A DNA stretch of 64,000 nucleotides, from positions 4,908 to 68,907 of the forward strand of contig JAGBLL010000110.1 in NCBI GenBank assembly GCA_017635465.1, written 5' to 3'. This DNA is from Bacilli bacterium. GTDB lineage: Bacteria; Bacillota_I; Bacilli_A; RFN20; CAG-826. Positions 1 through 64,000 of this stretch are shown here, in pieces. The notes below the pieces were generated by a model that saw only the letters and a program-made list of their open reading frames with translations, ran no database searches and was not told the origin of the DNA. Numbering within the stretch: the first letter of the stretch is position 1; each line of letters begins with the position of its first letter. The position numbers and the translations under genes are program-made.

Positions 1-860
1 CAAGAAAAGGTTTTGAGCAAGGCCTTAGAGACGGCGGCCTTACAAATTTCAAAATCGATTACCGCAATGCTGGTGGTAACGATGCAGACTTAAACACCTT
101 AGCGAAAAACCTAATCGACTCCAGTGCTTTAACATTAGGTATTGGCACAGGTGCCGCTAAAGCATTACAAGGTGCAGAAGTTAATGCTGGTTTAACTAAA
201 CCATTATTGTTCACTGCGGTTACTGATCCAGTTAGTGCTGGTTTAGTCAAGAGTGCGGATAATCCAGAAGGTTATGTCTGTGGTACAACAGATGCTAACC
301 CAGTGGAAGCACAAATCGCCTTAGTTAAAGAATTTAAAAAAGATGCCGCGAAAGTCGGTATCATGTATACACAAACAGAAGAAAACTCCAAAGTTCAATC
401 TGATCAAGCCGAAGCTGCTATTAAAGCCGCTGGTATGGCAAGTGATGTCAAAACATGTTCTAACTCCAGTGATATTAAAGCAACTGCTGAAGCTTTAGTT
501 GCTGATAAAGTTGACGCTATCTATGTTCCAACAGATAACAACATTGCCGCTAATATGAATGCTGTTAAAGAAGCAGTCAAAGGCAAAAACATCTTAGTTG
601 TTGCTGGTGAAGAAAACATCTTAGCGGAAGGTGGTCATGTCACATTATCAATCGATTACTTCCAATTAGGCTTATCTACTGGTAAGATGGCTGCTCAAAT
701 TCTTAAAAATGAAAAGAAAGCGACAGATTTCAAAGTTGAACCAGTTCCTGCAAGTGATTGTTCATACGTTTTCTCTTCAAAGAATTTAGAAGATGCTGGC
801 TTAACAATGCCAGAAGAAATGAAATCTGCTCATACATGGAAAGATACTGCTGCTAAATAA
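1..860 (+). CDS. ABC transporter substrate-binding protein (COG2984/BMP-like), 5' end outside window
   Basis: The frame of the 207..860 ORF stays open back to nt 3 (RKGFEQGLRDGG...). It is followed by the cognate permease and ATPase genes. Family call is by recall of COG2984-type binding proteins. Confidence 0.7.
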   Translation, partial: RKGFEQGLRDGGLTNFKIDYRNAGGNDADLNTLAKNLIDSSALTLGIGTGAAKALQGAEVNAGLTKPLLFTAVTDPVSAGLVKSADNPEGYVCGTTDANPVEAQIALVKEFKKDAAKVGIMYTQTEENSKVQSDQAEAAIKAAGMASDVKTCSNSSDIKATAEALVADKVDAIYVPTDNNIAANMNAVKEAVKGKNILVVAGEENILAEGGHVTLSIDYFQLGLSTGKMAAQILKNEKKATDFKVEPVPASDCSYVFSSKNLEDAGLTMPEEMKSAHTWKDTAAK

Positions 861-863
861 TTT

Positions 864-1823
864 ATGGATTTCCTTAATGTAATTTTCAACATCTTAACGA
901 GTGCATTACCCTGTTGCTTATTAGCAATCGGGGTTTTCCTCACTTTTAGATTATTAAACTTCGCTGATATGACCGCTGAAGGAAGTTTCCTTTTAGGTGC
1001 AGCTTTAACCGCTGCATGTATCTATAACGGATTAAATGCTTTCTTAGCGACAATACTTGGCATGTGTGTTGGTGTCTTGTGTGGTATCTTAACAGGTGTA
1101 TTAAATAGAGTATTAAAAATACCTAAGTTATTAAGTGGCATTATTACTCTTACCGCATCCGCTTCTATTGCATTATTAATCATGGGTATTACTAAACCTG
1201 GTGATTTATTTGCCACTCAAATTCCTTTGGCATCTTCATTAGCTAAAGGCAGCAAAATACAAACAATTTATTCGACTTTCTATCCTTGGAATGAATTCAA
1301 TCGATTAGTGGAAGTTATCGTGATGGCAGCGATTGTCTTAATCGTTATCGTTGGCGTCTATTACTTCTTTGGTACTGAGTATGGTATGGCTATTAGAGCT
1401 ACTGGTATGAATGAAAAGATGGCTTCAAGCCAAGGCATTAACACTACAGTGGCCACAATTGCATGTATTGCCATATCGAATGGTCTTATCGCCTTAGCGG
1501 GCGCACTATATGTGCAGGATGCTTTATCAGTTTCTACAGTTAGCGCAACTGGTTATTTAGTTATTGGCTTATCCAGTATCTTAATTGGTGAAGCTATATT
1601 TGGTAAAAGATCATTTAAGAACTGGCTTATTTCAGTCGCGTTAGGCGCAGTTTTATACTTCACAATCATTACCGTGGCGATTAAATTAGGATTAAAGACT
1701 GAATTCAAGAGTCTCCTATACGCTGTGTTAATTACTATTGCCTTATGCATTCCTTTAATGAAGCAAGGCTTTAAATCTTTATTCAAAAAGAAAGAGAGGG
1801 AAGATAATCATGCTAGAGCTTAG
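864..1823 (+). CDS. ABC transporter permease (COG4120-type)
   Basis: 319-aa polytopic membrane protein. Starts 4 nt after the binding-protein stop and overlaps the ATPase gene start. Confidence 0.8.
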   Translation: MDFLNVIFNILTSALPCCLLAIGVFLTFRLLNFADMTAEGSFLLGAALTAACIYNGLNAFLATILGMCVGVLCGILTGVLNRVLKIPKLLSGIITLTASASIALLIMGITKPGDLFATQIPLASSLAKGSKIQTIYSTFYPWNEFNRLVEVIVMAAIVLIVIVGVYYFFGTEYGMAIRATGMNEKMASSQGINTTVATIACIAISNGLIALAGALYVQDALSVSTVSATGYLVIGLSSILIGEAIFGKRSFKNWLISVALGAVLYFTIITVAIKLGLKTEFKSLLYAVLITIALCIPLMKQGFKSLFKKKEREDNHARA

Positions 1824-2823
1824 AAACGTGACAAAATCTTTCAATCTCACTGGCGCTAAAGAAGATTTAAGAGTGGCCTTAGACCATATTAATTTACAAA
1901 TCGAAAGTGGTGAATTTGTCACCATCATCGGTGGTAATGGCTCTGGTAAGAGTACAACAATGAATATTTTAACTGGTGTTTTAAAGCCAGATAGTGGACA
2001 AGTCCTATTAAATAATGTTGATGTCACTAATATGAATGAGCATCAACGTGCAGCCTATTTTGGTCATGTATTCCAAGATCCAATGATGGGCACATCAGGC
2101 GATATGTCTGTTTTAGAAAACTTAGAAATCGCTTATCGTCGTGGTAGAAAACATTCTCCGTTCCTCTGGGGCTTTAAAAAATCTCATAAAGAAGAATTCA
2201 TTCGTGAATTAAAACGCTTCGATTTAGGCTTAGAAGATCGTCTAAATCAAAAAGTCGGTGTCATGAGTGGTGGCCAAAGACAAGCATTAACTTTATTAAT
2301 GGCCACAATGCGTAATAAACCAACTCATAAAACAGTTAAGAAAGACTATATTACTTTCTCTGAAAAAGACCATGATGTCGCTAGAAAAGAATTTGAAAGC
2401 GTTTATAAACCCGCTTTAACGGAATTCAAAAAGAAAAAACACGAAATAAGAAATAATAAATCTTTATCTTATAAAGAAAAGAGGAACGCGATTGCGGAAG
2501 CTTATGAAGAATTTGATAAGAAAGTTCGTCAATTTGACTTAACAAAACAAATCCTTCTTTTAGATGAACATACCGCTGCGCTTGATCCAAAGACTGCTAA
2601 CAAAGTCTTAGAATTAACCGATAAAATCGTGAAAGAAAACCAAATGACAACATTAATGATTACGCATAATATGAGAGATGCTATTAAATATGGTAATCGT
2701 CTCATAATGTTCCATACTGGTCATATTATTTTTGATGTCAGTGGTGAAGAAAAAGCTAAACTAACTGTTGAAGACTTACTTAAAAAGTTTGATGAAGCCG
2801 ATAAAAAAGCAGTAGAGATGTAA
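1810..2823 (+). CDS. ABC transporter ATP-binding protein (COG1101-type) with a large internal insertion
   Basis: Walker A GGNGSGKST, signature SGGQRQ (2265-2279), Walker B ILLLDEH (2551-2571). About 80 codons of Lys/Glu-rich sequence separate the signature and Walker B. Confidence 0.85.
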   Translation: MLELRNVTKSFNLTGAKEDLRVALDHINLQIESGEFVTIIGGNGSGKSTTMNILTGVLKPDSGQVLLNNVDVTNMNEHQRAAYFGHVFQDPMMGTSGDMSVLENLEIAYRRGRKHSPFLWGFKKSHKEEFIRELKRFDLGLEDRLNQKVGVMSGGQRQALTLLMATMRNKPTHKTVKKDYITFSEKDHDVARKEFESVYKPALTEFKKKKHEIRNNKSLSYKEKRNAIAEAYEEFDKKVRQFDLTKQILLLDEHTAALDPKTANKVLELTDKIVKENQMTTLMITHNMRDAIKYGNRLIMFHTGHIIFDVSGEEKAKLTVEDLLKKFDEADKKAVEM

Positions 2824-2911
2824 CAATCCCCTATGTTACACGTGTACTATTTTAGGCATATGCGCGTGCTTTTCTAGACATGAGTGTTTTTTCAGTTATA
2901 ATAACTATGTT

Positions 2912-3766
2912 ATGAAAATCGCAATCTCAGTAGAGTCCACTGTTGACCTCTCAAAAGAATTAATTAAACAGTACAATCTTGAAATGATTCCATTCACCGT
3001 CTTATTAGGCGAAGATGCCTATTTTGATGGTGATATCACTTCACAAGATATCTTCGATTTCGTTAGTGAAAAGAAGATTCTTCCTCGCACAAGTGCGATT
3101 AACGATTTCCAATATCGTGAATACTTTGATGGCTTATTAGCGAAAGGATATGAGGCTATTATTCATATCTCATTAAGCTCTGAAATCTCATCATCATTTG
3201 CTCACGCTGAATCAGTTGCCACAAAATATGATAACGTTTATGTCATCGATTCTAGAAGCTTATCAACCGGCATTGCTCTTCAAGCAATCTATGCTTGTAA
3301 ATTAAGAGATAAAGGTTTAGCGCCAGAAAAGATTGTTGAGAAAGTTAAAGCACGTATCCCTTATGTTCAAGCAAGTTTCGTTATTCAAACGCTTGAATAT
3401 TTACATAAAGGTGGTAGATGTTCTGGATTATTAAGATTTGGAGCAACCATCTTAAGAATCAAACCACAAATCATTGTTAGTGATGGTAAAATGGCGCCTG
3501 CTAAAAAATATATCGGCCGTAAGACACAAGTTATTGCCGGATATTGTAAAGACACATTAGAACAATTTGCTAACCCAGACTTATCAGTGGCATTTGTCAC
3601 TCATACACAAGCAACTCCAGAAATGGTTGCGGTGGCAATTGAAGCATTAAAGAATCGTGGGTTCAAAACCATTTATGAAACAACTGCAGGGGCAACAATT
3701 ACTAGCCACTGTGGTCCACAAACATTGGGTATCCTCTTCATTAATGATGGAGGAACAGACGACTAA
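2912..3766 (+). CDS. DegV family fatty-acid-binding protein
   Basis: 284 aa. Typical DegV N-terminus (MKIAI..DSTVDL) and length. Confidence 0.88.
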   Translation: MKIAISVESTVDLSKELIKQYNLEMIPFTVLLGEDAYFDGDITSQDIFDFVSEKKILPRTSAINDFQYREYFDGLLAKGYEAIIHISLSSEISSSFAHAESVATKYDNVYVIDSRSLSTGIALQAIYACKLRDKGLAPEKIVEKVKARIPYVQASFVIQTLEYLHKGGRCSGLLRFGATILRIKPQIIVSDGKMAPAKKYIGRKTQVIAGYCKDTLEQFANPDLSVAFVTHTQATPEMVAVAIEALKNRGFKTIYETTAGATITSHCGPQTLGILFINDGGTDD

Positions 3767-3796
3767 AAAACTGGCAACTTCAAACCGCCAGTTTTC
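3766..3796. terminator. bidirectional intrinsic terminator between convergent genes
   Basis: Stem aaaaactggc / gccagtttt flanked by an A-run and a T-run. Confidence 0.6.
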
Positions 3797-3798
3797 TT

Positions 3799-4410
3799 TT
3801 ACTTCTTTTTACTTCTTCTAAATAAATACCAAGTTATTTCTAATATTTGAAGTGGAATAGCCACAACGAATATCAGTGGAAGTGGTAAATTCATCACCAC
3901 ATAGAATGTTAAGTATAATGATAAAGCGGTGGTCCAAACGATACCAGAAGCCGCTAACATACGTAAGAATCTATTATGATAAATAAATTCCCAAACGAGT
4001 AAGATGATCGCGGTGATTAATGTGCCGTATATAAAAGTTAACCAAGGCTTAAAAGCGTATTTATCACCAATAAATATTTGTAAGAAGAAGAAAGTTAAAA
4101 CAACAACTAACCAACCTAAACCGATAGATAAAAGTTTTAAGTATGTTTGTTTTCTTTTTCTACTTTGACTGACTTTAACAGCCTTGTGTTCACTTTGATA
4201 AAAGTCATCAACAGAAATACCATAGAAATCAGCGAGTGATTTCAAAACAAAAATATCTGGAAAGCCTTCACCTCTTTCCCATTTAGATACTGATTTATCA
4301 GAATAATTGAATTTTTCAGCGAGTTCTAATTGGGTAAGACCACTGGCTTTACGATAATAAGCGAGATTCTTTGCTAATAATTCTTGTTGGTTATTGATAT
4401 CGTTTTCCAT
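3799..4410 (-). CDS. XRE-family HTH regulator with C-terminal membrane domain
   Basis: HTH_3-like N-terminus (LAKNLAYYRKASGLTQLELAEKFNYSDKSVSKWERG) followed by about 4 TM helices. Start placed at the internal ATG 4408-4410 (MENDINN...). Confidence 0.72.
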   Translation of the reverse strand: MENDINNQQELLAKNLAYYRKASGLTQLELAEKFNYSDKSVSKWERGEGFPDIFVLKSLADFYGISVDDFYQSEHKAVKVSQSRKRKQTYLKLLSIGLGWLVVVLTFFFLQIFIGDKYAFKPWLTFIYGTLITAIILLVWEFIYHNRFLRMLAASGIVWTTALSLYLTFYVVMNLPLPLIFVVAIPLQILEITWYLFRRSKKK

Positions 4411-4475
4411 AAGCGGTTTAATTTTATTAAAAAAACAAATAAAACGCAAACTTTAAGGACAAAATGCGTTTCAAA

Positions 4476-5642
4476 TTACTCTTTTTGTTTTATGAATTGT
4501 TTTAAGAATCTGATAATACGATGATTAACTGCGAGCATAGAAAATTGTTTGCTAGCGTCAGCATTTGCTTTCTTAATCATATTGTTCTTATCTTCTTCTT
4601 TCATATTGATCGCGGCTTTAATGCCATGCAATAAATCTAAAACTTCGTTTGATTTAATCCAAACCGCGTCTTCTTCAAAATTAGGTTTAAATTGACGGTT
4701 ACGAACACTGACTAAAATTGATGGTGCCGCTAAATAATCCACTAAGCTATCTGGGACAACATAACGATCAAAGTCTTCAGAATAAGGATATGGATTAATG
4801 TTAACTATTGAATGATTCGCTAATGAAACGATTTGATCGTTTTGAATCATTCCTAAATTAATAATGTTTTTATCTTCTCCAATAATATCTTTTAATTTTT
4901 CCTCGTTAGCGTGATAACCGGAAATTACTAAAGTAATATGTGGATTATCTAATTCTTTAAAAGCTTTGATTAATTCAAAGACACCATATTTTTCATTTAA
5001 TGGTCCGTTATAGTAAATGTATTTACCATAAGTTGGTTTACGAGAAAATTTAGAAGTTTTGTCTTCCGCAACACCCTCAATTGTTAAGTTAGCTCTACTT
5101 CCTTTATTGAATAAATCATTTAAACCAGGAGTTAAAGAGATATAGCCAGATAAGTCTTTTGCTCTACCTAAAACGAATGTGGTGTATGACTTACCAGTAT
5201 TTTGAATATTGCTTGGTGTACCATGACAAACACCGATAATTGGTAAACCATATTTTTTAGCGAAGTTCGTGGAATTATTTAAAACATTTGGATTAAGTGT
5301 ATCGGTAATAATAATGCAGTCTTTAAGATTCATTTTGTTAAGAATCTTTTTGCACTGTTTAGAAATACTCCAATATCTACTAAATTTCCATTTTTTAATT
5401 TCTAAATTGTGCCAAGTAATTCTTCCTTCTTGTCTAGTGGAAGCATCTAATTTACTAAGCATACAAAACCTTCTAGAAAAAGGACGAATTGACATAACAT
5501 CAACTTCATGAGTTAACGCTAAAGAACGGATCAAACGGTTATGTAGATTTTGAATAGAAGTATTTAGTGAAGATTTCCATGATGAAGAAAAAGAAGCATA
5601 ATCTTCTTTACTTGTTGCAGTTGTAAAATAAATAATTCTCAT
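4476..5642 (-). CDS. putative glycosyltransferase (GT-B/GT4-like)
   Basis: 388 aa. MRIIYFTT N-terminus and two-lobed Rossmann-like layout. Family call is weak. Confidence 0.5.
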   Translation of the reverse strand: MRIIYFTTATSKEDYASFSSSWKSSLNTSIQNLHNRLIRSLALTHEVDVMSIRPFSRRFCMLSKLDASTRQEGRITWHNLEIKKWKFSRYWSISKQCKKILNKMNLKDCIIITDTLNPNVLNNSTNFAKKYGLPIIGVCHGTPSNIQNTGKSYTTFVLGRAKDLSGYISLTPGLNDLFNKGSRANLTIEGVAEDKTSKFSRKPTYGKYIYYNGPLNEKYGVFELIKAFKELDNPHITLVISGYHANEEKLKDIIGEDKNIINLGMIQNDQIVSLANHSIVNINPYPYSEDFDRYVVPDSLVDYLAAPSILVSVRNRQFKPNFEEDAVWIKSNEVLDLLHGIKAAINMKEEDKNNMIKKANADASKQFSMLAVNHRIIRFLKQFIKQKE

Positions 5643-5733
5643 AGTCTAATAACCTGTTTGGCCGTTTGCCAAACACGCCTATATTATACAAATTTTTACT
5701 CAAGTGATAGCATAAAAATGTTACAATCGTTGC

Positions 5734-6408
5734 ATGGACAATATTGCAAAATCTTGGAATGAGTTTTTTAAGAAGCTTCAAAATGAAGAATTCTGTATCA
5801 AATTGAATAATTTTCTTAACAAGGAATATAGTGATTACACATGCTATCCTCCTCGTAATTTATTATTCAATGCTTTTAGATTAACACCATTAGATAAAGT
5901 CAAAGTGGTGATTATTGGTCAAGACCCATATCACGAACCAAATCAAGCAATGGGTTTATCTTTCTCTGTACCAAAAGGAGTGAAGGTTCCTCCATCCTTA
6001 ATTAACATCTATAAAGAAATCGCTCAAGAATATAATTGCAAGATGGATTTCTCTAATGGCGACTTAACCTATTTAGCGAATCAAGGAGTTCTACTTTTAA
6101 ACTCAATTTTATCAGTCCGTGCTCATCAAGCTTTAAGCCATAATATTAATGAATATAAAGAGTTCTTAACTAGTGTTTTAGAATTATTAGATCATCAATC
6201 TCAACCAATGGTTTTCCTTCTCTGGGGCGGTCCAGCGAGAAAATTAAAGGGCTGTTTGCACAACCCTTCACATTTGATATTAGAATGTATCCATCCTTCT
6301 CCTTTAGCCGCGAATCATGGTGGTTGGTTCGGTAATAATCATTTCCTTAAAACCAACGAGTATTTACGTGAAAATGGACTAAAAGAGATTGCATGGTCAA
6401 ATATTTGA
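5734..6408 (+). CDS. ung: uracil-DNA glycosylase
   Basis: GQDPYH catalytic motif, HPSPL motif, 224 aa. Confidence 0.92.
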   Translation: MDNIAKSWNEFFKKLQNEEFCIKLNNFLNKEYSDYTCYPPRNLLFNAFRLTPLDKVKVVIIGQDPYHEPNQAMGLSFSVPKGVKVPPSLINIYKEIAQEYNCKMDFSNGDLTYLANQGVLLLNSILSVRAHQALSHNINEYKEFLTSVLELLDHQSQPMVFLLWGGPARKLKGCLHNPSHLILECIHPSPLAANHGGWFGNNHFLKTNEYLRENGLKEIAWSNI

Positions 6409-7464
6409 TACTTCTTTTCTCTTTTCTTCTTTGATTTTTGCTCTTTCTTTAATAAATAAGATAATCAAAGTAGTGGCCACTGCGATAGTCACTGTAATGG
6501 TAATCGCAAACCAAATCCAATAAGTAGTGTGATCTTTGTTTTTGACATATGTTCTAATAAGTCTAGCAAGACCATAAATGAATGTGGTTAATGAGATCAT
6601 TGTTAAGCCCGCGAAGAATTTTGTGTAAGAGAATTTATCTTTAATATTGCGGAATAAAGATAAAGCACCTAAGACGATTAAAGATAAACCTACAACAAAG
6701 ACAATTAATGAATCTGGATCAAAATCATAACCATATGCGCTTCCATCTTTATAATCAGCGAAACTTTGAATGTATTTAATTAAGAAAAATACGAATAAGA
6801 AAGCGCCTCCCGCCATGGTGATAATGGAGATGATTGATGGAACATAATCGTTCTTATCGGTCTTACCTTCTTTAATAATTGGTTTGTTTGTTAAGATTCT
6901 TGGAGCCATGAATTCTAAGGCCACTAAGATACCACCTGTTAAAACGATGGATGGACCAATAAATGCAATGTTATAAATGAAACAATATAAGTATGGATTC
7001 ATACTATTTAATTCCCAAGCGAAGTCCTCAGGATTTGCCCAATAAATAACACCCGCTAAATAGTGACTTAAGAATTTAGCTAAACCGCCAACAACTGCGC
7101 CAACAATTAACCAAGTTACTCTTAAACCTTTACTATTTGATTTGTCATAAAGTGGTTTGAAGAATCCGGCTACACCAACAACTGCATATGGTAAGATGTA
7201 GTCTAATAATAATTGCAATGGGTGAATAATATATGCGCCTGTAGCGACATCTAATAGACCCATAATTAAGCCAGTGGTTAAAGCAGCTAAAACGCCTCTA
7301 CGATATGCAATGATTAAAACCGCAATCATTGCAAAACCGATTGAGCCACCGTTAACGAATACGCCTTTGGAAATAATGCCTTGTAATGTGTCAAAGACGA
7401 AACCTAAAGCGGCAATGATACCAACTTCTGTAATGGTACGTACCGTGTTTGATGTGTTTTTCAT
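6397..7464 (-). CDS. thiT: thiamine ECF-transporter S component (ThiT) with about 150-aa extra C-terminal membrane domain
   Basis: The N-terminal ~200 aa align by eye with ThiT (RRG, LDY..PY..G.AG, H...G..YW). A TPP riboswitch lies upstream. SD cctcct (RC aggagg) at 7471-7476. Confidence 0.72.
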   Translation of the reverse strand: MKNTSNTVRTITEVGIIAALGFVFDTLQGIISKGVFVNGGSIGFAMIAVLIIAYRRGVLAALTTGLIMGLLDVATGAYIIHPLQLLLDYILPYAVVGVAGFFKPLYDKSNSKGLRVTWLIVGAVVGGLAKFLSHYLAGVIYWANPEDFAWELNSMNPYLYCFIYNIAFIGPSIVLTGGILVALEFMAPRILTNKPIIKEGKTDKNDYVPSIISIITMAGGAFLFVFFLIKYIQSFADYKDGSAYGYDFDPDSLIVFVVGLSLIVLGALSLFRNIKDKFSYTKFFAGLTMISLTTFIYGLARLIRTYVKNKDHTTYWIWFAITITVTIAVATTLIILFIKERAKIKEEKRKEVSNI

Positions 7465-7476
7465 AACACCCCTCCT

Positions 7477-7511
7477 AAAATAAAAACCCTCAAGTTCTAG
7501 TAATGAGGGGG
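7477..7511 (-). terminator. riboswitch expression-platform terminator
   Basis: Minus strand reads ccctca-N11-tgaggg followed by tttttatttt. Sits between the TPP aptamer and the thiT SD. Confidence 0.65.
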
Positions 7512-7530
7512 AAACGTTTAAATAAAAAAG

Positions 7531-7612
7531 TTCCCTCCGCTAGAATTACCTAGATCAGGTACGGTCGACTCCAAGAAGAGTCCTCTCAGCCGAATTTCGT
7601 TCAGCTCCCGTC
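7531..7612 (-). promoter_or_regulatory. TPP (THI-box) riboswitch aptamer
   Basis: Minus strand reads gggagc..ggctgagag..accgtacctgatctaggtaattctagcggagggaa. This matches the conserved CUGAGA and ACCUGAUCUGGAUAAUGCCAGCG.AGGGA elements. Confidence 0.88.
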
Positions 7613-7717
7613 AATAATCATATACTCTTACTTGATAAATGCAAAATGGAAATTATATAAACAATTAACATTTATAATGTTCTTATGCTATAGTTATATC
7701 AGTTTGGAGGTATCCCC

Positions 7718-8653
7718 ATGGAAGAAAAAGATATCCAGGAAAATGTGGAAGTTACTCAAGCAGATAACAAGCCATATCAAGTAAAGATTGAAGAAGCGAG
7801 AAAAACCTTATTCAGTAGTTATACAAAACAAAGAAGAATTAGTAACATCATCATGTTCGTTGTCCTCGCTGCAATCGTTGGCGTAATGTTCATGGTTATG
7901 AGCAATATCCAATGGCTTAAGATTGTTGGTTATAGCTTAGGTGGTGCGATTCTTGTGGGCATGATTTTATATTATGTTTTAACAAGAAAGAATTTCCCAA
8001 ATAAAACAAAAGAATACATCACAATGGTCTCTAATATCTTAAGAGAACAACAATTTGGTAGTAATTATTCCAATATCAAATATGACCTTGATGAAAAATT
8101 TGCAATTACTGATTTTGCTAGTGATGGTGTTTATAAAGATGCAACAAGCATCAATTCTAGAAACATCGTTAGAGCGGAATATAAAGGTCATCACGTCACC
8201 TATGGTGAAGTGGCTTTATTAAGACCATCAACAAGAAAACAACAAGTCCCACCTTTATTCGTTGGTAAATACATCACATTACCAAATGACTTAGATTTCT
8301 CTGGTCGTTTCGTAATCGTTATGAAAAATCCAAAACAACCATTTGACTTACCAAACGCTGTTGAAGATTTAACAGTTTTAGAAGAAAAAGAAGACATGGT
8401 GGTCTATGGTCCAGAAGGCGCTGATATTCATAAAACTCTTAAAGGCAGTTTCTTAACTGACCTTCGTAGAATTAGAGTTGATAACCACTTATTCAACGTT
8501 AATGTTGTTGTTTGGGGTGGTCATTCCGCTGCTTATCTAAGCTATGATGACGCTATCATGGCAATCCCATTTGATAAACCATTTGATCAACAAGCTTATG
8601 ATCAATCATTTGCTGATGTTAACGCCATTATCAAATTATTAGCAGGAGAATAA
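7718..8653 (+). CDS. hypothetical membrane protein (two N-terminal TM helices plus soluble domain)
   Basis: 311-aa ORF with SD ggagg upstream. No recognisable catalytic motif. Confidence 0.5.
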   Translation: MEEKDIQENVEVTQADNKPYQVKIEEARKTLFSSYTKQRRISNIIMFVVLAAIVGVMFMVMSNIQWLKIVGYSLGGAILVGMILYYVLTRKNFPNKTKEYITMVSNILREQQFGSNYSNIKYDLDEKFAITDFASDGVYKDATSINSRNIVRAEYKGHHVTYGEVALLRPSTRKQQVPPLFVGKYITLPNDLDFSGRFVIVMKNPKQPFDLPNAVEDLTVLEEKEDMVVYGPEGADIHKTLKGSFLTDLRRIRVDNHLFNVNVVVWGGHSAAYLSYDDAIMAIPFDKPFDQQAYDQSFADVNAIIKLLAGE

Positions 8654-8654
8654 T

Positions 8655-9185
8655 ATGTCATCCGTTGGACGTTGGTACTCGATTCGTTGTTACAAACATA
8701 ATGGTGCCTTACATCGTGTCTGGGATCGTGGTTTAGTTTTAGATAATAACGAAGACTATTTAGTCATCGCTACCAAGAAAGCCAAAGTCATCGAAGCTAA
8801 TGGTCGCTGTTGGTTTACCAAAGAACCAGCGGTCACTATCTTCTCTAAAAAAGAATGGTGGAATGTCATTTGCATGATGAAGAAAGATGGCGTTTGCTAT
8901 TACTGCAATATCGCTTCTCCAAGTATCATCGACAAAGACTCAATTAAATATATTGATTATGATTTAGACGCTAAATTGTTTCATGATAATGAAATTAGAG
9001 TCTTAGATGAGAAAGAATATCTCCACCATAAAAGCACCTATCAATATAGCGACGAATTAGATGCTGTTTTAAAAAATCAAACAAAGATCATCGTGGAAAA
9101 AATGCAAAAGCGTGAATTCCCATTTGATGATGATATGATTAACCGCTATTTTAATCAGTACTTAGAAAGTACAAAGAAAGAATAA
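8655..9185 (+). CDS. DUF402-family nucleoside tri/diphosphatase-like protein
   Basis: 176 aa. Resembles UPF0374/YgaC (Ntdp) proteins (YKHNG..HR.W, DYDLD). Confidence 0.7.
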   Translation: MSSVGRWYSIRCYKHNGALHRVWDRGLVLDNNEDYLVIATKKAKVIEANGRCWFTKEPAVTIFSKKEWWNVICMMKKDGVCYYCNIASPSIIDKDSIKYIDYDLDAKLFHDNEIRVLDEKEYLHHKSTYQYSDELDAVLKNQTKIIVEKMQKREFPFDDDMINRYFNQYLESTKKE

Positions 9186-9186
9186 A

Positions 9187-9633
9187 ATGGAACATCAAAT
9201 TATTAGTAGAAGTGCCGAAGAAACTATGAATCTTGGGCAGAAATTTGTTGCCCTTTGTAAACCTGGTTCAACATTTTGTTTAACCGGTGATTTAGGTGCA
9301 GGTAAAACCACTCTTGTGAGAGGTATTGCTAAAGCATTAAATATTAAAAGTGTTGTGCAATCTCCAACATTCAACATCATGAAAGTCTATTTCGATGGCG
9401 ATAAACCATTAATTCATATTGATGCTTATCGACTCGCGGATTTAAACACTGATATTGGTCTAGATGAATACATTGGTTATGAAACTGGTATCACCGTTAT
9501 TGAGTGGCCAGAATTCATTAAAAATCTCATCCCTGAAAACGCGATTGAAGTTAACATCACTCATGTTAAAGATGATGAAAGAAATATCAAAATAGTCAGC
9601 AATGACAAAGAGTTCATGGAGGGTTTGAAATAA
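9187..9633 (+). CDS. tsaE: tRNA t6A37 biosynthesis ATPase TsaE
   Basis: GDLGAGKTT P-loop, SPTFN motif, operon context. Confidence 0.9.
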   Translation: MEHQIISRSAEETMNLGQKFVALCKPGSTFCLTGDLGAGKTTLVRGIAKALNIKSVVQSPTFNIMKVYFDGDKPLIHIDAYRLADLNTDIGLDEYIGYETGITVIEWPEFIKNLIPENAIEVNITHVKDDERNIKIVSNDKEFMEGLK

Positions 9634-10214
9634 TGATTACAGTTTTATTAGATTCATCAAATACAAACCTCTCAGTGGGCATCGCTAGAGATAACCTTCT
9701 TTTAGATTATGTTTCTTACGAAGCTTGGCAAAGACAATCAGAATTCATGATCGTGGAATTAAATAAGCTTTTAGAAAAGCACAACATCAAAAAAGAAGAG
9801 ATTAAGGAAGTCATCGTCGCTAAAGGACCAGGCTCATATACAGGTGTCAGAATCGCTATTACAATTGCAAAAACAATTGCGGTGGCATTAGACGCTAAAT
9901 TATATGCAGTTAGTTCCTTAAGAGTGCAAAAAGATGGTGCATTTCCTTCTATCTGTGTCATAAATGCGAGAAGTAACCGTTCTTATGTCGGCGTTTATCA
10001 AGATCAAAAAATCTTACTTGATGACTGCATTATGAAAAACGATGAGGTGCTTAAATATTTACAAGATCATCCAAACTATGTTTTATGTGGCGAAGCTAAA
10101 TATTTAGGCCAAGAAGGCAAACAAACTAACAACTTACAAGAGATGTTGAATTTAAAAGATTCTTTGGAATCTATTAACCCACTCTCTTTAAAACCAGTAT
10201 ATATGAAGGATTAA
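9633..10214 (+). CDS. tsaB: tRNA t6A37 biosynthesis protein TsaB
   Basis: GPGSYTGVRI motif. Translationally coupled to tsaE and rimI. Confidence 0.85.
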   Translation: MITVLLDSSNTNLSVGIARDNLLLDYVSYEAWQRQSEFMIVELNKLLEKHNIKKEEIKEVIVAKGPGSYTGVRIAITIAKTIAVALDAKLYAVSSLRVQKDGAFPSICVINARSNRSYVGVYQDQKILLDDCIMKNDEVLKYLQDHPNYVLCGEAKYLGQEGKQTNNLQEMLNLKDSLESINPLSLKPVYMKD

Positions 10215-10215
10215 T

Positions 10216-10689
10216 ATGCAAAACCTTTACGTCAACATTAGAGAAGCAAAATTAGAAGACTTAAAAACAATCATGCAGATTGAAAATATTTGTTTTCCTC
10301 ATGGGGCGTGGAAGGAAGAAAATATCCTTTATGAATTAAAAGAAAACCCAGTCGCTCATTTCTGGGTAATCGAGTTATCTATTAATAATGAAGAAGGCTA
10401 TCGTGTGGTGGGCTTCTGTGATTATTGGGAGACATTCGATAGTGCGACAATTTGTCAAATCGCTGTTCATCCTTATTTACAAAGAAAACAATTAGGTTCA
10501 GCGATGATGGATGAAATCTATAACGATTGTTACGCTAAAAAGATTCAAACATTAACTTTAGAAGTGAGAACTAATAATTTATCCGCGATTAATTTCTATA
10601 AGAAACACGGATTCAAAATTGAAACTACTAAACCGCATTATTACGATAACGGTGATGATGCTTATTATATGATTTTGCAGGTGAAATAA
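10216..10689 (+). CDS. rimI: ribosomal-protein-alanine N-acetyltransferase (GNAT)
   Basis: GNAT motif QRKQLGSAMM. Conserved position between tsaB and tsaD. Confidence 0.82.
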   Translation: MQNLYVNIREAKLEDLKTIMQIENICFPHGAWKEENILYELKENPVAHFWVIELSINNEEGYRVVGFCDYWETFDSATICQIAVHPYLQRKQLGSAMMDEIYNDCYAKKIQTLTLEVRTNNLSAINFYKKHGFKIETTKPHYYDNGDDAYYMILQVK

Positions 10690-10690
10690 A

Positions 10691-11710
10691 ATGGCAACAA
10701 TATTAGCAATAGAATCAAGCTGTGATGAAACAAGTGTCGCGATTACTAGAGATGGTAAACTCCTTTCTAATGTCATCAACACACAAATTGAAGTGCACCA
10801 AAAATATGGTGGTGTTATGCCGGAGATTGCTTCCAGACTTCACTGTGAGAATATCTCATTAGTCTTAAAAGAAGCATTAGAAAAAGCCGATGTTAAATTA
10901 GAAGACATTGATGCTTTCGCAGTCACTAGAGGACCAGGTCTAATAGGCGCACTACATGTTGGTATGCAATGCGCTAAAACATTAGCGATGCTTTATAAAA
11001 AGCCATTAATTCCTGTCCACCATTTAGCGGGACATATTTACGCTAATGAATTTAATGAAGAATTAAAATTCCCATTACTTGCCGTTGTTGTTTCAGGTGG
11101 TAATTCAGAATTAGTGATTATGAAAGATCACATGAATTTTGAAATCATTGGTGAAACAAGAGATGATGCGATTGGTGAATGCTACGATAAAGTAGCAAGA
11201 GTCTTAGGCTTACCTTATCCGGGTGGCATTCCAATTGATAAATTAGCCAAAGAAGGTGAACATACATATCATTTACCAACACCACTCAGTGGTGAACATA
11301 CTTACGATATGTCGTTCTCTGGCTTAAAAACTAATGTCATTAATCTAGTGCATAATTTACAGCAAAAAGGCGAAGAAATCAGAGTGCCTGATATGTGCCG
11401 TAGCTTCCAAGATGTTGCCGTTGGTATGGTTATTTCTAGAGCAGTTAAAGCCATAAAAGAATATGACGTTAAACAAGTCGTTTTAGCGGGTGGTGTATCC
11501 GCAAATTCATACTTACGCGCTGAAATGCTTAAAGAATGCGAAAAATTAGGTGCCCACATTATCATTCCACCAATGTGGTGCTGCACTGATAACGCGGCAA
11601 TGATTGCCAAAGTTGCGGAACATCTTTACGAAATGAAGGTGTTCGCAGGACTAGATTTAGGGGTCGATCCTAACTGGTCAATTGAAAAGTGGAATGAATT
11701 TGAAAATTGA
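10691..11710 (+). CDS. tsaD: tRNA N6-adenosine threonylcarbamoyltransferase TsaD
   Basis: ESSCDET, HH.AGH and GGVSAN motifs, 339 aa. Confidence 0.95.
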   Translation: MATILAIESSCDETSVAITRDGKLLSNVINTQIEVHQKYGGVMPEIASRLHCENISLVLKEALEKADVKLEDIDAFAVTRGPGLIGALHVGMQCAKTLAMLYKKPLIPVHHLAGHIYANEFNEELKFPLLAVVVSGGNSELVIMKDHMNFEIIGETRDDAIGECYDKVARVLGLPYPGGIPIDKLAKEGEHTYHLPTPLSGEHTYDMSFSGLKTNVINLVHNLQQKGEEIRVPDMCRSFQDVAVGMVISRAVKAIKEYDVKQVVLAGGVSANSYLRAEMLKECEKLGAHIIIPPMWCCTDNAAMIAKVAEHLYEMKVFAGLDLGVDPNWSIEKWNEFEN

Positions 11711-11760
11711 AGTGACAAAGTTACTTTAAGTAACTATGATATTAACAAGGAGCATTAAAT

Positions 11761-13152
11761 ATGGAACCTATGAAAATTACTAACTTTGAACTCTATGACA
11801 TCGTGACAAACGGCGATCAAGATGAGATTGAATCTCTTGGAACAGTTGAACTTGAAGGTTGGGTTAAAACTAACCGTGATAATGGTTCAATTGGCTTTGT
11901 CGAATTCAACGATGGTACATATTTTAAAAGTGTGCAATTAGTCTACACTGATAAAAGTCAAAATCACGACATCTTATCATCTTTAAAAACCGGTGCGGCA
12001 ATTAAAGTTCATGGTAAGTTAGTCTTAACTCCAGAAAACAAACAACCATTTGAAATCGCTGTGGAAGATTGTTCTTTAGAAGGCGATGTCGATGATGACT
12101 ATCCACTTCAAAAGAAGAGACACAGCTTTGAATTCTTAAGAGAAATCGCCCACATTAGACCACGCGCTAACACATTCCAAGCGGTCTATCGTGTGAGAAG
12201 CGTCTTATCTTTTGCTATTCATGAATTCTTCCAAAATAATGGCTTCATCTATGTCCACACACCATTAATTACCACTAACGATGGTGAAGGTGCTGGTAAC
12301 GTTTTTGATGTTGTCACACATGATACCAAAGATCCAAATTCATTCTATGGTAGAAAAGTTAACTTAACTGTTACTGGTCAATTACACGTTGAACCATTCG
12401 CTTTAGCCTTTAGAGATGTTTATACATTTGGTCCTGCCTTTAGAGCGGAACATTCTAACACTGTTAGACACGCTTCTGAATTCTGGATGGTGGAACCAGA
12501 AATGGCTTTCACTGATTTAGAAGGCAATATGGATGTTATTGAAGACTGTGTTAAATTCTGCATCAATTACATTCTTTCTGCTTGCCCAGAAGAAATGAAT
12601 TTCTTCAACACTATGATTGATAAAACATTATTAGAAAGATTAAATCATGTCGCTAATAGTGATTTCAAACGTATGACATATACCGAAGGTGTTGAATTAT
12701 TAAAGAAAGCTGTTAAAGAAGGTCATGTCTTTGAAAATAACAACATCGAATGGGGTATGGATTTACAAAGTGAACATGAAAGATATCTCACTGAAGAAAT
12801 TGTTAAAGGCCCATTATTCTTAACAGACTATCCAAAAGAAATTAAAGCCTTCTATATGAGAGAAAATGATGATGGTAAAACAGTTGCTGCTTGTGACTTA
12901 TTAGTGCCTGCAGTTGGTGAACTAGTCGGTGGTTCTCAAAGAGAAGAAAGATACGACATCTTACTTAAGAAGATGCAAAAACTCGGTAACGATAAGGAAT
13001 TAGATTGGTATTTAGACACCCGTAGATACGGGGGTTGCAAACACTCTGGCTTCGGTATCGGCTTTGATAGATTATTAATGTACATCACTGGCATGCAAAA
13101 CATCCGTGATGTCCAACCATATCCAAGAACATCCAATAGCATTAAATACTAG
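11761..13152 (+). CDS. asnS: asparagine--tRNA ligase
   Basis: Class II motifs FRAEHSNT.RH..EFWM.EPE and GFG.GFDRL, 463 aa. Confidence 0.94.
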   Translation: MEPMKITNFELYDIVTNGDQDEIESLGTVELEGWVKTNRDNGSIGFVEFNDGTYFKSVQLVYTDKSQNHDILSSLKTGAAIKVHGKLVLTPENKQPFEIAVEDCSLEGDVDDDYPLQKKRHSFEFLREIAHIRPRANTFQAVYRVRSVLSFAIHEFFQNNGFIYVHTPLITTNDGEGAGNVFDVVTHDTKDPNSFYGRKVNLTVTGQLHVEPFALAFRDVYTFGPAFRAEHSNTVRHASEFWMVEPEMAFTDLEGNMDVIEDCVKFCINYILSACPEEMNFFNTMIDKTLLERLNHVANSDFKRMTYTEGVELLKKAVKEGHVFENNNIEWGMDLQSEHERYLTEEIVKGPLFLTDYPKEIKAFYMRENDDGKTVAACDLLVPAVGELVGGSQREERYDILLKKMQKLGNDKELDWYLDTRRYGGCKHSGFGIGFDRLLMYITGMQNIRDVQPYPRTSNSIKY

Positions 13153-13163
13153 GAGGATTGCTT

Positions 13164-13316
13164 ATGATTGAAGAAGTAATCGATTCTGAAAAGGACGCTC
13201 GTAAGGCAAGACTTAAAACAAGATTCCTCTGGATCTTAATTGTCCTTGATGCCATCTTATTCGGCTATGCCGCTTATGAGATCATCATGATTGTCTTATC
13301 ACTAACAATGAAGTAA
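13164..13316 (+). CDS. small (50 aa) single-pass membrane protein, absent from the ORF track
   Basis: SD aggagg at 13151-13156, ATG at 13164. Product MIEEVIDSEKDARKARLKTRFLWILIVLDAILFGYAAYEIIMIVLSLTMK. Terminator immediately downstream. Confidence 0.5.
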   Translation: MIEEVIDSEKDARKARLKTRFLWILIVLDAILFGYAAYEIIMIVLSLTMK

Positions 13317-13320
13317 AACG

Positions 13321-13348
13321 AAACCCCCATCTCATCTGGGGGTTTTAA
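13321..13348. terminator. bidirectional intrinsic terminator
   Basis: aaaccccca-tctcatc-tgggggttt, with an A-run upstream and a T-run downstream. Confidence 0.75.
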
Positions 13349-13349
13349 A

Positions 13350-14024
13350 TTACATCGGTTGCACTGGTGAATTGTTGCTTTGCTGTGGTTGTTGTGGTGG
13401 AGTGTTTTGATCAAAATTATCTAAGCTCTTTTCAAACACTCTCTTTGATAATTTAATCGCTCTTATTGTTCTTGCTAAATAAGCTTGAGCGACCACTAAA
13501 TACCAAAGGCCACCAACGATAACAAATGATACTGCAACATAAGAGCAGATTGCTTCAACTTCAAAATGCGGTTGATTAATTAATGTTGGCCAGTTAAGTA
13601 AAACGCCAATACCACTTTCTGGAGTGGAAATGATATTTGAGAAATCCCAGACAAAGAATAATGAACCAAAACCATCATTGATATTGAATGGATTATAAGC
13701 CCAATCATTCTTAACAGCGTTTCTAATAATATAAGTTACAACACCCACAATGATGATAATGATTGGTATCCATGCTTGTTTGATGAAATGTCTAATATTC
13801 TTTTTAGCGGCATATCTTCTTAATTGATGAGGAGTTTTAACGATATGATTAGTAACAACATCACTCACTAGGGTATCGCATTTCTTACCTTGCCATTTCA
13901 TTGTTCTAATGATTAAAGAACCTAATAAACCAATAACAACGAACAAAATGATAATGATGAAAAGAAGGGCAATAATTACTCTTTTATCGTTTTCAGTAAT
14001 TTTAAGCATTAGTAGTGGTCCCAT
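13350..14024 (-). CDS. hypothetical membrane protein with Q/P-rich C-terminus
   Basis: 224-aa ORF with SD gaggt 5 nt upstream of the ATG. Last gene of a three-gene minus-strand operon. Confidence 0.5.
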   Translation of the reverse strand: MGPLLMLKITENDKRVIIALLFIIIILFVVIGLLGSLIIRTMKWQGKKCDTLVSDVVTNHIVKTPHQLRRYAAKKNIRHFIKQAWIPIIIIIVGVVTYIIRNAVKNDWAYNPFNINDGFGSLFFVWDFSNIISTPESGIGVLLNWPTLINQPHFEVEAICSYVAVSFVIVGGLWYLVVAQAYLARTIRAIKLSKRVFEKSLDNFDQNTPPQQPQQSNNSPVQPM

Positions 14025-14032
14025 CTTTTACC

Positions 14033-14761
14033 TCAATCATCATAATTAATATCGACACCCATATGGTTATCGTCATTATCTTCATCTTGGAAGGAATCTT
14101 CACTTCCTCTTGGTTTATATGTTTCTAATTCTTCTTGTGGAGTTGAAATTTCATCTTCTTCTAAAGCACTTAAGAAGTCATCTAATGGATCTTCTTTGTG
14201 CTGTTCTTCTTCAATTAAATCGGTTAAAGGTGAAATAGGTTCTTCTTTAACTTCCTCTTGTTTAACATTAAGTTCTTCAATGACAGGTTCTTCTTCCTCT
14301 TCCTTAACTTCTTCAAAAATAGGAGCACTAGGAGGTACTTCTTCTTTAGTCTCTTCTTTCTTATTTAAGTCTTGGAAGCAAGCCTCTTCTACGCTTGTAG
14401 GAGCGGGAGTGGGAATGGGAGTGATAACCGGCGCTGGTTCTTCTTTAAAAGCGGGTTCATCAAATACTTCTTCAAATACTAAATTATTGCTTTCTTGTTG
14501 AACTTGAGCAGCAGGCGTAGGTTCATCATTAACAGGCTTATTTTTAGTCTCTTCTTTTTCTTTTAATAAACGAAGTTCTTTATCTTCAGGTAATTCTGGG
14601 AAGAATTGTTGACCAGTGAAAAAGAAAATAATTGATTTCACTAACTGAATAATAAAAGCAATGAGGCCAACCACTGCAAAAATAGCTAGAACAACTATGA
14701 AGAACGGGAACGCTAATACATAGAGAATGCCACGGCCAAATGCTTTTAATAAATCTACCAT
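14033..14761 (-). CDS. hypothetical membrane-anchored acidic Glu/Pro-rich protein
   Basis: 242 aa. N-terminal double TM hairpin followed by a highly acidic low-complexity tail. Confidence 0.5.
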   Translation of the reverse strand: MVDLLKAFGRGILYVLAFPFFIVVLAIFAVVGLIAFIIQLVKSIIFFFTGQQFFPELPEDKELRLLKEKEETKNKPVNDEPTPAAQVQQESNNLVFEEVFDEPAFKEEPAPVITPIPTPAPTSVEEACFQDLNKKEETKEEVPPSAPIFEEVKEEEEEPVIEELNVKQEEVKEEPISPLTDLIEEEQHKEDPLDDFLSALEEDEISTPQEELETYKPRGSEDSFQDEDNDDNHMGVDINYDD

Positions 14762-14770
14762 ACTAATATT

Positions 14771-15664
14771 CTAAATATTATTATCCGCTTTTATCAAACA
14801 ATTTTTGATAAAACTTGTTAATGCAATCATCATTGGGAATAAAGCAAATAAATTAAAGCCAAATGGCTTATCAACTTTAGTGTAGAAAATGGTGAAAATG
14901 ATGAATGCAATTAATAAGGAAACACCGAGAATAATATAGACATATGGCTTTTTTGAACCAAGTAAATCAATTAATAGGAAAATAGCAAAATAAAATGATA
15001 AAGCGACAAAGGCTAATGAAGGTGGACGATAAGTAAAAGCGAAGATAAATGAGATAAGAATACAAGTAAGTAAACCAGCAATATATGGCCAGAAAGAAGC
15101 GACATGTGTATTAGTTTCTACACCAATTTTCTTAATTTCAGTTAATAAGACAAAATGCGTTAAAGAACATTGAGTTAAGGCCACAAAAAGGATGAAAAGA
15201 TGAGTTAATTCTTGTTTATAAGCAAAGTTAGTTAAACCAAAAATCGTGATAAAAGTATGAACAATATCAGTCTTACTTATTATATTTAATAAAGGAATAA
15301 AGGCATAGGTCAAAACCACTTCCACAAGAGTGGATCCAAGAATCATCCAGAAAGGATTAATTTTCTTATCAAGTAGTACTCCAATAATAAAGCCAGAACA
15401 TACCGCTGGAACAATATAGAAAACAGTATCAAGAATATTAAAGATTAAACATAACCCAATACTAGCGGCAGCGTAGATAATGTAATACCTTTTTTGGCAG
15501 TAATAAGAAACAACTGCACTGACAAAAGGTAGCATCAATATTAATAGAAGCATTAAAAATGGCACATAAGTATCTAAGACTATGAAGATGACATTAATCG
15601 CAGTCATCAAAGCCATATAAGTAATGTTATGAACTAAAGTGGTCTTTTTTCTAAATATTGCCAT
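14771..15664 (-). CDS. hypothetical polytopic membrane protein
   Basis: 297 aa with about 8 predicted TM helices. First gene of the operon. Confidence 0.5.
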   Translation of the reverse strand: MAIFRKKTTLVHNITYMALMTAINVIFIVLDTYVPFLMLLLILMLPFVSAVVSYYCQKRYYIIYAAASIGLCLIFNILDTVFYIVPAVCSGFIIGVLLDKKINPFWMILGSTLVEVVLTYAFIPLLNIISKTDIVHTFITIFGLTNFAYKQELTHLFILFVALTQCSLTHFVLLTEIKKIGVETNTHVASFWPYIAGLLTCILISFIFAFTYRPPSLAFVALSFYFAIFLLIDLLGSKKPYVYIILGVSLLIAFIIFTIFYTKVDKPFGFNLFALFPMMIALTSFIKNCLIKADNNI

Positions 15665-15707
15665 AACAATATTTTACATTTTTTATCTAAAAAACTATAC
15701 TTATTGC

Positions 15708-16166
15708 ATGACATATCGTTTTTTTATCGCTTCGCTAGCGCTTCTAGCGACAGTGGTAGCGTGTTCACCAGCACACGTTATTACGAGTAAAAAAACATAT
15801 CAAGACTACGACATAGTGCAATCACAACAAATCAGGTGGTTGGATATCCTTAATCAACAAGAAGAAAACTACATTGTTTTCATTTACTCTGAAACTTGTG
15901 GGTACTGTCACGACATGCTTGACGAAATAGTGGACTTCGCTACTGAGAGAATTCTACCTACTTATTTTGTTAATTCATCAATTGATCACATCCAAATTAG
16001 TGATGATTATGGTATTGGAATAATGGATATTAATGACTTATCCATCAAAGGCACTCCATCAATTATTGAAGTTAATGAACAAATGGTAGTGGCGAATGTT
16101 CCAGGCATTGATCAGTGCCTATCTTATCTAAACGAGAAAAGATTAGTAACAAATTATATTCTTTAA
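15708..16166 (+). CDS. thioredoxin-fold lipoprotein
   Basis: Start moved to the internal ATG 15708. Lipobox LATVVAC and CGYC redox motif. Confidence 0.62.
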   Translation: MTYRFFIASLALLATVVACSPAHVITSKKTYQDYDIVQSQQIRWLDILNQQEENYIVFIYSETCGYCHDMLDEIVDFATERILPTYFVNSSIDHIQISDDYGIGIMDINDLSIKGTPSIIEVNEQMVVANVPGIDQCLSYLNEKRLVTNYIL

Positions 16167-16210
16167 TTGCATATCTATCGTTTACTTTGCTAATATATTG
16201 TTAACAATAT

Positions 16211-20433
<4,223 letters not shown>

Positions 20434-20434
20434 A

Positions 20435-20731
20435 ATGAAAACCGCTAATGAAAAGACATTATTAGAAGCAGCGCATAATTTAATGTTCGATATTAATGAT
20501 GTTGAACTAGAAGTCTTAAAAGAAGAATACGCTGACATCTTAGATGCTATTGAAGAAATGAAATCTATTCCTAACATTGATCAATTAAGACCAATGATTT
20601 TTCCTTATGAAATTGTTACTGATTATTTAAGAGAAGATGTCACTGATAATGTTTTAGATAAAAAAGAAGCTTTAAAAAATGCTTCAAAAGTGGAAGATGG
20701 ACAAATCGTCATTCCAAAGGTGGTGAAATAA
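20435..20731 (+). CDS. gatC: Asp/Glu-tRNA amidotransferase subunit C
   Basis: 98 aa. Position immediately upstream of gatA and gatB. Confidence 0.88.
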   Translation: MKTANEKTLLEAAHNLMFDINDVELEVLKEEYADILDAIEEMKSIPNIDQLRPMIFPYEIVTDYLREDVTDNVLDKKEALKNASKVEDGQIVIPKVVK

Positions 20732-22191
20732 TGGACTACCTTTCTAAAAACATTTATCAAATTCATGAAGCTTTAGTTAATAAAGAAGTTACTCCTTTAG
20801 ATTTAGTTATAGAAGCTTTAGAAAAGATTAAAAAAGACACTAATAATGCTTTCGAATATATTTATGAAAAAGAAGCTATAGAAATCGCGGAAGTTTTATC
20901 AAAAGAAGAAGTGGAAATCGATAATCCTTTATGGGGTATTCCTTTTGCTATTAAAGATAATTTCTCCACAAAAGATATTCCAACATGTGCTTCATCTAAA
21001 TTATTAGAAGGATATATTCCTCCTTTTGATAGTGAAGTCTATACTAGATTACTAAATAAAAAAGCTATCCCAATTGCTAAAACAACATTAGATGAATTAG
21101 CGATGGGTGGCACAGGTAGTAGTGGTCATAAAGGTAAAACATTTAATCCTTGGGATGAAACTAAAACTAGAATGATTGGTGGTTCTTCTTGTGGTAGTGC
21201 CGCTTCATGCGCTGCTGGTATAGTTCCTTATTCTATTGGCTCAGATACAGGTGACAGTGTAAGAAAACCTGCTTCCTATAGTGCGCTTGTCGGTTTTAAA
21301 CCAACATGGGGTCGTATCTCTAGATATGGCTTATTTACTTTTTCTGCTTCTTTAGATCATGTTGCTTATTTCACTAGAAATGTTAAAGACTCCGCTTTGT
21401 TGTTAAGTGTTTTAAGTGGTAGAGATGATAAAGACACAACATCTTCAACTTTAGAAGTAGAAAATTATTTATCCAAAATGGATGAAAAACATAAACCATA
21501 CAAATTGGCGGTCATTAAAGATATCTATGATGATGTTAGTGATAAAAATATTAAATCTGCCTTCGATAAGATGATTAATGATTTAAAAGAAAAAGGCTAT
21601 AAAATCAATACCTTCTCTATTGGTTTTGATTTAGCAAAGATTATTTATTCAACCTATTACATCATTTCAAGCGCGGAAGCCACAAGCAACAACGCTAATC
21701 TTGATGGCATTAAATTTGGTGTTAATAAAGACGCTGATACATATGAAGAAATGCTCTTCAAAGTTAGAAGTGAAGGTTTTTCTGACCGCATTAAAAGAAG
21801 ATTTGTTATTGGTTCTCTTTCATTGTTAGAAGAAAATCAACAAGAAATCTATCTAAGAGCGTTACGCGCTCGTCGATTAATTGTCGATACATTTAATAAG
21901 ATATTAGAAGATAATGATGCGATTATCTTACCTGCTTCTCCAACAGTAGCGCCACTTTTTGGCGATGATATTCCAAAGAAATCATTTAATAAAGACGCTA
22001 GTATCGCAGAAAACTATTTAGCGTTTGCTAATTTAGGCGGTTATCCTTCTATAACTTTACCTTTAGGTTTTGAAAATGAATTGCCGTTTGGTGTTAATAT
22101 CACTTCTCATCATTTCACTGAAAGCAAATTATTATCAATTGCTAAAGAAGTAGAAGAAGTGACCAAATTAAAGGACTTGGTGCATAAGTAA
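20731..22191 (+). CDS. gatA: Asp/Glu-tRNA amidotransferase subunit A
   Basis: Amidase signature GGSSCGSAA..A and GSDTGDS.R.PA. Confidence 0.94.
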   Translation: MDYLSKNIYQIHEALVNKEVTPLDLVIEALEKIKKDTNNAFEYIYEKEAIEIAEVLSKEEVEIDNPLWGIPFAIKDNFSTKDIPTCASSKLLEGYIPPFDSEVYTRLLNKKAIPIAKTTLDELAMGGTGSSGHKGKTFNPWDETKTRMIGGSSCGSAASCAAGIVPYSIGSDTGDSVRKPASYSALVGFKPTWGRISRYGLFTFSASLDHVAYFTRNVKDSALLLSVLSGRDDKDTTSSTLEVENYLSKMDEKHKPYKLAVIKDIYDDVSDKNIKSAFDKMINDLKEKGYKINTFSIGFDLAKIIYSTYYIISSAEATSNNANLDGIKFGVNKDADTYEEMLFKVRSEGFSDRIKRRFVIGSLSLLEENQQEIYLRALRARRLIVDTFNKILEDNDAIILPASPTVAPLFGDDIPKKSFNKDASIAENYLAFANLGGYPSITLPLGFENELPFGVNITSHHFTESKLLSIAKEVEEVTKLKDLVHK

Positions 22192-22192
22192 T

Positions 22193-23587
22193 ATGAAATG
22201 CGAAGCAATTATTGGCTTAGAAATACATTTACAGTTACTTAGTGAATCTAAGCTCTTTAGTGGTGCGCCCGCTAAATATAGTAAGGAGCCTAATACACAA
22301 GTCGCTGTGTTAGATATGGCTTTTCCTGGTTCCATGCCAGTGTTAAATAAAAGATGCGTAATTTCCGCTATTAGAATGGTTAACGCTCTTCACATGGAAT
22401 TAGATCGACTAATTAGATTTGACAGAAAAAATTATTTCTATAGCGATTTAGCCAAAGGCTACCAATTAACGCAGTTCTATCACCCAATTGGCAAAAATGG
22501 CCATCTCGCTATTAATGTGAATGATGGAATAAAGATTATTCGTATTAATCACTTACATATTGAAGAAGATGCCGCTAAACAAATACATTTAGAAAACAAA
22601 ACTTTATTAGATTTTAATCGTTCTGGTATGGGTTTAATTGAAATAGTTACCGATCCAGATATTAGAAATGGCAAAGAAGCAAGAGTGTTTTTAGAAGATA
22701 TTAGAGATATTGCTGTTTCTTTAGATGTGAGTAATGGTCGTCTTCAAGAAGGTTCAATGCGTGTTGATGTTAATGTTTCTTTAAAAGTAGACGGTGTTAA
22801 CGGTGAAATAGTGGAACTTAAAAATCTAAATGGTTTTAAAAATGTTGAAAAGGCGATTAATAGTGAAATCAATCGTCAAAAAGAAATCATCATTAATGGT
22901 AAAAAAGTTGAACCGGAAACTAGAAGATATGATGAAAACAAAAACACAACTGTTTTCATGAGAAAGAAAAACACTAAAATTGATTATCGTTATTTCGCTG
23001 ACGCTACTATTGCGCCAGTGAGAATTAGTGATGAATTAATAAAAGAAGCACTCAATTATCAGCCAGTTCATCGCATTGATTTTGATTTCTTAACTAAAGA
23101 AACGATTGATGAAATAAATCACAGCTCTTATCTCAAACATTTATTCTCAAAATTAGAAGAAAAAAATATTGCGACATTAAAGGTTGCTAACTTTGTTTTA
23201 ACACGTGTTAGAAATGAAATTAAGCGAGACGGTAGTGATTTATTAATCAAAATCGAAGATGATTTATTATCTTTATTAACGATGTATGAAGATGACAAAT
23301 TATCATATAAGCAAACTTCAATTATCTACCAACAATTGATGAAAAATAGCCAACCATTAAATGAGATTCTAGAAGAATATAATTTCACTAATGAAGTGGA
23401 AGAAGATGAATTATCCGCCATCATTGATGAAACTTTGATACAATATATAGATGCGGTTAATGATTATAAAAACGGCAAAGATAAAGCGTTAAACTTCCTA
23501 CTTGGCCAAATCTATAAACGCACTAAAAACAATATCGATTCAATAAAAGCAAAAGAATTGCTTCTTAATAAATTGGAGGAAAAATAA
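22193..23587 (+). CDS. gatB: Asp/Glu-tRNA amidotransferase subunit B
   Basis: IGLE.H.QL N-terminus, DFNR.G..L.EIV motif, 464 aa. Confidence 0.94.
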   Translation: MKCEAIIGLEIHLQLLSESKLFSGAPAKYSKEPNTQVAVLDMAFPGSMPVLNKRCVISAIRMVNALHMELDRLIRFDRKNYFYSDLAKGYQLTQFYHPIGKNGHLAINVNDGIKIIRINHLHIEEDAAKQIHLENKTLLDFNRSGMGLIEIVTDPDIRNGKEARVFLEDIRDIAVSLDVSNGRLQEGSMRVDVNVSLKVDGVNGEIVELKNLNGFKNVEKAINSEINRQKEIIINGKKVEPETRRYDENKNTTVFMRKKNTKIDYRYFADATIAPVRISDELIKEALNYQPVHRIDFDFLTKETIDEINHSSYLKHLFSKLEEKNIATLKVANFVLTRVRNEIKRDGSDLLIKIEDDLLSLLTMYEDDKLSYKQTSIIYQQLMKNSQPLNEILEEYNFTNEVEEDELSAIIDETLIQYIDAVNDYKNGKDKALNFLLGQIYKRTKNNIDSIKAKELLLNKLEEK

Positions 23588-23588
23588 C

Positions 23589-24605
23589 ATGGCAGTATTA
23601 GTCACAGGTGGAACAGGATATATCGGTTCCCACACAGTCGTTGAATTATTAGAGAATGGTTACGATGTCGTCATCGTTGATAACTTCATCAACTCAAAAC
23701 CAGAAGTCTTAAATCGCATTAATAAAATCACAGGTAAAACACCAAGATTTTATGAAGTTGATGTCACCAAATATGATGATTTAAAAAAAGTTTTTGAAAA
23801 AGAAAATATCACAGACATCATTCACTTCGCAGGTTTAAAGAGCGTCGCTGAATCTGTTGAAAAACCACAATTATATATCGATAACAATATCGGTAGTAGT
23901 AAGGTCTTATTAAGATTAATGAACGAATTCAACGTTCATAACATCGTCTTCTCTTCTAGCGCAACAGTTTATGGTGTCCCAGATCATGTCCCACTTAAAG
24001 AAAGTGACAAAGTTGGTGGTTGCACAAACCCATATGGTCAAACCAAATTAGATATTGAATATTTATTAAAGGATTACGCAAAAGAACATAAAGACGCTAA
24101 CATCGTTATCTTAAGATACTTCAACCCAATCGGTGCTCATGAAAGTGGCTTAATTGGTGAAGATCCAAACGGCATTCCAAATAACTTAATGCCATATATT
24201 ACTCAAGTGGCTGTTGGTAAACGTCCACACTTAAATGTTTATGGTAATGACTATAAAACAGTGGATGGTACAGGTGTTAGAGACTATATCCATGTTGTCG
24301 ATTTAGCGCACGGCCATTTATGTGCCTTAAAGAAATTAGAAGAAAAACCAGGCTTAGTGATCTATAACTTAGGCACTGGTAAAGGCACAAGTGTTCTTGA
24401 ACTCGTTCACGCTTTTGAAAAAGCTAACAATATGAAACTTCCATATGTCATCTGCCCAAGACGTCCTGGCGATGTTGATGAAAACTACGCTGAAGTATCT
24501 AAAGCTTGGGAAGAAATGAAATTCAAAACCAAACTCAATATTGAAGATGCTTGTAGAGATTCATGGAGATGGCAATCTAAAAACCCAAACGGGTATGACA
24601 AATAA
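23589..24605 (+). CDS. galE: UDP-glucose 4-epimerase
   Basis: GGTGYIGSH NAD-binding site, YG.TK catalytic motif, 338 aa. Confidence 0.92.
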   Translation: MAVLVTGGTGYIGSHTVVELLENGYDVVIVDNFINSKPEVLNRINKITGKTPRFYEVDVTKYDDLKKVFEKENITDIIHFAGLKSVAESVEKPQLYIDNNIGSSKVLLRLMNEFNVHNIVFSSSATVYGVPDHVPLKESDKVGGCTNPYGQTKLDIEYLLKDYAKEHKDANIVILRYFNPIGAHESGLIGEDPNGIPNNLMPYITQVAVGKRPHLNVYGNDYKTVDGTGVRDYIHVVDLAHGHLCALKKLEEKPGLVIYNLGTGKGTSVLELVHAFEKANNMKLPYVICPRRPGDVDENYAEVSKAWEEMKFKTKLNIEDACRDSWRWQSKNPNGYDK

Positions 24606-24620
24606 TAAATAGTTTGTCAC

Positions 24621-24697
24621 GCGCTTGTAGCTCAGCTGGATAGAGCGCTTCCCTCCTAAGGAAGAAGTCGGGCGTTCAAATCGTCTCAAGCGCGCCA
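24621..24697 (+). tRNA. tRNA-Arg (anticodon CCU)
   Basis: Cloverleaf folded by hand. Acceptor GCGCTTG/CAAGCGC, anticodon stem CTTCC/GGAAG with loop CTCCTAA, encoded CCA. Confidence 0.9.
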
Positions 24698-24706
24698 AAA
24701 TATTTG

Positions 24707-24732
24707 AAAGGTGATTATTCACCTTTTTCTTT
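24707..24732 (+). terminator. intrinsic terminator after galE-tRNA-Arg
   Basis: aaaggtga-ttat-tcaccttt followed by ttc tttt. Confidence 0.65.
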
Positions 24733-24758
24733 TATTCTCAATTATTAATAAAAAATTG

Positions 24759-24786
24759 TTGTCTAATTAACGAATTATTGTATAAT
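24759..24786 (+). promoter_or_regulatory. putative sigma-A promoter for tRNA-Ala
   Basis: TTGTCT (24759-24764), 16-nt spacer, TATAAT (24781-24786). About 15 nt upstream of the tRNA 5' end. Confidence 0.5.
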
Positions 24787-24800
24787 AAATATCGCACTGT

Positions 24801-24876
24801 GGGTCCGTAGCTCACCTGGGAGAGCGCCTCCATGGCATGGAGGAGGTAGCGAGTTCGATCCTCGTCGGATCCACCA
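24801..24876 (+). tRNA. tRNA-Ala (anticodon GGC)
   Basis: Acceptor GGGTCCG/CGGATCC with the G3:U70 identity pair. Anticodon loop ATGGCAT, encoded CCA. Confidence 0.9.
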
Positions 24877-24920
24877 TAAATGCCCGCTACTCGATAATTA
24901 TATGTCGGGTTAAGATAGTA

Positions 24921-24950
24921 AAAATCCTGAGTTGAATCAGGATTTTTTCT
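24921..24950. terminator. bidirectional terminator (TCCTGA/TCAGGA hairpin family)
   Basis: aaaatcctga-gttgaa-tcaggatttt. The right arm contains the stop codon of the minus-strand gene 24937..25416. Confidence 0.65.
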
Positions 24951-25416
24951 TTCTAGAAGATTGTTTGTAGTCGAGATATTTCAAAAACACTTCTTCAACA
25001 TCTGCGTCGCTTATCTCATAATCATCAGGCTTATGGCAAATCCACGCATAATACCAAGTGATGGCTCTAACAAATGAGTATATAACATCTTCAATGTTGC
25101 AATGTTCTGTTCTAACTGGCAAATATATTATAGGAAGCTTGTCTTGCTTATTAAAATTCGGATACTCATTAATACTTTCATAATGGAATAAATAATAAGC
25201 ATGTTTATGATTCCTTTGTAATAGAAAATGATTGTAACAAAAGTCCACCTGCAATTCTACAGGGATGGGATAGTTTACTTGAACCCATTTCATAAAAGCA
25301 CGAATCTCTCTTTTTGTTGATCGTGATATTCTTTCATCAAACCAACAATCAAAACCAGGCTTAATGCCTTTTCCGATGCTTAGTTTGACTTGTTTTGCTT
25401 CTTCCCAAACATTCAT
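24937..25416 (-). CDS. hypothetical protein (159 aa), first gene of the accessory block
   Basis: Clean ORF with no motif I can place. Trp/Tyr/His-rich soluble protein. Confidence 0.45.
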   Translation of the reverse strand: MNVWEEAKQVKLSIGKGIKPGFDCWFDERISRSTKREIRAFMKWVQVNYPIPVELQVDFCYNHFLLQRNHKHAYYLFHYESINEYPNFNKQDKLPIIYLPVRTEHCNIEDVIYSFVRAITWYYAWICHKPDDYEISDADVEEVFLKYLDYKQSSRKKKS

Positions 25417-25613
25417 TTTGATGTCCTTTTTTCAATTATAACAAACTCTGATGTTTTTCGTGTTATCAAAGAACAAAACAAAGTTTCAAATGCGAATTGT
25501 TTTGTAATTTTTAAGTTGTATTCAAAGGGCAATAACAGTGGGAATATTTCACACCTGTGCTATGAAGTGTTTAAAATTGAACATTTCCTAGTTTCTTTTA
25601 ATAATTCTTCCAA

Positions 25614-25641
25614 TTGAAATATGGTATAAATATGGTATAAT
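25614..25641 (+). promoter_or_regulatory. phd/parE promoter with tandem 11-nt repeat in the spacer
   Basis: TTGAAA (25614-25619), 16-nt spacer, TATAAT (25636-25641). atatggtataa is repeated in tandem at 25619-25629 and 25630-25640. Confidence 0.5.
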
Positions 25642-25670
25642 AAAGCCATAATAAAGTAGAGGATTAGTTT

Positions 25671-25946
25671 ATGACACAAGCGTTACCAAAGGTACTACCA
25701 GTTAATGAACTTAAGAATACAGCCAATATAATGAAAACATGCCAAGAAAGCCCAGTTCCTATTGTTATTACTAGAAACGGTTATGGAGAAGCTGTCATGA
25801 TGAGCATTGCTCTTTATGAAGAATTGTTCGCTAAGGTTCAAGCAGCCACTTTAATCAATGAAGGAATTGATGAAATCGAAAAAGGCGCTAAAGGTATGGA
25901 CGGTGATGAATTCTTTAATCGCATGAACAAAAAGTATGGAAAGTAA
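25671..25946 (+). CDS. type II antitoxin, Phd/YefM family
   Basis: 91 aa with the PVPIVITRNGYGEAVMMS..YEEL pattern. Overlaps the toxin start by 11 nt. Confidence 0.8.
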   Translation: MTQALPKVLPVNELKNTANIMKTCQESPVPIVITRNGYGEAVMMSIALYEELFAKVQAATLINEGIDEIEKGAKGMDGDEFFNRMNKKYGK

Positions 25947-26247
25947 ATATACTTTAAATATTTATCCTTCTACACAACTAGATTTGGATAAAATCTTTGC
26001 TTACATTTATAACGATTTATCAAATCCAAAAGCTGCCATTGATTTAATTGATACTTTTCGTATATCTTTTAATAATCTACGTTATTTTCCTGAGAGCAAT
26101 CCATTAGTTAATAACGAATATGTAAAAGATAAGTCGCTGCGTAAGCTTCTTGTTAAAAACTACATTGCCTTTTATCGTATTAGAGGCTACGAAATTCAAA
26201 TCGTCAGAGTTCTTTATGGAATGAGCAATTATCAAATGCTTCTCTAG
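25936..26247 (+). CDS. type II toxin, RelE/ParE family
   Basis: 103 aa. ParE-like architecture (..FPESNP..., IAFYRI...I.IVRVLYG). Confidence 0.8.
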   Translation: MESKYTLNIYPSTQLDLDKIFAYIYNDLSNPKAAIDLIDTFRISFNNLRYFPESNPLVNNEYVKDKSLRKLLVKNYIAFYRIRGYEIQIVRVLYGMSNYQMLL

Positions 26248-26464
26248 CTATTGTTATACATTTATCAAACAATCAATCAAAGTTTAAAGACTGTATTTTC
26301 AAGGATCTATTAGTGATATTCAAAACTCATTAGTGGTAGATGTTTTCTTCTAAATAATATCTAAGGGATTTAAAAACTTAAGGTGCCAAAATGTAACCTT
26401 GGCCTGTGGCACTTCTGTGACAAATGCCATGTTAATATACAAGCAACAAAGGAGAACTTTGATA

Positions 26465-26746
26465 ATGAAAGAAGAACTATTAAAAGGTTTAACTAAAGAA
26501 CAAATCGAAAAAGTTAAAGCCTGTAAAAGCCAAGAAGAAATTTTAGATTTAGCAAGAAAAGAAGGCATTGAACTCACCGATGAACAATTAGAAGCGGCCA
26601 ATGGTGGTTTTTGTTCAGTTGATGAAACAAGATGCCCAAACTGTGGTAGTAAATATGTTAATAGACTTGGCGTTTATGATGGCTGGGCCTATGACTGTCG
26701 AGAATGCTATTATCATTGGATCGTCAAAACAAACACCGATAATTAA
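26465..26746 (+). CDS. Nif11-like double-glycine leader peptide with Cys-rich (Zn-ribbon-like) core
   Basis: SD aaaggag at 26449-26455, ATG at 26465. Leader MKEELLKGLTKEQIEKVKACKSQEEILDLARKEGIELTDEQLEAANGG. The 45-aa core carries CPNC...CREC plus one extra Cys. Confidence 0.7.
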   Translation: MKEELLKGLTKEQIEKVKACKSQEEILDLARKEGIELTDEQLEAANGGFCSVDETRCPNCGSKYVNRLGVYDGWAYDCRECYYHWIVKTNTDN

Positions 26747-26833
26747 TTATTTTGATTCATTAAAAACTTATAGAGTTCAAGACTCTATCTAGTTTGATGG
26801 TGGCTAATCTTTATAGATATTAAATTGCAAATT

Positions 26834-26860
26834 AATCCTGAATAGCATCAGGATTTTTTT
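26834..26860 (+). terminator. intrinsic terminator (TCCTGA/TCAGGA hairpin family)
   Basis: aatcctga-atagca-tcaggatt followed by ttttt. Confidence 0.7.
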
Positions 26861-26921
26861 GTATAATTGTTCTAAGAAAAAATATTTTTATACATTTTTG
26901 ATTTTATAACCGTCTTTACTT

Positions 26922-27437
26922 ATGAAAGCTGCTTTCAAAATGAATGTGACCATCAAGACTGCCAAACTGTTTCTTCAAGGCGACGAAGAAGCAATCTCTA
27001 GTGTATATCGAAGTTATCGCTCATTGCTTTACTTCATTATCGCTACTTATCTAAATCAAAAAGAAGATTGCGATGACGTCTACCAAAATGTATTTGTAAA
27101 AATACTCGATAGAAGAAATGGAGTTAAAGATCCTTCTTCCTTGCATTCCTACTTGTGCACAATGGCGAAAAACGAAGCGATTGATTACGCTAAAAAACGC
27201 TCTCGCGAACATGGTAGTGATGTCTTAGAAGATATGTGCGCGGATAACCAAGTAACGCAATTAGATTACTTCCTTCCTTACGATTTAACTAAGGAAGAGA
27301 AAATGATTGTCGGTTATCGGTTAACATTCGGTCTATCTTGGCAAGAAATTAATGAGCTAACAGGTATACCACTTGGCACTCTCAAATACCGTTATTCTCA
27401 AGCTATTGATAAAGTCAAAAGGAGTTTAAAAAGATGA
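26922..27437 (+). CDS. ECF-like sigma-70 family RNA polymerase sigma factor
   Basis: Region 2 (DDVYQNVFVKIL...MAKNEAIDYAKKR) and region 4 HTH (LSWQEINELTGIPLGTLKYRYSQA) only. The start could instead be the ATG at 26940. Confidence 0.85.
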   Translation: MKAAFKMNVTIKTAKLFLQGDEEAISSVYRSYRSLLYFIIATYLNQKEDCDDVYQNVFVKILDRRNGVKDPSSLHSYLCTMAKNEAIDYAKKRSREHGSDVLEDMCADNQVTQLDYFLPYDLTKEEKMIVGYRLTFGLSWQEINELTGIPLGTLKYRYSQAIDKVKRSLKR

Positions 27438-29275
27438 AAAGAATTGAAAAAGAAATCAAAAAGAACAGTACGAAACTTATTGAATCATCATTACCAGAAA
27501 TCAGTTCTTTAGATAATATTCCTACAAAAGTTAAAAAGAATAATCGTCTACCTTTATTCTTTATTCCTGCTGGAGCTCTTGCTTTAGCAGCAGTGGCAAT
27601 CATGATTCCTTTACTCATGAAACAAGTAGTGCCAGCGCAGTTACCATCCTCACCAGCATCAAATAATTACTCTTCAATCAATTATTACAATAGCAATAAC
27701 GTTGTTAATAGCAATAATACTGGTGACAGTGTTCCTCAAAATCCTCAAACTAATCACACATACCATTTTGATTTTGCTAATTACAAACCAACATTTAGTG
27801 ATTTTAACGAAATCGCATATTATTCCTATATTGCTTATCAAGGCAATCAAAACGTTTCACCACAAAAGCACAATAAAGCAATGCTTAACGATATAGCGGA
27901 AGAGCAAGAAGAGCATGTTAGTTCATCTTATATTGATGCTTATGGAAGAAAACATTATCCGCTTCCTCTAACAGATGAATACACATTCTCTAACTTTGTC
28001 TTTTTTGAATTCGATTCTGAAGGCTGTCATTTCTTAGAAGAAAGAATAGGCAATGGACACATCCATGGCCTAGCTCTTAAATTTAGCTATATGAATGAAA
28101 ATGTGCCAATCTTACAAAGTGAAGAAATGCTCATATTGAAAAACGAAGGTCGCTATTATTCTTGCTTATGCAATGGTGGTGGTAATAACGGACTTGACAA
28201 TAGAATGTTTATTCAATTCTCTGCTCATAAGGTAATTGAAGGTTTTGATATTGTTAAAGACGCCACCAATAAAAGATATATCGAATTAGGCTTTGAAACT
28301 TTTAACGACTACGAATCACTAGATAGTATCACTATTGAAGGATCATCATATCCTATTATTGCGGAATCAGTTCATTATGATAACGTATCAGTTACCTGTT
28401 CTTTCGAGGATTTAAAGGAACAATTAGAACTAAATCCTGAATATAAAGCCGCTGATGGCTATGGTGGTGTTGATGTCCTTGTTTATGATGCTGAGCACCC
28501 AGAGAGTAACAGCTTCACATTAGATGAATTTGAAGGCACATTCAGTGTTAATGGAAACACAATTACTTTGAACAATGAGGAAGTTGTTTCCATTAATGGA
28601 ATTACAAAAGTTTATGCTTCTGAAATCAATAAAGATTCACATCGTGATTTAGTCTTTGAAACAGTTAATAATACAATCCGCTCTATCAATGTCTTTGATA
28701 TTTATAATAAGAAACTAATCTATCAAGAATCCAATAATGCCATCGATAGATATGGCGATCATTATCTTGACATGATGAATGGCCGTTTAGTTATTAAATT
28801 ACTTGAATATGGCATGACTGATGATCGCTATTTGATTGATTATGGTTACTTCTCATACTATGGAATTAAACAGCTCACTATTGTTTATCAAAACTATTTT
28901 GAACTCACAGAAATGAGAGCCCACCGTGTCCTTGAAAATGATAATGAAACGCTAGTGCCATTTATCGATACTCATTATCGTTTCAATAGCAACACTCCAT
29001 ATATTCTTGAAATTAAGATGAATAAATATCCTGGTAATAAAAATCCTAATTATCCAAGCATTGGTGATCATCAAATTGTTTGTAAACCATTTGCGGAAGT
29101 TGAAGATATGCCAAATATGTCTCCTGAATTTACTTTCTTATCAATGGAAAATGGTATCTACCGTTATCAAATTAAGTTCCAAGAAAAAGGATATTCATAT
29201 TACACATTCTCTTTCTACCGTTTCAGCTTTGATTTAAGAGTGGCAGTGGATGAACCTGTTACGGTTGAACAGTAA
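27434..29275 (+). CDS. putative anti-sigma / sensor membrane protein with a large novel extracytoplasmic domain
   Basis: ATGA overlap with the sigma stop. About 38-aa cytoplasmic N-terminus, one TM helix (about 27551-27620), an N/S-rich linker, then about 500 aa with no motif I recognise. Confidence 0.45.
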   Translation: MKRIEKEIKKNSTKLIESSLPEISSLDNIPTKVKKNNRLPLFFIPAGALALAAVAIMIPLLMKQVVPAQLPSSPASNNYSSINYYNSNNVVNSNNTGDSVPQNPQTNHTYHFDFANYKPTFSDFNEIAYYSYIAYQGNQNVSPQKHNKAMLNDIAEEQEEHVSSSYIDAYGRKHYPLPLTDEYTFSNFVFFEFDSEGCHFLEERIGNGHIHGLALKFSYMNENVPILQSEEMLILKNEGRYYSCLCNGGGNNGLDNRMFIQFSAHKVIEGFDIVKDATNKRYIELGFETFNDYESLDSITIEGSSYPIIAESVHYDNVSVTCSFEDLKEQLELNPEYKAADGYGGVDVLVYDAEHPESNSFTLDEFEGTFSVNGNTITLNNEEVVSINGITKVYASEINKDSHRDLVFETVNNTIRSINVFDIYNKKLIYQESNNAIDRYGDHYLDMMNGRLVIKLLEYGMTDDRYLIDYGYFSYYGIKQLTIVYQNYFELTEMRAHRVLENDNETLVPFIDTHYRFNSNTPYILEIKMNKYPGNKNPNYPSIGDHQIVCKPFAEVEDMPNMSPEFTFLSMENGIYRYQIKFQEKGYSYYTFSFYRFSFDLRVAVDEPVTVEQ

Positions 29276-29428
29276 GTAACTATACAGAATTATAAGGGCA
29301 AATTTCCGCCCCTTTTGTTTATGTAAAGAATAAACAAGTTAGTTTTACTAAATATCGATATATCAATTAAGAAAAAATACTTTTTTCACTATGAAATATA
29401 CTTATGCATGCGCTAAAATAATTTTAAA

Positions 29429-30019
29429 GTGAATTTGAAAGTTTATTTACTGGATTATCGAGCCCTCCCTTTATCTTTTCTTATGGATTCTAAATATCTA
29501 TCAGAACTAGAAAAGATATCATTTCAAAAATATAAAAACGAAAACGTTAAAAAAGAAAAAATAGTGTCCGCTATTTTGAAAAATAAATATATTGGTGATT
29601 ACCATTTCAACGAATACGGTAAACCAATAAGCAATAATAAATATTTCAATATCAGCCATAGTGATGGTTATATTGCTTTAGTTATTGATCAAGTGCCTGT
29701 GGGCATTGATATTGAAAATATTAGAAATGCTGAAGAAGATTTAAGAAACTATATTTCTAATGACGAAGAAAAGAAATACATCCATGATGATGAATCTTTC
29801 TTTGAAGTATGGACTAATAAAGAAGCATTAGTAAAGGCTAATGGAAATGGTATTAATCAAAAGATTAAAACTATTCAATCATTACCACTTAACGCTATTA
29901 GAACATACAACAACAAAACATATTTTAATAAAACAATCAAATATCAGAATTTAGTCATCACTGTATCAAGGGCAAGTAGTGATGATTTTAATATTAATAT
30001 CATGGAGGAGTATATTTAA
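29429..30019 (+). CDS. Sfp-type 4'-phosphopantetheinyl transferase
   Basis: FNISHSDGY, GIDIE and W.NKEALVKA motifs. GTG (29429) or TTG (29435) start. Stop lies 1 nt before the NRPS ATG. Confidence 0.85.
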   Translation: MNLKVYLLDYRALPLSFLMDSKYLSELEKISFQKYKNENVKKEKIVSAILKNKYIGDYHFNEYGKPISNNKYFNISHSDGYIALVIDQVPVGIDIENIRNAEEDLRNYISNDEEKKYIHDDESFFEVWTNKEALVKANGNGINQKIKTIQSLPLNAIRTYNNKTYFNKTIKYQNLVITVSRASSDDFNINIMEEYI

Positions 30020-30020
30020 T

Positions 30021-33000
30021 ATGGTCAAAACATACCCTTTAAGTAAGAGTGAAGAAGGTATTTATATCTCTTCATTAGCGGGTGGCGACGCTTATAATCT
30101 CGCTCATTTAGTGTCATTAGGGAGAGACGTTACAAAAGAGCAAGTTGAAGCTGCTTTAAACAAAGTGGTGGAAGCCCATCCTTATATTTTTACTGTTCTT
30201 TCTAATGATGAAAACGGTAACGTTGTTAAAAGCATTAAACAACAAAAGATTGTTCTTGAATGTGAAGAAGTTAAAGAACTTAACATCGTTTCTAAACCAT
30301 ATCAATTATTGGATTCACCTTTATATCGCTTCAAACTTTATAAAGTGAAAGATGAATATGTTTTCTATTTTGATTTTTATCATCTCATCATGGATGGTAC
30401 ATCTATTAAAGTATTCATTGATGATTTCTTTTCTTCGCTTGAAGGTAAAAAATTAATCAAAGAACAAAGTGACGCGAATGAATATGCATTAAAGGAACAA
30501 AAAGATTTAGCGAAACCAATTTATCAAGAATGCAAAGACTACTATGAAAAACTAGTGGGCGATGTGGAAACTGATTCCTCCCTCGTCGAAGATAAAAAAG
30601 ACGAAACAGTTTCATATCAATCGTTCAAACAAAAATTATCAATTAAAAATAAACAGATTAAAGAAATCACTAATAAATTAGGCCTTAAAACATCTACTTA
30701 TTTCTTAGGTGCTTTCTCCTATTTATTAATGAAATTTAGCATGGATACTGCTTCTTTATTCTTAACAGTTAATAACGCTAGAACAAAAGAAGTAGCGAGA
30801 AGCTTTGGTAGCTTTGTTAAAACATATCCTTTATATGTTAATTTCGAAAATATCGATAATGTTCCTGACTTATTAAAATTGGTGAATGAAGAGAATATCG
30901 AAAACGTTAAACATAATACATATCCATATTCCTCATTAGTGAAAGACTTTGGTGTTTCTTCTGATGTCTTATTCGCTTATCAAGGTGACTATTTCTATAA
31001 TGGTTCATATAACGGCAAGCAAATTACTGTTGAACAACTTGATAGAAAAGATGGCAAAGAAAAACTCGCAATTGAATGTCACCGTTTAGGCGATGAATTC
31101 TTACTCTGGGTTGAATACCGCAGTGATATTTATTATGAAAGCACAATCCGTCATTTCATTAAGTTATTTGATATCGTCTTAAATGAATTCCTAGCGTTAG
31201 GAAAATTAGATGATATTAACTTTGTTAATAAAGAAGATTTAGAATTGATGGATTCTTTCAATATCACTGATCCTAAATATCTTGATACTTCAAAAACAAT
31301 ACTTGATGACTTTGAAGATTGCGTAAAGAAATTCCCAAATAATTACGCAGTTGTCTTTAAAGATAAAAAATACACATATAAAGAGGTGGATGAAATTACC
31401 ACAAGAATCGCTAATGAATTAATTAAGCATGGTGCGGGAAGAGAGAAAGTTGTCTCTATCTTAATTCATAAATCTGAATATGTTGTCCTCGCTTCTTTAG
31501 CGGTCATTAAATCTGGTTCTGCTTATCAACCACTTGATCCAACATATCCAGAAGATCGATTAAATTTCATGGTCAAAGACTCATCCGCGATTATCTTAAT
31601 TAGAGATGATGATTTAGGCGACCTAATCCATGAATTTAAAGGACATGAAATATTAACAAGTTCCTTATTATCTTTAAAAGATGATACCCCAATTAAAACT
31701 ATACCAGAATCTAAAGACTTATTCATTATGCTTTATACATCTGGCTCCACTGGTTTACCAAAAGGTGTCATGCTTGAACATGGCAATATCCATGCTTTCT
31801 GTATCTATCATAGAGAAATTCAAGAAATCGATGAAAATTCACATTGCAGTGCCTATGCTTCATATGGTTTTGACGCGGATATGATGGACTTATATCCCGC
31901 TTTAACAAGTGGTGCAACAGTTTATATCATTCCTGATGAAATGCGTTTAAACCTCGTTGAACTTGGTGAATATTTTAACGCTAATAACATCACTCACTCA
32001 TTTATTACTACCCAAGTCGGTAGACAATTCGCTAGTGAAATTGAATGTTCGTCACTCAAATATTTCGCTGTCGGTGGCGAAAAGCTCGTTCCAATTGAAC
32101 CTCCAAAAGGTTATAGATTCTTTAATATCTATGGTCCAACCGAAGGTACAGTTTATTGCACTAGCCAAGAAGTTGATAAATTATATTACCGTATTCCAAT
32201 TGGTAAACCGTTACCAACATACAAAATGTATGTTTTAGATAAGAATAAAAAGAGATTACCATTCTTATGTAATGGTGAACTCTATATCTCTGGTCCACAA
32301 GTGGCAAGAGGTTACTTAAATAGAGAAAAAGAAAATAAAGAAGCTTTCTTAACTAACCCATTCACCAAAGAAAAAGGCTACACCAATTTCTATAAAACAG
32401 GTGATATCGTGAGAATGCTTCCAGATGGCACAATTGACTTTATCGGCCGTAAAGATGGACAAGTCAAGATTAGAGGCTTCCGTATTGAATTATCAGAAGT
32501 CGAAGGTGTCATTAGAGAATTCCCTGGCATTAAAGACGCGACAATTAAGGATTTCACCGATCCAAGTGGTGTGAAATATATCGTTGCTTATATCGTTAGT
32601 GACAAACAAATCAATGTTGAAGAGCTAAATCAATATATCTTATCAAAGAAACCGCCTTATATGGTTCCTGCTTACACAATGCAAATTGATAAGATTCCAC
32701 TTAACCAAAACCAAAAAGTTAATAAACGCGCTTTACCACAAGTCGAACTTAAAGCGGAAGAAATCGTCCCACCAGAAGGTGAAGATGAACAAATTATCTT
32801 TGATATCTTAAAAGATGTTTTAGGTCATGACCAATTCGGTGTCACAAGTGATATTTATAACGTTGGTTTAACTTCCGTTTCTTCAATTAGATTTAGTATT
32901 CTCTTATCAAAGAAATTCAATAAACCTGTGGAAAACGAAGACCTAAAGTCACATCCAACAATCCGCTCCTTAGCGGCGTTCTTAAACGCTAAAGAAGGCG

Positions 33001-36000
33001 ACAAGGTATATGATTTACGTGAAGAATATCCAATTAGTAAGACACAAGAAGGTGTCTTCATTGAATGCGCTTCTAAAGCGGATTCCACAACTTATAACAT
33101 TCCATATTTATTTAAACTTGATAAACGCATCGACTTAAATAAATTAAAAGAAGCTTTAATCAAAGCGCTTGATAACCATCCATATCTCAAGACCACATTA
33201 AAGATGAATGAAGACGGCGATATTCTCGCTCTTAGAAAAGAAACAGAAAGTGTTGTCTCCATCATTAAAGAAGATATCGTTAAAGAGAAATTAATCCGTC
33301 CATTTAAACTATTGGATGCTCCTTTATATCGCATTGAAATATATGAAGGTAAAGATAATTATCTCTATTTAGATTTCCATCACATCATCTGTGACGGCAC
33401 TAGTGAAGCAATCTTCTTATCTGACTTAAACAAAGTGTTCAAAGGTGAACAATTAACTAAAGAAGAATTCACTGGCTTTGAAGTGGCTTTAAAAGAAAAA
33501 GAAGACTTACAAAGCGATAAACTTCCTAAAGCTAAAGAATATTATCACAAAGTGCTTAAGGACATCGATGGTGAATATATACCTAAAAAAGACTTAAAAG
33601 TCGCTAAAGAGCATAGACTCGCTTCTATCGATTACGCTTTGAAATTAGACAATAACAAAGTTAACGAATACGTTAAATCTAATAAACTCACTAATAATGC
33701 TTTATTTAACTTTGCATTTGGTTATACATTATCTAAATTCATTTATCGTAAAGATGCTTTATATGTGACTATTTATAATGGTCGAAAATCTTCTAAATTA
33801 TTTAATACCACATCGATGCTAGTTAAAACTTTCCCAGTTTATCTATCTTATGAAGAAGATGATGAAATCATTAAGAAAGTGAGCTTCATCAAAGATGAAT
33901 TAAGTGGCTTAGAAGAACATGATATCTATTCATTCGCGGATATCGTTAAAGATTATGATATATCCGCGGATGTAATGTTTGCCTATCAAGGTGATGATTT
34001 CTCATTCAAAGAAATCGGTGGTTATCCAGTCGAATCAATCTTGCTTGAAAGTGATACCACTAAAACACCATTTGGTTTAGATATCTTCCTAGAAGATGGT
34101 GTCTTTAGAGCCCACTATGAATACGATATCGCTATTTATAATGAGAATAGTATCGCTGCATTTAATAGATTATTTGAACTCGTTTTAAATGAAATCTTAG
34201 TTAAAAAGCAAATCAAAGACATCAATACTCTTCCAGAAGAAGATAAGAAATTATACGCCATCACAAACGATACTGACGTTGAAATTCCTAACGATGTTAC
34301 TGTAAATAAGATATTTGAAAAACAAGTCGAATTACATAAAGATAAAGTCGCAGTTATCGATGTCTGTAGCCAATTTACATATCAAGAATTAAATGCATTA
34401 GCAAACAAAGTAGCTCACACGTTAATCGATAATGGTGTGACTAAGAACCAAACAGTGGTGATGTTAATGCCTAGATTAAAAGAAGCTTATGCGGTGAGAC
34501 AAGGTATTGTTAAATCCGGTGGAGCCTTCTTACCAATCGATCCAAAATATCCAGATGAACGTGTTGGCTATATTATTGGAAATTCTCAAACTCAATACGT
34601 CATTACCACCAAGAAAGTCTTAGAAGAAAAAGAACAATTATTAAAAGACGCGAAAGTTAAAGTGTTCTTAATCGAAGATATCGCTAAATCAAATAAAGCG
34701 GACAATCCAAACGTTAAGATTAGTCAAAAAGATTTAGCGTATGTCATCTATACATCAGGTAGTACAGGCAAACCAAAAGGCGTGATGATTTCACACCGCA
34801 ATATCCTTAACTACGTTTTAGATGGCAACAATTTAACAACCGCTGAATATCGTTATATTGGGGAAGAATGTGTGAGTTGCTCATTTGCTTCATTATCATT
34901 CGATGCTTCTTTGCAAGAAGAATTCGTCCCATTAACTCATGGTTATACTGTTGTTATCGCTAGTGAAGAAGAAATTGAAAATCCATTACTTCTCGCTCAA
35001 ACACTCAAAAAGCATGGTGTAAATATCATGTTTATGACACCATCATTTGTCTCTAACTTATTAGATATTCCACAGTTCGTTGAAGCATTACGTAATTTCA
35101 AAGTCCTAGATATGGGCGCGGAAGCAGTGCCAATCGAATTATGTCAAAAACTTAGAGGTTTAGGCGTTAACGCTCAAATCAATAATGGGTATGGCCCAAC
35201 TGAAACAACAATTACATCAACATATAGTACTGTTAAAGATGAATACATGACCATTGGTCGACCAGTTGGTAACACTAAAGCTTATATCTTAGATAAAGCG
35301 GGTCATATTTTACCAATCAACGCTATTGGTGATTTAACTCTCGCTGGTGAATCTGTTGGTATGGGATATTTAGGTAATGAAGAAAAAACCAAACAAGTAT
35401 TCATTGAATTAAACGGTTTACGTGCCTATAGAACTGGTGACTTAGCAAGAATTAATGGCGATGGTAACATCGAATTCTTTGGTCGACTTGATAACCAAGT
35501 TAAATTAAGAGGTTTGCGTGTTGAACTTGATGAAATTGAAAAGGTTATCAACACCTATCCAGGCATGTCCACAAGTATCGTTATTGTGAAAAACGCCCCA
35601 GAAGGTGATTACTTAGTGGCCTATTTCGTTGCTAGCAAAGAAATTGATAAAGATGATTTAACCGCTCATATTTCTAAATCATTAACGCCATATATGATTC
35701 CAAAGGCGATGATGCAATTAGATAAATTACCGTTAACAGCGAATGGCAAAGTCGATAAGAAAAACTTGCCAGCCATTCAAGTTAACGAAACTAAAAAAGA
35801 AATCAAAGAAGCAAGTAACGAACTTGAAAAGAAACTCGTTGCCTTATTCCAAAAAGCATTAGCTAATCCAAATGTCGGTGTGGATGATGACTTCTTTGAA
35901 CTCGGTGGTACATCATTAAGTGTTTCTAAGATTGCGATGCTCGCATTAAATGAAAACTTACCGATCGCTTATGGTGATGTCTTTGAGTATCCAACTGTCT

Positions 36001-37238
36001 TACAACTTGAAGAACACATCAATTCTTTACAAGGTAATGCCAAAAAACAAGATGAAAAGAAAGAAGAATATGAATTCGCTTCACTTAAACATAACGTTGT
36101 GGAAGAAGTTGATGACATCAAGATTGATTTCGAATATAAGAAAGTCTTACTCGCTGGCGCTACTGGCTTCTTAGGTATCCACTTATTATATGAATTAATT
36201 CAACAAAAGAATCATGTCGTGGCCTTAGTTAGAGGTGGTAGCTTATCCGCTAAAGATCGCTTGTTAGCGATGTTAACATATTATTTTGATTCACCATTCG
36301 AAGAAGAAATTGAACAATATGTTGAAGTCGTTGACGCTGATGTCACTAATAATGATTTATATGAAAAATTAAAAGATTATGATTTCAATATCATCATTAA
36401 CTCCGCGGCGATTGTTAAACACTTCGCTAACGATGACATCATTGAAAGAGTGAATGTCGGTGGTGTGAAGAATCTCATCGAAATTGCTAAAGCAAAGAAA
36501 GCGAGAATTATTCAAATCTCAACACTTTCTGTCGCTGGTGAAAACATCGATAATAAGTTCCCATCTTCTTTCAAAATCAAAGAAAACATGCTCGACTTTG
36601 GTCAAGATGTCTCTAATAAATATGTCCATTCTAAATTCAACGGAGAAAAAGCTATCTTAGAAGCTATTGATAAGGATGGCGTGGACGCCAAGATCATCCG
36701 TGTTGGTAACTTAATGAGTAGACAAAGAGATGGTGAATTCCAGGCTAACTCCATTACTAACGGCTTTATGCGTGACTTAAAAGGTTATGTTACGCTCCAT
36801 GAATTCCCAGTTAATTCAATGGATGGCACAGTTGACTTCTCACCAATCGATGAAGTCGCTAAGACAATTATCTTGTTATCCAAGACACCAAGTAAATTTA
36901 CAGTCTTCCATTCCGCTAACTCACATATGGTGGAAATGGGTGATATTATCTATGTCTTAAACGAACTTGGCTTTGATATTAAAGTTGTCCCAGATAACGA
37001 ATTCCTTGAAGGTATGAAACGCATGATGATGGATGACACTAAGAGTATGCTTGTTTCTTCCTTAATTTCATATTCCAGTAGCGACATGCATACACATCAA
37101 TTTATTGGCTCTGATAATGAATTTACAAATAAAGCGTTGTATCATTTAGCGTATAAATGGCCAATTACTGACTATGAATATCTAAAGAACGCCATCATCT
37201 CACTTCAAACACTAGACTTCTTTGAAAGGAACGACTAA
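30021..37238 (+). CDS. bimodular nonribosomal peptide synthetase, C-A-T-C-A-T-R (terminal thioester reductase)
   Basis: Start at ATG 30021 with SD ggaggag at 30004-30010.
- C1: YHLIMDG (30378-30398).
- A1: YTSGSTGLPKG (31734-31766), NIYGPTE, GRKDGQVKIRGFRIEL.
- T1: GLTS, Ser codon 32873-32875.
- C2: HHIICDG (33378-33398).
- A2: YTSGSTGKPKG (34749-34781), NGYGPTE, GRLDNQVKLRGLRVEL.
- T2: GGTS, Ser codon 35913-35915.
- R: GATGFLG (36156-36176) and YVHSK (36621-36635). Confidence 0.95.
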   Translation: MVKTYPLSKSEEGIYISSLAGGDAYNLAHLVSLGRDVTKEQVEAALNKVVEAHPYIFTVLSNDENGNVVKSIKQQKIVLECEEVKELNIVSKPYQLLDSPLYRFKLYKVKDEYVFYFDFYHLIMDGTSIKVFIDDFFSSLEGKKLIKEQSDANEYALKEQKDLAKPIYQECKDYYEKLVGDVETDSSLVEDKKDETVSYQSFKQKLSIKNKQIKEITNKLGLKTSTYFLGAFSYLLMKFSMDTASLFLTVNNARTKEVARSFGSFVKTYPLYVNFENIDNVPDLLKLVNEENIENVKHNTYPYSSLVKDFGVSSDVLFAYQGDYFYNGSYNGKQITVEQLDRKDGKEKLAIECHRLGDEFLLWVEYRSDIYYESTIRHFIKLFDIVLNEFLALGKLDDINFVNKEDLELMDSFNITDPKYLDTSKTILDDFEDCVKKFPNNYAVVFKDKKYTYKEVDEITTRIANELIKHGAGREKVVSILIHKSEYVVLASLAVIKSGSAYQPLDPTYPEDRLNFMVKDSSAIILIRDDDLGDLIHEFKGHEILTSSLLSLKDDTPIKTIPESKDLFIMLYTSGSTGLPKGVMLEHGNIHAFCIYHREIQEIDENSHCSAYASYGFDADMMDLYPALTSGATVYIIPDEMRLNLVELGEYFNANNITHSFITTQVGRQFASEIECSSLKYFAVGGEKLVPIEPPKGYRFFNIYGPTEGTVYCTSQEVDKLYYRIPIGKPLPTYKMYVLDKNKKRLPFLCNGELYISGPQVARGYLNREKENKEAFLTNPFTKEKGYTNFYKTGDIVRMLPDGTIDFIGRKDGQVKIRGFRIELSEVEGVIREFPGIKDATIKDFTDPSGVKYIVAYIVSDKQINVEELNQYILSKKPPYMVPAYTMQIDKIPLNQNQKVNKRALPQVELKAEEIVPPEGEDEQIIFDILKDVLGHDQFGVTSDIYNVGLTSVSSIRFSILLSKKFNKPVENEDLKSHPTIRSLAAFLNAKEGDKVYDLREEYPISKTQEGVFIECASKADSTTYNIPYLFKLDKRIDLNKLKEALIKALDNHPYLKTTLKMNEDGDILALRKETESVVSIIKEDIVKEKLIRPFKLLDAPLYRIEIYEGKDNYLYLDFHHIICDGTSEAIFLSDLNKVFKGEQLTKEEFTGFEVALKEKEDLQSDKLPKAKEYYHKVLKDIDGEYIPKKDLKVAKEHRLASIDYALKLDNNKVNEYVKSNKLTNNALFNFAFGYTLSKFIYRKDALYVTIYNGRKSSKLFNTTSMLVKTFPVYLSYEEDDEIIKKVSFIKDELSGLEEHDIYSFADIVKDYDISADVMFAYQGDDFSFKEIGGYPVESILLESDTTKTPFGLDIFLEDGVFRAHYEYDIAIYNENSIAAFNRLFELVLNEILVKKQIKDINTLPEEDKKLYAITNDTDVEIPNDVTVNKIFEKQVELHKDKVAVIDVCSQFTYQELNALANKVAHTLIDNGVTKNQTVVMLMPRLKEAYAVRQGIVKSGGAFLPIDPKYPDERVGYIIGNSQTQYVITTKKVLEEKEQLLKDAKVKVFLIEDIAKSNKADNPNVKISQKDLAYVIYTSGSTGKPKGVMISHRNILNYVLDGNNLTTAEYRYIGEECVSCSFASLSFDASLQEEFVPLTHGYTVVIASEEEIENPLLLAQTLKKHGVNIMFMTPSFVSNLLDIPQFVEALRNFKVLDMGAEAVPIELCQKLRGLGVNAQINNGYGPTETTITSTYSTVKDEYMTIGRPVGNTKAYILDKAGHILPINAIGDLTLAGESVGMGYLGNEEKTKQVFIELNGLRAYRTGDLARINGDGNIEFFGRLDNQVKLRGLRVELDEIEKVINTYPGMSTSIVIVKNAPEGDYLVAYFVASKEIDKDDLTAHISKSLTPYMIPKAMMQLDKLPLTANGKVDKKNLPAIQVNETKKEIKEASNELEKKLVALFQKALANPNVGVDDDFFELGGTSLSVSKIAMLALNENLPIAYGDVFEYPTVLQLEEHINSLQGNAKKQDEKKEEYEFASLKHNVVEEVDDIKIDFEYKKVLLAGATGFLGIHLLYELIQQKNHVVALVRGGSLSAKDRLLAMLTYYFDSPFEEEIEQYVEVVDADVTNNDLYEKLKDYDFNIIINSAAIVKHFANDDIIERVNVGGVKNLIEIAKAKKARIIQISTLSVAGENIDNKFPSSFKIKENMLDFGQDVSNKYVHSKFNGEKAILEAIDKDGVDAKIIRVGNLMSRQRDGEFQANSITNGFMRDLKGYVTLHEFPVNSMDGTVDFSPIDEVAKTIILLSKTPSKFTVFHSANSHMVEMGDIIYVLNELGFDIKVVPDNEFLEGMKRMMMDDTKSMLVSSLISYSSSDMHTHQFIGSDNEFTNKALYHLAYKWPITDYEYLKNAIISLQTLDFFERND

Positions 37239-37240
37239 TT

Positions 37241-38983
37241 GTGGAGAGAAATAGTAAACTAGTTAACCGTAAATTCATTCATTATCTCATTCCGTCGATA
37301 TTGATGATTTTTGCGATGCAATTTTCTTCCTTACTTGATGGTATCTTAATTGGTAACTTGATTTCTGGCGAAGCTCTTGCGGCGACATCTTTAGTTATGC
37401 CAGTACTATATATCGTCCAAGCTCCTGGTTTTGCTTTAGGAGTAGGGGGATCAATTGTCGTTGCTAATAAATTAGGTAAAAGAGATATCGAAGGGGCAAA
37501 AAAGACGTTCTCTATATCAATTATTTTAGGTGTTGGAATATCTATATTATTTGCCGCGATATCATTCTTTGTTTCCGCACCATTAGCAAAGCTATTTGGT
37601 GAAGCATCATATGAATTATCTTATCCATATATCTATATGTATTTATTGACCGATCCAATTATTACTTTAGCTTTGCTTCTTGGTTCCTTTATGGCGGTTG
37701 ATAATAACCCAAAATTATCATCAATATTCTTTATTATTTCTAATGTCGCGAAAGTCGGCTTAGAGTTCATCTTTATTAAATTATTTAATTGGGGAATGTA
37801 TGGCGCCGCTTTATCTACCGGAGCGGGTTTCGTCGTCGCGTTTGTCGCTTTACCTTTCTACATTAAAAACGATAAGCGCATGCTTGGCTTAACTTTCAAG
37901 GTTAAAGGCACGAAGATATTTGAAATTATTAAATCTTCATCAACATCAGGTTTGAATCTTATTTTAACCGCGATTCAAATGCTGATTGTTAATATCTTTT
38001 TAGGCAAGTTAGTCACTAATCCAGTCGACTTATTAGCCTTTGGTTTAATCGCTAATATTGTCTTCGTCTTTGACTTATTCTGTGGTGGTATCTTAAATGT
38101 TATTCCTAATATTGTGGGTATCTTTTATGGTGAAAAAGATTATTATTCACTGAGATCAGTTACTAGAAAAATATTCTGGATTAATATTATTGTGGCCGCG
38201 GTTATTACCGCAGTTATCGCTGCCTTACCAAATGTCTATTCATTTATCTTTGGCTATACTGAACAAACAGATATGAGTTATATTGCACTCTTAATTAGAA
38301 TCTATCTCATCTCATTATTACCATCAGAAATTAGTAAATTCTCGATGAATTACTATCCATCCATTGATAAGAATCTACCTTCTTTAATTACTGTTTTCTT
38401 AAGAGAAGCTGTCTTAGTGTTGCCATTAACACTAGTGTTATTATTCACTAATGGTGTTTTAGGTTATTGCACTGCCTACGCTATTACGGAAGTAGCGACA
38501 GTCTTAATTACTTATATATTTATCCTTATATACAATAAAAAGAAAAATACATATTCCATCTTCATGTTTGAAAGAGGAGATGTTGAATCTTTCGATACTT
38601 CTTTAGATAACAACATTAATAATGCTTCTATTGTTTCTGAACAACTCACTAACTACGCTCGTAGTATTGGTGTGGCGGAAAGAGAAAGCCAAATCGTTGG
38701 TCTAGCCGCAGAAGAAATAGTGGGTAATATCATCACATATGGTTATAAGCATAAACATAAAAACTATATCGATATTTCATTAAGGAAAATTAACGATGTT
38801 CTCTTATTAAGAATTAGAGATGATGGTATGCCATTTGACCCAACTAAATATGAATTTGATAATGATGAGAATTATTCCACAAGTGGCATACAGTTAATTA
38901 ATAAATTAACTGATAAGATGACTTATATGCGTGTATTAAGTCTTAATAACACGATATTTGAAATCAATATCAGGGGGAACTAG
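37241..38983 (+). CDS. MATE-family efflux transporter fused to a C-terminal SpoIIAB/RsbW-like GHKL ATPase domain
   Basis: GTG start 2 nt after the NRPS stop. About 440 aa with 12 TM helices (MATE-like). From about 38575 the tail has an N-box EEIVGNIITYGY, a G1-like RDDGMPFDP and a G2-like SGIQLI. Confidence 0.78.
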   Translation: MERNSKLVNRKFIHYLIPSILMIFAMQFSSLLDGILIGNLISGEALAATSLVMPVLYIVQAPGFALGVGGSIVVANKLGKRDIEGAKKTFSISIILGVGISILFAAISFFVSAPLAKLFGEASYELSYPYIYMYLLTDPIITLALLLGSFMAVDNNPKLSSIFFIISNVAKVGLEFIFIKLFNWGMYGAALSTGAGFVVAFVALPFYIKNDKRMLGLTFKVKGTKIFEIIKSSSTSGLNLILTAIQMLIVNIFLGKLVTNPVDLLAFGLIANIVFVFDLFCGGILNVIPNIVGIFYGEKDYYSLRSVTRKIFWINIIVAAVITAVIAALPNVYSFIFGYTEQTDMSYIALLIRIYLISLLPSEISKFSMNYYPSIDKNLPSLITVFLREAVLVLPLTLVLLFTNGVLGYCTAYAITEVATVLITYIFILIYNKKKNTYSIFMFERGDVESFDTSLDNNINNASIVSEQLTNYARSIGVAERESQIVGLAAEEIVGNIITYGYKHKHKNYIDISLRKINDVLLLRIRDDGMPFDPTKYEFDNDENYSTSGIQLINKLTDKMTYMRVLSLNNTIFEINIRGN

Positions 38984-38997
38984 TAATCATTATAATC

Positions 38998-39026
38998 AGT
39001 CCTGAAATACAATCAGGACTTTATTT
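38998..39026 (+). terminator. intrinsic terminator closing the NRPS operon (TCCTGA/TCAGGA family)
   Basis: agtcctga-aatacaa-tcaggact followed by ttatttta. Confidence 0.55.
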
Positions 39027-39269
39027 TATAAATAAAAAGTATGTAAATAATGACACTTATCATAACTTGTCACTAGAAAAAATAGTGTTGTAATTATCGT
39101 ATTTTTCTAACGTTAAAATTAAAAAAGTTGAATATATTAATGGATTATTTTGCTATTTAAAACGTATTTTATTTGCTTTTTTTGTTTTAACGTATTAATA
39201 TACCTACGCAAGATTATCTATGTTGGTTTGACAAAATTGACATAAAATCATAGTACGAAAGGATAATAT

Positions 39270-41165
39270 ATGAAAAAGAGATTAATTCCTTTAGTGGCAT
39301 TAAGCGCGCTTTTAATGGGCGGTTTAACAACCCTTGCAGCATGTAACACTAAAGGCCAATCAGGTGAATCACAAACATCTGCAAAAACAGGTTCACAATT
39401 CAAAGTGTCATATGACCAAAGCGAAGAATATACAGTCGCTGGTTTAAAAGAATCATATGCCGCTGGTGAAAAAGTCACCTTCACTGTCACAGTTAATGAC
39501 AAAACAAAAGAAATTTCCGCTGTCAGAGCGGGTGGTACAAAACTTACTCCTGACGCAAATGGACAATATTCATTTGATATGCCAGAAGAAGACACACGTT
39601 TAAGAATCACATTAAGTGATATTCACGTTGCCAAATTAACTGCTTCCTATACAGGTAGCTTAGTCCAAGGACAAACATTAACAATCACCACAAAGATTGA
39701 TGATGCTAATAACGACACATTCACAGTCACCGCTAAAACGGGTGCTAGCTTAGTCCAAATCACAAATCACCAAGTTAAATTACTCAATGCTGGTAATGTC
39801 GTCTTAGAAGTCAGCGCGACAAAAGATGGTGCAACATTAAAAGATGAATTATCGTTCACCATTATTGAAAGTGAAGCAAGTTTAGGTACAGATATTGCTT
39901 ACCATAACTATCAATTTAAAAATGGTGCAGAATCATTAGCAAATGATAACCGTGGCACATTAATTTATTGGTTTGGTGATGGTGGTAGTGTCTCCTCATT
40001 CAAATATGAAAACGGTAAATTCGACGTTCAATACACAATGGGTTGGGCATTCTATGGTGTGCAATTCTTCTACTCATTACCATATGCAAAAGCAGGTGAC
40101 ACATATAAACTCAGATGGGAAGTCAATTCCGATGCTGATGGTATCATCACCATTAACAGTACAAGAGTCAACTTAAAGAAAGGTGATAACATCGTTGGTG
40201 TTGATATCACTCAAGGTGCTCAAGCTACTGTTTCTATCCAATTAGGTTATATTGAAAATGAAGAACAACATCCATTTACCGATGGTGCTCACTTAACATT
40301 TAAACCTTTCCGTCTTTATGACACAAATAAAGACCATAAATATCACAGAGTTTCATTCACCTCTGGTAATGAAGCCCTCAAAACAATTTATGTTTTAGAT
40401 GGTCAAAAAGTTAAAGCTCCAGAAGTCAAAGCTCCAGAAGGTAAGATTTTTGCTGGTTTCTATAACGGCGAAACTAAGTTTGATGAAAACGTCGCTCCAA
40501 CAGCGGATGTCACTTACGCTGCTAAGATTATCGATAAATCAGAAGCAGAAACCGTTCTTGTCCAATTAAAAATTGGTTCTAAAGTTTTAGCGAAAATTGA
40601 TGTTGTTAAAGGCGATAAAGTCGTTATTCCAAGTGGCTTAGATTATGGCTTTGGTCAAAAATTAAAAGGTCTTTATACCGATGCCGCTTTCACAACAGCT
40701 TTTAGCCTCGATACTCCAGTTCAAAGTGACTTAGACTTATACGTTAAGACACAAATCGCTTTTGAATCTACATATGTCCACGATGTGGGTGGCATTCCAG
40801 CGGAATGGATCACATATAATGATGATGGTTCTATCACATTGAAGTTCAAAGGCTGGGGTCACTCTGATAAGTGGCACATCCAAGCTAACTTCACAGATAG
40901 TATGATTAGAGGCCAAGCAGGCGAATTCTATCAAATTTCCTTCACATACTCCATCAACCAAGAAGGCGCGGGCGCACAAGTCTATGATGGTAACACCTTA
41001 GACAATACTGGCTTAGATGTCGGTTCTAATAAAGAAGCTACTTTAACATATGAAGGTGGCCCACACGTTGGTGACTTCAAGTTAACATTTGAATTTGGTA
41101 GCATCGACTTAGACGCTGATGTTGAATTCACATTACACAAAATTAGCATCGCAAAAGTTTCTTAA
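39270..41165 (+). CDS. surface lipoprotein with Ig-like, Flg_new-like repeat and CBM-like modules (putative glycan-binding protein)
   Basis: Lipobox LAAC. Big_2-like segment. Two segments resemble Listeria-Bacteroides repeats (..GFYNGETKFDENV.., ..LKGLYTDAAFTTAF..LDLYVK). Two Trp/aromatic-rich beta-sandwich-like regions. Confidence 0.6.
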   Translation: MKKRLIPLVALSALLMGGLTTLAACNTKGQSGESQTSAKTGSQFKVSYDQSEEYTVAGLKESYAAGEKVTFTVTVNDKTKEISAVRAGGTKLTPDANGQYSFDMPEEDTRLRITLSDIHVAKLTASYTGSLVQGQTLTITTKIDDANNDTFTVTAKTGASLVQITNHQVKLLNAGNVVLEVSATKDGATLKDELSFTIIESEASLGTDIAYHNYQFKNGAESLANDNRGTLIYWFGDGGSVSSFKYENGKFDVQYTMGWAFYGVQFFYSLPYAKAGDTYKLRWEVNSDADGIITINSTRVNLKKGDNIVGVDITQGAQATVSIQLGYIENEEQHPFTDGAHLTFKPFRLYDTNKDHKYHRVSFTSGNEALKTIYVLDGQKVKAPEVKAPEGKIFAGFYNGETKFDENVAPTADVTYAAKIIDKSEAETVLVQLKIGSKVLAKIDVVKGDKVVIPSGLDYGFGQKLKGLYTDAAFTTAFSLDTPVQSDLDLYVKTQIAFESTYVHDVGGIPAEWITYNDDGSITLKFKGWGHSDKWHIQANFTDSMIRGQAGEFYQISFTYSINQEGAGAQVYDGNTLDNTGLDVGSNKEATLTYEGGPHVGDFKLTFEFGSIDLDADVEFTLHKISIAKVS

Positions 41166-41179
41166 TTAACTTATTTAAA

Positions 41180-41206
41180 AGGGGGAGTTCTCGCTCCCCC
41201 TCCTTT
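41180..41206 (+). terminator. GC-rich hairpin plus T-tract abutting the GH16 start codon
   Basis: agggggag-ttctcg-ctccccct then cttttt. The ATG of the next gene is at 41209. Confidence 0.6.
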
Positions 41207-41208
41207 TT

Positions 41209-42162
41209 ATGAAAAAGATATTTAATACTCTTCCATTATTAACATTAACACTAACTGCTTGTTCATTAACTAACTCTAGTTCTAATTCTAGTAGCAGTGA
41301 TGCTTCATCATTAGATGTTTTAAGTTCGTCTACTCATGAAGAATCATTACCAGAAATACCTGAATTTTTAGAAGACTATTGTCTATTTTGGCATGATGAA
41401 TTTGATGGCGATACTTTAAGTGATAACTGGGAACCACAAATTGGGGACGGCACTAACTATAACGTTTATCGCTGGGGCAATAATGAAGAGCAATATTATA
41501 AAAAGGAAAACGCTACAGTCAGTGGCGGTCGTTTACACATTACCGCTAAAAAAGAAAAAACTACCTATTACACCGAAAAGGAAGAAGAAAGAACATACGA
41601 ATACACAAGTGCGCGTTTAAGAACTAAAGGTAAGATTACTACAACCTATGGTTACATTGAAGCGCGTATTAGACTTCCAGAAGGTACAGGTATGTGGCCA
41701 GCATTTTGGATGTTACCGGAAAGTAATTTTGAAGGTATGTGGTGGCCAACAAGTGGTGAAATTGACATCATGGAAGCTAAAGGTCGTTTATTAGATAAAT
41801 TTGGTGCGACTATCCATACTGGTAACGCTAATAATCAAGATTATTACAAATTCAAAGAATACACATTTTCTGATGAAGAAGATGATATTACAGCGTTCCA
41901 TAACTATGGTGTTTTATGGTCAAAAGAAGGTTTTACCTTTTATGTTGATGAAAAGCCATTCTTCTCACTCACTCCAAAAGATTATCAAAATAGAAACGAA
42001 TTATATACTGAATCAGAAAGCGCACCATTTGATCGCCCGTTCCATATCCTACTCAATTTAGCGGTTGGTGGTAACTACGATGGTGGTCGTTCACCTGAAC
42101 AAAACTTCAAACAAGCAGAAATGCTCGTGGACTATGTCCGTATCTATCAAAAGAATAAATAA
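41209..42162 (+). CDS. GH16 beta-glucanase (laminarinase/licheninase-type) lipoprotein
   Basis: Lipobox LTAC. Catalytic EIDIME motif and WPAFWML motif. Confidence 0.88.
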   Translation: MKKIFNTLPLLTLTLTACSLTNSSSNSSSSDASSLDVLSSSTHEESLPEIPEFLEDYCLFWHDEFDGDTLSDNWEPQIGDGTNYNVYRWGNNEEQYYKKENATVSGGRLHITAKKEKTTYYTEKEEERTYEYTSARLRTKGKITTTYGYIEARIRLPEGTGMWPAFWMLPESNFEGMWWPTSGEIDIMEAKGRLLDKFGATIHTGNANNQDYYKFKEYTFSDEEDDITAFHNYGVLWSKEGFTFYVDEKPFFSLTPKDYQNRNELYTESESAPFDRPFHILLNLAVGGNYDGGRSPEQNFKQAEMLVDYVRIYQKNK

Positions 42163-42164
42163 TT

Positions 42165-43481
42165 ATGAATAGAATAAATAAATCATTAATTAATATTTTT
42201 AAAGGATTAACACTCACCAGTGCTTTTTTGCTTGTTAGCTGTAACGCTGCTACTTCTTCATCAATTTATTCATATCAACCATATGTCATTGATTTAGATG
42301 GTGAATTTACTAACGATGATTATCTAACCGTTAAAGGTAATAAATTAGTTAATAAAAACAATGAAGAGATTCAATTAAAAGGCGTTAATGTCGGTGGCTT
42401 ATTTGTCACTGAAAGTTGGATGAGCGCTCCTCGTATGAGTGAAGGCAAAACTGATCATCTCACTTTAACAAACACTCTTTATCAACGTTTTGGCGAAGAA
42501 AAGACATTAAAGATTTGGTCTAGTTTTAGAGAATATTTCTGGAGTGAAGAAGATTTAGAAAACTGTGAGGAAATGGGTATTAATACCATTCGTATTCCTT
42601 TCTCCTATATGTCTTTAGATCCTGCTTTCCATAATGTTCCTAAAAAAGAAGGACAAGAATTTAATTTTGATGCCTTAGATGAATTTGTTGAAGGCTGCGC
42701 TAGATATCATATCTATGTGATATTAGATCTTCATGGAGCCTATGGCTCACATAACGGTCAAGACCATTCAGGTGAAATGCTTTATGACGTTAGTGAAGTC
42801 GACTTCTTCTATAACGAAGAAAAGCAAAATAAAACAATCCATCTTTGGGAAGAAATCGCTAAACATTATAAAGATGTTAATTCTATCGCCGCTTATGATT
42901 TATTAAATGAACCAGGTGAAAAAGCCGGTTCCACAAGTGAAAGACATTGGGCTTTTTACGATAAATTATATGATGCAATTAGAAAAGTCGATAACGATCG
43001 ACCATTAATCATGGAATCTTGTTGGGATGGGGCAAATTTACCTAGCCCAAGTATATATCAATGGAATAATGTTATTTATTCATTCCATAACTATTCAGGT
43101 ACAAGTGATGTAACCGCTAACTTGAATAGCTTTAAAAATAAGCTAAACGGTGTTTATTCTCAAACATATGATGTGCCATTCTACATGGGTGAATTCTCAT
43201 GCTATGGCAGCCATGAAAGTTGGAGAACAACATTACAATATTTAAACGATGAAAACTGGCATTGGACAAGTTGGACATATAAATTAAGCCGCTATCCAGA
43301 AGCCTATCCAGGTTGGGCAATATATTATTCCAGCATGGACTTTATCTATTTTGATAGTGATTCTTACGAAGATATCTTAGTGAAACTAACTTATTTAAAA
43401 ACAAGTTCAAAGCAAACACAAAAGATGACTTTTGAAAACGGAAACACTCTTGAGAACATTTTTAAAACTTTTTCTAAATAA
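42165..43481 (+). CDS. GH5 family glycoside hydrolase lipoprotein (exo-beta-1,3-glucanase-like)
   Basis: Lipobox LVSC. Acid/base LLNEPG and nucleophile region YMGEFS. GVNVGGLFVTESWM resembles GH5 exo-glucanases. Confidence 0.8.
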   Translation: MNRINKSLINIFKGLTLTSAFLLVSCNAATSSSIYSYQPYVIDLDGEFTNDDYLTVKGNKLVNKNNEEIQLKGVNVGGLFVTESWMSAPRMSEGKTDHLTLTNTLYQRFGEEKTLKIWSSFREYFWSEEDLENCEEMGINTIRIPFSYMSLDPAFHNVPKKEGQEFNFDALDEFVEGCARYHIYVILDLHGAYGSHNGQDHSGEMLYDVSEVDFFYNEEKQNKTIHLWEEIAKHYKDVNSIAAYDLLNEPGEKAGSTSERHWAFYDKLYDAIRKVDNDRPLIMESCWDGANLPSPSIYQWNNVIYSFHNYSGTSDVTANLNSFKNKLNGVYSQTYDVPFYMGEFSCYGSHESWRTTLQYLNDENWHWTSWTYKLSRYPEAYPGWAIYYSSMDFIYFDSDSYEDILVKLTYLKTSSKQTQKMTFENGNTLENIFKTFSK

Positions 43482-43494
43482 ATAGGAGGCATTT

Positions 43495-45666
43495 ATGAAA
43501 AAAGGAAAGAAATTTGGCGCAATTACATTATCCGCTATCGCCTTATTAACATTAGGCGTTGGTGCTTTAAGTGGTTGCAATAATGGTGGTAACAAACCAC
43601 AATCTAGTCAGCAACAAACAGTGACTTACTCGTTAACTTGGAGTATCCCAGAACACGCAAAGGTAAAAGTCGAAGGCTATGATACTTTACCAGAAACTGT
43701 TCCAGAAGATACCGCTATTGCCTTTACAATTGAAGTCGATGCTGGTTATGAAGTCGACTCAGTTAAAGCAAATAGCAAAAAGGTATCATTTAAGAATGAT
43801 AAATACACAGTAGGTGTCACCAAAGATACCACAATTACAATTGTTGTCAGTCAAGCTGTCAGCAATTTAAGAGTGGAAACAAAACCAACTAAATTATCAT
43901 ATTTAGCGGGAGAGCAAATTGATCTAACTGGTATGGTTGTTAAAGCCACATTAGGTAATGGCCAAGACGTCACAATCGAAAACAGTGAAGAAACAGGTTA
44001 TACCGTTTCTCCAAAAGTCTTTGTCGGTGGTGAAACAAGTTTTGATGTGACATATAAAAATCAAAAAGTCACAGTGCAATTAAATGAAGTAGTGCAGTTT
44101 AAAGTCGTAATCGATGCGAATGGTGGTATATTTAAACAAACATATTTAGATACCATCAGTGCGCTTAAATTAAATAACTATAGCCATAATAACGGCGTCA
44201 TTACTTTCACATATTACAATAATTTATCTTCAGCATTCCCAATGCCAAAAGCTAGTGACGTTGAAAGAGCTAATCATTCTTTAACTGGTTGGTCATATAC
44301 TGAAGCGTATATTAGCAATTCAACCGCTTCTAATGTTGACGCTAAAGCGAATTGGCAAATCGAATTAGTGGAATTATCATCTGTCCAATTAAAAGTTGAT
44401 AATAATGTTCCTTATTTAATTATTAAAGGTCAATTTAAAGCAGCGGAAGAAGTTTATCTCTATTTATATGAAGGTAACGCTAAAGTTGAATTAACAGGTG
44501 ATACATATAAAGGTACATCTGGTAGTGACTTTGAAGTTAAATTCGATTTAAGAAAATTATCTGAAAAAGGCGATGACTTTGAAGGTAAATGGATGGATAT
44601 CAGATTCAACGCTAAAGTGGGTGACAAAGAAGAAAGTATGGAAATCTTTGTTGGTGCTTCTAGTTCAATCACTGTTGATACAAGTGAAAAGATTGTTCTA
44701 GGTGGCTTCTCATATGTCTTCGCTGTCTATAACAACGCTTTAAAAGTTTACTTCCAAAAAGTTAACATCACATATGAATTACTTTGCCATTCAGAAACAG
44801 TTAATGGTGAAACAAAAGACTATTTAAGAATTACTGGTAAAACAAATAATTCAGAATATTTTGGTAAATACGCTCATGTCACTGCGTGGGGCTCAGCTGA
44901 AACAGTTGGCTATGGTGCTAACATTGATAACAATGGTAACTTCGTTATCGAATATCTATTACAAGATTTCTCTGATTTATTAAAGACAAATATCTTCTTC
45001 CATATTGGTGTTTATAAAGATAGCACAATGACTGAAACAATATGGGGTGGTACATCTCAAAACGTCTTAATTAGCAGTGTGACCACAACAATTGAAGCTT
45101 TACAAGAAAAATTAGGTGATATTCATCACGCTAATAAATATGTCGGTAGTGATGGTTTATCTTACTATGTTGGTTATGCATGGGATGGCTTAATGCTCTA
45201 TGTCGTTGATGAAAGCAATTACATTGATATTAAGGAAGTCAAAGTAGAAGAAAGACAAGGCGTTGTCTATTACGTTGCTTCTGGTAAATGCGCTGGATAC
45301 ACAAGTGAAAACTTCAAATATGGTTTCTATTTCCAACACATCAATAATCTTGATGGTTTAGGTGAAGGCGATGTTTACGATAATAACGCTGTGGATCAAA
45401 AAGCCACAGTGGATGCCTCTGGTAACTTTGAAATCGTTTGCCCAGTATCCACATTAATCACTCCAGACTTCAAAACAAGTAATGATGTTAAATGGGGTTT
45501 AATCGCTAAATATTATCTTAACGAGGCTAAAGAAGAAAAAGACCGTATTGAAATTAGAGCCAATACCGTCAGTGTTGATACAGTCACAAAAGATGGCATT
45601 AGATATAGTGTTTACGCTGGTGAAAATACCTGGACACTTGCTTGCTTAGTTCTTGAAAAGATCTAA
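43495..45666 (+). CDS. large surface lipoprotein with Ig-like (Big_3-like) and Flg_new-like modules
   Basis: Lipobox LSGC. Segment VETKPTKLSYLAGEQIDLTGMVVKATLGNGQ resembles Big_3. The remaining ~450 aa are unassigned. Confidence 0.6.
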   Translation: MKKGKKFGAITLSAIALLTLGVGALSGCNNGGNKPQSSQQQTVTYSLTWSIPEHAKVKVEGYDTLPETVPEDTAIAFTIEVDAGYEVDSVKANSKKVSFKNDKYTVGVTKDTTITIVVSQAVSNLRVETKPTKLSYLAGEQIDLTGMVVKATLGNGQDVTIENSEETGYTVSPKVFVGGETSFDVTYKNQKVTVQLNEVVQFKVVIDANGGIFKQTYLDTISALKLNNYSHNNGVITFTYYNNLSSAFPMPKASDVERANHSLTGWSYTEAYISNSTASNVDAKANWQIELVELSSVQLKVDNNVPYLIIKGQFKAAEEVYLYLYEGNAKVELTGDTYKGTSGSDFEVKFDLRKLSEKGDDFEGKWMDIRFNAKVGDKEESMEIFVGASSSITVDTSEKIVLGGFSYVFAVYNNALKVYFQKVNITYELLCHSETVNGETKDYLRITGKTNNSEYFGKYAHVTAWGSAETVGYGANIDNNGNFVIEYLLQDFSDLLKTNIFFHIGVYKDSTMTETIWGGTSQNVLISSVTTTIEALQEKLGDIHHANKYVGSDGLSYYVGYAWDGLMLYVVDESNYIDIKEVKVEERQGVVYYVASGKCAGYTSENFKYGFYFQHINNLDGLGEGDVYDNNAVDQKATVDASGNFEIVCPVSTLITPDFKTSNDVKWGLIAKYYLNEAKEEKDRIEIRANTVSVDTVTKDGIRYSVYAGENTWTLACLVLEKI

Positions 45667-45684
45667 TCATAAAGGAGAACTTTT

Positions 45685-45753
45685 ATGAAAAAAGTTGGAA
45701 AAATAATTAATTTTGCGGGTGCAGGTTTAGTCGGTGTTACGTTAACATCTTAG
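45685..45753 (+). pseudogene. orphaned signal-anchor fragment of the GH3 gene (frameshifted)
   Basis: SD aaaggag, ATG at 45685. MKKVGKIINFAGAGLVGVTLTS then TAG. The hydrophobic helix continues in the -1 frame (..NILALGVFKKTLQDF..) into the GH3 ORF. Confidence 0.65.
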
Positions 45754-45863
45754 CCTTAGGTGTCTTTAAGAAAACACTTCAAGACTTTGTCTTCGGTTAT
45801 AAATACGACGCTGCCGCACAAGAACAAAACCGTGCTTCTGGCCTTAATCTTGCTAAAGAATTA

Positions 45864-48638
45864 GTGGAAGAAGGCGTCGTCTTAGTTAAAAATGACGAAG
45901 AAACATTGCCATTAAACAAAGCCATTAATAAACAAGTTAACGTCTTTGGCTGGGGCTCAGTTTGTTGGGTACCAGGTGGTAGTGGTTCTGGCCGTGTTGT
46001 TAATCCAGAAAAGACAAGCGACTTATACGCTAAAAAAGGTTTAATTGAAGCATTAAACGACTATGGTATTGAAACAAACACTGATTTAACAAACTTCTAT
46101 AAGAGTGTGGCCACCACTAGACCAGGTTATGCTTCTGGTACATTAAATACTTATGATTATCAATTCCATCGTATTATCGAACCAGGAATCGATAGTTATA
46201 GTGATACTTTATTAGAAGACGCTGAAGACTTCTCTGATACTGCATTAGTAGTTTTATCACGTGTCTCTGGTGAATCTAGTGACGCGCCTACTGTGCAATA
46301 TTTAGGTAGTGGTTCTTCTAGTGTGCCAAATGATCCAGATAAAACATATTTAGAAGCATCTGATGAAGAATTAGAACTCTTAGAATATTGTGCGGAAACA
46401 TATGATAACGTTGTCGTTATCGTTAACTCCACAAACACAATGAAATTAGACTTTATGGATTCTATTAAAGGCTTAGATAGTTGTTTAGTGTGTGGTGCAA
46501 CTGGTATGGAAGCCGCAAGTGGTGTTGTTTCTGTTTTATATGGTGATGCTAACCCATCAGGTAAATTAGCGGACACATATGCCTACGATTTCAAAACAAA
46601 TGCTTCCTACGCTAATAGTGGTGCTCAAGGTGTTAATTCATATTTAGGCGCTTCTGGCTTATATCCAAATGATGGTACAACAAACGGTAACGTTGGTAAC
46701 AGCAGTCAAAAATATGATGCAGTTTCATATTTAGATTATGTTGAAAACATCTATGTTGGTTATAAATGGTATGAAACCGCTGATGTGGAAGGATATTGGA
46801 ATAATGTCGATAACAAATTCGGTAAAGGTTATGAAGGCGTTGTGCAATACCCATTTGGCTTTGGTTTAAGCTATACAGCATTCTCTTGGGAAGTTATCGA
46901 AACAAAGATTGCTAATAACCAAGAAATTACTGAAGATAGTGAAATCAGCGTCACAGTAAGAGTCACTAACACTGGTGAAGAAGAAGGTAAAGATGTTGTT
47001 GAATTGTATTACACTGCACCATATACCAAAAACGGTATTGAAAAATCCGCAGTTAATTTAGCGGCGTTTGCGAAAACATCGACATTAAAACCATCTTTAT
47101 TTGAAGATGTGACATTAACATTTAAAGCCCGTGATATGGCAAGTTATGACTATAACGACGCTAATAACGATGGCTTTGAAGGCTATGTCATGGAAAAAGG
47201 TGATTATCAAGTTAAGTTAATGACTGATTCTCATAACTTAAAAGAAATGAATAGTAACGTCATTACTTATAAAGTTAATAAGAACATCATCATTGATACT
47301 GATCCATACAGTGGTAACGATGTTTATAATCGTTTCACTGGTAATGATACAGAAGATGGTGTCTCTATTGACGGCAGTGATTCAGGCGCTGATATCAATT
47401 TCTTAAGTAGAGGTGCTTTTAAAGCCACCTTCCCAGAAGAAAAAGAAGATCCACGTCAAATCTCTGAATCAATTAAAAAGAACAATTTATATAACGCTGA
47501 AATGGCAATTGCCGATAACGATAGCAGTGATGTCGCTCCAACATTCGGCGCGAACAACGGCTTAAAAGTTTTTGAAAACGGTAAGGTCACAGAACTCGGC
47601 TATAAATTAGGCGCTGATTATGACGCTGATGAATGGGACGATGTCCTTGATCAATTAACCGAAGCGGAATTAAGAAGTTTAACTCTCCATGGTTATGTTA
47701 AAACCGCTGAACTCAATTCTGTTGGCAAATTAGAACACAGTAACGTTGATGGTCCAAACCAAATTGGTTCATTCAACGTTCCAAGTGCAGGAACTGCTTT
47801 CCCTAACGCCACAGTCGTTGCCCAAACATGGTCCACACGTTTAGCTTATGACTTTGGTTTAGCCTTAGGCGCTGAAGCAAAAACATTAGGTTATGAAGGT
47901 TGGTATGGTCCTGGTATCAATATTCATCGTTCCCCATTCGGTGGTCGTAACTATGAATATTTCTCAGAAGATCCAATCCTTTCTGGTTATATGTCCGCCG
48001 CGGAAGTTAAAGGTGCGAAGAATATAGGTGTCTATTGCTTCTTAAAGCACTTCGTCACTTATGAACAAGAAAGCTTAAGAGATGGTATCTCTGTTTGGTT
48101 AACTGAACAAGCTTTACGTGAAATCTATTTAAAACCATTTGAAATTGCTATCCATGAAGGTGGTGCAACTGGTGTTATGACTTCCTATGGTCGATTAGGC
48201 GCTACTTGGGCTGGTGGTAATAAAGCCTTAATCAGTGGTGTCCTTAGAGAAGAATGGGGCTTCAACGGCATGGTTTTAACTGACTATGCTGACCATCAAA
48301 AATTCATGAATGGCGATCAACAATTACGCGCTGGTGGTGACTTATGGATGGATGGTTATAGCAATAATGGTTCCTATAAATTCGATACTGCTTCTAACAC
48401 ATTCAAGCAACACTTAATACGCGCTGGTCATGATGTCTTATATGGTTGGCTCAATACTGAACTAACCGCGAAGAATTATGATCCTTCTCAAGATAAGATC
48501 TCCGTCGTCGTTGGTGAAAAAGGTGCACCAAAGACAGAATGGATTACTGGTGTCATCATCGCTGATGTGGTCATCGGTTTAGGTCTCGCAGCTTGGGTGA
48601 CATTAGTCATATTAAAGAAAGACAAAAAAGTCGCCTAA
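45864..48638 (+). CDS. GH3 beta-glucosidase with reversed (circularly permuted) domain order and a C-terminal TM anchor
   Basis: Sandwich-domain motifs come first (VVLVKNDEETLPL, SGESSDAP). Then PFGFGLSYT plus an Fn3-like segment. Then the catalytic barrel (KHF, GFNGMVLTDY nucleophile). TM helix at the C-terminus. The open frame extends upstream to 45711 without a start codon. Confidence 0.85.
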   Translation: MEEGVVLVKNDEETLPLNKAINKQVNVFGWGSVCWVPGGSGSGRVVNPEKTSDLYAKKGLIEALNDYGIETNTDLTNFYKSVATTRPGYASGTLNTYDYQFHRIIEPGIDSYSDTLLEDAEDFSDTALVVLSRVSGESSDAPTVQYLGSGSSSVPNDPDKTYLEASDEELELLEYCAETYDNVVVIVNSTNTMKLDFMDSIKGLDSCLVCGATGMEAASGVVSVLYGDANPSGKLADTYAYDFKTNASYANSGAQGVNSYLGASGLYPNDGTTNGNVGNSSQKYDAVSYLDYVENIYVGYKWYETADVEGYWNNVDNKFGKGYEGVVQYPFGFGLSYTAFSWEVIETKIANNQEITEDSEISVTVRVTNTGEEEGKDVVELYYTAPYTKNGIEKSAVNLAAFAKTSTLKPSLFEDVTLTFKARDMASYDYNDANNDGFEGYVMEKGDYQVKLMTDSHNLKEMNSNVITYKVNKNIIIDTDPYSGNDVYNRFTGNDTEDGVSIDGSDSGADINFLSRGAFKATFPEEKEDPRQISESIKKNNLYNAEMAIADNDSSDVAPTFGANNGLKVFENGKVTELGYKLGADYDADEWDDVLDQLTEAELRSLTLHGYVKTAELNSVGKLEHSNVDGPNQIGSFNVPSAGTAFPNATVVAQTWSTRLAYDFGLALGAEAKTLGYEGWYGPGINIHRSPFGGRNYEYFSEDPILSGYMSAAEVKGAKNIGVYCFLKHFVTYEQESLRDGISVWLTEQALREIYLKPFEIAIHEGGATGVMTSYGRLGATWAGGNKALISGVLREEWGFNGMVLTDYADHQKFMNGDQQLRAGGDLWMDGYSNNGSYKFDTASNTFKQHLIRAGHDVLYGWLNTELTAKNYDPSQDKISVVVGEKGAPKTEWITGVIIADVVIGLGLAAWVTLVILKKDKKVA

Positions 48639-48660
48639 TAACAAATAACAAATTTGAATT

Positions 48661-48693
48661 AGACTCACTAAATAACCTTTGGTGAGTCTTTTC
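48661..48693 (+). terminator. intrinsic terminator after the glycan locus
   Basis: agactcac-N13-gtgagtct followed by tttc. Confidence 0.55.
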
Positions 48694-48756
48694 ATATAAA
48701 TATTTATATGATTAAAAGATATATGATATAATACTTACACTCCCTTTACAGTTTTA

Positions 48757-50142
48757 ATGGTGACAAGTATGAACTTTAAAGAACTTTGTAATGGGCTATT
48801 TCAAAGTGCGTGTGTTATCTCGGTAACAAAGCACAAAGAACAAAAAGAATTTAGAATTGTTGACGGTAACGATTTATACACCAATTCGTTTAAAAGTGGA
48901 ATGTACGCGAAAAGCGAATTCGTTCCCAATAGTTTATATACAGAATATTTAGAAAAGAACTTAAATTTCGAAGAATATTCTTTTCGTGCGGCGGTCAATA
49001 AAGAGTTATTACATTCTTACGCTTATTTAGAAAACTTTAAAGCGTGGATGCATATGCTTTTCATTCCGCTTAGTTATGAAACTGATGAATTATCATATTG
49101 CATCTATATGATGGAAATTAATCAAACTCTTAATCCAGATATTCTCGCTAACCATGGTAGTGATATCTATAGTAGAGTCCTTAATACCACATTACAGTTA
49201 TCCAATACCATTGATTTCAAAACATCATTAAAAAACGTCACTAAAGAAATTAGAATGATTTGTGATGCCCTGTTTAGTTGCATCCTTCTTATTAACGAAG
49301 AAAAAAGGCATCTTACTGTCCTCGCGGAAGATGTTGAACCAAATAGTTTTGATCAATCAGCAAAACACTATTTAGATGATAAATTTTATGACATTGTTAA
49401 GTCATGGGATTCTTTGATCACTAATAATGGTAACTGCTTAATCATTAAAGATGATAAGGACATGGACTATATCAAAGAGAAGAATCCAGTATGGTTTAAA
49501 TCATTAGAAAAAGGTGGTGTTAAATCATTAGCATTGTTCATGCTTAAATCTGGTAATGACCGCATCGGCTATATGTGGGTCAGTAATTTTAAAGAATCTG
49601 ATACCCCAAAGATTAAAGATGCTTTAGAAATTACATCATTTGTTTTAGGCTCACAGATTGGTAATCATTTATTACTTGATAAATTAACAAGATTATCATC
49701 CATTGATGTACTTACTGGTTTATATAATCGTAATAGACTCAATGCCTACATGAATGAAATCTTAGAATCAGAAGACACTCCAACAGCGCTAATCTTCTCT
49801 GATATCAATGGCTTAAAGAAAGTTAATGATAAAGAAGGTCATATCGCTGGTGATAACCTCATTAGGCGCGCAGCGCACACATTAATCAGTGTCTTTACTG
49901 AAAATGAAATATATCGCGTTGGTGGTGATGAATTCGTCGTTATCATGAGAGATATTAAAGAAGAACAAGTTAAACAATATATTGAAAAACTACGTCATAA
50001 AGCGATGAAAAACGACGTCTCATTCGCTGTTGGCTATTCAATGACTAATAAATCAAAAGATATCGAAAAACTTCTTAAAGAAGCCGATATGAATATGTAT
50101 AACGATAAACGTAAATTCTACCTTCACGTGAATAAATATTAA
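48757..50142 (+). CDS. GGDEF-domain diguanylate cyclase with uncharacterised N-terminal sensor region
   Basis: C-terminal LTGLYNR...GGDEF (YRVGGDEFVV). The N-terminal ~290 aa are unassigned (GAF/PAS-like size). Alternative start at 48769. Confidence 0.82.
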   Translation: MVTSMNFKELCNGLFQSACVISVTKHKEQKEFRIVDGNDLYTNSFKSGMYAKSEFVPNSLYTEYLEKNLNFEEYSFRAAVNKELLHSYAYLENFKAWMHMLFIPLSYETDELSYCIYMMEINQTLNPDILANHGSDIYSRVLNTTLQLSNTIDFKTSLKNVTKEIRMICDALFSCILLINEEKRHLTVLAEDVEPNSFDQSAKHYLDDKFYDIVKSWDSLITNNGNCLIIKDDKDMDYIKEKNPVWFKSLEKGGVKSLALFMLKSGNDRIGYMWVSNFKESDTPKIKDALEITSFVLGSQIGNHLLLDKLTRLSSIDVLTGLYNRNRLNAYMNEILESEDTPTALIFSDINGLKKVNDKEGHIAGDNLIRRAAHTLISVFTENEIYRVGGDEFVVIMRDIKEEQVKQYIEKLRHKAMKNDVSFAVGYSMTNKSKDIEKLLKEADMNMYNDKRKFYLHVNKY

Positions 50143-50210
50143 TTTAGAAATAGATTATTAATCTATACAATGAACGAAGTAACGCTTAGAATAGAGGTAC
50201 AGGTACAATT

Positions 50211-51107
50211 ATGGAAAATATATTTATAAATAGTGGTAACGACTATAAACTTTGTCTTTCAATTTTTGCAGTAGACAACGCTAAAGGGGTTGTGCAAATA
50301 GTGCACGGCATGCAGGAACATAAAGAAAGATATTATCCTTTCGCAGAATTCCTAAACAAAAACGGCTATAACGTCGTTGTTTCTGATATGAGAGGTCATG
50401 GTAAAGATGCACCTTTATTAGGTCACATCGCTGATAAAAAGGGTGAAAAATTACTGATTGAAGACCAACAAGTAATCTATAAATTTATCAAAGAGCGCTT
50501 TAATGATTTACCAGTTATCTTATTTGGTCATTCAATGGGTTCAATTATTTCTAGAGTCTTATTACAAACTAATTCTAAAGATTATCAAAAAGTTATTCTT
50601 TCTGGTTATGTTTCTCCAAATCCCGCGAGTGGTGTAGCGGTGACTTTAGGTAATATGATTGGTTTCTTTACTGGTAAAAGAAGATCGTCTAAATTATTAG
50701 CTTCCTTAGCTTTAGGCCCATATTCAAAAGCTGTTAAAGATAGAAAAACAGATTTAGATTGGCTTAGCTATAATGAAGAAAATGTTAAAAAATATATTGA
50801 ATCTCCACTTTGTGGCATTAAATTCTCTAATGGTTCATTTAGCGCGTTATTCCATTTATTAAATAACATGAGTAAAGCTAAAAAATATAAAGATGTTAAT
50901 GAACAATTACCAATCCTTTTAGCGGGTGGTGAAGAAGATCCATGTACTGGTGGTGAAAAGGGTAGACTAAATAGTAAGAAAGTGCTTGAAAAAGCGGGCT
51001 TTAAAGATATCACACCAATCACTTATCCAAAGATGAGACATGAGATATTAAATGAAATTGATAAGCAACAAGTTTATCAAGATATGCTAGATTTCTTGAA
51101 TAAATAA
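50211..51107 (+). CDS. alpha/beta hydrolase (lysophospholipase/monoacylglycerol-lipase-like)
   Basis: HG...H oxyanion region VHGMQEH and nucleophile elbow GHSMGS. 298 aa. Confidence 0.8.
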   Translation: MENIFINSGNDYKLCLSIFAVDNAKGVVQIVHGMQEHKERYYPFAEFLNKNGYNVVVSDMRGHGKDAPLLGHIADKKGEKLLIEDQQVIYKFIKERFNDLPVILFGHSMGSIISRVLLQTNSKDYQKVILSGYVSPNPASGVAVTLGNMIGFFTGKRRSSKLLASLALGPYSKAVKDRKTDLDWLSYNEENVKKYIESPLCGIKFSNGSFSALFHLLNNMSKAKKYKDVNEQLPILLAGGEEDPCTGGEKGRLNSKKVLEKAGFKDITPITYPKMRHEILNEIDKQQVYQDMLDFLNK

Positions 51108-51117
51108 GTTGCCTAAG

Positions 51118-51141
51118 ATCCTGAGAAATCAGGATTTTTTA
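51118..51141 (+). terminator. intrinsic terminator (TCCTGA/TCAGGA hairpin family)
   Basis: atcctga-gaaa-tcaggat followed by tttttt. Confidence 0.7.
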
Positions 51142-51161
51142 TTTAACAATAAATAGTGGAT

Positions 51162-51237
51162 AGTTAGCAATAACTAACTTTTTTCTTTACTCTTGTTAAC
51201 AGAGGTATATAATATTCACAGTTAGTTTAAACTAACC
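51162..51237 (+). promoter_or_regulatory. feo promoter region with two AGTTAG-N6-CTAAC palindromic operators
   Basis: IR1 AGTTAGcaataaCTAACT at 51162-51179. TATAAT at 51208-51213. IR2 is the perfect 16-nt palindrome GTTAGTTTAAACTAAC at 51221-51236. Confidence 0.55.
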
Positions 51238-51256
51238 ACAATAGGAGGAAACGATT

Positions 51257-51469
51257 ATGCCAATTGCCTTAGCACCATTAGATACCGAAATGAGAGTAGT
51301 AAAAGTATTACTTGATGAGAAGACAAAAAAACACTTAGAGAGTTTAGGCATTTTAGTTAATTCCTCTATCAGAATCATTTCCTCTGTTAACGGTGGAGTT
51401 GTTGTCGCTGTTAAAGAAGGAAGACTAGCATTAGATCGTTCTCTTGCTAGCAAAATTCTAGTTGCGTAG
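51257..51469 (+). CDS. feoA: FeoA family ferrous iron transport protein
   Basis: 70 aa, SH3-like FeoA pattern, SD aggagg upstream. Confidence 0.85.
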   Translation: MPIALAPLDTEMRVVKVLLDEKTKKHLESLGILVNSSIRIISSVNGGVVVAVKEGRLALDRSLASKILVA

Positions 51470-51483
51470 AAAGGAAGGAATTT

Positions 51484-51723
51484 ATGCTCAAAAAGCTAGA
51501 TGAATTTAAAGTAGGCGAGACTGGCCTAATTAAGAAAGTGGAAGGTGAAGGTCGCCTTCGTAGAAGACTATTTGATATGGGTGTGACCCCAGGGGCAAAA
51601 GTCTATTTACGTAAAAAAGCTCCATTAGGAGATCCTCTCGAAGTCACAATTAGGGGTTATGAACTCACACTTCGTAAAACAGAAGCGTGCTTAGTTACCT
51701 TAGAAGTGGAGGATGTTAAGTAA
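51484..51723 (+). CDS. feoA: FeoA family ferrous iron transport protein (second copy)
   Basis: 79 aa. LRRRLFDMGVTPG is a typical FeoA motif. Confidence 0.87.
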   Translation: MLKKLDEFKVGETGLIKKVEGEGRLRRRLFDMGVTPGAKVYLRKKAPLGDPLEVTIRGYELTLRKTEACLVTLEVEDVK

Positions 51724-51724
51724 T

Positions 51725-54076
51725 ATGAAACGTTTCGCTTTAGCGGGTAACCCAAACTGTGGTAAAACCACATTGTTTAATAACTTAACCGGTAGTACCG
51801 CGCATGTTGGTAACTGGCCAGGTGTTACAGTCGAAAAGAAAGATGGTGTTTATAAGAAATTAGGTGAACACGTCGCCATTATCGACTTACCTGGTATTTA
51901 TTCTTTAAGTCCATATACTAACGAAGAAGTTATTTCTCGTAACTATATCCTTGATGAAAAACCAGATTGCGTGATCAACATTGTTGACGCCACTAACTTA
52001 GAAAGAAACTTATATTTAACTACTCAATTATTAGAAATCGATGTTCCAGTGGTCGTGGCCCTTAACATGATGGACGTCCTTGATAAACAAGGAGACAAAA
52101 TCGACGCTGATGAATTATCTAAGAAATTGGGTGTTCCAGTTATTAAGGTTTCCGCTTTAAAAGAAAGTAACCTTGATGACTTAATGCAAGCGGCTTATAA
52201 AGCCAGCCAAAGAGAAAGAAAAGGTCAAACCATTCTTGATGATAAGGATTTATTACATCTTGTTGGTGACTTAACTATCGCTTTCAAAGGCAAGAAAGTC
52301 GCTAATCCATTATTCCATGCGATTAAACTCGCAGAAGGTGATGAAATTGAAGTCAAAGACCATGAAGACTTAATGGAAATGGTCGCTGAATTCAAAAAGA
52401 CAATTAAAAACGATGTCTTTGGTGATGATATTGAAGCGATTATCGCTGATAAACGCTACAACTACATCGCTAATAACTACTCCAGTGTTTTGACAAAGCA
52501 CAAAGAAGAAGTAGTTGAACCAAAGAATGAAAAAGAAGCGGAAAAAGCTAAAAAGAACGCTAATAGTACCAAGAGTGACAGAATCGATAGAGTCTTAACT
52601 CATAAGGTGTGGGGCTTACTCATCTTTGCCGTCATCTTATTCTTAGTGTTCCACCTTACCTTCGCTGAAAACTTATTCTTCTTAGGTGGTTTATTTAAAG
52701 ATGTTGCTCCTTCATTTGAAGGCTCAATCTATGAAGGTTTATTCTGGACTGATGCTGGTATCAATTCTCCTGGTGTCATTCTCTTTAACTTCTTTGATAT
52801 GTCATTCTCCGCGATTATTGATGCGGTTAGTGGGGCGATGGAAGGTAATGTTCCAGCCTGGTTCCAAGGATTTATTTGTGATGGTGTATTAAGTGGCTTA
52901 TTCGCTATCTTAGGATTCTTACCACAAATCTTATTCTTATTCTTGTTCTTCTCTATTATGGAAGATAGCGGATATATGGCTCGTGTGGCCTTTATCTTAG
53001 ATAGAATCTTCCGTAAATTTGGTTTATCTGGTAGAGCATTCATCCCAATGATTATGGGCTTTGGTTGCTCCGTTCCAGCGATGATCAATACACGTACCTT
53101 AGCCGATGATAAAGAAAAGACCGCGACAATTAGAGTTATTCCATTCTTCTCTTGTGGCGCGAAATTACCAATCTTAGTGGCTATTGCTGGTGGTATTGTT
53201 GAACACTTCGGTTTCTCTAACGCTGATATCATTACATATTCTATGTATGTTGTGGGTATTGTGGCCGCTATTACATGTTTAATCGTAATGAGAAAGACCA
53301 CAATGAGAGGCGATGTTGCTCCATTCATTATGGAACTTCCTGCCTATCACTGGCCACAATTCAAGGCTTTAATGATTCACTTATGGGATAAAGCTAAACA
53401 CTTCGTTAAGAAAGCTTTCACCATCATCTTAGCGAGTACCATTGTCATTTGGTTCTTATCTAACTTTGGTTGGAACTGGCATATGGTCGAAAGCATTGAT
53501 GAATCAATCTTAGGTAGCCTTGGTCAATTAGTGCAACCATTATTCACTCCATTAGGCTTTGGTTCACAATTAACATCAATTGGTTGGGTGTTTGCCGTTG
53601 CTGCTATTACTGGTTTAATCGCCAAAGAAAACGTTGTTGCGACATTCATCACTTTAGGTGCTGTTGCCTTAGCGTTCTTAAACAGTGGTGCGGTCAATGA
53701 AGATCTTCTCGCCGCTATTGAAGCAGATGAAGAAGGTATTGAAGCAACAGTAGCCATGATTGAAGCTTCTGGTATTACATGGCAAGGTTGTATCTCATTT
53801 ATTGCCTTCAACATGTTAACAATTCCATGCTTTGCTGCTTGTGCGACTGCTAGAGCAGAATTACCAAAAGGTCAATTCAAATGGACATTATTGTTCTGGG
53901 TTGTTGCCTCCTATGTTGGTGCATCATTTATCTATTGCTTCTTAAGCATGTTCTCTGTTAATTCCTTAGCGTGGGCTATTCCAGTCACAATTGGTTTAAT
54001 TGCCCTTGCTGTTGGCGCTTGCTTCTTCATTCATTTCTATAATAAGAAACAAGATCAAAAAAGATTAGGAGCTTAA
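51725..54076 (+). CDS. feoB: ferrous iron transporter FeoB
   Basis: G-domain GNPNCGKTT, DLPG, NMMD. Polytopic C-terminal permease. Start placed at ATG 51725, downstream of SD ggagg at 51707-51711. Confidence 0.95.
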   Translation: MKRFALAGNPNCGKTTLFNNLTGSTAHVGNWPGVTVEKKDGVYKKLGEHVAIIDLPGIYSLSPYTNEEVISRNYILDEKPDCVINIVDATNLERNLYLTTQLLEIDVPVVVALNMMDVLDKQGDKIDADELSKKLGVPVIKVSALKESNLDDLMQAAYKASQRERKGQTILDDKDLLHLVGDLTIAFKGKKVANPLFHAIKLAEGDEIEVKDHEDLMEMVAEFKKTIKNDVFGDDIEAIIADKRYNYIANNYSSVLTKHKEEVVEPKNEKEAEKAKKNANSTKSDRIDRVLTHKVWGLLIFAVILFLVFHLTFAENLFFLGGLFKDVAPSFEGSIYEGLFWTDAGINSPGVILFNFFDMSFSAIIDAVSGAMEGNVPAWFQGFICDGVLSGLFAILGFLPQILFLFLFFSIMEDSGYMARVAFILDRIFRKFGLSGRAFIPMIMGFGCSVPAMINTRTLADDKEKTATIRVIPFFSCGAKLPILVAIAGGIVEHFGFSNADIITYSMYVVGIVAAITCLIVMRKTTMRGDVAPFIMELPAYHWPQFKALMIHLWDKAKHFVKKAFTIILASTIVIWFLSNFGWNWHMVESIDESILGSLGQLVQPLFTPLGFGSQLTSIGWVFAVAAITGLIAKENVVATFITLGAVALAFLNSGAVNEDLLAAIEADEEGIEATVAMIEASGITWQGCISFIAFNMLTIPCFAACATARAELPKGQFKWTLLFWVVASYVGASFIYCFLSMFSVNSLAWAIPVTIGLIALAVGACFFIHFYNKKQDQKRLGA

Positions 54077-54077
54077 T

Positions 54078-54278
54078 ATGAGCGAAACAGCATTATCGAT
54101 TCTTCTTGCGGTATTGTGTATTACCTTCTCAGTGGGTTTGATTGGCTTTCTTATTGCCAGTTATGTCTATAAAAGAAAACATAATATCCCTACAGGAGAT
54201 TGTGCGTACTGTCATAAAGGCACGAAAAAAATGCTGGATGAATATCATAAATGCTACTGTCAAAATAAAAATAAATAG
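54078..54278 (+). CDS. FeoB-associated Cys-rich small membrane protein
   Basis: 66 aa. One TM helix then CAYCHKG...CYC. Translationally coupled to feoB. Confidence 0.62.
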   Translation: MSETALSILLAVLCITFSVGLIGFLIASYVYKRKHNIPTGDCAYCHKGTKKMLDEYHKCYCQNKNK

Positions 54279-54293
54279 CTAATAAAAAAACTA

Positions 54294-54323
54294 AGACGTC
54301 TCAATATTGAGGCGTCTTTTTTG
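54294..54323. terminator. bidirectional intrinsic terminator
   Basis: agacgtctca-atat-tgaggcgtct (one G.U pair) with an A-run and T-run on the flanks. Confidence 0.7.
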
Positions 54324-54325
54324 CA

Positions 54326-54667
54326 TTAAGCAACTTGCAATGACATTTCAAATAATTCTTTTATTTGATAGATACTTTTTGTAACTACTTCATATACAGT
54401 GGTGTAATCTGTTTTGCCGTAATCATGGACAATGCGATTTCTAAATCCGACAATATCAGACCATGGTATATAGCTGTGATTGTTTTTAAAATCCGCTGAA
54501 AGATTTTTGATGTGCTCAATCATTTGCTGCAATCTGAACAAAGTCGCATCAATAGTTTTATAATCTTTCATGAATTCGTCATAAGAATAGCCATTTGTGT
54601 AATTGATAATTGCTTTGATTTCAATTAATGCCTTTTCCATATAGTATGGATCAGGTTTACTACCCAT
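54326..54667 (-). CDS. HepT-like (DUF86/HEPN) toxin
   Basis: R-x4-H-x-Y motif RNRIVHDY. 113 aa. Overlaps the upstream MNT gene by 8 nt. Confidence 0.85.
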   Translation of the reverse strand: MGSKPDPYYMEKALIEIKAIINYTNGYSYDEFMKDYKTIDATLFRLQQMIEHIKNLSADFKNNHSYIPWSDIVGFRNRIVHDYGKTDYTTVYEVVTKSIYQIKELFEMSLQVA

Positions 54668-55139
54668 AAATCTTAATTCCTTCTTTCATTATTACATTGA
54701 TCAAATCGATATTGTTATTGAGTTCGCTACTTCTTATAAGATCGACTTTCTTATGAAGAACTTGTCTTGCTCTTTCAATCAAACCAACAAATCTTAATCC
54801 AGAAAGAGAAGAAGAAACATATAAATCCACATCGCTAGTTTCTGTAGCTGTTCCTTTAGCGTAGCTTCCAAATAAGAAACAGAATTCAATTTCGCCTTTA
54901 TAATCAGTATTGAAAAGGTCAGTCAGTAATTGTTTTATTAACTCTATTGTTAACAAACCTTTTTCTTCACTGATTTCACAATGCTTGTTTAACAGTTCAA
55001 TAAACATTTGACGCTTTAATGTGCTGCCATAATTTTCGTCAAGCTCATATCTTCTTAGAGACCTTACTGGTATACCAATAATATTGGCTGCTTCGATTTG
55101 CGATAAATTATATTGTATTCTTACCCCTTTTAAAGTCAT
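54660..55139 (-). CDS. MNT-type nucleotidyltransferase antitoxin fused to an N-terminal XRE HTH domain
   Basis: HTH (YNLSQIEAANIIGIPVRSLRRYE) followed by the NTase motif GSYAKGTATETSDVDLYV. Confidence 0.8.
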   Translation of the reverse strand: MTLKGVRIQYNLSQIEAANIIGIPVRSLRRYELDENYGSTLKRQMFIELLNKHCEISEEKGLLTIELIKQLLTDLFNTDYKGEIEFCFLFGSYAKGTATETSDVDLYVSSSLSGLRFVGLIERARQVLHKKVDLIRSSELNNNIDLINVIMKEGIKIYG

Positions 55140-55169
55140 ATATAATCACCATCTTTATAATAGCAGTAT

Positions 55170-55239
55170 TGTCCTAATATGTAAATTAAAAAAGGACAAA
55201 ATGTCCTAACAGTTTAATATCAAGAGGACAAAACGTCCC
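55170..55239 (-). promoter_or_regulatory. operator-like repeats upstream of the HTH-MNT/HepT operon
   Basis: Perfect IR AGGACAaaaTGTCCT at 55193-55207, imperfect copy AGGACAaaaCGTCCC at 55225-55239, half-site TGTCCT at 55170-55175. Confidence 0.45.
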
Positions 55240-55293
55240 ATTTGAATGTTAATGATAATAAAAAGCGATGATAGCATCGCTAGTTTTCTAAAT

Positions 55294-55368
55294 TGGCTGG
55301 GGTGACTGGGATCGAACCAGTGAATAGTGAATTCAGAGTCCACTGCCTTACCGCTTGGCGACACCCCA
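55294..55368 (-). tRNA. tRNA-Gln (anticodon CUG)
   Basis: The reverse complement folds as a cloverleaf. Acceptor TGGGGTG/CACCCCA, anticodon stem GTGGA/TTCAC with loop CTCTGAA, T-loop TTCGATC, encoded CCA. Confidence 0.9.
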
Positions 55369-55380
55369 AATTCAGTTATA

Positions 55381-55626
55381 TTAATACTGGTCTTCCTGAT
55401 ATAAACGCACTTCAGTGACGCCTGGGACTTCTTCTTGTAAAATAACTTCCACTAAGTCTTTGATATCGTTATTCGCGTAAGCGCAGTCCTGACAAGCACC
55501 ATGTAAGCGCACATAAACAACACCTTCATCAAAAGAGACGAATTCCACATCGCCTCCATCCCTTTGAAGGAAGTGTCTAATTTTATCTAATGTAGCAACA
55601 ATAAGTTTTTCGCGGTCATCTTTCAT
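55381..55626 (-). CDS. NifU-like Fe-S cluster assembly domain protein
   Basis: 81 aa. GGDVEFV and GAC..C motif (HGACQDC). Confidence 0.85.
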   Translation of the reverse strand: MKDDREKLIVATLDKIRHFLQRDGGDVEFVSFDEGVVYVRLHGACQDCAYANNDIKDLVEVILQEEVPGVTEVRLYQEDQY

Positions 55627-55727
55627 AACGCATAAGATATTAACACATTAAAAATAAAATGGTTAACAAAACGTCTTAAAAAAATATTTTTATTCAAAAA
55701 TAGTTATTAAAAAACTATAATAACGAT

Positions 55728-56141
55728 ATGAAACTAGTCATTGAAGATTATAAAGACGCTAAAGCGGCTATCGCCGGATTATTTCAATTTGAAGAAAACG
55801 CTAAATTCACACAAACAATTCTTGCTGTGACTGAGAATAGTTTCCTTTTCTATAACGACAATAAGCCAGACATGGTGGAAGGGGATAATTATAAATATAA
55901 TGTTAAATTAAGATTAAACATTGAAGATTATCCACTTGTAGTGGTAGAAAAGATTGCTAAAAATTATCAACTCTCTAATATGGGAAGATTAAATTTCTGG
56001 TGTGATGAACCTGAAAAGTGCTTTGAATTTTATTATTTCCTCAATGATAAAAGAGATGTCCAAGAGTTTATTAAAGAATTAAAAAACTCTGGTATTAAGA
56101 TTAAAAAAAGAAAAGTTGATTTAGCTTTAGATACTTACTAA
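55728..56141 (+). CDS. hypothetical protein (137 aa)
   Basis: ORF with no recognisable motif. Confidence 0.4.
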   Translation: MKLVIEDYKDAKAAIAGLFQFEENAKFTQTILAVTENSFLFYNDNKPDMVEGDNYKYNVKLRLNIEDYPLVVVEKIAKNYQLSNMGRLNFWCDEPEKCFEFYYFLNDKRDVQEFIKELKNSGIKIKKRKVDLALDTY

Positions 56142-56195
56142 ATAAAGAAAGTCATAATCCTTTTCGTAGAAAAGTCAATTTTTAAATTTGCCTTA

Positions 56196-57536
56196 ATGGC
56201 TATCTTATATACTATGTCAAAAAAGAAATTAACGATTGCCGAACAACTAGCCAAAAGAGAATATAAAACACCATCCAATATGGCGTGGTTCTTTTATGGC
56301 TTGTTAGCGAGATCGCCTTTCTTTGGCCCTAAATATCATGTGACATATAAAAAGCTTGACGATATTAACAAATATAAAGGTCCTGCTTTTATCATTTGGA
56401 ATCATCAATCTAGAAGAGATTATTTATTCTTAAAGAATTTAATCGCTCCTCATAAATTTAATATGCTCGCTGGTTATCAAGAATTCTTTAGAAAGAAATT
56501 TGTTTGGCTATTTAAAAAAGCCCAAGTCATTCCTAAGAAGAATTTCACTAATGACCCAAAAAGTATAAGAGCGATGGACCGCATCATCAAAAGTGGTGGT
56601 ACAGTGGCTTTTGCCCCTGAAGGAACATCGTCAATATTTGGTTACAATCAACCAATCGTTCCTGGAACAGGAAGATTTTTAAAACATTATCATATTCCTG
56701 TTTATTTCATGAAACTTGAAGGTGCTTATTTAACATCTCATAAAGTATGTATTGATGACCGTATTGGTAAAGTTAATGCGACTTTATCTTTATTGTTCAC
56801 TCCTGAAGATTTAAAGATTATGACTCCAGAAGAAATTGATAATAAAATCAATGAAGCCTTCCGTCATGATGATTATAAATGGAACAAGATACATCATATT
56901 AAATATAAGAGCAAAGGTCGTATTATGACCAATATGCAAGATATGTTATATCGCTGCCCAAGATGTGATTCCGAAATGGAAATGGACGCAGCGGGTAAAT
57001 ATATTAAATGCCGTCACTGTGGTAATGGGGCGATTATGGATGATTATTATGATTTCCATCCATTTGATGATACTTGTAAAGTCTTTGATACCCCAACTGA
57101 TTGGGTGGACTGGGAAAGAAGACATGTTATTAAGGAAATCAGAAGAAAGAAAGATTTCTGCTTAGAAGAAGAAGTTGATATCGGTGAACTTCCAACATAT
57201 AAACCAATTAAAGATAATTCTAAAACATCTATACCATGTGGTCATGGTGTCATTAAATTTGATCACGATGGTATTCATTTTGATGGCACAAAAAATAATG
57301 AACCATGGCATTTTGATTTATCATACAGTGTCGTTTATTCCCCAATTATTGAAAATGATTTAACGCAATTCGCTCTCGCTGTTAATGAACAAATATATGA
57401 TTTTATTCCAAAAAATCATGTCGTTGGCAAGATAATTCTTGTCGTCGAAGAGATGCATCGCTTACACTTTAATACGTGGAAGAATTTCCCTTGGAATGAT
57501 TATATGTACGAGGGTACTGAATTGGAGAAAAAATAA
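56196..57536 (+). CDS. PlsC-family lysophospholipid acyltransferase with internal Zn-ribbon and C-terminal extension
   Basis: HX4D motif NHQSRRD, PEGT motif FAPEGTSS, CPRC...CRHC ribbon (about 56953-57025). Confidence 0.7.
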   Translation: MAILYTMSKKKLTIAEQLAKREYKTPSNMAWFFYGLLARSPFFGPKYHVTYKKLDDINKYKGPAFIIWNHQSRRDYLFLKNLIAPHKFNMLAGYQEFFRKKFVWLFKKAQVIPKKNFTNDPKSIRAMDRIIKSGGTVAFAPEGTSSIFGYNQPIVPGTGRFLKHYHIPVYFMKLEGAYLTSHKVCIDDRIGKVNATLSLLFTPEDLKIMTPEEIDNKINEAFRHDDYKWNKIHHIKYKSKGRIMTNMQDMLYRCPRCDSEMEMDAAGKYIKCRHCGNGAIMDDYYDFHPFDDTCKVFDTPTDWVDWERRHVIKEIRRKKDFCLEEEVDIGELPTYKPIKDNSKTSIPCGHGVIKFDHDGIHFDGTKNNEPWHFDLSYSVVYSPIIENDLTQFALAVNEQIYDFIPKNHVVGKIILVVEEMHRLHFNTWKNFPWNDYMYEGTELEKK

Positions 57537-58453
57537 TGTATTACGTTCCCTATTTTAAAAGCAAAAAGCACATTATCTCTTTTGTGTCTTTTATTGTTGG
57601 CCATTCTTTAAATGTTGTTTTATTTGTCGCTGGCATTATTGTGACATTATTAAGCAAAGAACCAGATATTCAAAAAGATCCAGTAGTTACTGGCTTTGTT
57701 GTGGCCCTAATCATCTCAGTATTCTTAAGCATCTTTTTAACTATCTATTTCATCATCGATTTAGTGTCATTTAATATTACTAAACGCAAAGCTAAAACAC
57801 TAAAAAAGAACAATGTTGAAGTAGTGCTTAATAAAGCACCGATATCAATAAATAAAGATGAAACATTAAGAACAGCGATAGGGGATGCTATCGCGGACGT
57901 CAAAAGCAAAGAAGAAGAAATCACTCCTGAATATCAAAAGACAGAAGAATATAAACCAAGTTATAAGAAATCATTGATGATATTTATATACGCTAACTGG
58001 TTATCATTAGTTATTTTTGTACCAATATGTTTAGCAGCATTTACTGGATTAGTGTTCTTATTAAATCTTAATGATACTAATAAAGCGCTTATTCAAACCG
58101 CGATTGTCTGTGGCACTTTTATTCTTGGCATAATTACCGCTATTCTTTTATTTCCAGCAGTCATGGTTAGAAACCAAAAGAAACTGCATCCTGATGAAAC
58201 TGGTATTAGAATCTATCAAGACACAATTGAATACTATATGCACATCAATCAAGATGTGAAAGGTCAAAATATCGACGCTAAATTAAAAACAACAATTGAA
58301 ATATCAAAGATGAAATATTTTGAAACGAAGAAGCGTTTCTTCGCTAAACAAAGAATATTTAAGCAATATTCAGTTTTGATTATTACAAAAGACGAACAAT
58401 CAAACGAACTATTAGATATCATTCATAATAAAATCAAAGATAATAGAAAATAG
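57536..58453 (+). CDS. hypothetical membrane protein, translationally coupled to the acyltransferase
   Basis: ATAATG overlap with the upstream stop. Four TM helices in two pairs plus a soluble C-terminus. Confidence 0.5.
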   Translation: MYYVPYFKSKKHIISFVSFIVGHSLNVVLFVAGIIVTLLSKEPDIQKDPVVTGFVVALIISVFLSIFLTIYFIIDLVSFNITKRKAKTLKKNNVEVVLNKAPISINKDETLRTAIGDAIADVKSKEEEITPEYQKTEEYKPSYKKSLMIFIYANWLSLVIFVPICLAAFTGLVFLLNLNDTNKALIQTAIVCGTFILGIITAILLFPAVMVRNQKKLHPDETGIRIYQDTIEYYMHINQDVKGQNIDAKLKTTIEISKMKYFETKKRFFAKQRIFKQYSVLIITKDEQSNELLDIIHNKIKDNRK

Positions 58454-58488
58454 CCTCCATCATTTTTAACTAGATGGTGGCGTTTTTT
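58453..58488 (+). terminator. intrinsic terminator
   Basis: gcctccatc-N11-gatggtggc (one mismatch) followed by gtttttt. Confidence 0.5.
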
Positions 58489-58514
58489 CTATTGAAAGTA
58501 AATTTATACTGCCT

Positions 58515-58554
58515 TATAATTATGGTGACAAAAATGTCAGTGACAAAAATGTCA
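58515..58554 (+). promoter_or_regulatory. -10 box followed by a perfect tandem duplication of a 15-nt palindromic site
   Basis: TATAAT at 58515-58520. gTGACAaaaaTGTCA at 58525-58539 is repeated exactly at 58540-58554. SD aaggagagg follows. Confidence 0.55.
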
Positions 58555-58568
58555 GTAAGGAGAGGATT

Positions 58569-59933
58569 ATGTTTTTTTCTAGAGAAAAAGAAATAACAGC
58601 GTTATCAAATCTATTAAAAAAACCTGGTCATGCAGCTTTAATTTACGGCAAAAGACGTGTTGGTAAAACAGAGTTGATAAAGCATATATCCACCAATCAT
58701 AATCTCCTTTACTATGAATGTATCAAAGACACTTTAAAAGAAAATGTCAGACTTTTTGTTAATGAATGTAAAAGAAATGGCATCAATATACCTGAATACG
58801 CCAATTTCTCATCTTTTATTGAAGTATTTGACTACTTAAATTCTTTGGATAAGCACTTTTTAGTAGCGATAGATGAATATCAATATTTAAAAGAATTGAA
58901 CTCAACCAGTGTAGTTGATTCAATGTTTCAAACTATTATCGACCGATATATTAGCAACCTTAATCTTATTATTTCTGGCTCCGCTATCAGCATGATGAAA
59001 GACTTACTAGTGGAAGGTAATCCTTTATATGGAAGATTTAGTCTAACAATTAATCTTCCTGAGCTTAATTATTGTGAAGTTTCACAGTTTTATGAAGACT
59101 TATCTATCCGCGATAAAGTGGCATTTTATGCTGTTTTTGGAGGATCTCCTTTTATTAATAAGCAAATAGAACCAAAGCTTACATTGAAAGAAAATATCAT
59201 TAATACATTTTTAAAAGAAGGCAGTGGTATATATAATTACGCTGATAATGTTTTAATTAGTGATGCTGTTAATGAGTTACAAGCGAGGAGACTTTTATTA
59301 GCCCTTAGTAATTCAAAAAAGAAGTATTCTGAATTATTGGCCATCCTTGATAAAGAAAAAAGTGGCGTTTTTAATCGTTCACTGAAGTCTTTGCAAGATA
59401 TTGAAATAGTGAAAAAGAATTCACCAATTAATAAAACAGATGATCCGAAGAAAACTTCATATGAAATCGCTGATAATGTTATTAGGTTTTATTATACATA
59501 CGTTTATAAAAACAAGAGTCGTTTAGCCATTCTTGGCCCGACTTTATTCTATGAAGAATATATTGAACCAACAATCAACAATTATGTTTCATATCGTTTT
59601 GAAAGTTTAGTGAGAGACTATTTCTCGTTAAAAGCTAAAAATGGTTCGTTAAAGGGCATCAGAAATATCGGAACGTATTATTACGATGATCAACATAATA
59701 AAACAAATGGAGAATTTGATGTCGCTTTAGATATTAAAGATGGATATGCGATTTATGAAGTTAAATATCTAAAAACTCCTTTGACCAAGCAACAAATATT
59801 GGAAGAAGTTAAGCAAATAAAACAAATTGAAGAAATAAATGTTCTAAAAATAGGGTTTATATCCATTAGTGGTTTCAAAGAACCTGTTAGTGGATATGAA
59901 TTAATAAATGGAGAAGATTTATATTCTTTCTAG
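58569..59933 (+). CDS. AAA+ ATPase of the Arch_ATPase/DUF234 type
   Basis: Walker A GKRRVGKT and Walker B LVAIDEYQ. C-terminal ~100 aa of DUF234-like size. 454 aa. Confidence 0.75.
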   Translation: MFFSREKEITALSNLLKKPGHAALIYGKRRVGKTELIKHISTNHNLLYYECIKDTLKENVRLFVNECKRNGINIPEYANFSSFIEVFDYLNSLDKHFLVAIDEYQYLKELNSTSVVDSMFQTIIDRYISNLNLIISGSAISMMKDLLVEGNPLYGRFSLTINLPELNYCEVSQFYEDLSIRDKVAFYAVFGGSPFINKQIEPKLTLKENIINTFLKEGSGIYNYADNVLISDAVNELQARRLLLALSNSKKKYSELLAILDKEKSGVFNRSLKSLQDIEIVKKNSPINKTDDPKKTSYEIADNVIRFYYTYVYKNKSRLAILGPTLFYEEYIEPTINNYVSYRFESLVRDYFSLKAKNGSLKGIRNIGTYYYDDQHNKTNGEFDVALDIKDGYAIYEVKYLKTPLTKQQILEEVKQIKQIEEINVLKIGFISISGFKEPVSGYELINGEDLYSF

Positions 59934-59990
59934 ATATTTTGGATTTGTTTCCAATTAGATTTGAGACCTGAGGTAATTCCTTGGGTTTTT
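59930..59990 (-). repeat. diverged duplicate (relic) of the glyA 3' end
   Basis: By hand alignment about 44/56 nt are identical to 60706-60761, including an 18-nt perfect core atttgtttccaattagat. The minus-strand reading ..SGLKSNWKQIQNI* compares with the glyA C-terminus ..[13 protein letters not shown]. Confidence 0.7.
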
Positions 59991-60065
59991 ATTTTAAAAA
60001 TTTAACAACGTATTAACAACAGCAATACAAAACGATATAATTATAATAGAAGAAAGGAGCAAGAC

Positions 60066-60368
60066 ATGGCTATTAAAAGCGCAAATGTTATGGCGCGTGT
60101 TGAACCAGACATCAAAACAAAAGCGGAAGCAATCATGGCAAATTTGGGAGTTCCTGCCTCGGTTGTCATCAATGCATTGTATCACCAGATTATTTATAAT
60201 AATGGACTACCTTTTCCGCTTACTCTTCCAACTAGAGTCCCATCTATTGAAGATATGAGTGAGGAAGACTTTGATGAAATGCTTAAGTCTGCTTTAGAGC
60301 GCGCCGAGAAAGGCGAAGGCAAATCTTTAAAAGATACTTTCGACGCTATTCGCGGTAATAACAAATAA
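60066..60368 (+). CDS. type II antitoxin, RelB/DinJ family
   Basis: Ribbon-helix-helix N-terminus (NVMARVEPDIKTKAEAIMANLGVPASVVINALY). 100 aa. Confidence 0.85.
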   Translation: MAIKSANVMARVEPDIKTKAEAIMANLGVPASVVINALYHQIIYNNGLPFPLTLPTRVPSIEDMSEEDFDEMLKSALERAEKGEGKSLKDTFDAIRGNNK

Positions 60369-60697
60369 TGAAAAAATATAATATCATCATTGATCCTGTC
60401 GCAGAAAAACAAACAAAAGAAACATTTGATTACATCGCAGCTCAATTAGGTGATAGGCAAGCAGCATATGCTTTTCTTGATATGATTGAAAGTTCTTTAC
60501 AAACTTTGGAATTATTTCCTGAGTCCCATCCGCTGGTTGAAAGGGAACCATGGCATAGTATGGGTGTGAGGAAAATGACAATCAAATCATTCATTGTTTA
60601 TTATCGCCCTTATATTGAAAGAAGTGCCGTATATGTACTAGCTATTATATATGGTAGGAGAGATCAACTTAGACAATTGAACGAGTTGATTTTCTAA
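60368..60697 (+). CDS. type II toxin, RelE/ParE family
   Basis: 109 aa. ATAATG coupling to the antitoxin. Paralogous in pattern to the toxin at 25936 (..LFPESHPLV.., YVLAIIYGRRD). Confidence 0.85.
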   Translation: MKKYNIIIDPVAEKQTKETFDYIAAQLGDRQAAYAFLDMIESSLQTLELFPESHPLVEREPWHSMGVRKMTIKSFIVYYRPYIERSAVYVLAIIYGRRDQLRQLNELIF

Positions 60698-60705
60698 ACA
60701 AATAA

Positions 60706-61914
60706 TTAAATATCTTGTATTTGTTTCCAATTAGATGTGAGGCCTAAGACAAGTTCTTTGGCCTTTTCTTTGTCTAATTTATTACTTAAGTAATCATTAA
60801 TAATGATAGCGACTTGTTCGGCTTGTTCTTTAGTGCATCCTCTAGTGGTTACTGCCGCAAAACCAATACGTAAGCCACTTGTTTTACCTGGAGATAAAGT
60901 ATCATTAGGAATCATATTCTTATTCGTGGTAATACCGATTTCTTCTAAAGCAATTTGGGCTTCTTTACCGTTAATACCATATGTATCTAAAACATTAATT
61001 AAGAATAAATGATTATCAGTCCCTGATACTTTCGCCCCTAATTCTTTAAATTTATCCGCGCATGCTTTAGTGTTAATCATTAATTGTTTAACATATTGTT
61101 TAAATTCATCACTCATCGCTTCTTTAAAGCAAATAGCTTTACCAGCGATAATATGCTCTAATGGTCCACCTTGATAATAAGGGAATATCGCAGAATTAAT
61201 TTTTTTAATTAATTCTTCATTATTAGTTAATATAAGACCACCTCTAGGACCTCTTAATGTCTTATGAGTGGTGCTTGTTACGACATCAGCGTAAGGAATA
61301 GGGGAAGAGTGTAAACCTGTTGCCACTAAACCTGCAATATGCGCCATATCAACCATAAAATAGGCACCTACTTTATTAGCGATATCTTTAAATCTTTTAA
61401 AATCAATAGTGTAAGGATAAGCACTATAACCCGCTAAAATTAAATTTGGCTTTTCTTCGATAGCAATTCTTTCAATTTCATCATAGTCAAGATGACCGTT
61501 CTTTAATGGGTAGTGGACAAAGTTATAAAGGTGAGAAGAGAAAGAAACAGGAGAGCCATGAGTCAAATGTCCTCCATCATTGAGCACTAAAGAAAGGATC
61601 TTACCACCTTCTGGTAATAACGCTCTATAAGCAGCAGCGTTAGCTTGTGAACCACTATGTGGTTGCACATTAGCGAACTTGCAGTTAAATAATTTACATG
61701 CTCTTTCGATTGCTAAATTTTCAACTGCATCAACATATTCACAACCCCCATAATATCTATGCCCAGGGAAACCTTCTGCATATTTATTAGTGAGAATTGA
61801 TCCACACGCTTCTCTAACATCTTTACTGGTGTAGTTTTCACTAGCGATTAGCTCAATACCTTTATTTTGTCTTTCTTGTTCTAGAAGAATAAGTTTATTT
61901 AATTCTTTATCCAT
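60706..61914 (-). CDS. glyA: serine hydroxymethyltransferase
   Basis: [15 protein letters not shown]-lysine motif. Start set at the internal ATG (61912-61914, MDKELNK...) with an SD upstream. The longer ORF would overlap hipA. Confidence 0.95.
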
Positions 61915-61945
61915 ATTTGTCACCTTTGTCTCATAATAGCAAAAT

Positions 61946-63142
61946 CTAGTCCACAATAATTGTTTTTTCAATGATTTTAGTTAATTCTTTTGCGACATTC
62001 AGCTCTTTACATTTATCAACTAGACATGTTTTAGCATTTTGCTTTATTTGATTGATTATTTCGTTTGCTTTTTCTTTATTTAGTCTAAAGGAAGAACAGT
62101 TATCGATTAGGTTCTCTAGAGAAGCTGGGTTTCCATCTACTGTTAGTGAGTGGGCTCCTGAATATAGAGAAATATTGATATCAAAGCATGGAGATAACTG
62201 CCACTTGCTATCTTTTAAAAGCATCCCATGATTTCTTAAATGATTATCATAATTATGGAAGATAATTGAAAAAGCAATTCGTCTAAATAATTGTTCTAAA
62301 TCTTTTTGAGGTTGGTCACTTATTTTAAGAATAGTTTCTGCTACTTCTAGATATGAGTGATTATTAGAATCGCCTTCATCAGCATTTAAAAGTGTCATAA
62401 AGGATAAGTAGTGATACCTTTGATTCTTATTTCTATCAAATCTTTTTGTTAAAAAAACACTTCTCTTTTTATCTATTGGTATCAATTTACTTTCCGACAT
62501 TTCGATTCCTGATTTAATGGCTAGATAGTACGTAAGATATTCAATTTTAGAAACGTCATAATCATCGTTTTTATGATTAAATTTAGCTAGATAATAGTTT
62601 CCATCAGCATCATAAAAAGTAGCTTTAGGTCTTGCTCCTCCTAACGATGATCCTGGTGATAATAATAGTTTCCAATCTTCTTTTAAATCAAATTCGTTAT
62701 AGTGAAACGCTACGTTTTCAAATTCATTTAAAAACTTCAAAGGAGGAACGCTATTATCATCTTTTAAAAACTGGCCATTAATATCATTTAATTTGTATCG
62801 TAGTGCTCCCATTCTTGTGATGTCCGATACTGATAGTAAATAATCTGAAAAAAAGAGATTTTTATTTCCAGCGTTACGTTTTATAAGATTACGGCCCCAT
62901 CTGTCTGGGGAAGAATCTTCTAAAAAGCGATAAGGTTTTGTAGAATCTATTTTAAACTGTCTACCTCTAGTGAACGCTATTTCTTCATCGATAAGATATT
63001 TTGAATAATTGTTTAACAATGCTTCTTCGCTATATTCAAAAGAATAAGTCTCTTTACCTTTGATGTTATCAACAAAAACAGTACCTAGAAGAGCATCTGT
63101 ATTATTATTTAAGGATATATAAATAAATATTTTCTTTTCCAT
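61946..63142 (-). CDS. hipA: HipA-family serine/threonine kinase toxin
   Basis: HipA_N coupling region (GS.LGGARPK) and catalytic loop DNHLRNHG. 398 aa. Confidence 0.85.
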
Positions 63143-63450
63143 TATTTAATCCTTTTTTTAACTTTCAATTTAAGGTCTTGGAATAGGCGACCTGTTTCAT
63201 CGTCTTTAGCAATTAAAGTCAGATCTTTATCCATGCCTCCTAAAGCATGCAAGACAGCAGCGTACGCTCCAATAGAAACGGTTGGTGAACCTTTTTCAAT
63301 TTGCCATAATGTCGCTCTTGAAACATCAGCGCGTTCGCATACTAAAGAAGCAGATAATTCTCTTCTTAATCTTGCTAATTTTATCTGTTCACCCATTGTT
63401 TTAAGATTATTTAGCATATTGGGATACATTTGATTTGTTTTCTTAGCCAT
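63142..63450 (-). CDS. XRE-family HTH antitoxin (HipB-like)
   Basis: 102 aa with an HTH_3 pattern. Its stop overlaps the hipA start (ATGA-type coupling). Confidence 0.78.
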   Translation of the reverse strand: MAKKTNQMYPNMLNNLKTMGEQIKLARLRRELSASLVCERADVSRATLWQIEKGSPTVSIGAYAAVLHALGGMDKDLTLIAKDDETGRLFQDLKLKVKKRIK

Positions 63451-63613
63451 GATAAAGTCCTTATGTTTTATATATTAAACAAAATCAAGGTATATGTCAA
63501 TTTTATAAAATGTTATCTGATTATAGATTTTGAAATAATTTATTTATGTTTTGATAGATAAAAACACTTTTAAATAGTATCTAATTTTTTAAAATAATTA
63601 ATGGACATTAGTA

Positions 63614-64000
63614 CTATAAATTTACATTTGCAGTTTTCAAGAATTCTTTAGTTCTTTTTTCTTTTGGATGAGTAAAGAATGATTTGCTATCGCCACTTTC
63701 AACAATATAGCCATCTTCCATAAATATGACCTTATTAGCGACATTTCTAGCAAAGTTCATTTCATGAGTGACCACAATCATGGTTCTACCTTCGTTAGCA
63801 AGTTTCTTCATAACTTCTAATACTTCGTTAACCATTTCTGGATCTAAAGCGGAAGTCGGTTCATCAAATAAGATAATCTCTGGATCAAGACATAACGCTC
63901 TTGCGATAGCGACACGTTGTTTTTGTCCACCCGAAAGAGCCTTAGGGCGATAATTCATTCTATCTTGCATATTAACTTTGCTTAATTCTTCAATCGCTCT
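63614..64000 (-). CDS. amino-acid ABC transporter ATP-binding protein (GlnQ/ArtP-like), N-terminus outside window
   Basis: [15 protein letters not shown] signature and [13 protein letters not shown] Walker B. The frame stays open to the window edge. Confidence 0.85.

What the first reader, a model, noticed from the sequence alone, without database searches (positions are those of the whole stretch)
26465..26746. Orphan Nif11-type double-glycine leader peptide carrying a Zn-ribbon-like 45-aa core
The 48-aa N-terminus is a textbook Nif11-like leader ending in the GG cleavage motif: helical KEQIEKVKACKSQEEILDLARKEGIELTDEQLEAANGG. The core FCSVDETRCPNCGSKYVNRLGVYDGWAYDCRECYYHWIVKTNTDN contains CxxC-N17-CxxC plus a fifth Cys. 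That resembles a folded zinc ribbon more than a typical lanthipeptide or sactipeptide core. No C39-peptidase ABC exporter or tailoring enzyme lies in the window. The next transcription unit is a sigma factor with a large-ectodomain membrane partner, followed by an NRPS operon. It may be a secreted mini-protein, bacteriocin or signal.
Basis: partly seen in the sequence, partly recalled or inferred. Interest (0 to 1): 0.65.

Follow-up and report, generated by a model that had tools for sequence, protein, structure and literature searches.

The report
Scattered zinc-ribbon peptide precursor with Nif11-type leader
This small gene is one of many scattered copies of a secreted-peptide precursor family in rumen bacteria: an almost invariant 48-residue export leader ending in Gly-Gly is joined to a hypervariable zinc-ribbon-like mini-protein, and the export and modification genes lie elsewhere in the genome, so it only looks like an orphan.

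Summary
Window 26465-26746 (+) encodes a 93-aa protein with an RBS and its own terminator. It differs from its RUG12224 ortholog at 10 synonymous and 2 non-synonymous codons.

- **Leader.** Nif11 models are the top hits but fall below their curated cut-offs for this sequence. Family evidence is strong. All 224 unique relatives in 85 sequences have a 48-aa leader ending in GG.
- **Core.** 215 of 224 cores keep CPxCG-N13-30-(Y/F)xCxxCGxxW, and all have a Cys 0-4 residues after GG. The rest of the core is hypervariable. AlphaFold2 gives a confident three-stranded zinc-ribbon fold.
- **Cassette.** Related rumen MAGs encode an NHLP/Nif11-type C39-peptidase ABC exporter, a second ABC protein, a small membrane protein, usually an unclassified SkfB-like radical-SAM/SPASM enzyme, and STAS/RsbW/SpoIIE regulators. 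A lone relative lies about 90 kb from such a cassette on one contig.
- **Regulation.** Scattered copies share an 18-bp 7-4-7 direct repeat at a fixed position upstream.
- **Open point.** No cassette was found for the window's own species; one locus holds an exporter relic.

Best reading: a dispersed member of a prochlorosin-like precursor regulon, cleaved after GG and exported. I rate it a new variant of a known kind.

The parts
26405..26422 (+). 18-bp element TGTGGCA-CTTC-TGTGACA: two 7-bp direct repeats with 11-bp periodicity. Putative activator site replacing the -35 region.
   Evidence: It is conserved upstream of scattered precursor genes in many MAGs (alignment A3). It is the only exact match in the 64-kb window. 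There are about 140 exact matches in 53 of 89 loci, almost all on the precursor strand and ending 42 nt before the ATG.
26430..26438 (+). Extended -10-like element TGtTAATAT, 10 nt downstream of the repeat element. No -35 hexamer is present.
   Evidence: TGnTAAnAT is conserved in alignment A3. The consensus sigma-70 scan found no -35/-10 pair on this strand.
26448..26456 (+). Ribosome-binding site AAAGGAGAA, 8 nt before the ATG.
   Evidence: Read from the sequence. ACAAAGGAGAAC is conserved across paralogs.
26465..26608 (+). Leader peptide, residues 1-48, Nif11/N11P-type, ending in G47-G48.
   Evidence: The leader is exactly 48 aa and ends in GG in all 224 unique relatives. It is nearly invariant in alignments A1 and A2. 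Nif11 models are the top hits.
26609..26743 (+). Core peptide, residues 49-93. It has an N-proximal Cys50, knuckle 1 C57-P-N-C60-G-S, and knuckle 2 Y-D-C78-R-E-C81-Y-Y-H-W. Predicted zinc-ribbon mini-protein.
   Evidence: Family motif statistics. AF2 core-only model: mean pLDDT 81.2, three strands. Foldseek superposition on aIF2beta and TFIIS zinc ribbons. Core identity to relatives is only 15-40%.
26744..26746 (+). Stop codon TAA.
26834..26862 (+). Intrinsic terminator: 8-bp stem, 6-nt loop and a T-run. This makes the gene a monocistronic unit.
   Evidence: It is conserved in RUG12224.
37241..38983 (+). MatE-HATPase_c_2 (MATE transporter fused to an RsbW-like kinase) gene. Possible remnant of the cassette's regulatory neighbourhood. 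The association is tentative.
   Evidence: Pfam domains. It is 63% identical over 522 aa to the fusion gene that lies directly upstream of STAS-SpoIIE-HK-RR-cassette in L091-L093. In the window a lipoprotein gene and glycoside hydrolase genes follow it instead.

Best explanation
The gene encodes a precursor peptide of a large, previously unnamed family found in rumen and gut Firmicutes.

**Shown here**
- A 48-residue Nif11-type leader is nearly invariant across hundreds of paralogs. It is followed by a hypervariable core of about 45 residues that keeps a zinc-ribbon frame plus one Cys just after the GG.
- Genomes carry many such genes, alone or in tandem arrays.
- In related genomes a single cassette encodes a C39-peptidase ABC exporter with its catalytic Cys motif, a second ABC protein, a 130-aa membrane protein, usually an SkfB-like radical-SAM/SPASM enzyme, a HipA-like protein and STAS/RsbW/SpoIIE regulators.
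- The scattered genes share a position-locked 7-4-7 direct-repeat promoter element.

**Inferred**
- The window peptide is transcribed from this activator-dependent promoter as part of a regulon.
- Its leader is cut after G48 by the PCAT during export.
- The 45-residue core then folds outside the cell as a four-Cys metal-bound ribbon, which would be stable in the reducing rumen.
- The maturase, where present, probably acts on the N-proximal Cys that ribbon cores and short single-Cys cores have in common, most likely forming a thioether.
- The conserved short-core peptide next to the maturase may be the inducing signal sensed by the cassette-linked histidine kinase and response regulator.
- The hypervariable ribbon peptides are then the effectors, bacteriocin-like or binding proteins.
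For: - **Family and leader/core pattern:**
- **Nif11 relationship:**, and the motif in PMC2887384.
- **Cassette with precursors** in L001, L013, L020, L042, L067 and L089-L093.
- **Exporter identity:**. The C39 catalytic motif QLEALECGAASL...HFVV is visible.
- **A lone relative and the cassette on one contig:** P0005 (72% identical) and the cassette lie on one 202.8-kb contig about 90 kb apart.
- **Synteny:** in RGIG9687 a 76%-identical ortholog sits downstream of ligA-galE and directly upstream of the HK-RR pair and more precursors.
- **Zinc-ribbon fold:**
- **Maturase:** its nearest solved relative is SkfB. It is highly conserved and unnamed, with 1,805 hits.
- **Short single-Cys cores abutting the rSAM gene:**
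- **Shared promoter element:**
- **Purifying selection on the window gene:**
Against: - This sequence does not reach the curated cut-off of either Nif11 model.
- No PCAT or rSAM gene lies in the window. None lies within 10 kb of the five precursor loci fetched from the conspecific MAG RUG12224.
- One RUG12224 locus carries only a 39-codon relic of the ABC2 gene.
- The window keeps the MatE-HATPase gene but not the cassette that follows it in L091. The species may therefore have lost at least one cassette.
- Zinc binding, cleavage, export and the rSAM chemistry are all untested.
- Foldseek E-values are weak, none at or below 1e-3, because the domain is short.
- One cassette (L067) has no rSAM gene at the usual position, so modification of ribbon cores may not occur at all.
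- The response regulator's output domain could not be classified.
Confidence: 0.68

Rival explanations
1. The core is a sactipeptide or ranthipeptide substrate. The CxxC cysteines are thioether donors for the rSAM/SPASM enzyme, and the resemblance to a zinc ribbon is incidental.
For: An rSAM/SPASM enzyme whose best solved relative is the sactisynthase SkfB (E 2.3e-10) is operonic with precursors in at least 8 loci. The cores are Cys-rich, with 5-6 Cys. From my own knowledge, ruminococcin C shows that double-hairpin sactipeptides with 2+2 Cys exist in gut Firmicutes.
Against: Conservation extends beyond the Cys residues to the full knuckle signature (CPxCG, an aromatic residue two before Cys3, and Trp four after Cys4) within otherwise hypervariable cores. 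A thioether donor would not require this. AF2 is confident of a ribbon fold. The L067 cassette has ribbon precursors and the exporter but no rSAM gene. Short cores with a single Cys lie immediately upstream of the rSAM gene, which points to the N-proximal Cys as the shared target. The enzyme fits no curated sacti- or ranthipeptide maturase model (StsB 79 vs 625 bits; PapB 64.7 vs 340).
Confidence: 0.17
2. In this particular species the gene is a stranded relic. The export and maturation cassette has been lost, so the peptide is made but not processed, or is on its way to decay.
For: No cassette lies in the window or in the five RUG12224 loci. An ABC2 C-terminal relic with upstream stop codons lies next to a precursor in L024. 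The window retains the cassette-linked MatE-HATPase gene, but unrelated genes follow it. In the relative RGIG9687 the orthologous precursor is directly followed by the cassette's HK-RR front end.
Against: About 15-19 intact precursor ORFs keep the invariant leader, RBS and promoter element in RUG12224. The window gene shows 10 synonymous against 2 non-synonymous differences from RUG12224. This is not expected for unselected genes. Only about 85 kb of an incomplete MAG was examined. Cassettes can lie about 90 kb from lone copies.
Confidence: 0.12
3. It is an intracellular small zinc-ribbon protein with an N-terminal Nif11-like helical domain. It is never cleaved or exported and acts, for example, as a regulator or nucleic-acid binder.
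For: Small cytoplasmic zinc-ribbon proteins are common. The core weakly hits HVO_2901, IS1595, TFIIB and Lar-type zinc-ribbon models. No exporter lies nearby in the window.
Against: The conservation pattern is the reverse of what a functional binding domain would show. The N-terminal 48 residues and the GG are invariant, while the ribbon surface and loop lengths (13-30 residues) are hypervariable. There are tens of paralogs per genome in tandem arrays next to a C39-peptidase exporter. The same leader is fused to unrelated short cores. The GG linker is predicted to be disordered.
Confidence: 0.04
4. It is an unmodified class II-type bacteriocin whose four cysteines form two disulfides after export. 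There is no metal and no rSAM modification.
For: It has a GG leader and a PCAT context. The L067 cassette lacks the rSAM gene. From my own knowledge, many class II bacteriocins are disulfide-stabilised.
Against: The hosts are strict anaerobes of the reducing rumen, where disulfides are unfavourable (inference). The CPxCG knuckle geometry places the paired cysteines for metal ligation. No thiol-disulfide oxidoreductase genes appeared in the gene tables of the cassettes.
Confidence: 0.1

Closest known systems
Nif11-derived precursor peptides (N11P, TIGR03798) and prochlorosins (ProcA/ProcM) with the NHLP/Nif11 export triad TIGR03794/03796/03797 (Haft, Basu & Mitchell 2010, PMC2887384)
   Same: The helical Nif11-like leader ends in ...EL(S/T)DE(E/Q)LEAVxGG. 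The leader is conserved and the core hypervariable. Paralogous families are large and many copies lie far from the processing genes. The exporter pair is nearly the same: a peptidase-containing ABC1 plus a peptidase-less ABC2, both scoring just under the curated cut-offs.
   Different: The leader is 48 aa rather than about 69, and most members score below the curated TIGR03798 cut-off. The core is a roughly 45-aa zinc-ribbon frame, not a Cys/Ser/Thr-rich lanthipeptide or TOMM substrate. No LanM or cyclodehydratase appears in the gene tables; an rSAM/SPASM enzyme is present instead. The HlyD component is reduced to a 130-aa membrane protein. The hosts are rumen Erysipelotrichaceae, unclassified Bacilli and Lachnospiraceae, not cyanobacteria.
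Sactipeptides and their rSAM/SPASM synthases (SkfA/SkfB; subtilosin AlbA; ruminococcin C)
   Same: An rSAM/SPASM enzyme with about 90 extra N-terminal residues is encoded next to Cys-containing precursors. SkfB is the best solved match. Several precursor genes accompany one enzyme, as in the rumC locus (own knowledge).
   Different: The enzyme meets no curated sactisynthase or ranthipeptide model. The precursors have a Nif11 leader and a GG site. The cores keep a complete zinc-knuckle signature. The chemistry is unknown.
Class II bacteriocin regulons with three-component regulation (pln, spp and blp loci: induction peptide, histidine kinase, response regulator; direct repeats in all regulon promoters)
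   Same: There are GG-leader peptides and one PCAT. A small conserved peptide with the same leader sits beside HK-RR genes. A direct-repeat element is shared by all precursor promoters and by the cassette operon.
   Different: The repeats are 7-4-7 with 11-bp periodicity and abut the -10 region, as in pho-box or SARP promoters (own knowledge). They are not the 9-bp repeats spaced about 21 bp apart that LytTR regulators use. The regulator's output domain is unclassified. Additional STAS/RsbW/SpoIIE partner-switching genes are present. No immunity gene was identified.
Small stand-alone zinc-ribbon proteins (aIF2beta and TFIIS C-terminal ribbons, ZifS 8yoz, HVO_2901, Lar)
   Same: There are two CPxCG-type knuckles and a three-stranded sheet. 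The predicted core superposes at 0.6-2.1 A over 31-34 alignment columns.
   Different: Those proteins are cytoplasmic and their surfaces are conserved. Here the ribbon is fused to a cleavable export leader and its surface and loop lengths are hypervariable.

Membership tests
Nif11-like leader peptide family (TIGR03798 / Pfam PF07862) | Score at or above the curated model cut-off | tested here: not met
   TIGR03798 scores 21.5 bits against a cut-off of 32.3. PF07862 scores 19.4 against 23.8. Both are nevertheless the top hits. 106 of 114 relatives match PF07862 at E<=0.01 and 90 of 114 match TIGR03798 at E<=1e-3. Some relatives carry a precomputed PF07862 hit.
Nif11-like leader peptide family (TIGR03798 / Pfam PF07862) | Leader ends in motif 2, ELSDEELEAVAGG, with a Gly-Gly cleavage site | tested here: met
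   The window has ELTDEQLEAANGG (9 of 13 identical). The family consensus is ELTDEQLEAVSGG (10 of 13). GG ends the leader in 224 of 224 relatives. The motif is taken from PMC2887384.
Nif11-like leader peptide family (TIGR03798 / Pfam PF07862) | Large paralogous families with a conserved leader and variable core, and copies distant from the processing genes | tested here: met
   Up to 13 copies lie within 20 kb, and about 15-19 copies lie in five loci of RUG12224. Core identity is 15-40% while whole-protein identity is 52-60% because the leader is nearly invariant. A lone copy lies about 90 kb from the cassette.
Nif11-like leader peptide family (TIGR03798 / Pfam PF07862) | Co-occurrence with the export triad TIGR03794/03796/03797 | tested here: inconclusive
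   In relatives' cassettes ABC1 scores 819.5 bits against 853.3 and ABC2 scores 655 against 709.4. Both are best hits but just under the cut-offs. The HlyD-like member is only a 130-aa protein with an E 7e-4 match to its N-terminus. None of the three was found in the window or in the fetched loci of the same species.
Nif11-like leader peptide family (TIGR03798 / Pfam PF07862) | Proteolytic removal of the leader at GG during export | not testable with these tools
   The C39 catalytic Cys and His motifs are present in the relatives' PCAT (sequence). Cleavage itself needs an experiment.
Zinc ribbon (rubredoxin-like knuckle fold) | Two CxxC knuckles (typically CPxCG) separated by a beta-hairpin, with flanking aromatic residues | tested here: met
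   The window has C57-P-N-C60-G-S, 17 residues, then Y-D-C78-R-E-C81-Y-Y-H-W. In the family Pro follows Cys1 in 192 of 215, Gly follows Cys2 in 166 of 215, Tyr or Phe lies two before Cys3 in 131 of 213, and Trp or Phe lies four after Cys4 in 189 of 213.
Zinc ribbon (rubredoxin-like knuckle fold) | Three-stranded antiparallel sheet fold similar to solved zinc ribbons | tested here: met
   The AF2 core-only model has mean pLDDT 81.2, about 89-90 for residues 11-40, with strands at 17-22, 25-30 and 36-40. Top Foldseek hits are zinc ribbons, with TMq up to 0.65 and rmsd 0.6-1.3 A, but no E-value is at or below 1e-3. This is a prediction only.
Zinc ribbon (rubredoxin-like knuckle fold) | Score above the curated cut-off of a zinc-ribbon HMM | tested here: not met
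   All zinc-ribbon hits of the window peptide are sub-threshold, for example Zn_ribbon_3 13 bits vs 27 and HVO_2901 19.6 vs 80. Relatives hit IS1595 (31), Zn_ribbon_8 (23) and TFIIB (19) ribbons at E<=0.01.
Zinc ribbon (rubredoxin-like knuckle fold) | Stoichiometric Zn(II) binding by the four cysteines | not testable with these tools
   This needs metal analysis of the peptide.
Sactipeptide / ranthipeptide | rSAM/SPASM maturase encoded with the precursor | tested here: inconclusive
   It is present next to precursors in relatives (L001, L013, L020, L042, L089, L091-L093). It is absent from the window, from the fetched loci of the same species, and from the L067 cassette.
Sactipeptide / ranthipeptide | Maturase belongs to a curated thioether-synthase family | tested here: not met
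   StsB scores 79 bits vs 625, PapB 64.7 vs 340, and nif11-class maturase 3 scores 63.3 vs 725. The best overall hit is AhbD at 100.7 vs 500. The best PDB hit is SkfB at E 2.3e-10.
Sactipeptide / ranthipeptide | Cys-to-carbon thioether cross-links in the product | not testable with these tools
   This needs mass spectrometry or NMR of the modified peptide.
Class II bacteriocin with pheromone-controlled regulon | Induction peptide plus histidine kinase plus response regulator, and shared repeat elements in the regulon promoters | tested here: inconclusive
   HK (PF06580) and RR genes precede the cassette in L091-L093 and L008. A conserved short-core peptide lies beside the rSAM gene. The shared 7-4-7 repeat is shown. 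No link between the regulator and the repeat has been shown, and the output domain is unclassified.
Class II bacteriocin with pheromone-controlled regulon | Antimicrobial activity and a cognate immunity gene | not tested
   No immunity candidate was identified. Activity needs an assay.

The most novel reading that the evidence does not exclude
These bacteria secrete a library of hypervariable, metal-stabilised zinc-ribbon mini-proteins through a RiPP-type leader and PCAT route. This would be the first leader-peptide and bacteriocin system whose cargo is a folded zinc-ribbon scaffold. In this reading a new rSAM/SPASM family touches only the N-proximal Cys. A conserved short co-encoded peptide acts as the pheromone that switches on a genome-wide regulon through a 7-4-7 repeat promoter.
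Probability: 0.35. Interest if true: 0.8.

Novelty: new variant of a known kind. Interest (0 to 1): 0.65.

Why it matters
If correct, this extends the prochlorosin principle (one processing machine, many hypervariable substrates scattered over the genome) from marine cyanobacteria to rumen Firmicutes. The scaffold is different, a zinc ribbon, and so is the enzyme, an unclassified rSAM/SPASM family with 1,805 hits that is highly conserved.

It offers a natural, evolvable mini-protein scaffold with a portable 48-residue export and recognition leader, which is of interest for peptide engineering. It also gives a candidate set of antagonistic or signalling molecules in the rumen microbiome.

For annotation, hundreds of unnamed 85-100-aa ORFs, a maturase family and a promoter element can now be linked. 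It also shows that an 'orphan' precursor should be judged at genome scale.

Tried and rejected
- **Adjacent sigma factor as regulator.** I considered the ECF sigma factor and 613-aa membrane protein as the peptide's regulatory partners and rejected this. The pair accompanies the precursor only in the conspecific L006 and not in the orthologous loci L003, L007 or L008. The shared promoter element is not ECF-like.
- **Sigma-54 promoter.** The element contains TGGCAC, but the -12 position reads TGAC rather than TTGC in most copies. Both halves vary in the same way (TGTGRCA), which fits a direct-repeat protein site better (my own reading).
- **Known RNA element in the 5' region.** Rejected. The only hits are preQ1-II at 24.6 bits vs 47 and a snoRNA at 16.5 vs 36.
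- **Finding the cassette of the window's own species.** This failed. The single genome-collection scan kept only the 80 best precursor loci. Look-ups of NCBI-sourced maturase homologs led to other MAGs. The window itself comes from metagenome contigs.
- **Response regulator output domain.** Classification was inconclusive.
- **Literature.** Six full-text searches found no description of the system.
- **Scripts.** The Python machine was lost. The planned statistics on the first-Cys motif, cassette synteny and dN/dS were therefore replaced by reading alignments and ORF lists.
- **Antisense ORFs.** The ORF opposite the leader (26350-26601, -) recurs in all loci only because the leader DNA is conserved. 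I do not consider it a gene.
Full report
**1. The observation**

Window 26465-26746 (+) is a 93-codon ORF that starts with ATG. An AAAGGAGAA Shine-Dalgarno sequence lies 8 nt upstream. An intrinsic terminator follows at 26834-26855 plus a T-run; 1 was found against 0.1 expected in shuffles. The leader is M1-G48 and ends in ELTDEQLEAANGG. The 45-residue core has C50, then C57-P-N-C60, 17 residues, and C78-R-E-C81.

The gene is not a chance ORF.
- 508 proteins match at E<=0.01, and nearly all are 85-100 aa and cover the full length.
- An exhaustive HMMER search of 1.84 billion representatives finds 1,019 clusters at E<=1e-3 and 142 at E<=1e-10.
- The 98%-identical ortholog in rumen MAG RUG12224 differs at 10 synonymous but only 2 non-synonymous codons.
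- Identical protein is encoded on at least 8 rumen metagenome contigs.

**2. Leader**

For this single sequence the Nif11 models are the best hits but below their curated cut-offs: TIGR03798 at 21.5 vs 32.3 bits and PF07862 at 19.4 vs 23.8. Family-level evidence is much stronger.
- In 224 unique relatives extracted from 85 sequences, the leader is exactly 48 residues and ends in GG in every one.
- Alignments A1 and A2 show near-invariance of M1, L5, L6, K7, G8, L9, Q13, K16, C20, E25, E33, L37, E40, Q41, G47 and G48.
- 106 of 114 members hit PF07862 and 90 of 114 hit TIGR03798.
- The C-terminal leader motif matches motif 2 of the Nif11-derived peptides, ELSDEELEAVAGG, as defined by Haft et al. 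2010 (PMC2887384).

**3. Core**

After the GG the sequences become hypervariable. Core identity to the window peptide is 15-40% for most relatives, while whole-protein identity stays at 52-60%. Three features remain fixed.
- 215 of 224 cores keep CxxC-N13-30-CxxC.
- The full knuckle signature is conserved: C-P-x-C-G-S, then (Y/F)-x-C-x-x-C-G-x-x-W.
- An additional Cys lies 0-4 residues after the GG in all 224.

Different members independently hit many zinc-ribbon HMMs, including IS1595, Zn_ribbon_8, TFIIB, Lar and PaaD.

In the AlphaFold2 model of the whole precursor, the core has pLDDT of about 71-87 and three strands. The GG linker (residues 41-52) is below pLDDT 50 and the helical leader has low confidence. 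The core alone gives mean pLDDT 81.2, and about 89-90 for residues 11-40. Foldseek against the PDB returns almost only zinc ribbons at the top: aIF2beta with TMq 0.65 and rmsd 1.3 A over 34 columns, TFIIS with 0.6 A over 31 columns, and also Rpb9/C11, Elf1 and ZifS. E-values are weak, as expected for 45 residues. Metal binding itself is untested.

**4. Where the processing genes are**

The window has no PCAT, rSAM or other RiPP enzyme. Relatives show a recurrent cassette.

L001 contains, in one direction:
- an rSAM/SPASM gene
- six tandem precursors
- a 130-aa membrane protein
- a C39-peptidase ABC transporter
- a second ABC transporter
- STAS, RsbW-like HATPase_c_2 and STAS-APH genes

Three more precursors lie convergent to these. 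The same core cassette occurs in L013, L020, L042, L067, L089 and L091-L093. In L090 the rSAM gene lies about 6 kb from p131-PCAT.

The two transporters are best matched by the NHLP/Nif11-specific exporter models, just under their cut-offs: TIGR03796 at 819.5 vs 853.3 bits and TIGR03797 at 655 vs 709.4. The peptidase domain retains its catalytic motif...QLEALECGAASL...HFVV.

The rSAM/SPASM enzyme is 464 aa, with about 90 residues ahead of the CxxxCxxC motif. It fits no curated maturase family (best hit 100.7 bits vs a cut-off of 500). Its best solved relative is the sactisynthase SkfB (E 2.3e-10). It forms a tight unnamed family, with 1,805 hits and the top 120 at 77-95% identity over the full length.

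**5. 'Orphan' status**

The family is dispersed. The genome-collection scan confirmed 273 coding stretches. The 79 loci kept come from ruminant-gut MAGs labelled Erysipelotrichaceae, Bacilli or Bacillales, Lachnospiraceae and Pseudobutyrivibrio. Individual 20-kb loci hold up to 13 copies. RUG12224, which is the window's species, has about 15-19 copies in five loci. In RUG12224 the precursor is 98% identical to the window's, the sigma factor 96% and the 613-aa protein 92%.

Two results show that lone copies belong to the system.
- P0005 (72% identical to the window peptide) lies alone behind rpsF-ssb-rpsR at about 176 kb of a 202.8-kb contig. The full cassette lies at about 74-95 kb on the same contig.
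- In RGIG9687 the 76%-identical ortholog sits, as in the window, downstream of ligA-galE. There it is directly followed by a LytS-type histidine kinase, a response regulator and further precursors. That is the arrangement which precedes the cassette in L091-L093.

For the window's own species the cassette was not found.
- None of the five RUG12224 loci has it.
- L024 carries a 39-codon relic of the ABC2 C-terminus (67% identical, with stop codons upstream) right behind a precursor.
- The window keeps a MatE-HATPase_c_2 gene that is 63% identical to the one flanking the cassette in L091. A lipoprotein gene and glycoside hydrolase genes follow it.

At least one cassette has therefore decayed in this lineage. 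Whether another survives elsewhere could not be determined. The intact, selected state of many precursors argues that one does.

**6. A shared promoter element**

Aligning the 130 nt upstream of 19 scattered precursor genes revealed a conserved architecture:
- TGTGGCA-Cttt-TGTGACA, two 7-bp direct repeats with 11-bp periodicity
- 10 nt of spacer
- an extended -10, TGnTAAnAT
- ACAAAGGAGAAC followed by the ATG

In the window the element is at 26405-26422. It is the only exact match in 64 kb. Across the fetched loci there are about 140 exact matches in 53 loci, almost all on the precursor strand and typically ending 42 nt before the ATG. The element also precedes the HipA-like/rSAM operon in L020, p132-PCAT in L067, and a Lipase_3 gene in L004. 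Lachnospiraceae loci lack it.

No sigma-70 -35 hexamer is present. From my own knowledge, repeats that replace the -35 region 10 bp from the -10 are the layout of pho-box and SARP promoters bound by OmpR-type winged-helix activators. The cassette-linked response regulator aligns with OmpR/PhoB-family proteins into their DNA-binding domains, but its C-terminal domain alone matches nothing. The link between regulator and repeat is therefore only a hypothesis.

**7. A second, short core class**

The same leader is also fused to short cores. These have one Cys at position 2-3, a hydrophilic spacer, and a conserved tail, either ...(H/R)RK(I/L)(E/D)x or ...P(I/V)(N/S)NPF. One such gene lies immediately upstream of the rSAM gene in L013, L089 and L091-L093. 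In L067 it lies beside the HipA-like gene.

The N-proximal x-C-(S/T/G) is the only core feature shared by both classes. I therefore infer that this Cys, not the four knuckle cysteines, is the maturase's target. The conserved short peptide is a candidate inducing signal. Both points are inferences.

**8. Mechanism proposed**

Steps supported by sequence evidence:
- The gene is an activator-dependent monocistronic unit.
- It encodes a Nif11-type GG leader joined to a zinc-ribbon-type core.
- Relatives have a dedicated peptidase-exporter cassette and a candidate maturase.

Inferred steps:
- The PCAT cleaves after G48 during export.
- The core folds around a metal ion outside the cell.
- The rSAM enzyme may form a thioether at Cys50.
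- The product acts as a hypervariable antagonistic or binding peptide.
- Expression is controlled by a pheromone-like short peptide through HK-RR and partner-switching proteins.

Rivals are listed separately with their refutation tests: sactipeptide-type use of all cysteines, a relic in a cassette-less species, an intracellular zinc-ribbon protein, and a disulfide-stabilised class II bacteriocin.

**9. Comparison and novelty**

The system works like the N11P/prochlorosin paradigm and uses a near-identical exporter. It differs in four ways: a shorter leader, a zinc-ribbon core, an unclassified rSAM/SPASM enzyme instead of LanM or a cyclodehydratase, and its regulation. Six full-text searches found no description of it. 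NCBIfam has no specific model for the precursor or the maturase. I rate it a new variant of a known kind, with interest 0.65.

Noticed in passing
window 26405-26422; for example L009 8448-8465, L025 (10 sites), L020 16594-16611, L067 11803-11820, L004 14780-14797: An 18-bp 7-4-7 direct-repeat element (TGTGRCA-N4-TGTGRCA) is position-locked upstream of scattered precursor genes. It also precedes the cassette operon and a Lipase_3 gene, which suggests a regulon. It is absent from the Lachnospiraceae loci.
   Followed up: partly
L013 9709-9900; L089 9792-9986; L091 7801-7998; L067 10291-10509; L004 5522-5716 and 6077-6265; L007 4690-4890; P0334, P0293, P0342, P0349, P0274, P0354, P0380: A second class of precursors has the same leader and a short core. 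The core has a single Cys, a hydrophilic spacer and a conserved tail (HRKIEx or PINNPF). It often lies directly upstream of the rSAM gene and may be an induction peptide or the primary rSAM substrate.
   Followed up: partly
L024 3065-3181 (RUG12224, the window's species): A non-coding relic of the C-terminus of the ABC2 exporter gene (RILVMDDGKFVEDGTYDELIAKGRYFAELVERQRLDKEKI*) lies just downstream of an intact precursor gene, with stop codons upstream. This is evidence of cassette decay in this lineage.
   Followed up: partly
window 37241-38983: A MATE transporter fused to an RsbW-like HATPase_c_2 domain is 63% identical to the gene flanking the STAS-SpoIIE-HK-RR-cassette region in L091-L093. 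In the window it follows the NRPS gene and is followed by unrelated genes. A transporter fused to an anti-sigma-type kinase is unusual.
   Followed up: partly
L067 9953-14504 (RUG14536): This cassette has a ribbon precursor, a short precursor, the HipA-like gene, p132, PCAT and ABC2, but no rSAM gene at the usual position. The maturase may therefore be dispensable for export, or may be encoded elsewhere.
   Followed up: no
L013 8440-9639; L020 16637-17809; L067 10598-11791; L089 8520-9716; L091 6257-7420: A conserved 387-399-aa protein with only a weak HipA_C-like kinase signature (E about 2e-3) always precedes the short precursor, the rSAM gene or p130. Its role in the system is unknown.
   Followed up: no
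window 24621-24697, 24801-24876, 24937-25416 (-), 25671-26247: tRNA-Arg(CCT) and tRNA-Ala(GGC) are followed by a 159-aa hypothetical gene and a Phd/ParE toxin-antitoxin pair, directly upstream of the precursor. In the relative RGIG9687 the precursor follows galE and a hydrolase gene without these, so this may be a small insertion next to the tRNAs.
   Followed up: no
window 29429-37238: A PPTase gene is followed by a 2,419-aa two-module NRPS. Its C-terminus reads like a thioester-reductase domain (GATGFLG...; my own reading, not scanned). The unit is flanked by the ECF sigma and 613-aa membrane protein pair.
   Followed up: no
window 26350-26601 (-), and the equivalent antisense ORFs in L001, L007, L008 and L013: A 70-110-aa ORF antisense to the leader (…SSCSSVSSMPSSLA…) recurs in every locus. 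It is a by-product of the conserved leader DNA and its composition, and is not an independent gene.
   Followed up: no
L004 8626-9888; L005 1578-2840: A CobW/COG0523-type metallochaperone GTPase gene lies immediately upstream of one ribbon precursor (P0051). This could be chance, or a hint of a link to zinc handling.
   Followed up: no

Follow-up and report, generated by a model that had tools for sequence, protein, structure and literature searches.

In gut Firmicutes, dipeptide-aldehyde non-ribosomal peptide synthetase (NRPS) clusters make protease-inhibiting metabolites. The clusters of gut Clostridia are said to have been described by Guo et al. in Cell in 2017. Together with AusAB, which makes aureusimine, these gut clusters, including that for ruminopeptin in Ruminococcus bromii, are the closest described relatives of the biosynthetic genes considered here (PMC8210680, PMC12327764). 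On the regulatory side, the closest described systems are the RsbW–RsbV–RsbU and SpoIIAB–SpoIIAA–SpoIIE partner-switching modules, the partner switch SiaABCD of Pseudomonas aeruginosa, which has a non-sigma output, and Rv1364c, a PP2C–RsbW–STAS fusion of Mycobacterium tuberculosis. HATPase_c_2 anti-sigma factors characteristically partner SigB/SigF-type sigma factors, not ECF sigma factors. Two further types of system bear on the locus, namely ECF sigma factors paired with single-pass anti-sigma factors and Nif11-type GG-leader RiPP precursors, which rely on C39-peptidase ABC export.

We analysed 64 kb of this genome (the window). A first-pass annotation had read positions 26465–38983 as one system, in which a cue from outside the cell, perhaps the adjacent peptide, is perceived by a 613-aa membrane sensor that frees an ECF sigma factor, switching on the NRPS operon, while a GHKL domain at the end of the exporter also sequesters sigma and so relays the exporter's state back to the circuit. 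ORF and domain checks found all the annotated genes of this interval, at the following positions:

26465..26746, + strand: orphan GG-leader (Nif11-like) precursor peptide of 93 aa, from an ORF and sub-cut-off leader matches
26834..26855, + strand: intrinsic-terminator hairpin, AATCCTGA-loop-TCAGGATT then a T-run (-15.9 kcal/mol, z = -5.8)
26887..26916, + strand: conserved motif TTTAT[AC]C[AG]TTT-N13-CGTCTT, ending 5 nt 5' of the sigma start codon
26922..27437, + strand: ECF-type sigma factor of 171 aa (Sigma70_r2 4e-13; TIGR02937 passed)
27434..29275, + strand: 613-aa single-pass membrane protein, putative anti-sigma factor or sensor, with a 4-nt overlap with the sigma stop
29296..29319, + strand: weak terminator-like hairpin, GGGC...GCCC then a T-run, between the sigma and NRPS operons (about -7 kcal/mol, z = -1.36)
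29391..29419, + strand: sigma-70-type promoter-like site ATGAAA-17-TAAAAT, 9 nt 5' of the PPTase GTG start
29429..30019, + strand: Sfp-type 4'-phosphopantetheinyl transferase (PPTase) of 196 aa (ACPS match 1.2e-10)
30021..37238, + strand: bimodular NRPS of 2405 aa, C-A-T-C-A-T-R, with a terminal NAD(P)H reductase (Pfam domains)
37241..38983, + strand: MATE exporter with a C-terminal SpoIIAB/RsbW-like GHKL domain (MatE 2.7e-30; HATPase_c_2 2.8e-14)
38998..39020, + strand: intrinsic terminator closing the NRPS operon, AGTCCTGA-loop-TCAGGACT then a T-run (-11 kcal/mol, z = -3.8)

The interval is probably a juxtaposition of three independent units rather than a single circuit. The PPTase, NRPS and MATE::GHKL genes, separated by gaps of 1 and 2 nt, had been called with correct coordinates and domains and behave as one unit. 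Pfam found Condensation, AMP-binding and PP-binding domains twice each in the NRPS, together with NAD_binding_4 at residues 2044–2283; its sequence shows the GATGFLG and YxxxK (YVHSK) motifs, and a ribosome-binding site, GGAGGAG, lies 10 nt 5' of the ATG at 30021. As in AusAB and the gut clusters, the bimodular NRPS ends in a reductase and comes with a dedicated Sfp-type PPTase, and the host, like those of the gut clusters, is a low-GC gut or rumen Firmicute. Its N-terminal C domain is a feature of the N-acylated gut variants (PMC8210680 and general background). The best NCBIfam families of the NRPS and the PPTase were AusA (1074 bits; cut-off 2500) and AusB (2e-22; 79.5 bits; cut-off 225). 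Because both scores fall far below the equivalog cut-offs, the cluster is, as judged from sequence, a relative rather than an orthologue of AusA/AusB, and homology places the NRPS in the known gut dipeptide-aldehyde family as a new member. Unlike in AusAB and the gut clusters, the PPTase gene comes first in the operon and a GHKL domain is fused to the exporter, a MATE protein. If the pathway resembles those of AusA and the clusters of gut Clostridia, the PPTase would prime both T domains, the NRPS would make an (N-acyl) dipeptide that its R domain releases as a reactive aldehyde, and the MATE protein would export the product. Searching a rumen survey of biosynthetic gene clusters, which counts NRPS clusters in the thousands, by keyword turned up neither MATE nor aldehyde, dipeptide, pyrazinone or Erysipelotrichaceae.

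Conservation was assessed in both directions, in loci that all came from metagenome-assembled genomes (MAGs) or metagenome contigs. The forward set held 68 NRPS loci, among which we detected the PPTase in 41, the NRPS in 55 and MATE::GHKL in 47; the PPTase lay directly 5' of the NRPS in 41 loci. For the reverse set, 37 metagenome loci were fetched with MATE::GHKL as the query. Loci L111–L153 were left out, since the query patterns had fallen in the MATE part and brought in unrelated marine MATE genes. The NRPS lay directly 5' of MATE::GHKL in every metagenome locus that included upstream DNA. Across these comparisons PPTase–NRPS–MATE::GHKL is recognizable as a conserved unit, with MATE::GHKL as an obligate companion of the NRPS family.

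The sigma factor and its membrane partner followed a different distribution. A phmmer search of all ORFs in the 68 NRPS loci found the pair only in L002, a locus from the same species as the window (NRPS identity 98%), and 66 of the 68 lacked it; neither the pair nor the peptide accompanied MATE::GHKL in any of the 37 metagenome loci. The whole gene set was thus not co-conserved, contrary to what an integrated system would have implied. The pair was found instead in five relatives (L069–L073), with sigma orthologues 75–78% identical, always at the same backbone position after gatCAB-epimerase-tRNA and followed by feoAB, with no NRPS nearby in any of the five. The window has the matching backbone, with these genes at 16.2–24.6 kb and feoB at 51.7 kb. 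In this rumen Bacilli/Erysipelotrichaceae lineage the pair is part of the conserved chromosomal backbone, in the order pcrA-ligA-gatCAB-epimerase-tRNA-sigma-613aa ... feoAB, and a self-contained biosynthetic cluster, with a glycoside-hydrolase block after it, lies between the sigma pair and feoAB.

As a pair, the two proteins were aptly described by the first-pass annotation as an ECF-like sigma factor with a large-ectodomain membrane partner: both ORFs are present, they overlap by 4 nt and the partner has one predicted transmembrane segment. The sigma factor, with regions 2 and 4, passed the ECF model TIGR02937 (63.8 bits, cut-off 42.9); in Pfam, region 2 matched at 4e-13 and r4_2 fell below its cut-off. 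For the 613-aa protein the predicted layout is an N-terminal cytoplasmic helix, a transmembrane helix at about residues 41–62, a disordered linker and a large all-beta ectodomain. Its homologues form 49 clusters. The N-terminal 27 residues are conserved, residues 8–27 almost without variation, and the pairing with the sigma factor is kept in the five relatives. Like known ECF systems with single-pass anti-sigma factors, the locus combines a sigma factor of regions 2 and 4 that passes TIGR02937 with a translationally coupled membrane partner, a conserved short cytoplasmic N terminus and a conserved CGTC-containing motif 5' of the sigma gene. Unlike known pairs, the partner has no recognized anti-sigma domain, nor any other Pfam or NCBIfam family, and a Foldseek search of the PDB with its AF2 model (pLDDT 74) returned no meaningful fold match for the ectodomain-bearing protein (TM-score ≤ 0.24). 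A second copy of the sigma-upstream motif, also part of this comparison, is absent from the window.

That motif is invariant in register across the five relatives, and a pattern search returned it as the sole zero-mismatch match in the window. Its position weight matrix gave 42.3 bits there, against 11.4 bits for the runner-up in the window. It is probably an autoregulated ECF-type promoter giving a near-leaderless mRNA. The earlier proposal that the sigma factor drives the NRPS operon fared poorly here: the same matrix gave -7.3 in the region before the PPTase and -5.0 in that before the peptide, and no CGTC occurs in the PPTase upstream region. In relatives, a TATAAT or TAAAAT element lies 7–10 nt before the PPTase start, even though no ECF sigma is nearby. 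Transcription of the NRPS operon seems to depend on a housekeeping-type -10 element immediately 5' of the PPTase. Searches with Rfam at gathering thresholds returned three tRNAs only, with no riboswitch or leader RNA 5' of the NRPS operon.

The sigma factor could still reach the NRPS genes indirectly if the operon, having lost its STAS–PP2C genes (see below), had landed 3' of the sigma operon, where a weak terminator at 29.3 kb would let ECF transcripts run into PPTase-NRPS-MATE and place them under indirect control of envelope stress or another cue. The two operons are on the same strand with a 153-nt gap, the hairpin between them is weak next to the strong ones at 26.8 and 39.0 kb, and the loss of STAS–PP2C coincides with the juxtaposition in both the window and L002. 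We nonetheless regard such read-through as quite unlikely, given that the PPTase has its own -10-like element at a position kept in relatives and that L002 has a better stem, GGGGC/GCCCC, at the same place.

We also examined the arrangement of the units. The first-pass annotation had them parted by terminators of a single hairpin family, which held for two of the three boundaries (26834–26855 and 38998–39020), where a TCCTGA-loop-TCAGGA hairpin is common to both; the third, at 29296–29319, lies outside this family and is different and weak. The TCCTGA hairpin also occurs at 24925 and 51119, beyond the claimed system, giving four copies in the window where 0.03 would be expected; elsewhere, 1.77 Mb of related loci yielded only four. 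The same stem as that at 26834–26855 stands 5' of the sigma gene in L069 and L073. The hairpin is a terminator type local to the window, not a signature of a system. Nor is the shared orientation of four units a sign of one: with the exception of 24937–25416 and one ORF nested inside feoB, all ORFs of 150 aa or more from 15.6 to 54 kb are on the + strand, so co-orientation is uninformative.

The GG-leader peptide is real as annotated, a 93-aa ORF with a Nif11-like leader ending in GG. The leader spans residues 1–48, with GG at residues 47–48, and scored 19.4 bits against Pfam Nif11 (cut-off 23.8) and 21.5 bits against TIGR03798, leader_Nif11 (cut-off 32.3). Its Cys-rich core is zinc-ribbon-like (CPNC...CREC), with a sub-threshold zinc-finger match. 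The peptide thus resembles Nif11-type GG-leader RiPP precursors in its leader and GG cleavage motif, and differs from them in leader-model scores below cut-off, in a core resembling a small zinc ribbon and in having no maturase or exporter in the 64-kb window. Homologous peptides occur in L003, L005, L015, L021 and L023, and those of L003, L005, L021 and L023 are accompanied by radical-SAM/SPASM and C39-ABC genes. Whether the peptide is linked to the NRPS received a mixed answer. In several relatives, related GG-leader peptides flank the NRPS module with their own radical-SAM, C39-ABC and two-component genes, a weak point in favour; because peptides of the same family recur near the module, the proximity may not be pure chance. 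Against a link, those partners are absent from the window: tblastn with the radical-SAM, C39-ABC and two-component proteins found none in the 64 kb, and yielded generic ABC ATPase similarity only, located at 1.9 kb and at the 3' end of the window. A Phd/ParE toxin–antitoxin pair accompanies the peptide between the tRNA genes and the sigma gene, and neither the peptide nor this pair was found beside the sigma pair in the five relatives examined. From this gene content we infer that the peptide and Phd/ParE form a small accessory insert, in which the peptide would be an orphan RiPP-type precursor and an independent unit.

Consistent with its description as anti-sigma-like, the exporter tail has RsbW and SpoIIAB as its best solved relatives. 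The MATE part comprises 12 transmembrane helices (residues 1 to about 435), and the GHKL tail spans about residues 448–576 (nt ~38582–38968). A phmmer search of the PDB with the single tail sequence was uninformative and a profile was needed, which matched RsbW (6m36) at 2.3e-5 and SpoIIAB (1th8) at 6e-4. Foldseek with the AF2 model returned MATE transporters and SpoIIAB (1l0o_A, E = 7e-6, target TM-score 0.74). The full-length fusion is represented by at least 65 protein clusters at 50% identity, and of the 150 best relatives of the tail, the 65 that are full-length proteins were all MATE fusions. Substitution patterns place the tail under strong purifying selection (dN/dS 0.063, window versus L002). 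Its N-box E, E and N and its G1 D-D-G are conserved, with DDGxPF replacing DxGxG (the second G1 Gly becoming Pro) and a G2 box reduced to (S/T)SGI; because these ATP-lid motifs are atypical, kinase activity of the tail is uncertain.

In relatives, Pfam identified a STAS gene and a SpoIIE+HATPase_c_2 gene, encoding a membrane PP2C::GHKL protein, directly 3' of MATE::GHKL. No more than 60 nt separated STAS from MATE::GHKL in 31 of 48 loci, and of the 33 loci flanked by at least 3 kb on both sides, 22 had STAS as well as PP2C. Of 37 STAS sequences, 36–37 keep the serines of the Ser-Ser motif, and the catalytic aspartates of PP2C are kept in 31 of 31. The first-pass annotation had placed the architecture outside described regulatory schemes, but the tail's conserved partners, STAS and PP2C, are those of described partner switching. 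Nor did the neighbourhood favour the tail as a sequestering element for sigma, since genes of the sigma-70 family do not recur beside it: when 98 non-redundant flanking proteins of 140–320 aa were checked, the only sigma-70 domain was that of L002's own ECF sigma factor.

These data bear most directly on the cue–sigma model. Its appeal lies in units that are adjacent and co-oriented, a sigma factor translationally coupled to its membrane partner, a tail with the SpoIIAB/RsbW fold and the absence, from both the window and L002, of the STAS and PP2C genes that normally go with it. The sigma pair is, however, missing from 66 of the 68 NRPS loci and all 37 metagenome loci, stands as a backbone unit without NRPS or adjoining peptide in its five relatives, and leaves no promoter motif 5' of the PPTase or the peptide; the tail family, for its part, occurs in dozens of genomes without a sigma neighbour, and anti-sigma factors of its class typically pair with SigB/SigF-type rather than ECF sigma factors. 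We therefore regard a circuit from peptide cue through ECF sigma to NRPS as unsupported, given the lack of co-conservation, the NRPS-free sigma pairs and the absent motif, and consider the full model, with its feedback through the tail, very improbable.

Alternatively, the tail might not signal by partner switching but assist the exporter structurally or by binding ATP, for example in oligomerization, self-protection or energizing, with STAS and PP2C in relatives regulating something else. Its atypical G1/G2 ATP-lid motifs would fit this, as would the 6 of the 33 well-flanked loci (at least 3 kb on each side) that keep the tail but have no STAS or PP2C beside it. This explanation is unlikely in view of the 31 of 48 loci in which STAS adjoins or overlaps the stop codon of MATE::GHKL, the near or full invariance of the STAS serines and PP2C aspartates, and the tail's closest relatives in sequence and fold, RsbW and SpoIIAB.

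Partner switching is the reading that we prefer. Together with the STAS protein encoded next to it and a membrane-sensor PP2C phosphatase with a second GHKL domain, the tail would form an exporter-anchored partner-switching module, whose likeliest role is to modulate or report export and not to sequester a sigma factor. Like Rsb and SpoIIA modules, it has a HATPase_c_2 domain, to which relatives add a neighbouring STAS protein, its Ser conserved, and a PP2C of the SpoIIE family. Unlike them, the kinase/anti-sigma-like domain is fused to a 12-TM MATE protein and has divergent ATP-lid motifs, no sigma factor is a conserved neighbour, and the window has neither STAS nor PP2C. SiaABCD offers a likeness of logic, not of family membership, in that a partner switch acts on an effector other than a sigma factor; SiaA was the best NCBIfam match of the relatives' PP2C, a weak one (55.7 bits against a cut-off of 700), and where SiaABCD acts on a diguanylate cyclase, the effector presumed for the present module is a transporter. 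Rv1364c (PDB match 3ke6) resembles the relatives' PP2C::GHKL fusions. Literature searches for MATE with HATPase_c_2, partner switching with NRPS, and pyrazinone with anti-sigma returned nothing relevant and no description of a MATE::GHKL fusion. As far as these searches reach, the proposed exporter-anchored partner-switch module is an undescribed variant.

No STAS or PP2C gene was found in the 64-kb window. Because the tail is under purifying selection despite the lack of either nearby, its STAS and PP2C partners are probably encoded elsewhere in the genome. The window and L002 are the only loci examined that both lack STAS–PP2C and lie beside a sigma/anti-sigma pair, a combination that could reflect lineage-specific rewiring. 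A fuller picture, which we advance only tentatively, is that MATE::GHKL, STAS and PP2C::GHKL form a circuit that gates or reports aldehyde export and that in some genomes is wired to a cassette of GG-leader, radical-SAM, C39-ABC and two-component genes with extra STAS, PP2C and STAS::kinase proteins; the lineage of the window would then be a rewired variant that has lost the adjacent STAS–PP2C and kept the tail, has an orphan peptide and lies downstream of an ECF sigma operon.

For the window, the result is a caution, in that regulators adjacent to and co-oriented with a biosynthetic cluster suggested a circuit that comparative genomics did not bear out. For the family, STAS and PP2C genes come after the fusion in most cases in rumen and gut genomes, a pattern suggesting that a small-molecule exporter is controlled post-translationally by partner switching. 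We found no description of such control, and relatives such as L001 supply concrete proteins with which it can be tested.

The open reading frames reported in the first-pass annotation were all present, and their annotation was largely correct. The window has a G+C content of about 33%, and the sequences most closely related to it come from rumen MAGs with the label Erysipelotrichaceae or Bacilli. The genes proposed to form one system are as follows:

26465-26746, + strand: peptide gene, 93 aa, in which residues 1-48 are a Nif11-type-like leader ending in GG
26922-27437, + strand: ECF sigma factor (Sigma70_r2, 4e-13; TIGR02937 passed)
27434-29275, + strand: 613-aa membrane partner, with a 4-nt overlap with the sigma stop
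29429-30019, + strand: PPTase, 1 nt before the NRPS gene
30021-37238, + strand: NRPS, C-A-T-C-A-T-R, with a terminal NAD_binding_4 reductase
37241-38983, + strand: MATE+HATPase_c_2 protein (MATE::GHKL), 2 nt after the NRPS gene

These genes had been read as an integrated circuit in which a cue, possibly the peptide, acts through the 613-aa sensor to release the sigma factor and switch on the NRPS operon, with feedback through the exporter tail. We searched 68 loci from other genomes, gathered with the NRPS as query, with all window proteins. The PPTase, NRPS and MATE::GHKL genes travelled together (41, 55 and 47 of the 68 loci, respectively), and this linkage still held in Lachnospiraceae and Ruminococcus, where NRPS identity falls to about 36% and the gene order sometimes differs. 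The sigma factor and the 613-aa protein were found only in L002, a locus from the same species with 98% NRPS identity; phmmer detected no further copy of either among the 68 loci, even at E < 10. When MATE::GHKL was used as the query against metagenome contigs, the NRPS lay directly upstream in every true fusion locus having upstream DNA, and the sigma factor, the 613-aa protein and the peptide were absent from all true fusion loci. Ten distant NRPS homologues from Lachnospiraceae/Clostridia (L022, L026, L038, L046, L051, L053, L056, L060, L062 and L063) are 3000-4090 aa long and therefore have extra domains or a module; in these loci MATE::GHKL is upstream of the NRPS, and a STAS gene is just ahead of MATE::GHKL.

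We inspected the neighbourhood of the sigma pair in five contigs from relatives that carry it without the NRPS. The pair directly followed pcrA-ligA-gatCAB-epimerase (in L073, after a tRNA). On its other side came genes for an acyltransferase and an iron repressor and then feoAB, and none of the five contigs had an NRPS, PPTase, MATE or peptide gene beside it. The equivalent backbone in the window occupies 16.2-24.6 kb, with tRNAs at 24621-24873 and feoB at 51.7 kb. Because this gene order is the same in relatives and window, the sigma pair is a backbone unit. Between it and feoAB, the window holds the NRPS cluster and a GH16/GH5/GH3 block, both missing from the backbone-bearing relatives. Downstream of the NRPS operon, 39270-51107 encodes a 631-aa surface-type protein, GH16, GH5, GH3, a GGDEF protein and an S33 hydrolase. 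The first four genes 3' of the operon (631-aa protein, GH16, GH5 and a 723-aa protein) have counterparts, among the NRPS loci, in L002 only.

The 613-aa protein matched no family in Pfam or NCBIfam, and its own family comprises 49 clusters, all unannotated. The first 27 residues hardly vary among 46 homologues. In its structural model, an N-terminal helix is followed by a TM segment and a disordered linker, and then by an all-beta ectodomain (about residues 170-605) that is modelled with confidence and had no meaningful fold match in the PDB. Identity in relatives is 75-78% for the sigma factor, whereas it is 45-59% for the 613-aa partner. A role as a putative anti-sigma or sensor is plausible.

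We next consider control of the NRPS operon by this sigma factor. An ungapped motif, TTTAT[AC]C[AG]TTT-N13-CGTCTT[TA]ACTTATG, is common to five relatives 5' of the sigma gene and is plausibly a candidate autoregulated ECF promoter that would give a near-leaderless transcript. A PWM of this motif scored 42.3 bits at 26885, compared with 11.4 bits at the next-best site in the window, and its best scores upstream of the PPTase and peptide genes were -7.3 and -5.0. The PPTase upstream region contains no CGTC. It has a TAAAAT (29414-29419) 9 nt before the PPTase GTG start, and relatives with no nearby ECF sigma have TATAAT or TAAAAT 7-10 nt ahead of the PPTase start. The in silico promoter evidence thus does not speak for control of the operon by the sigma factor; judging from sequence, the one remaining route for sigma influence would be read-through across the weak hairpin at 29.3 kb. 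We also observed -10-like elements 5-10 nt before the sigma (26887-26921) and PPTase (29414-29431) start codons with no Shine-Dalgarno in between, in the window as well as in relatives, and this proximity suggests that the lineage uses leaderless or near-leaderless mRNAs.

The units had been described as separated by terminators of one hairpin family, which is correct for two of the boundaries. A common stem, TCCTGA...TCAGGA, is shared by the hairpins at 26834-26855 (-15.9 kcal/mol) and 38998-39020 (-11.0 kcal/mol), but the one separating the 613-aa and PPTase genes is different and weak (-7 kcal/mol, z = -1.36). The TCCTGA-loop-TCAGGA hairpin with a T-run occurs four times in the window (24925-24942, 26836-26853, 39000-39018 and 51119-51134; 0.03 expected by chance), and a TCCTGA/TCAGGA hairpin is also found 5' of the sigma gene in relatives that have no peptide; the hairpin therefore does not single out the proposed system. 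The four copies mark borders between backbone (tRNA, sigma, feo) and accessory blocks (toxin-antitoxin and peptide; NRPS; GH/GGDEF), and exact copies are uncommon in related loci (4 in 1.77 Mb). Co-orientation, another proposed sign of a system, is uninformative, because all large ORFs at 15.6-54 kb are on the + strand except 24937-25416 and one ORF nested in feoB.

The peptide was absent from the relatives carrying the sigma pair. Its leader scored below the model cut-offs (Pfam, 19.4 versus 23.8 bits; TIGR03798, 21.5 versus 32.3 bits), and its core shows the pattern CPNC...CREC and matches a zinc finger weakly. Together with a Phd/ParE pair and a 159-aa gene, it occupies the stretch from the tRNAs to the hairpin found ahead of sigma in relatives, and seems to belong to a small accessory insert. 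The Phd/YefM antitoxin and ParE toxin genes (25671-26247, 11-nt overlap) follow the tRNA genes and precede the peptide; the relative L071 has a ParE homologue at a different location. The window contains no radical-SAM, C39-ABC or cognate two-component genes. An ABC-transporter ATPase segment at 63692-63943 (- strand) runs off its 3' end. This segment shares 45% identity with the ATPase part of the relatives' C39-ABC exporters; any C39 domain would lie beyond the visible sequence.

Five loci (L003, L005, L015, L021 and L023) encode peptides with this leader no more than 10 kb from the NRPS, and several of these peptides also share the CPxCG...CxxC core. The usual cassette around them comprises a LytS-type kinase, a response regulator, the peptide, a radical-SAM/SPASM protein, a small protein and C39-ABC exporters. 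Of the 50 loci that are at least 15 kb long, 19 had some cassette element near the NRPS, whether upstream, downstream or split around it. The cassette carries extra STAS genes and, in L048, also a STAS::kinase fusion and a second PP2C::GHKL. Examples flanking the NRPS module (L023, 1083-9831; L003, 19405-27162; L021; L005, 269-8391) have two C39-ABC exporters and sometimes an extra STAS; the cassette response regulator is present in 12 of the 50 loci. A possible tie between peptide signalling and the NRPS module across the family is a lead, and the recurrence of the cassette is no evidence for the sigma-centred model in the window.

The anti-sigma-like character attributed to the exporter tail was borne out. 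A profile of 25 tails had RsbW (6m36, 2.3e-5) and SpoIIAB (1th8 and 1l0o, about 6e-4) as its best solved relatives. An AF2 model of MATE::GHKL (pLDDT 76) has 12 TM helices and an alpha/beta domain (residues 448-576), which Foldseek matched to SpoIIAB (1l0o_A, E = 7e-6, target TM-score 0.74). The N-box E/E/N and G1 D-D-G are conserved; kinase competence is uncertain, since the second glycine of G1 is Pro and G2 is reduced. With 177 representative clusters at E <= 1e-10, the tail subfamily is large, and it is essentially always MATE-fused: the 65 full-length proteins among the 150 best tail relatives all have the MATE part.

By clustering the neighbours of the 68 loci, we found two conserved genes that are missing from the window. 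The product of the first, about 98 aa long, is a STAS protein (Pfam, 3e-14; NCBIfam anti-sigma factor antagonist); that of the second, about 710 aa long, is a membrane protein combining a SpoIIE-type PP2C domain (6e-40) with a HATPase_c_2 domain of its own at the C terminus. In 31 of 48 loci, no more than 60 nt separated STAS from the MATE::GHKL stop. Of the 33 loci whose flanks reach at least 3 kb on either side, 27 had STAS, 22 had STAS and PP2C, and six had neither (the window, L002, L022, L026, L039 and L053). The YISSAGLR serines of STAS are kept in 36-37 of 37 sequences and the metal-binding aspartates of PP2C in 31 of 31. Both genes are right behind MATE::GHKL in L001 (18969-21391), L008, L048 and about 30 other loci. 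A second partner-switching set stands beside the NRPS module in L048 (21578-24908) and in L025 and L046 (cluster c40). Its members are a 97-aa STAS, a fusion of STAS to an APH-type kinase (384 aa) and a PP2C::GHKL of 620 aa, and a radical-SAM/SPASM gene comes next.

A Pfam scan of 98 non-redundant flanking proteins of 140-320 aa found a sigma-70 domain only in L002's own sigma. Because STAS/PP2C neighbours are conserved and, among these flanking proteins, sigma-70 is confined to L002, the conserved scheme, as read from gene content, appears to be an exporter-attached partner-switching set (GHKL, STAS and PP2C) with no sigma as evident output. The proposal that the tail sequesters the sigma factor was not upheld: the partners of this family are STAS/PP2C, with no recurrent sigma neighbour. 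Despite the absence of STAS and PP2C anywhere in the 64-kb window, the tail is under strong purifying selection, with dN/dS (0.063 versus L002, 0.079 versus L001) similar to that of the transporter part.

An integrated sigma-centred circuit is thus unsupported by co-conservation and promoter evidence. The best explanation is a chance juxtaposition of three units: a backbone ECF sigma pair, an orphan RiPP-type precursor and what would be a dipeptide-aldehyde-type biosynthetic cluster. In this reading, the exporter of the cluster carries a partner-switching domain, next to which the usual STAS/PP2C partners are missing in the window's species.

The nearest named families of the NRPS and PPTase are AusA/AusB, with scores far below the equivalog cut-offs. 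Dipeptide-aldehyde NRPS clusters of gut Firmicutes, including ruminopeptin (Guo et al. 2017, as cited through PMC8210680 and PMC12327764), match the window NRPS in architecture and habitat. The tail, STAS and PP2C of relatives match the logic of RsbW/RsbV/RsbU; the best NCBIfam match of the PP2C is SiaA, whose partner switch has a non-sigma output, and its PP2C-GHKL fusion resembles that known in Rv1364c. We found no description in the literature of a MATE-GHKL fusion or of partner switching in these NRPS clusters, and the searched text of a rumen survey of 5,346 NRPS clusters makes no mention of this family's features. The kind of NRPS (dipeptide-aldehyde) and the partner-switching scheme are known; this NRPS member and the exporter-anchored form of the switch are new. 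The exporter-anchored partner switch is the part worth pursuing, and L001 carries the full set (STAS and PP2C).

Follow-up and report, generated by a model that had tools for sequence, protein, structure and literature searches.

A three-gene operon of an uncultured rumen bacterium encodes an intact reductase-terminated peptide synthetase, predicted to make a dipeptide aldehyde

Gut anaerobes are known to produce reactive protease inhibitors by means of dipeptide synthetases that end in a reductase. A family of such non-ribosomal peptide synthetases (NRPSs) from gut Clostridia, which comprises 47 clusters and produces dipeptide aldehydes, was reportedly described by Guo et al. in 2017, and Schneider and Balskus are said to have described ruminopeptin from R. 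bromii in 2018. Judged by the descriptions in secondary sources, both are, like the locus presented here, bimodular and reductase-terminated and come from anaerobic gut Firmicutes, whereas the present host belongs to a rumen Bacilli lineage. Bimodular NRPSs of gut Firmicutes that end in a reductase make protease-inhibiting dipeptide aldehydes, some of them N-acylated (PMC8210680, PMC12327764, PMC10979478), the aldehyde arising by reductive release and some gut examples bearing an N-acyl tail (PMC8210680, PMC12327764). A 2024 paper terms C-A-T-C-A-T-R the canonical pyrazinone layout, and AusA-like enzymes of this layout as well as gut enzymes yield free-amine aldehydes or pyrazinones (PMC10979478). 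In the archaeon Methanobrevibacter ruminantium, Mru_0068 combines two C-A-T modules with a terminal reductase and has as neighbours genes for a MatE pump, for an anti-sigma-factor antagonist and for two serine phosphatases, a set which the genome paper mentions once, in passing (PMC2812497).

The window, i.e. the whole 64-kb stretch of DNA that was analysed, contains an intact three-gene operon of 9.6 kb (29429-38983) from an uncultured rumen bacterium, in the order phosphopantetheinyl transferase (PPTase), NRPS and MATE::HATPase_c_2, with the following features:

29429..30019, + strand: Sfp-type 4'-phosphopantetheinyl transferase, 196 aa (PF01648, 41.8 bits; GIDIE at aa 92, WTNKEALVK at aa 128)
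30021..37238, + strand: NRPS, 2405 aa, C1-A1-T1-C2-A2-T2-R (Pfam/NCBIfam domain matches)
30021..31295, + strand: C1, leading condensation domain, aa 1-425 (YHLIMDG, H121; 32% identity to C2, E 5e-65)
31296..32795, + strand: A1, adenylation domain, aa 426-925, hydrophobic code DAMFAGIVYK (TIGR01733, 355.7 bits)
32796..33020, + strand: T1 carrier domain, Ser952 in GLTSV (PF00550; Ser in 96/96 relatives)
33021..34295, + strand: C2, elongation condensation domain, aa 1001-1425 (PF00668 model positions 3-453/456; HHIICDG, H1121)
34296..35825, + strand: A2, adenylation domain, aa 1426-1935, code DAQFDGGITK, Asp299 = D1697 (TIGR01733, 372.9 bits)
35826..36050, + strand: T2 carrier domain, Ser1965 in GGTSL (PF00550; Ser in 96/96 relatives)
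36126..37238, + strand: R, terminal thioester reductase, aa 2036-2405 (PF07993, 108 bits; gathering score 20.1)
37241..38983, + strand: MATE efflux transporter fused to a C-terminal RsbW/SpoIIAB-like HATPase_c_2 domain (PF01554, 105.6 bits; PF13581, 53.7 bits)
38998..39030, + strand: hairpin and T-run resembling an intrinsic terminator at the operon end (8-bp stem AGTCCTGA...TCAGGACT, then TTATTTTATA)

The open reading frames of the PPTase (29429-30019) and of the 2405-aa NRPS (30021-37238) lie where the initial annotation had placed them, but the unit does not end at 37238, since the third gene (37241-38983) extends it to 38983. The NRPS starts with an ATG preceded by the ribosome binding site GGAGGAG at 30004-30010, and gene calling done independently on the source contig gave the identical start and length. 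The PPTase stop codon ends 1 nt ahead of this start, and the gaps across the three genes measure 1-2 nt and are accompanied by ribosome binding sites, an arrangement of tight, translational coupling. That the PPTase is of the Sfp type and dedicated to the NRPS could be confirmed from its PF01648 match and motifs, from the coupling and from the 40 loci in which it adjoins the NRPS. Its match to the AusB-like family NF047349 is weak (79.5 bits; cutoff 225), and its dN/dS relative to the 98% twin locus L002 is 0.10.

Within the NRPS, Pfam detects two Condensation (269 bits), two AMP-binding (485 bits), two PP-binding and two AMP-binding_C domains and a C-terminal NAD_binding_4 domain, all far above chance level, and together with the NCBIfam matches this bears out the previously proposed C-A-T-C-A-T-R order on a single polypeptide, an order also present in the fetched AusA locus. 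The catalytic residues are all present in the window and near-invariant among 96 relatives (C1 Gly in 95/96), the HHIICDG-type motif of C2 being kept in every one of them. All domains, including C1, are under strong purifying selection (omega 0.02-0.07 relative to L002, at a dS of ~0.2-0.4).

The closest described system is AusA/AusB (PznA) of S. aureus, which produces aureusimine/pyrazinones with the same domain order and an adjoining Sfp-type PPTase. AusA is the best NCBIfam match of the NRPS, yet not its orthologue (NF047350, 1073.8 bits; cutoff 2500), and identity in C1 and R amounts to only ~27-30%. The PPTase gene lies upstream of the NRPS in the window and downstream in S. aureus, and the S. 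aureus locus, unlike the present operon, has no MATE::HATPase gene. The R domains are also homologous. The earlier reading that the locus follows the logic of AusA and the gut dipeptide aldehydes holds overall.

The specificity codes of the adenylation domains were extracted in the GrsA register, with A1 of AusA, which reads as the Val code DAFWLGGTF, serving as control; the corresponding strings of the window are DAMFAGIVY for A1 and DAQFDGGIT for A2. An alternative HMMER register for A2 (L299/M301) was rejected, since Asp is placed at position 299 by two relatives in which the canonical GGE stands instead of GAE. Among the 96 relatives, A1 occurs in 34 hydrophobic code variants and the A2 code DAQFDGGITK is identical in 94. 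The terminal codes of related Lachnospiraceae (DVQFYGGVF) and of a Ruminococcus relative (DMKNLGTVS) differ from it, and DAQFDGGITK had no match in the searchable literature. The fixed A2 code next to the variable A1 code implies that the residue carrying the putative aldehyde is fixed, polar and possibly basic, and the pattern fits a warhead residue constrained by the S1 pocket of a target. With an acidic Asp299 together with Gly301 and Gly322, the A2 pocket might suit a long cationic side chain.

What is established is the domain order, the integrity and conservation of the catalytic residues, the layout of the operon and the pattern in which the specificity codes are conserved. From our point of view, an N-acylated dipeptide aldehyde is on balance the probable product of the operon, which would both synthesise and export it in a self-contained manner. 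In such a pathway, the PPTase would convert both carrier domains into their holo form, A1 would load a large hydrophobic residue onto T1, and C1 would transfer an acyl group, presumably from an acyl-CoA or acyl-ACP of primary metabolism, onto the amine of this first residue. T2 would then receive from A2 a residue that is fixed, polar and possibly basic, and C2 would form the peptide bond, both amino acids being deduced here from the codes, before the NAD(P)H-dependent R domain would release the thioester as a C-terminal aldehyde, putatively by a two-electron rather than a four-electron reduction. The MATE pump would export the product, which might act as a covalent-reversible protease inhibitor with a P1 residue fixed throughout the family and a species-variable P2. 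As far as can be read from sequence, the product is most likely a small dipeptide aldehyde with a capped N-terminus, of the kind that inhibits proteases. It would share the predicted N-acyl group, hydrophobic P2 residue and C-terminal aldehyde with the leupeptin-type N-acyl peptide argininals; leupeptin is a tripeptide, whereas a dipeptide is predicted here.

The N-acyl group depends on the function of C1. The initial annotation had taken AusA for an A-T-C-A-T-R enzyme and the leading condensation domain for an extra feature pointing to N-acylation, but the fetched S. aureus ausA itself opens with a Pfam Condensation domain. As AusA has such a domain and C-A-T-C-A-T-R is the canonical pyrazinone layout, the presence of a leading C domain alone is no argument for N-acylation, and from the identical layout one could equally expect that C1 does not acylate and that a free-amine dipeptide aldehyde, as a short-lived active form, goes on to an imine, dihydropyrazinone or pyrazinone. 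Such an outcome would be in line with C1 being the least conserved catalytic domain (mean identity 56.5% vs 66% for C2), with the replacement of the first His of its motif in 22/96 relatives, including the window, where it is Tyr, and with the cassette containing neither an acyl-activating enzyme nor an ACP. It also counts against an acylating role that, by similarity to solved structures, C1 does not lie nearer to the lipo-initiation starter C of SrfAA than to the elongation C of TycC. However, the motif of the leading C domain of AusA reads FHVSIFDD and has lost the catalytic His and Gly, whereas in C1 the second His and the Asp of the xHxxxDG motif are kept in 96/96 relatives and the Gly in 95/96, at an omega of 0.07 (range of C1 dN/dS values 0.07-0.20). 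A domain whose 425 residues are held so tightly across genomes down to 55% identity would not be a dead one. The intact active site of C1 hence favours N-acylation, and the earlier prediction stands on this ground in place of the one first given for it. A product without an acyl group, as in AusA, is from our point of view possible, though rather unlikely. As a rule for reading such clusters, the active site of the leading C domain, dead in AusA and intact here, is informative on N-acylation, and its mere presence is not.

The nature of the released group depends on R. The GATGFLG Rossmann motif (aa 2046-2052) and the YVHSK motif (aa 2201-2205) that had been noticed before are indeed present, together with R2071 and a Thr/Tyr/Lys triad (T2168/Y2201/K2205) that is kept in 96/96 relatives and shared with AusA. 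Assignment to the SDR-type thioester reductases is upheld by the PF07993 score and by full-length homology to the aldehyde-forming R domain of AusA (4f6c; 110 bits, 30% identity) and to the PCP-R structure of Mru_0351 (6vtj), which at 225 bits and 39% identity is the best match among solved structures; the score against TIGR01746 (147 bits over model positions 1-370/371) stays below the cutoff of 213. The R domain is supported as redox-competent by these predictions. A non-redox R* domain acting as a Dieckmann cyclase was considered and rejected, as Tyr and Lys are intact in all 96 relatives. Since R domains of alcohol-producing NRPSs share the fold (MxaA, the Mtb R domain) and the extent of reduction, two or four electrons, cannot be read from sequence, its determinant being unknown (PMC8024701), R might also carry the thioester via the aldehyde to the primary alcohol; the product would then be an (N-acyl) dipeptide alcohol without a protease-inhibitor warhead. 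The domain is, though, nearer to the R domain of AusA than to MxaA-R (59.5 bits), which forms alcohols, or to that of Mtb (31.8 bits), and an invariant code for the terminal residue is easier to understand if this residue bears a warhead than if it ends in an alcohol, so that we regard the alcohol as quite improbable.

Least probable of all, and in our view very unlikely, is that C1 takes over a chain, aminoacyl or peptidyl, from another NRPS protein encoded elsewhere and that a longer peptide aldehyde results. C1 does resemble elongation domains (its nearest relative being C2 of the same NRPS, and TycC elongation C, 2jgp, with 56.6 bits its best solved structure, against 36.8 bits for the lipo-initiation starter C of SrfAA, 8f7f), but neither the 64-kb window nor the flanks of 66 related loci hold a partner A-T or NRPS gene.

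The capped aldehyde remains our preferred reading, and its cassette is widespread. The same genes recur at 55-100% identity in 42 MAGs that each represent a species, most of them from ruminant guts; contrary to what had been supposed, the cluster is therefore not unusual for such an organism. The host lineage is labelled Erysipelotrichaceae, Acholeplasmatales or Bacilli in MAG records. The order PPTase-NRPS-MATE is kept in dozens of genomes with differing flanks, and relatives in Clostridia MAGs (Lachnospiraceae, Ruminococcus; 35-50% identity) show the same pairing of NRPS and MATE::HATPase. Across the 66 related loci, PPTase, MATE, STAS and PP2C genes are the only recurrent neighbours. In the literature on RFN20 NRPSs and on rumen peptide-aldehyde NRPSs, we found no study of this NRPS family.

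The third gene combines a MATE part (aa 1-445, ~12 transmembrane segments by hydropathy profile) with HATPase_c_2 (aa ~463-580). The fusion adjoins the NRPS in 47 loci, Clostridia versions included, both domains are present in all of the >100 homologous clusters, and both are constrained relative to L002 (dN/dS 0.03 for MATE, 0.05 for HATPase). In 30 related loci the sequence extends far enough downstream, and of these at least 21 encode a STAS and at least 23 a PP2C protein; the accessory set of Mru_0068 is that of most relatives of the cassette. In contrast to this archaeal locus, the window has no STAS and phosphatase genes (no STAS or SpoIIE/PP2C homologue by tblastn in the 64 kb), and of a full RsbW/RsbV/RsbU-like module it holds HATPase_c_2 only, as a kinase-like domain fused to the pump. 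To our knowledge, no study has addressed a MATE::RsbW-like fusion that has STAS and PP2C proteins as its partners.

Regarding the surroundings, the two tRNA genes (Arg-CCT, 24621-24697; Ala-GGC, 24801-24876) are real, but they are located 4.5 kb upstream with unrelated genes in between. A tRNA-adjacent genomic island is unsupported, since the GC content of the cassette equals that of its flanks and no integrase was found; a 159-aa ORF between the tRNAs and a toxin-antitoxin pair has no Pfam match. An ECF sigma factor (26922-27437) and a 613-aa membrane protein (27434-29275) were discarded as possible regulators of the cluster, because they are shared with L002 and with no other locus. A scan for sigma-70-type promoters gave fewer sites than shuffled controls, and the site at 29391-29419 is not claimed as a promoter; nor was a T-box or riboswitch, which could have hinted at the substrate, found upstream of the cassette.

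Overall, the cassette belongs to a class already known, of which it is an uncharacterised member, and does not represent a new kind of system. One could speculate further that rumen Bacilli own a specific chemotype, namely leupeptin-like dipeptides of the type N-acyl-Xaa-argininal or -lysinal selected by the acidic Asp299 pocket, in which only P2 is diversified and export is gated post-translationally by STAS and PP2C partner-switching on the MATE-fused kinase-like domain. We consider this combination unlikely; if true, such gated export would be a regulatory coupling undescribed for any NRPS exporter. In the R domain, similarity to an NRPS of a rumen methanogen exceeds that to AusA, and the clade is spread over dozens of uncultured Bacilli species, mostly in ruminant guts. 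At 9.6 kb, the operon is small enough for synthesis and expression. Nitrogen efficiency in livestock is limited by ruminal proteolysis, so a protease inhibitor that is secreted, widespread and fixed in its P1 residue would offer a concrete and testable mediator.

The cassette consists of three tightly packed genes that all run in the same direction:

29429-30019, + strand: Sfp-type phosphopantetheinyl transferase (PPTase), 196 aa, with a PF01648 match and the motifs GIDIE and WTNKEALVK
30021 (ATG) to 37238, + strand: non-ribosomal peptide synthetase (NRPS), 2405 aa, with an RBS-like GGAGGAG at 30004-30010
37241-38983, + strand: third gene, 580 aa, starting 2 bases past the NRPS stop
38998-39030: hairpin (8 bp) and T-run, 3' of the third gene

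One base separates the PPTase stop from the NRPS ATG, and a separate gene prediction for the source contig, an 81.7-kb metagenome contig in ENA, gave the NRPS the same start and length. The third gene encodes a MATE transporter (~12 TM segments) whose C-terminus is fused to an HATPase_c_2 domain of the type seen in the anti-sigma kinases RsbW/SpoIIAB. Neither a riboswitch nor a T-box was found upstream of the operon, and a promoter scan, with fewer sites than in shuffled controls, was uninformative.

Pfam and NCBIfam place two Condensation, two AMP-binding (each with AMP-binding_C) and two PP-binding domains in the NRPS, and its C-terminus matches the NAD_binding_4/thioester-reductase domain. 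Counted from the ATG at 30021, the catalytic sites of the condensation (C), adenylation (A), carrier (T) and reductase (R) domains are:

C1: YHLIMDG, H121
A1: SGSTGLPKG at 574
T1: Ser952
C2: HHIICDG, H1121
A2: SGSTGKPKG at 1579
T2: Ser1965
R: GATGFLG 2046-2052, R2071, T2168, Y2201, K2205

The initial annotation had described this domain layout, its coordinates and two reductase motifs, and the ORF, domain and motif evidence agrees with it in every detail.

On balance, we lean towards the reading that the PPTase/NRPS/MATE cassette yields an exported, protease-inhibiting N-acyl dipeptide aldehyde. The PPTase would prime T1 and T2, A1 would load a hydrophobic residue to be N-acylated by C1, and A2 would load a constant polar residue; following condensation by C2, R would use NAD(P)H to release the N-acyl dipeptide aldehyde, which would leave via the MATE pump and act as a protease inhibitor.

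N-acylation had initially been proposed because the leading C domain appeared to be an addition to the plan of AusA, the aureusimine synthetase of S. aureus, which is usually drawn as A-T-C-A-T-R. An AusA R-domain fragment was rebuilt from its PDB alignment and served to locate a S. aureus contig, whose ausA locus was compared (L070:3249-10443; ausA is split in this assembly into ORFs of 1935 aa and 480 aa), and AusA itself opens with a Pfam Condensation domain. Since C-A-T-C-A-T-R is also given as the canonical pyrazinone layout in a 2024 paper (PMC10979478), architecture alone does not predict N-acylation, and an outcome as in AusA, with a free-amine aldehyde cyclising to a pyrazinone, is a tentative, clearly less probable alternative. 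However, the leading C motif of AusA is FHVSIFDD, in which the second His of HHxxxDG is replaced by Val and the Gly by Asp, a degeneration that fits its free-amine product, whereas across 96 relatives of the cassette NRPS C1 keeps the second His (96/96), the Asp (96/96) and the Gly (95/96). At the position of the first His, 74 relatives have H, 16 Y, 3 F and 3 Q; the window has Y. Despite the lowest mean identity of the catalytic domains (56.5%), C1 is clearly maintained, with an omega (dN/dS) of 0.07 against the 98% relative, where dS is unsaturated, and of 0.10-0.20 against more distant ones. C1 is paralogous to C2 by sequence (32% identity, E 5e-65) and no nearer to the solved surfactin starter C domain than to elongation C domains. 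The intact, conserved site favours N-acylation where the mere presence of a leading C does not, and C1 probably retains its activity and acylates the amine of residue 1. The acyl donor would derive from primary metabolism, as the cassette is accompanied by neither an acyl-activating gene nor an ACP in the related loci.

Stachelhaus positions were read in the GrsA register, which passed two checks: counting residues along the GrsA fragment reproduces its textbook code DAWTIAAICK, and the same procedure applied to AusA A1 returned DAFWLGGTF, the textbook code for Val. The A1 code of the cassette, DAMFAGIVYK, has only hydrophobic pocket residues and occurs in 34 distinct hydrophobic variants over the 96 relatives; A1 is most similar to the AusA A2-type domain, whose substrates are Phe, Tyr or Leu. 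The A2 code DAQFDGGITK, which was not found in the searchable literature, is the same in 94 of these relatives, although whole-domain conservation is no higher than that of A1. Because two relatives have the canonical GGE for GAE, the Asp is fixed at position 299, and the same relatives rule out an alternative HMMER register with Leu and Met rather than Asp and Gly in the pocket. The acidic pocket residue, alongside Gly301 and Gly322, may point to a substrate whose side chain is long and polar or cationic (Arg, Lys or Orn). A constant terminal and a drifting penultimate residue are what would be expected if the aldehyde-bearing P1 is bound to a single class of protease S1 pocket and P2 is open to tuning. 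At the A2 position, the nearest Clostridia relatives carry DVQFYGGVF (Lachnospiraceae) or, in one Ruminococcus version, DMKNLGTVS, in which Lys239 would match an acidic substrate.

The initial annotation had named a terminal domain without a thioester-reductase match or NAD(P)H site as evidence against its proposal; instead, PF07993 scores well over its gathering threshold, and structures and the nucleotide-binding motif concur. TIGR01746 spans model positions 1-370 of 371, at 147 bits against a curated cutoff of 213. Two solved structures align with R from end to end: the PCP-R didomain of Mru_0351, an NRPS of Methanobrevibacter ruminantium (6vtj, 225 bits, 39% identity), and the aldehyde-forming R domain of AusA (4f6c, 110 bits, 30% identity). 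Matches to MxaA, which forms an alcohol (59.5 bits), and to the Mtb R domain (31.8 bits) are weaker. Over-reduction to an alcohol is thus improbable in our view, though the extent of reduction is not readable from sequence (PMC8024701). A non-redox R* domain is ruled out by the intact triad. That R (36126-37238) is nearer to a protein of an archaeal rumen methanogen than to AusA agrees with earlier work reporting that rumen Firmicutes and Methanobrevibacter have exchanged NRPSs; rumen genomes are rich in NRPS clusters, and those of methanogens and Firmicutes show similarity (PMC8241843).

The cluster had seemed unusual for its organism, but it is widespread. The closest genome match is the cattle-rumen MAG RUG12224 (uncultured Erysipelotrichaceae, 98% identity), and of 68 species-representative loci, 42 have the NRPS at 55-100% identity, under the labels Erysipelotrichaceae, Bacilli, Bacillales or Acholeplasmatales; where titles name a source, it is mostly the fore-stomach of cattle, sheep, goat, deer or buffalo. 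Versions of 35-50% identity occur in MAGs of Lachnospiraceae, Ruminococcus and other Clostridia, and the protein database adds ~95 clusters at 90% identity with the same length (2400-2450 aa). The cassette is hence a hallmark of the lineage and no oddity; a literature search found no studies of this NRPS family. An upstream NRPS feeding C1 in trans is very unlikely, as no such partner occurs in any locus examined.

Trimodular relatives of ~3000-3440 aa (protein clusters P0097-P0120; loci L022, L026, L038, L051-L053, L060, L062) contain the same unusual A-domain subtype, FDxSxxEEF...D-x-GAEA...NGYGPTE, which is the loading domain in the ~3000-aa A-T-C-A-T-C-A-T-R forms and the terminal domain in those of 3438-3440 aa. 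A single 2995-aa cluster comprises 132 sequences and is thus abundant in public metagenomes.

Across the 68 loci, the PPTase, NRPS and third gene travel together. The MATE::HATPase_c_2 fusion adjoins the NRPS in 47 loci, Clostridia among them, has both domains in all of >100 homologous protein clusters and is under purifying selection (omega 0.03-0.05; kinase-like domain 0.05). Among the 30 loci with enough downstream sequence, at least 21-23 encode a STAS protein (98 aa) and a membrane SpoIIE/PP2C phosphatase (~710 aa) with its own HATPase_c_2 tail (for example L001:18969-21391), which with the fusion form a complete partner-switching set; the same accessory set lies beside Mru_0068 of M. ruminantium (PMC2812497). 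Neither gene was found in the 64-kb window or in the available sequence of its 98% twin, which have lost or relocated them and represent a minimal three-gene form. In two relatives of 80-81% identity (L003:19405-27162, L021:8765-16509), a LytTR response regulator, two ABC exporter genes and a second STAS replace the PP2C phosphatase, and a LytTR regulator and a LytS-like histidine kinase lie near the cassette in 7-12 other loci. The regulatory periphery is swapped between lineages.

The flanks (an epimerase, two tRNAs, a Phd/ParE pair, an ECF sigma factor, a 613-aa membrane protein, lipoproteins, GH16 and GH5) are common only to the 98% twin, the epimerase also to one further relative. A type II toxin-antitoxin pair (25671-26247), in which a Phd/YefM antitoxin (91 aa) overlaps a ParE toxin (103 aa), lies between the tRNAs and the cassette. 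The ECF-type sigma factor (171 aa; 26922-29275 for the pair) overlaps by 4 nt the single-pass 613-aa protein, a candidate anti-sigma factor with no Pfam match; the pair is shared only with twin L002, and the intergenic gap between it and the cassette holds a weak GC hairpin and T-run. The stretch 39270-45666 combines a run of lipoprotein-signal genes (631 aa, 723 aa) with two secreted enzymes:

41209-42162: secreted GH16
42165-43481: secreted GH5 cellulase-family enzyme

It looks like a block for using beta-glucan or plant polysaccharides, as is typical of fibre degraders in the rumen.

Overall, judged from its sequence, the cassette would work like AusA and the gut dipeptide-aldehyde class, all testable structural features of which are present, although its NRPS is no AusA orthologue (1073.8 bits against a cutoff of 2500). 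It is modestly distinguished by the intact leading C domain, the invariant terminal A code with Asp299 and the fusion of a kinase-like domain of partner-switching type to the pump. It would hold no surprise for a specialist and is a good, compact expression target.

Follow-up and report, generated by a model that had tools for sequence, protein, structure and literature searches.

A MATE exporter fused to an RsbW/SpoIIAB-class GHKL domain and encoded last in a dipeptide-aldehyde-type NRPS cassette

The last gene of an NRPS operon in the window (the whole stretch of DNA analysed, 64,000 nucleotides) reads as a MATE exporter with an anti-sigma-type ATPase domain at its C terminus, and a sigma factor gene lies upstream. 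The locus raises two questions: whether exporter and tail are truly one protein, and which partner, if any, the tail serves. In the initial annotation the sigma factor was regarded as dedicated to the operon and product export was proposed to be coupled to its availability.

The fusion gene (37241..38983, + strand; 580 aa) was delimited by ORF analysis and examined with Pfam, AF2 and Foldseek. It has a GTG start codon and no internal stop codons, and is followed by a predicted intrinsic terminator at the operon end (38998..39020, + strand), in keeping with its annotation as the last gene. Residues 6-435 (37256..38545, + strand) form the transporter domain. Pfam located two MatE stretches (PF01554, MOP superfamily; E = 2.7e-30), the two-repeat organisation of MATE transporters, and in the full-length AF2 model these residues form 12 long helices, after which comes an alpha/beta domain at residues 449-576. 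Comparison of the transporter part with the PDB using Foldseek returned PfMATE (6fhz, E = 1.4e-11), DinF-BH, VcmN and ClbM, with a TM-target of 0.70-0.79 for PfMATE, DinF-BH and VcmN; the description of a 12-TM MATE-like transporter was borne out. A short linker, KKNTYSIFMFERG (residues 436-448; 38546..38584, + strand), precedes the alpha/beta domain in the AF2 model and is conserved in the alignment, with M442 almost invariant.

The tail (residues 449-576; 38585..38968, + strand) is an RsbW/SpoIIAB-like GHKL domain by Pfam, by Foldseek and by profile comparison with the PDB. The Pfam search that had been suggested for it matched HATPase_c_2 (PF13581) at residues 463-564, with E = 2.8e-14 for the whole protein and 1.5e-15 for the tail alone. 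The modelled tail has a Bergerat fold of SpoIIAB/RsbW size: SpoIIAB 1l0o was matched by Foldseek at E = 1.3e-8 with a TM of 0.76-0.79 and RsbW 6m37 at a TM of 0.85, and 1l0o, 1til and 6m37 were all matched at E ~1e-8. A single-sequence search of the PDB with the tail gave noise only and a family profile was required; with this profile RsbW ranked first, and RsbW and SpoIIAB together stood on top. The proposed SpoIIAB/RsbW type was upheld as a class assignment, with scores far under the equivalog cut-offs (18-22 bits against 135 for the SpoIIAB model TIGR01925; 13-21 against 145-155 for the RsbW models). No PDB chain covering both transporter and tail was present among the 50 Foldseek matches listed. 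A frameshift artefact was excluded, the ORF being uninterrupted and the same architecture of ~580-630 aa recurring in all 120 homologues listed. The fusion of a MATE exporter to an RsbW/SpoIIAB-class GHKL domain in one polypeptide is confirmed.

A survey of this architecture and its neighbourhoods, also suggested in the initial annotation, was made by scanning species-representative genomes of Bacilli, Clostridia and Negativicutes with a narrower tail alignment, and gave at least 404 fusion loci. The 80 best loci of other species were fetched with two tail peptide patterns; 77 have the same fusion architecture and the remaining 3 end at a contig edge. A large NRPS lies within 300 nt of the fusion in 74 of these 80 loci and within 3 kb in 77. 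Of the top 150 clusters of tail matches (50% identity), about half are proteins of 570-606 aa that carry the match at the C terminus, and MatE plus HATPase_c_2 were found by Pfam in 9 of 10 clusters sampled. A profile search of a 5.8-billion-protein database with a diverse tail alignment returned chiefly short fragments and added little. The MATE-GHKL fusion is old and widespread: the gut and rumen bacteria that have it number hundreds of species. The searchable literature, a scope outside which the primary papers on dipeptide-aldehyde clusters fall, held no account of the MATE+HATPase_c_2 fusion or of its STAS/PP2C genes; as far as could be found the fusion is uncharacterised, as had been supposed.

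Upstream of the fusion gene lie a 4'-phosphopantetheinyl transferase (PPTase) gene (29429..30019, + strand; best NCBIfam match AusB), preceded by a predicted sigma-70-like promoter at 29391-29419, and an NRPS gene (30021..37238, + strand; probable start MVKTYPL, longest ORF from 29979). The NRPS has the order C-A-T-C-A-T-R, with two Condensation, two AMP-binding and two PP-binding domains and NAD_binding_4 at residues 2058-2297 (Pfam). Dipeptide-aldehyde/pyrazinone NRPS clusters of gut Firmicutes were reportedly described by Guo et al. in 2017 and ruminopeptin by Schneider and Balskus in 2018; AusAB of S. aureus is grouped with these systems. The window has the two-module NRPS with terminal reductase and the PPTase by which gut Firmicutes dipeptide-aldehyde clusters are recognised, C-A-T-C-A-T-R and an AusB-like PPTase being common to both (PMC8518294, PMC12327764). 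The exporter is most likely dedicated to this cassette of PPTase, synthetase and MATE, with a predicted role in H+/Na+-coupled efflux of a small molecule, for which an (N-acyl) dipeptide aldehyde or pyrazinone would be the candidate. ClbM of the colibactin island (4z3n), a Foldseek match with the MATE fold, is likewise encoded at the end of its cluster, but ClbM and the solved MATE structures among the 50 Foldseek matches listed are without a C-terminal signalling domain.

The motifs of the tail sit where they had been placed in the initial annotation. The N-box EEIVGN (38711..38728, + strand; E491, E492, N496) contains the ExxxN pattern (E492-x3-N496), and the G1 box RDDGMPFDP (38816..38842, + strand), defined by profile and alignment and similar to DEGDSFD of RsbW, contains DxG (D527-D-G529); both patterns are invariant across diverse representatives. 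In the G2 box SGIQLI (38882..38899, + strand) the first Gly is kept and the second replaced, so that of the GxG of the ATP lid G549 alone is invariant in the alignment; SGIQ is the version in the window, whereas GGI stands there in many relatives. The box is degenerate and the earlier G2 assignment holds for its first Gly; because of this degeneracy in the window lineage, catalysis by the tail is not guaranteed. Across 28 tail representatives (27-57% identity) collected by pattern-free HMMER, E491/E492/N496, D511, R526/D527, F532/P534, G549, Y562 and N569 are invariant. E491/E492/N496, D511, G549, Y562 and R564 are invariant in 81 of 81 tails, a count that is partly circular at pattern positions because the loci were fetched by tail peptide patterns. 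Conservation in the homologue alignment is 0.80 for the tail against 0.74-0.81 for the transporter.

Genes of the fusion loci were called by a simple ORF heuristic, and STAS and PP2C genes were found with ad hoc HMMs (hmmalign). A STAS gene lies within 10 kb of the fusion in 49 of the 80 best loci and a PP2C gene in 34, with 6 more PP2C genes detected by Pfam, giving at least 40 of 80. Full flanks are available for 43 loci, of which 28 have a linked STAS, a linked PP2C or both. Neither is found close by in the other 15, for example in Monoglobus and Selenomonadaceae, so these partners may be dispensable for the tail. The cassette STAS protein has 98 aa and a weak match to MlaB (NCBIfam). Its LEYISSAGLR is invariant, and the second Ser of this motif aligns with the Ser of RsbV DSTGL, Ser56, at which RsbV is phosphorylated. 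In the PP2C protein of the relatives a TM/HAMP sensor region is followed by SpoIIE and, after that, by a second HATPase_c_2; SiaA is the best NCBIfam match of this protein. The G1 Asp of this phosphatase-borne GHKL domain is often replaced in Bacilli-type cassettes; that of the MATE tail is invariant. Together with the tail, the STAS protein and the membrane sensor PP2C appear to form a sigma-less partner-switching set in the relatives, and the gene neighbourhoods indicate that these two, not the neighbouring sigma, are the conserved partners of the fusion.

In the window, neither STAS nor PP2C genes, remnants included, were found in six frames of the 64 kb or in the 287-nt spacer downstream of the fusion gene. 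Linked STAS with a phosphorylatable Ser and linked PP2C, both present in many relatives, are absent here, and the STAS-type anti-anti-sigma proteins named earlier as candidates for testing are not encoded in the window. Three other loci (L009, L010, L013) also have neither gene. By locus comparison, the window lineage lost STAS and PP2C and gained the sigma neighbourhood. The tail in this lineage is under purifying selection: dN/dS within the STAS-less window lineage is 0.063 (14 synonymous against 4 non-synonymous changes), all motif residues of the window tail are intact, and its sequence sits at the family consensus. Relative to the nearest STAS-bearing relative, identity is 84% for the tail and 83% for the whole protein, with no accelerated change in the tail.

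On balance, the tail is probably a kinase and docking module directed at STAS, by means of which the cell controls or reports, after translation, the export of a reactive dipeptide aldehyde. Architecture, fold, motif conservation, gene neighbourhoods and purifying selection are demonstrated; kinase activity, the STAS protein as substrate and the exporter as output we infer. In the ancestral and commonest cassette the partners of the tail would be the 98-aa STAS protein, co-transcribed with it, and a sensor PP2C anchored in the membrane. Unphosphorylated STAS would bind the tail, the tail would phosphorylate the STAS serine and STAS would be released; the phosphatase would restore STAS upon an extracytoplasmic or membrane cue. 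The output would most likely be post-translational because all parts come from one operon and no sigma gene travels along. It would take the form of exporter gating or of transport-state reporting, by which release of a reactive protease inhibitor would be matched to conditions. In the window lineage the tail may use unlinked partners or keep a partner-independent, ATP-dependent role. Information could flow in either direction, from a controlling switch to the exporter or from the exporter to a switch that it drives. That the MATE cycle is mechanically coupled to the RsbW-like kinase, in an exporter-tethered partner-switching circuit used for flux sensing or as a STAS/PP2C-gated pump, is suggested tentatively. 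In the flux version, transport of the reactive peptide aldehyde would set the phosphorylation state of the STAS messenger; in the gating version, an extracellular-sensing PP2C would set the STAS state and the pump would be opened or closed.

With SpoIIAB/RsbW and their partners SpoIIAA/RsbV and SpoIIE/RsbU, the tail shares the fold (TM 0.76-0.87), ExxxN and an RsbW-like G1 (DxGxxFD), and the window's relatives share the adjacent STAS with phosphorylatable Ser and PP2C. Unlike in those systems, the tail is fused to a 12-TM MATE transporter, the cassette is without a sigma gene, G2 is degenerate, the relatives' phosphatase bears a second GHKL domain and the tail scores below the equivalog cut-offs. 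Partner-switching domains are likewise fused in Rv1364c of M. tuberculosis, a single PAS-PP2C-RsbW-RsbV polypeptide; its PP2C-kinase order is that of the relatives' PP2C::HATPase_c_2 protein and its RsbW domain (3ke6) is a Foldseek match, but Rv1364c is soluble and has no transporter. MlaB is a STAS protein acting on the MlaFEDB ABC transporter. In SLC26/SulP proteins a C-terminal STAS module regulates or stabilises the transporter (PMC8256260). Neither SLC26/SulP nor MlaFEDB has a kinase or a phosphorylation cycle, whereas here the transporter carries the putative kinase and STAS is free. Partner switching with non-sigma outputs is on record, and the Anabaena switch has as its direct target a biosynthetic enzyme that is joined to the STAS domain (PMC8256260, PMC10120452, bioRxiv 10.64898/2026.04.08.717354). 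SiaABCD of Pseudomonas, SypE/SypA of Vibrio fischeri and HenR/All4160 of Anabaena have a kinase-STAS-PP2C triad and a non-sigma target, as proposed here; unlike in these systems, the kinase and not the STAS is joined to the presumed effector, a secondary transporter in a natural-product cluster.

A model in which an unlinked cytoplasmic regulator (a group-3 sigma or some other factor) is tethered to the membrane by the tail and freed by flux or STAS state, to give expression feedback, is unlikely. Transport proteins do sequester regulators at the membrane, PtsG-Mlc and MalK-MalT being precedents, the fold and motifs of the tail are those of SpoIIAB/RsbW, and the tail is kept even where STAS or PP2C is not linked; but no target candidate is conserved in the fusion neighbourhood, and close linkage to the NRPS, not to any regulator, suggests a local role. 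A comparably low probability is assigned to the tail being an autonomous nucleotide-sensing module, kinase-dead or ATP/ADP-sensing, that acts directly on the MATE domain with STAS and PP2C optional. Retention of all motif residues in the 15 of 43 full-context loci without linked STAS and PP2C, the degenerate G2 of the window lineage and the short, conserved linker to TM12 are consistent with such a module. Against it, N-box Glu/Asn and G1 Asp show the strict conservation typical of active kinases, G1 is like that of active RsbW, most lineages inherit a STAS with a phosphorylatable Ser together with the fusion, and the missing partners could be encoded elsewhere.

It is very improbable that the tail is an anti-sigma factor holding the ECF-type sigma of the window (26922..27437, + strand; assigned by NCBIfam), with export linked to sigma availability and operon transcription. 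This sigma gene lies ~10 kb upstream of the fusion on the same strand, the lineage that lost STAS/PP2C is the one that gained the sigma neighbourhood, and within the window a 17-nt A-rich element is confined to the regions upstream of the sigma and PPTase genes, while among other loci it is confined to the window lineage. By locus comparison, however, the sigma is a neighbour outside the conserved cassette. It is translationally coupled to a gene that overlaps its stop codon and encodes a 613-aa single-pass membrane protein (27434..29275, + strand; ORF analysis), for which a family search gave no match and which is presumed to be the cognate anti-sigma. In related species the pair (75-78% and 57% identity) has unrelated neighbours and no NRPS; it is therefore an independent unit and not the dedicated cluster regulator first proposed. 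A terminator-like hairpin 3' of the 613-aa gene and the sigma-70-like promoter stand between the sigma unit and the NRPS operon. A CGTC-containing element conserved upstream of the sigma orthologues was absent upstream of the PPTase gene in an alignment of upstream regions, and the 17-mer, rejected on this ground as a shared ECF promoter, was downgraded to unexplained. The flanks of the other 79 fusion loci yielded no homologue of the window sigma, and Sigma70 was not among the 25 neighbour Pfam families listed (of 102 found); the co-inherited cognate sigma gene expected of an anti-sigma factor was not seen across 80 loci. The tail of the window lineage is also unaccelerated, as the identities and dN/dS given above indicate, and the established targets of RsbW and SpoIIAB are group-3 sigmas, whereas the window sigma is ECF-type. 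The sigma-specific version of the earlier proposal falls with this evidence, while its general idea, that export is tied to a regulatory switch, survives. The adjacent sigma should not be annotated as cluster regulator or as target of the tail. Decay of the tail to a relic after STAS and PP2C were lost, as their absence from the window and the three loci above might suggest, is scarcely credible and was rejected on the dN/dS, the intact motifs and the consensus-like sequence.

Partner switching is known from textbooks as a means of sigma-factor control, and examples that act directly on enzymes are just emerging. If the tail is indeed a STAS-directed kinase and docking module, a kinase fused to a secondary transporter would extend partner switching to membrane transport. 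The exporter-tethered circuit suggested above would furnish an entire family of NRPS clusters from gut and rumen bacteria with a post-translational control layer. Such a layer could help explain the failed recovery of products from the related ruminopeptin (rup) cluster of Ruminococcus bromii, where the predicted products were not obtained by culturing or by in vitro biochemistry (PMC12327764). Tail, STAS and sensor phosphatase would then offer a handle on the release of protease-inhibiting peptide aldehydes, with a bearing on host-microbe chemistry and on the activation of silent clusters.

The fusion gene (37241-38983, + strand) was read as one 580-codon frame, its GTG start lying two bases 3' of the NRPS stop codon, and the operon ends 3' of it in an intrinsic terminator (38998-39020). 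Pfam matched MatE in two stretches (E=2.7e-30) and HATPase_c_2, the family proposed for the tail in the initial annotation, at residues 463-564 (E=2.8e-14, or 1.5e-15 with the last 146 residues scanned alone). With NCBIfam the body matched MATE models, and the tail gave only weak SpoIIAB, RsbW and RsbA matches, far under the equivalog cut-offs. The protein belongs to the MATE and HATPase_c_2 families, and its tail lies outside the SpoIIAB and RsbW equivalogs. All three previously quoted motifs were recovered in place on the + strand (N-box EEIVGN, 38711-38728; G1 box RDDGMPFDP, 38816-38842; G2 box SGIQLI, 38882-38899), the sole correction being that the G2 box is degenerate. An AF2 model of the tail (pLDDT 75.9) matched SpoIIAB (1l0o, 1til and 1th8; E ~1e-8, TM 0.74-0.81) and RsbW (6m36 and 6m37; TM up to 0.87), with further structural matches to UsfX and the RsbW domain of Rv1364c. 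The whole-protein model (pLDDT 78.3) has 12 long helices in residues 6-435, resembling PfMATE, DinF-BH, VcmN and ClbM, followed by an alpha/beta domain (449-576) resembling SpoIIAB. No solved chain spanning both transporter and tail was present among the 50 structural matches listed. The single frame, both Pfam domains and the agreeing AF2 folds bear out the earlier reading of a MATE exporter and a GHKL tail in one protein.

Both Pfam domains were present in 120 of 120 listed homologues (62-100% identity, ~560-590 aa), with a mean column conservation of 0.80 for the tail vs 0.74-0.81 for the transporter. An exhaustive tail-only HMMER search of 1.84 billion 50%-identity representatives returned 1937 matches at E<=1e-3; about half of the best 150 were 570-606-aa proteins matched at ~455-590, and the remainder were mostly fragment-like. 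Nine of 10 sampled representatives contained MatE and HATPase_c_2 by Pfam, two of these nine with two GHKL domains. The representatives P0135 (786 aa) and P0240 (754 aa) are MATE fusions with two tandem C-terminal HATPase_c_2 domains. Across 28 representatives with 27-57% identity to the window tail, E491, E492 and N496 of the N-box (ExxxN) were invariant, as were D511, R526, D527 (G1), F532, P534, G549 (G2), Y562 and N569. In the family profile the G1 box aligns with DEGDSFD of RsbW, an active kinase that likewise lacks the second G1 glycine.

Databases were also surveyed for the architecture, as the initial annotation had suggested, using one genome per GTDB species and two tail peptide patterns, and at least 404 fusion loci were confirmed. 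The best 80 of these came mostly from rumen and herbivore-gut MAGs and covered Erysipelotrichaceae, other Bacilli and Acholeplasmatales, many Clostridia (Ruminococcus, Monoglobus, Christensenella, Lachnospiraceae, Oscillospiraceae) and Negativicutes (Selenomonadaceae, Schwartzia). All encode a 580-630-aa fusion except three, which are cut by contig ends. E491, E492, N496, D511, G549, Y562 and R564 were identical in 81/81 tails, whether partners were linked or not; conservation at two search-pattern positions is partly circular in this set, with which the pattern-free set of 28 agrees. The architecture is widespread, usually with an adjacent NRPS, and is no accident of the window genome.

Every looked-up relative at 62-83% identity carries a cassette of PPTase, NRPS, MATE::GHKL fusion, STAS protein (98 aa) and phosphatase, the last a 705-721-aa protein in which SpoIIE is usually accompanied by a second HATPase_c_2. 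Flanks vary by lineage, and no sigma gene was found in these cassette neighbourhoods. Among the best 80 loci an NRPS lay <=300 nt from the fusion in 74 and <=3 kb in 77, a STAS gene <=10 kb in 49 and a SpoIIE-type phosphatase <=10 kb in 34; six further phosphatases, some carrying a receiver domain, were recognised by Pfam in neighbours that had no label. The 43 full-flank loci comprised 20 with both partners, 6 with STAS only, 2 with PP2C only and 15 with neither. Duplicated switch modules are suggested by several cassettes in which a further, more divergent STAS gene lies at a distance of a few kb, in some cases along with an additional PP2C-like gene (L018 13038-16368; L031 2131-5508; L015 16210-16509; L042 18332-18631).

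LEYISSAGLR is invariant across the cassette STAS proteins, and its second Ser aligns with the Ser of the RsbV 'DSTGL' motif, the RsbV phosphorylation site (Ser56). The phosphatase begins with a sensor region (membrane and HAMP), continues with SpoIIE and ends in a GHKL domain; among NCBIfam models it matches SiaA best, which is the phosphatase of a switch with a non-sigma output. Phosphatases with a second HATPase_c_2 were located at L001 12059-14218, L014 10743-12863, L059 10421-12406 and L082 10549-13018; in L082, from Ruminococcus, a stand-alone gene next to the STAS gene encodes the second GHKL (134 aa). In Bacilli-type cassettes the G1 Asp of the second GHKL is frequently replaced by S, T, C or N (SNG, TNG, CNG), and that of the MATE tail is invariant, which makes the tail the better candidate for a working kinase there. 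The second GHKL retains this Asp in Ruminococcus-type cassettes.

No STAS or PP2C gene was detected in the 64-kb window by tblastn and profile HMMs, and the tail there is not a complete partner-switching system. The region, with all genes on the + strand, is directly preceded by a toxin-antitoxin pair, a Phd/YefM-type antitoxin of 91 aa with a ParE toxin of 103 aa (25671-26247). Just 5' of the sigma gene, a Nif11-like small peptide gene (26399-26746, probable start 26462; TIGR03798 21.5 bits, below cut-off) has a weakly matching leader ending ...EAANGG and then a Cys-rich zinc-ribbon-like core (CPNC...CREC); it may encode a RiPP precursor. A terminator (26834-26855) separates it from the ECF-type sigma gene (26922-27437), whose stop codon is overlapped by the gene for a 613-aa single-pass membrane protein with no family match (27434-29275). 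A GC-rich hairpin and T-run (~29296-29318) and a sigma-70-like promoter (29391-29419) precede the AusB-like PPTase gene (29429-30019), and the NRPS (C-A-T-C-A-T-R) lies between this and the fusion gene. The longest NRPS frame begins with GTG at 29979, a 41-nt overlap with the PPTase gene (29979-30020); because in relatives the NRPS begins right after the PPTase stop codon, translation probably begins with the ATG at 30021 (MVKTYPL). Past the fusion gene and its terminator come unrelated surface-protein and glycoside-hydrolase genes, directly so throughout the window lineage. The terminators at 26834-26855 and 38998-39020 bracket the sigma-to-exporter block with similar stems (AATCCTGA...TCAGGATT vs AGTCCTGA...TCAGGACT), a likeness that may be fortuitous or may reflect how the block was put together.

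The initial annotation had proposed that the tail acts as an anti-sigma module coupling export to this upstream sigma factor. The order sigma, membrane protein, PPTase, NRPS and fusion was found only in the window's 98-100% lineage (L009, L010 and L013, the flank of L013, from the window's own species, ending before the sigma gene seen in the other two). No homologue of the window sigma was detected near the fusion in the best 80 loci, L013 with its shortened flank included, and the Sigma70 family was absent among 25 listed neighbour families (of 102 found). Sigma orthologues at 75-78% and 57% identity always have the overlapping downstream membrane protein (~440-610 aa), with unrelated genes after it and in no case an NRPS. 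Because orthologous pairs stand without an NRPS, the two genes form an independent unit of sigma and presumed anti-sigma, with an adjacency to the NRPS cluster that is specific to the window lineage. The membrane protein is 613 aa in the window (27434-29275), 594 aa in L009 (146-1930) and 617 aa in L010 (115-1968), all near-identical strains; the protein is rich in Asn/Ser at its extracytoplasmic start, and the length polymorphism probably sits in this low-complexity stretch. The 17-mer TAAGAAAAAATAYTTTT occurs in the 64 kb only at 26873-26889, 5' of the sigma gene, and 29368-29384, 5' of the PPTase gene (0.03 expected by chance), and elsewhere among 92 loci only in the window lineage. The element conserved 5' of sigma orthologues, TTTATAAYCGTCTTWACTTATG with an ECF-like CGTC, is absent 5' of the PPTase gene. 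Because the pair is independent and this element is missing there, sigma-dependent transcription of the operon is unproven, and the proposed coupling, with sequestration of sigma by the tail, is unsupported.

Between the window and L009/L013, both without linked STAS and PP2C, the tail has 14 synonymous vs 4 non-synonymous changes. A decaying tail in this lineage is ruled out by its dN/dS of 0.063 (MATE part 0.034) by retained motif residues and by an identity to the nearest STAS-bearing relative (84%) on a par with that of the whole protein (83%).

The tail, STAS and PP2C of the cassette resemble partner-switching systems with a non-sigma output, namely SiaABCD, SypE/SypA and HenR/All4160. 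The cassette also resembles the STAS-regulated transporters, of which MlaB is an example and SLC26 another. Regulation of SLC26 by STAS has been described (PMC8256260), and in Anabaena HenR/All4160 a STAS is fused to an effector enzyme (bioRxiv 10.64898/2026.04.08.717354). The initial annotation knew of no characterised example, and the searched literature, outside which two primary gut-cluster papers fall, likewise held no description of a MATE::HATPase_c_2 fusion. The fusion is genuine and widespread, an uncharacterised variant of a regulatory kind already known.

Its architecture, fold, motif conservation, purifying selection and co-inheritance with the NRPS and, mostly, STAS and PP2C are observed features. 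The tail would bind ATP and unphosphorylated STAS and phosphorylate the STAS serine, and the sensor phosphatase would counteract it. Because every component shares a transcript with the synthetase and the cassette includes no transcription factor, the likeliest output would be post-translational control, or reporting, of export. Pump and tail may be mechanically coupled, which the short conserved linker (residues 436-448) fits. Tight control of release is plausible because clusters of this NRPS type make reactive protease inhibitors (PMC8518294, PMC12327764), and signalling may run either way, as control of the exporter or as a report from it.
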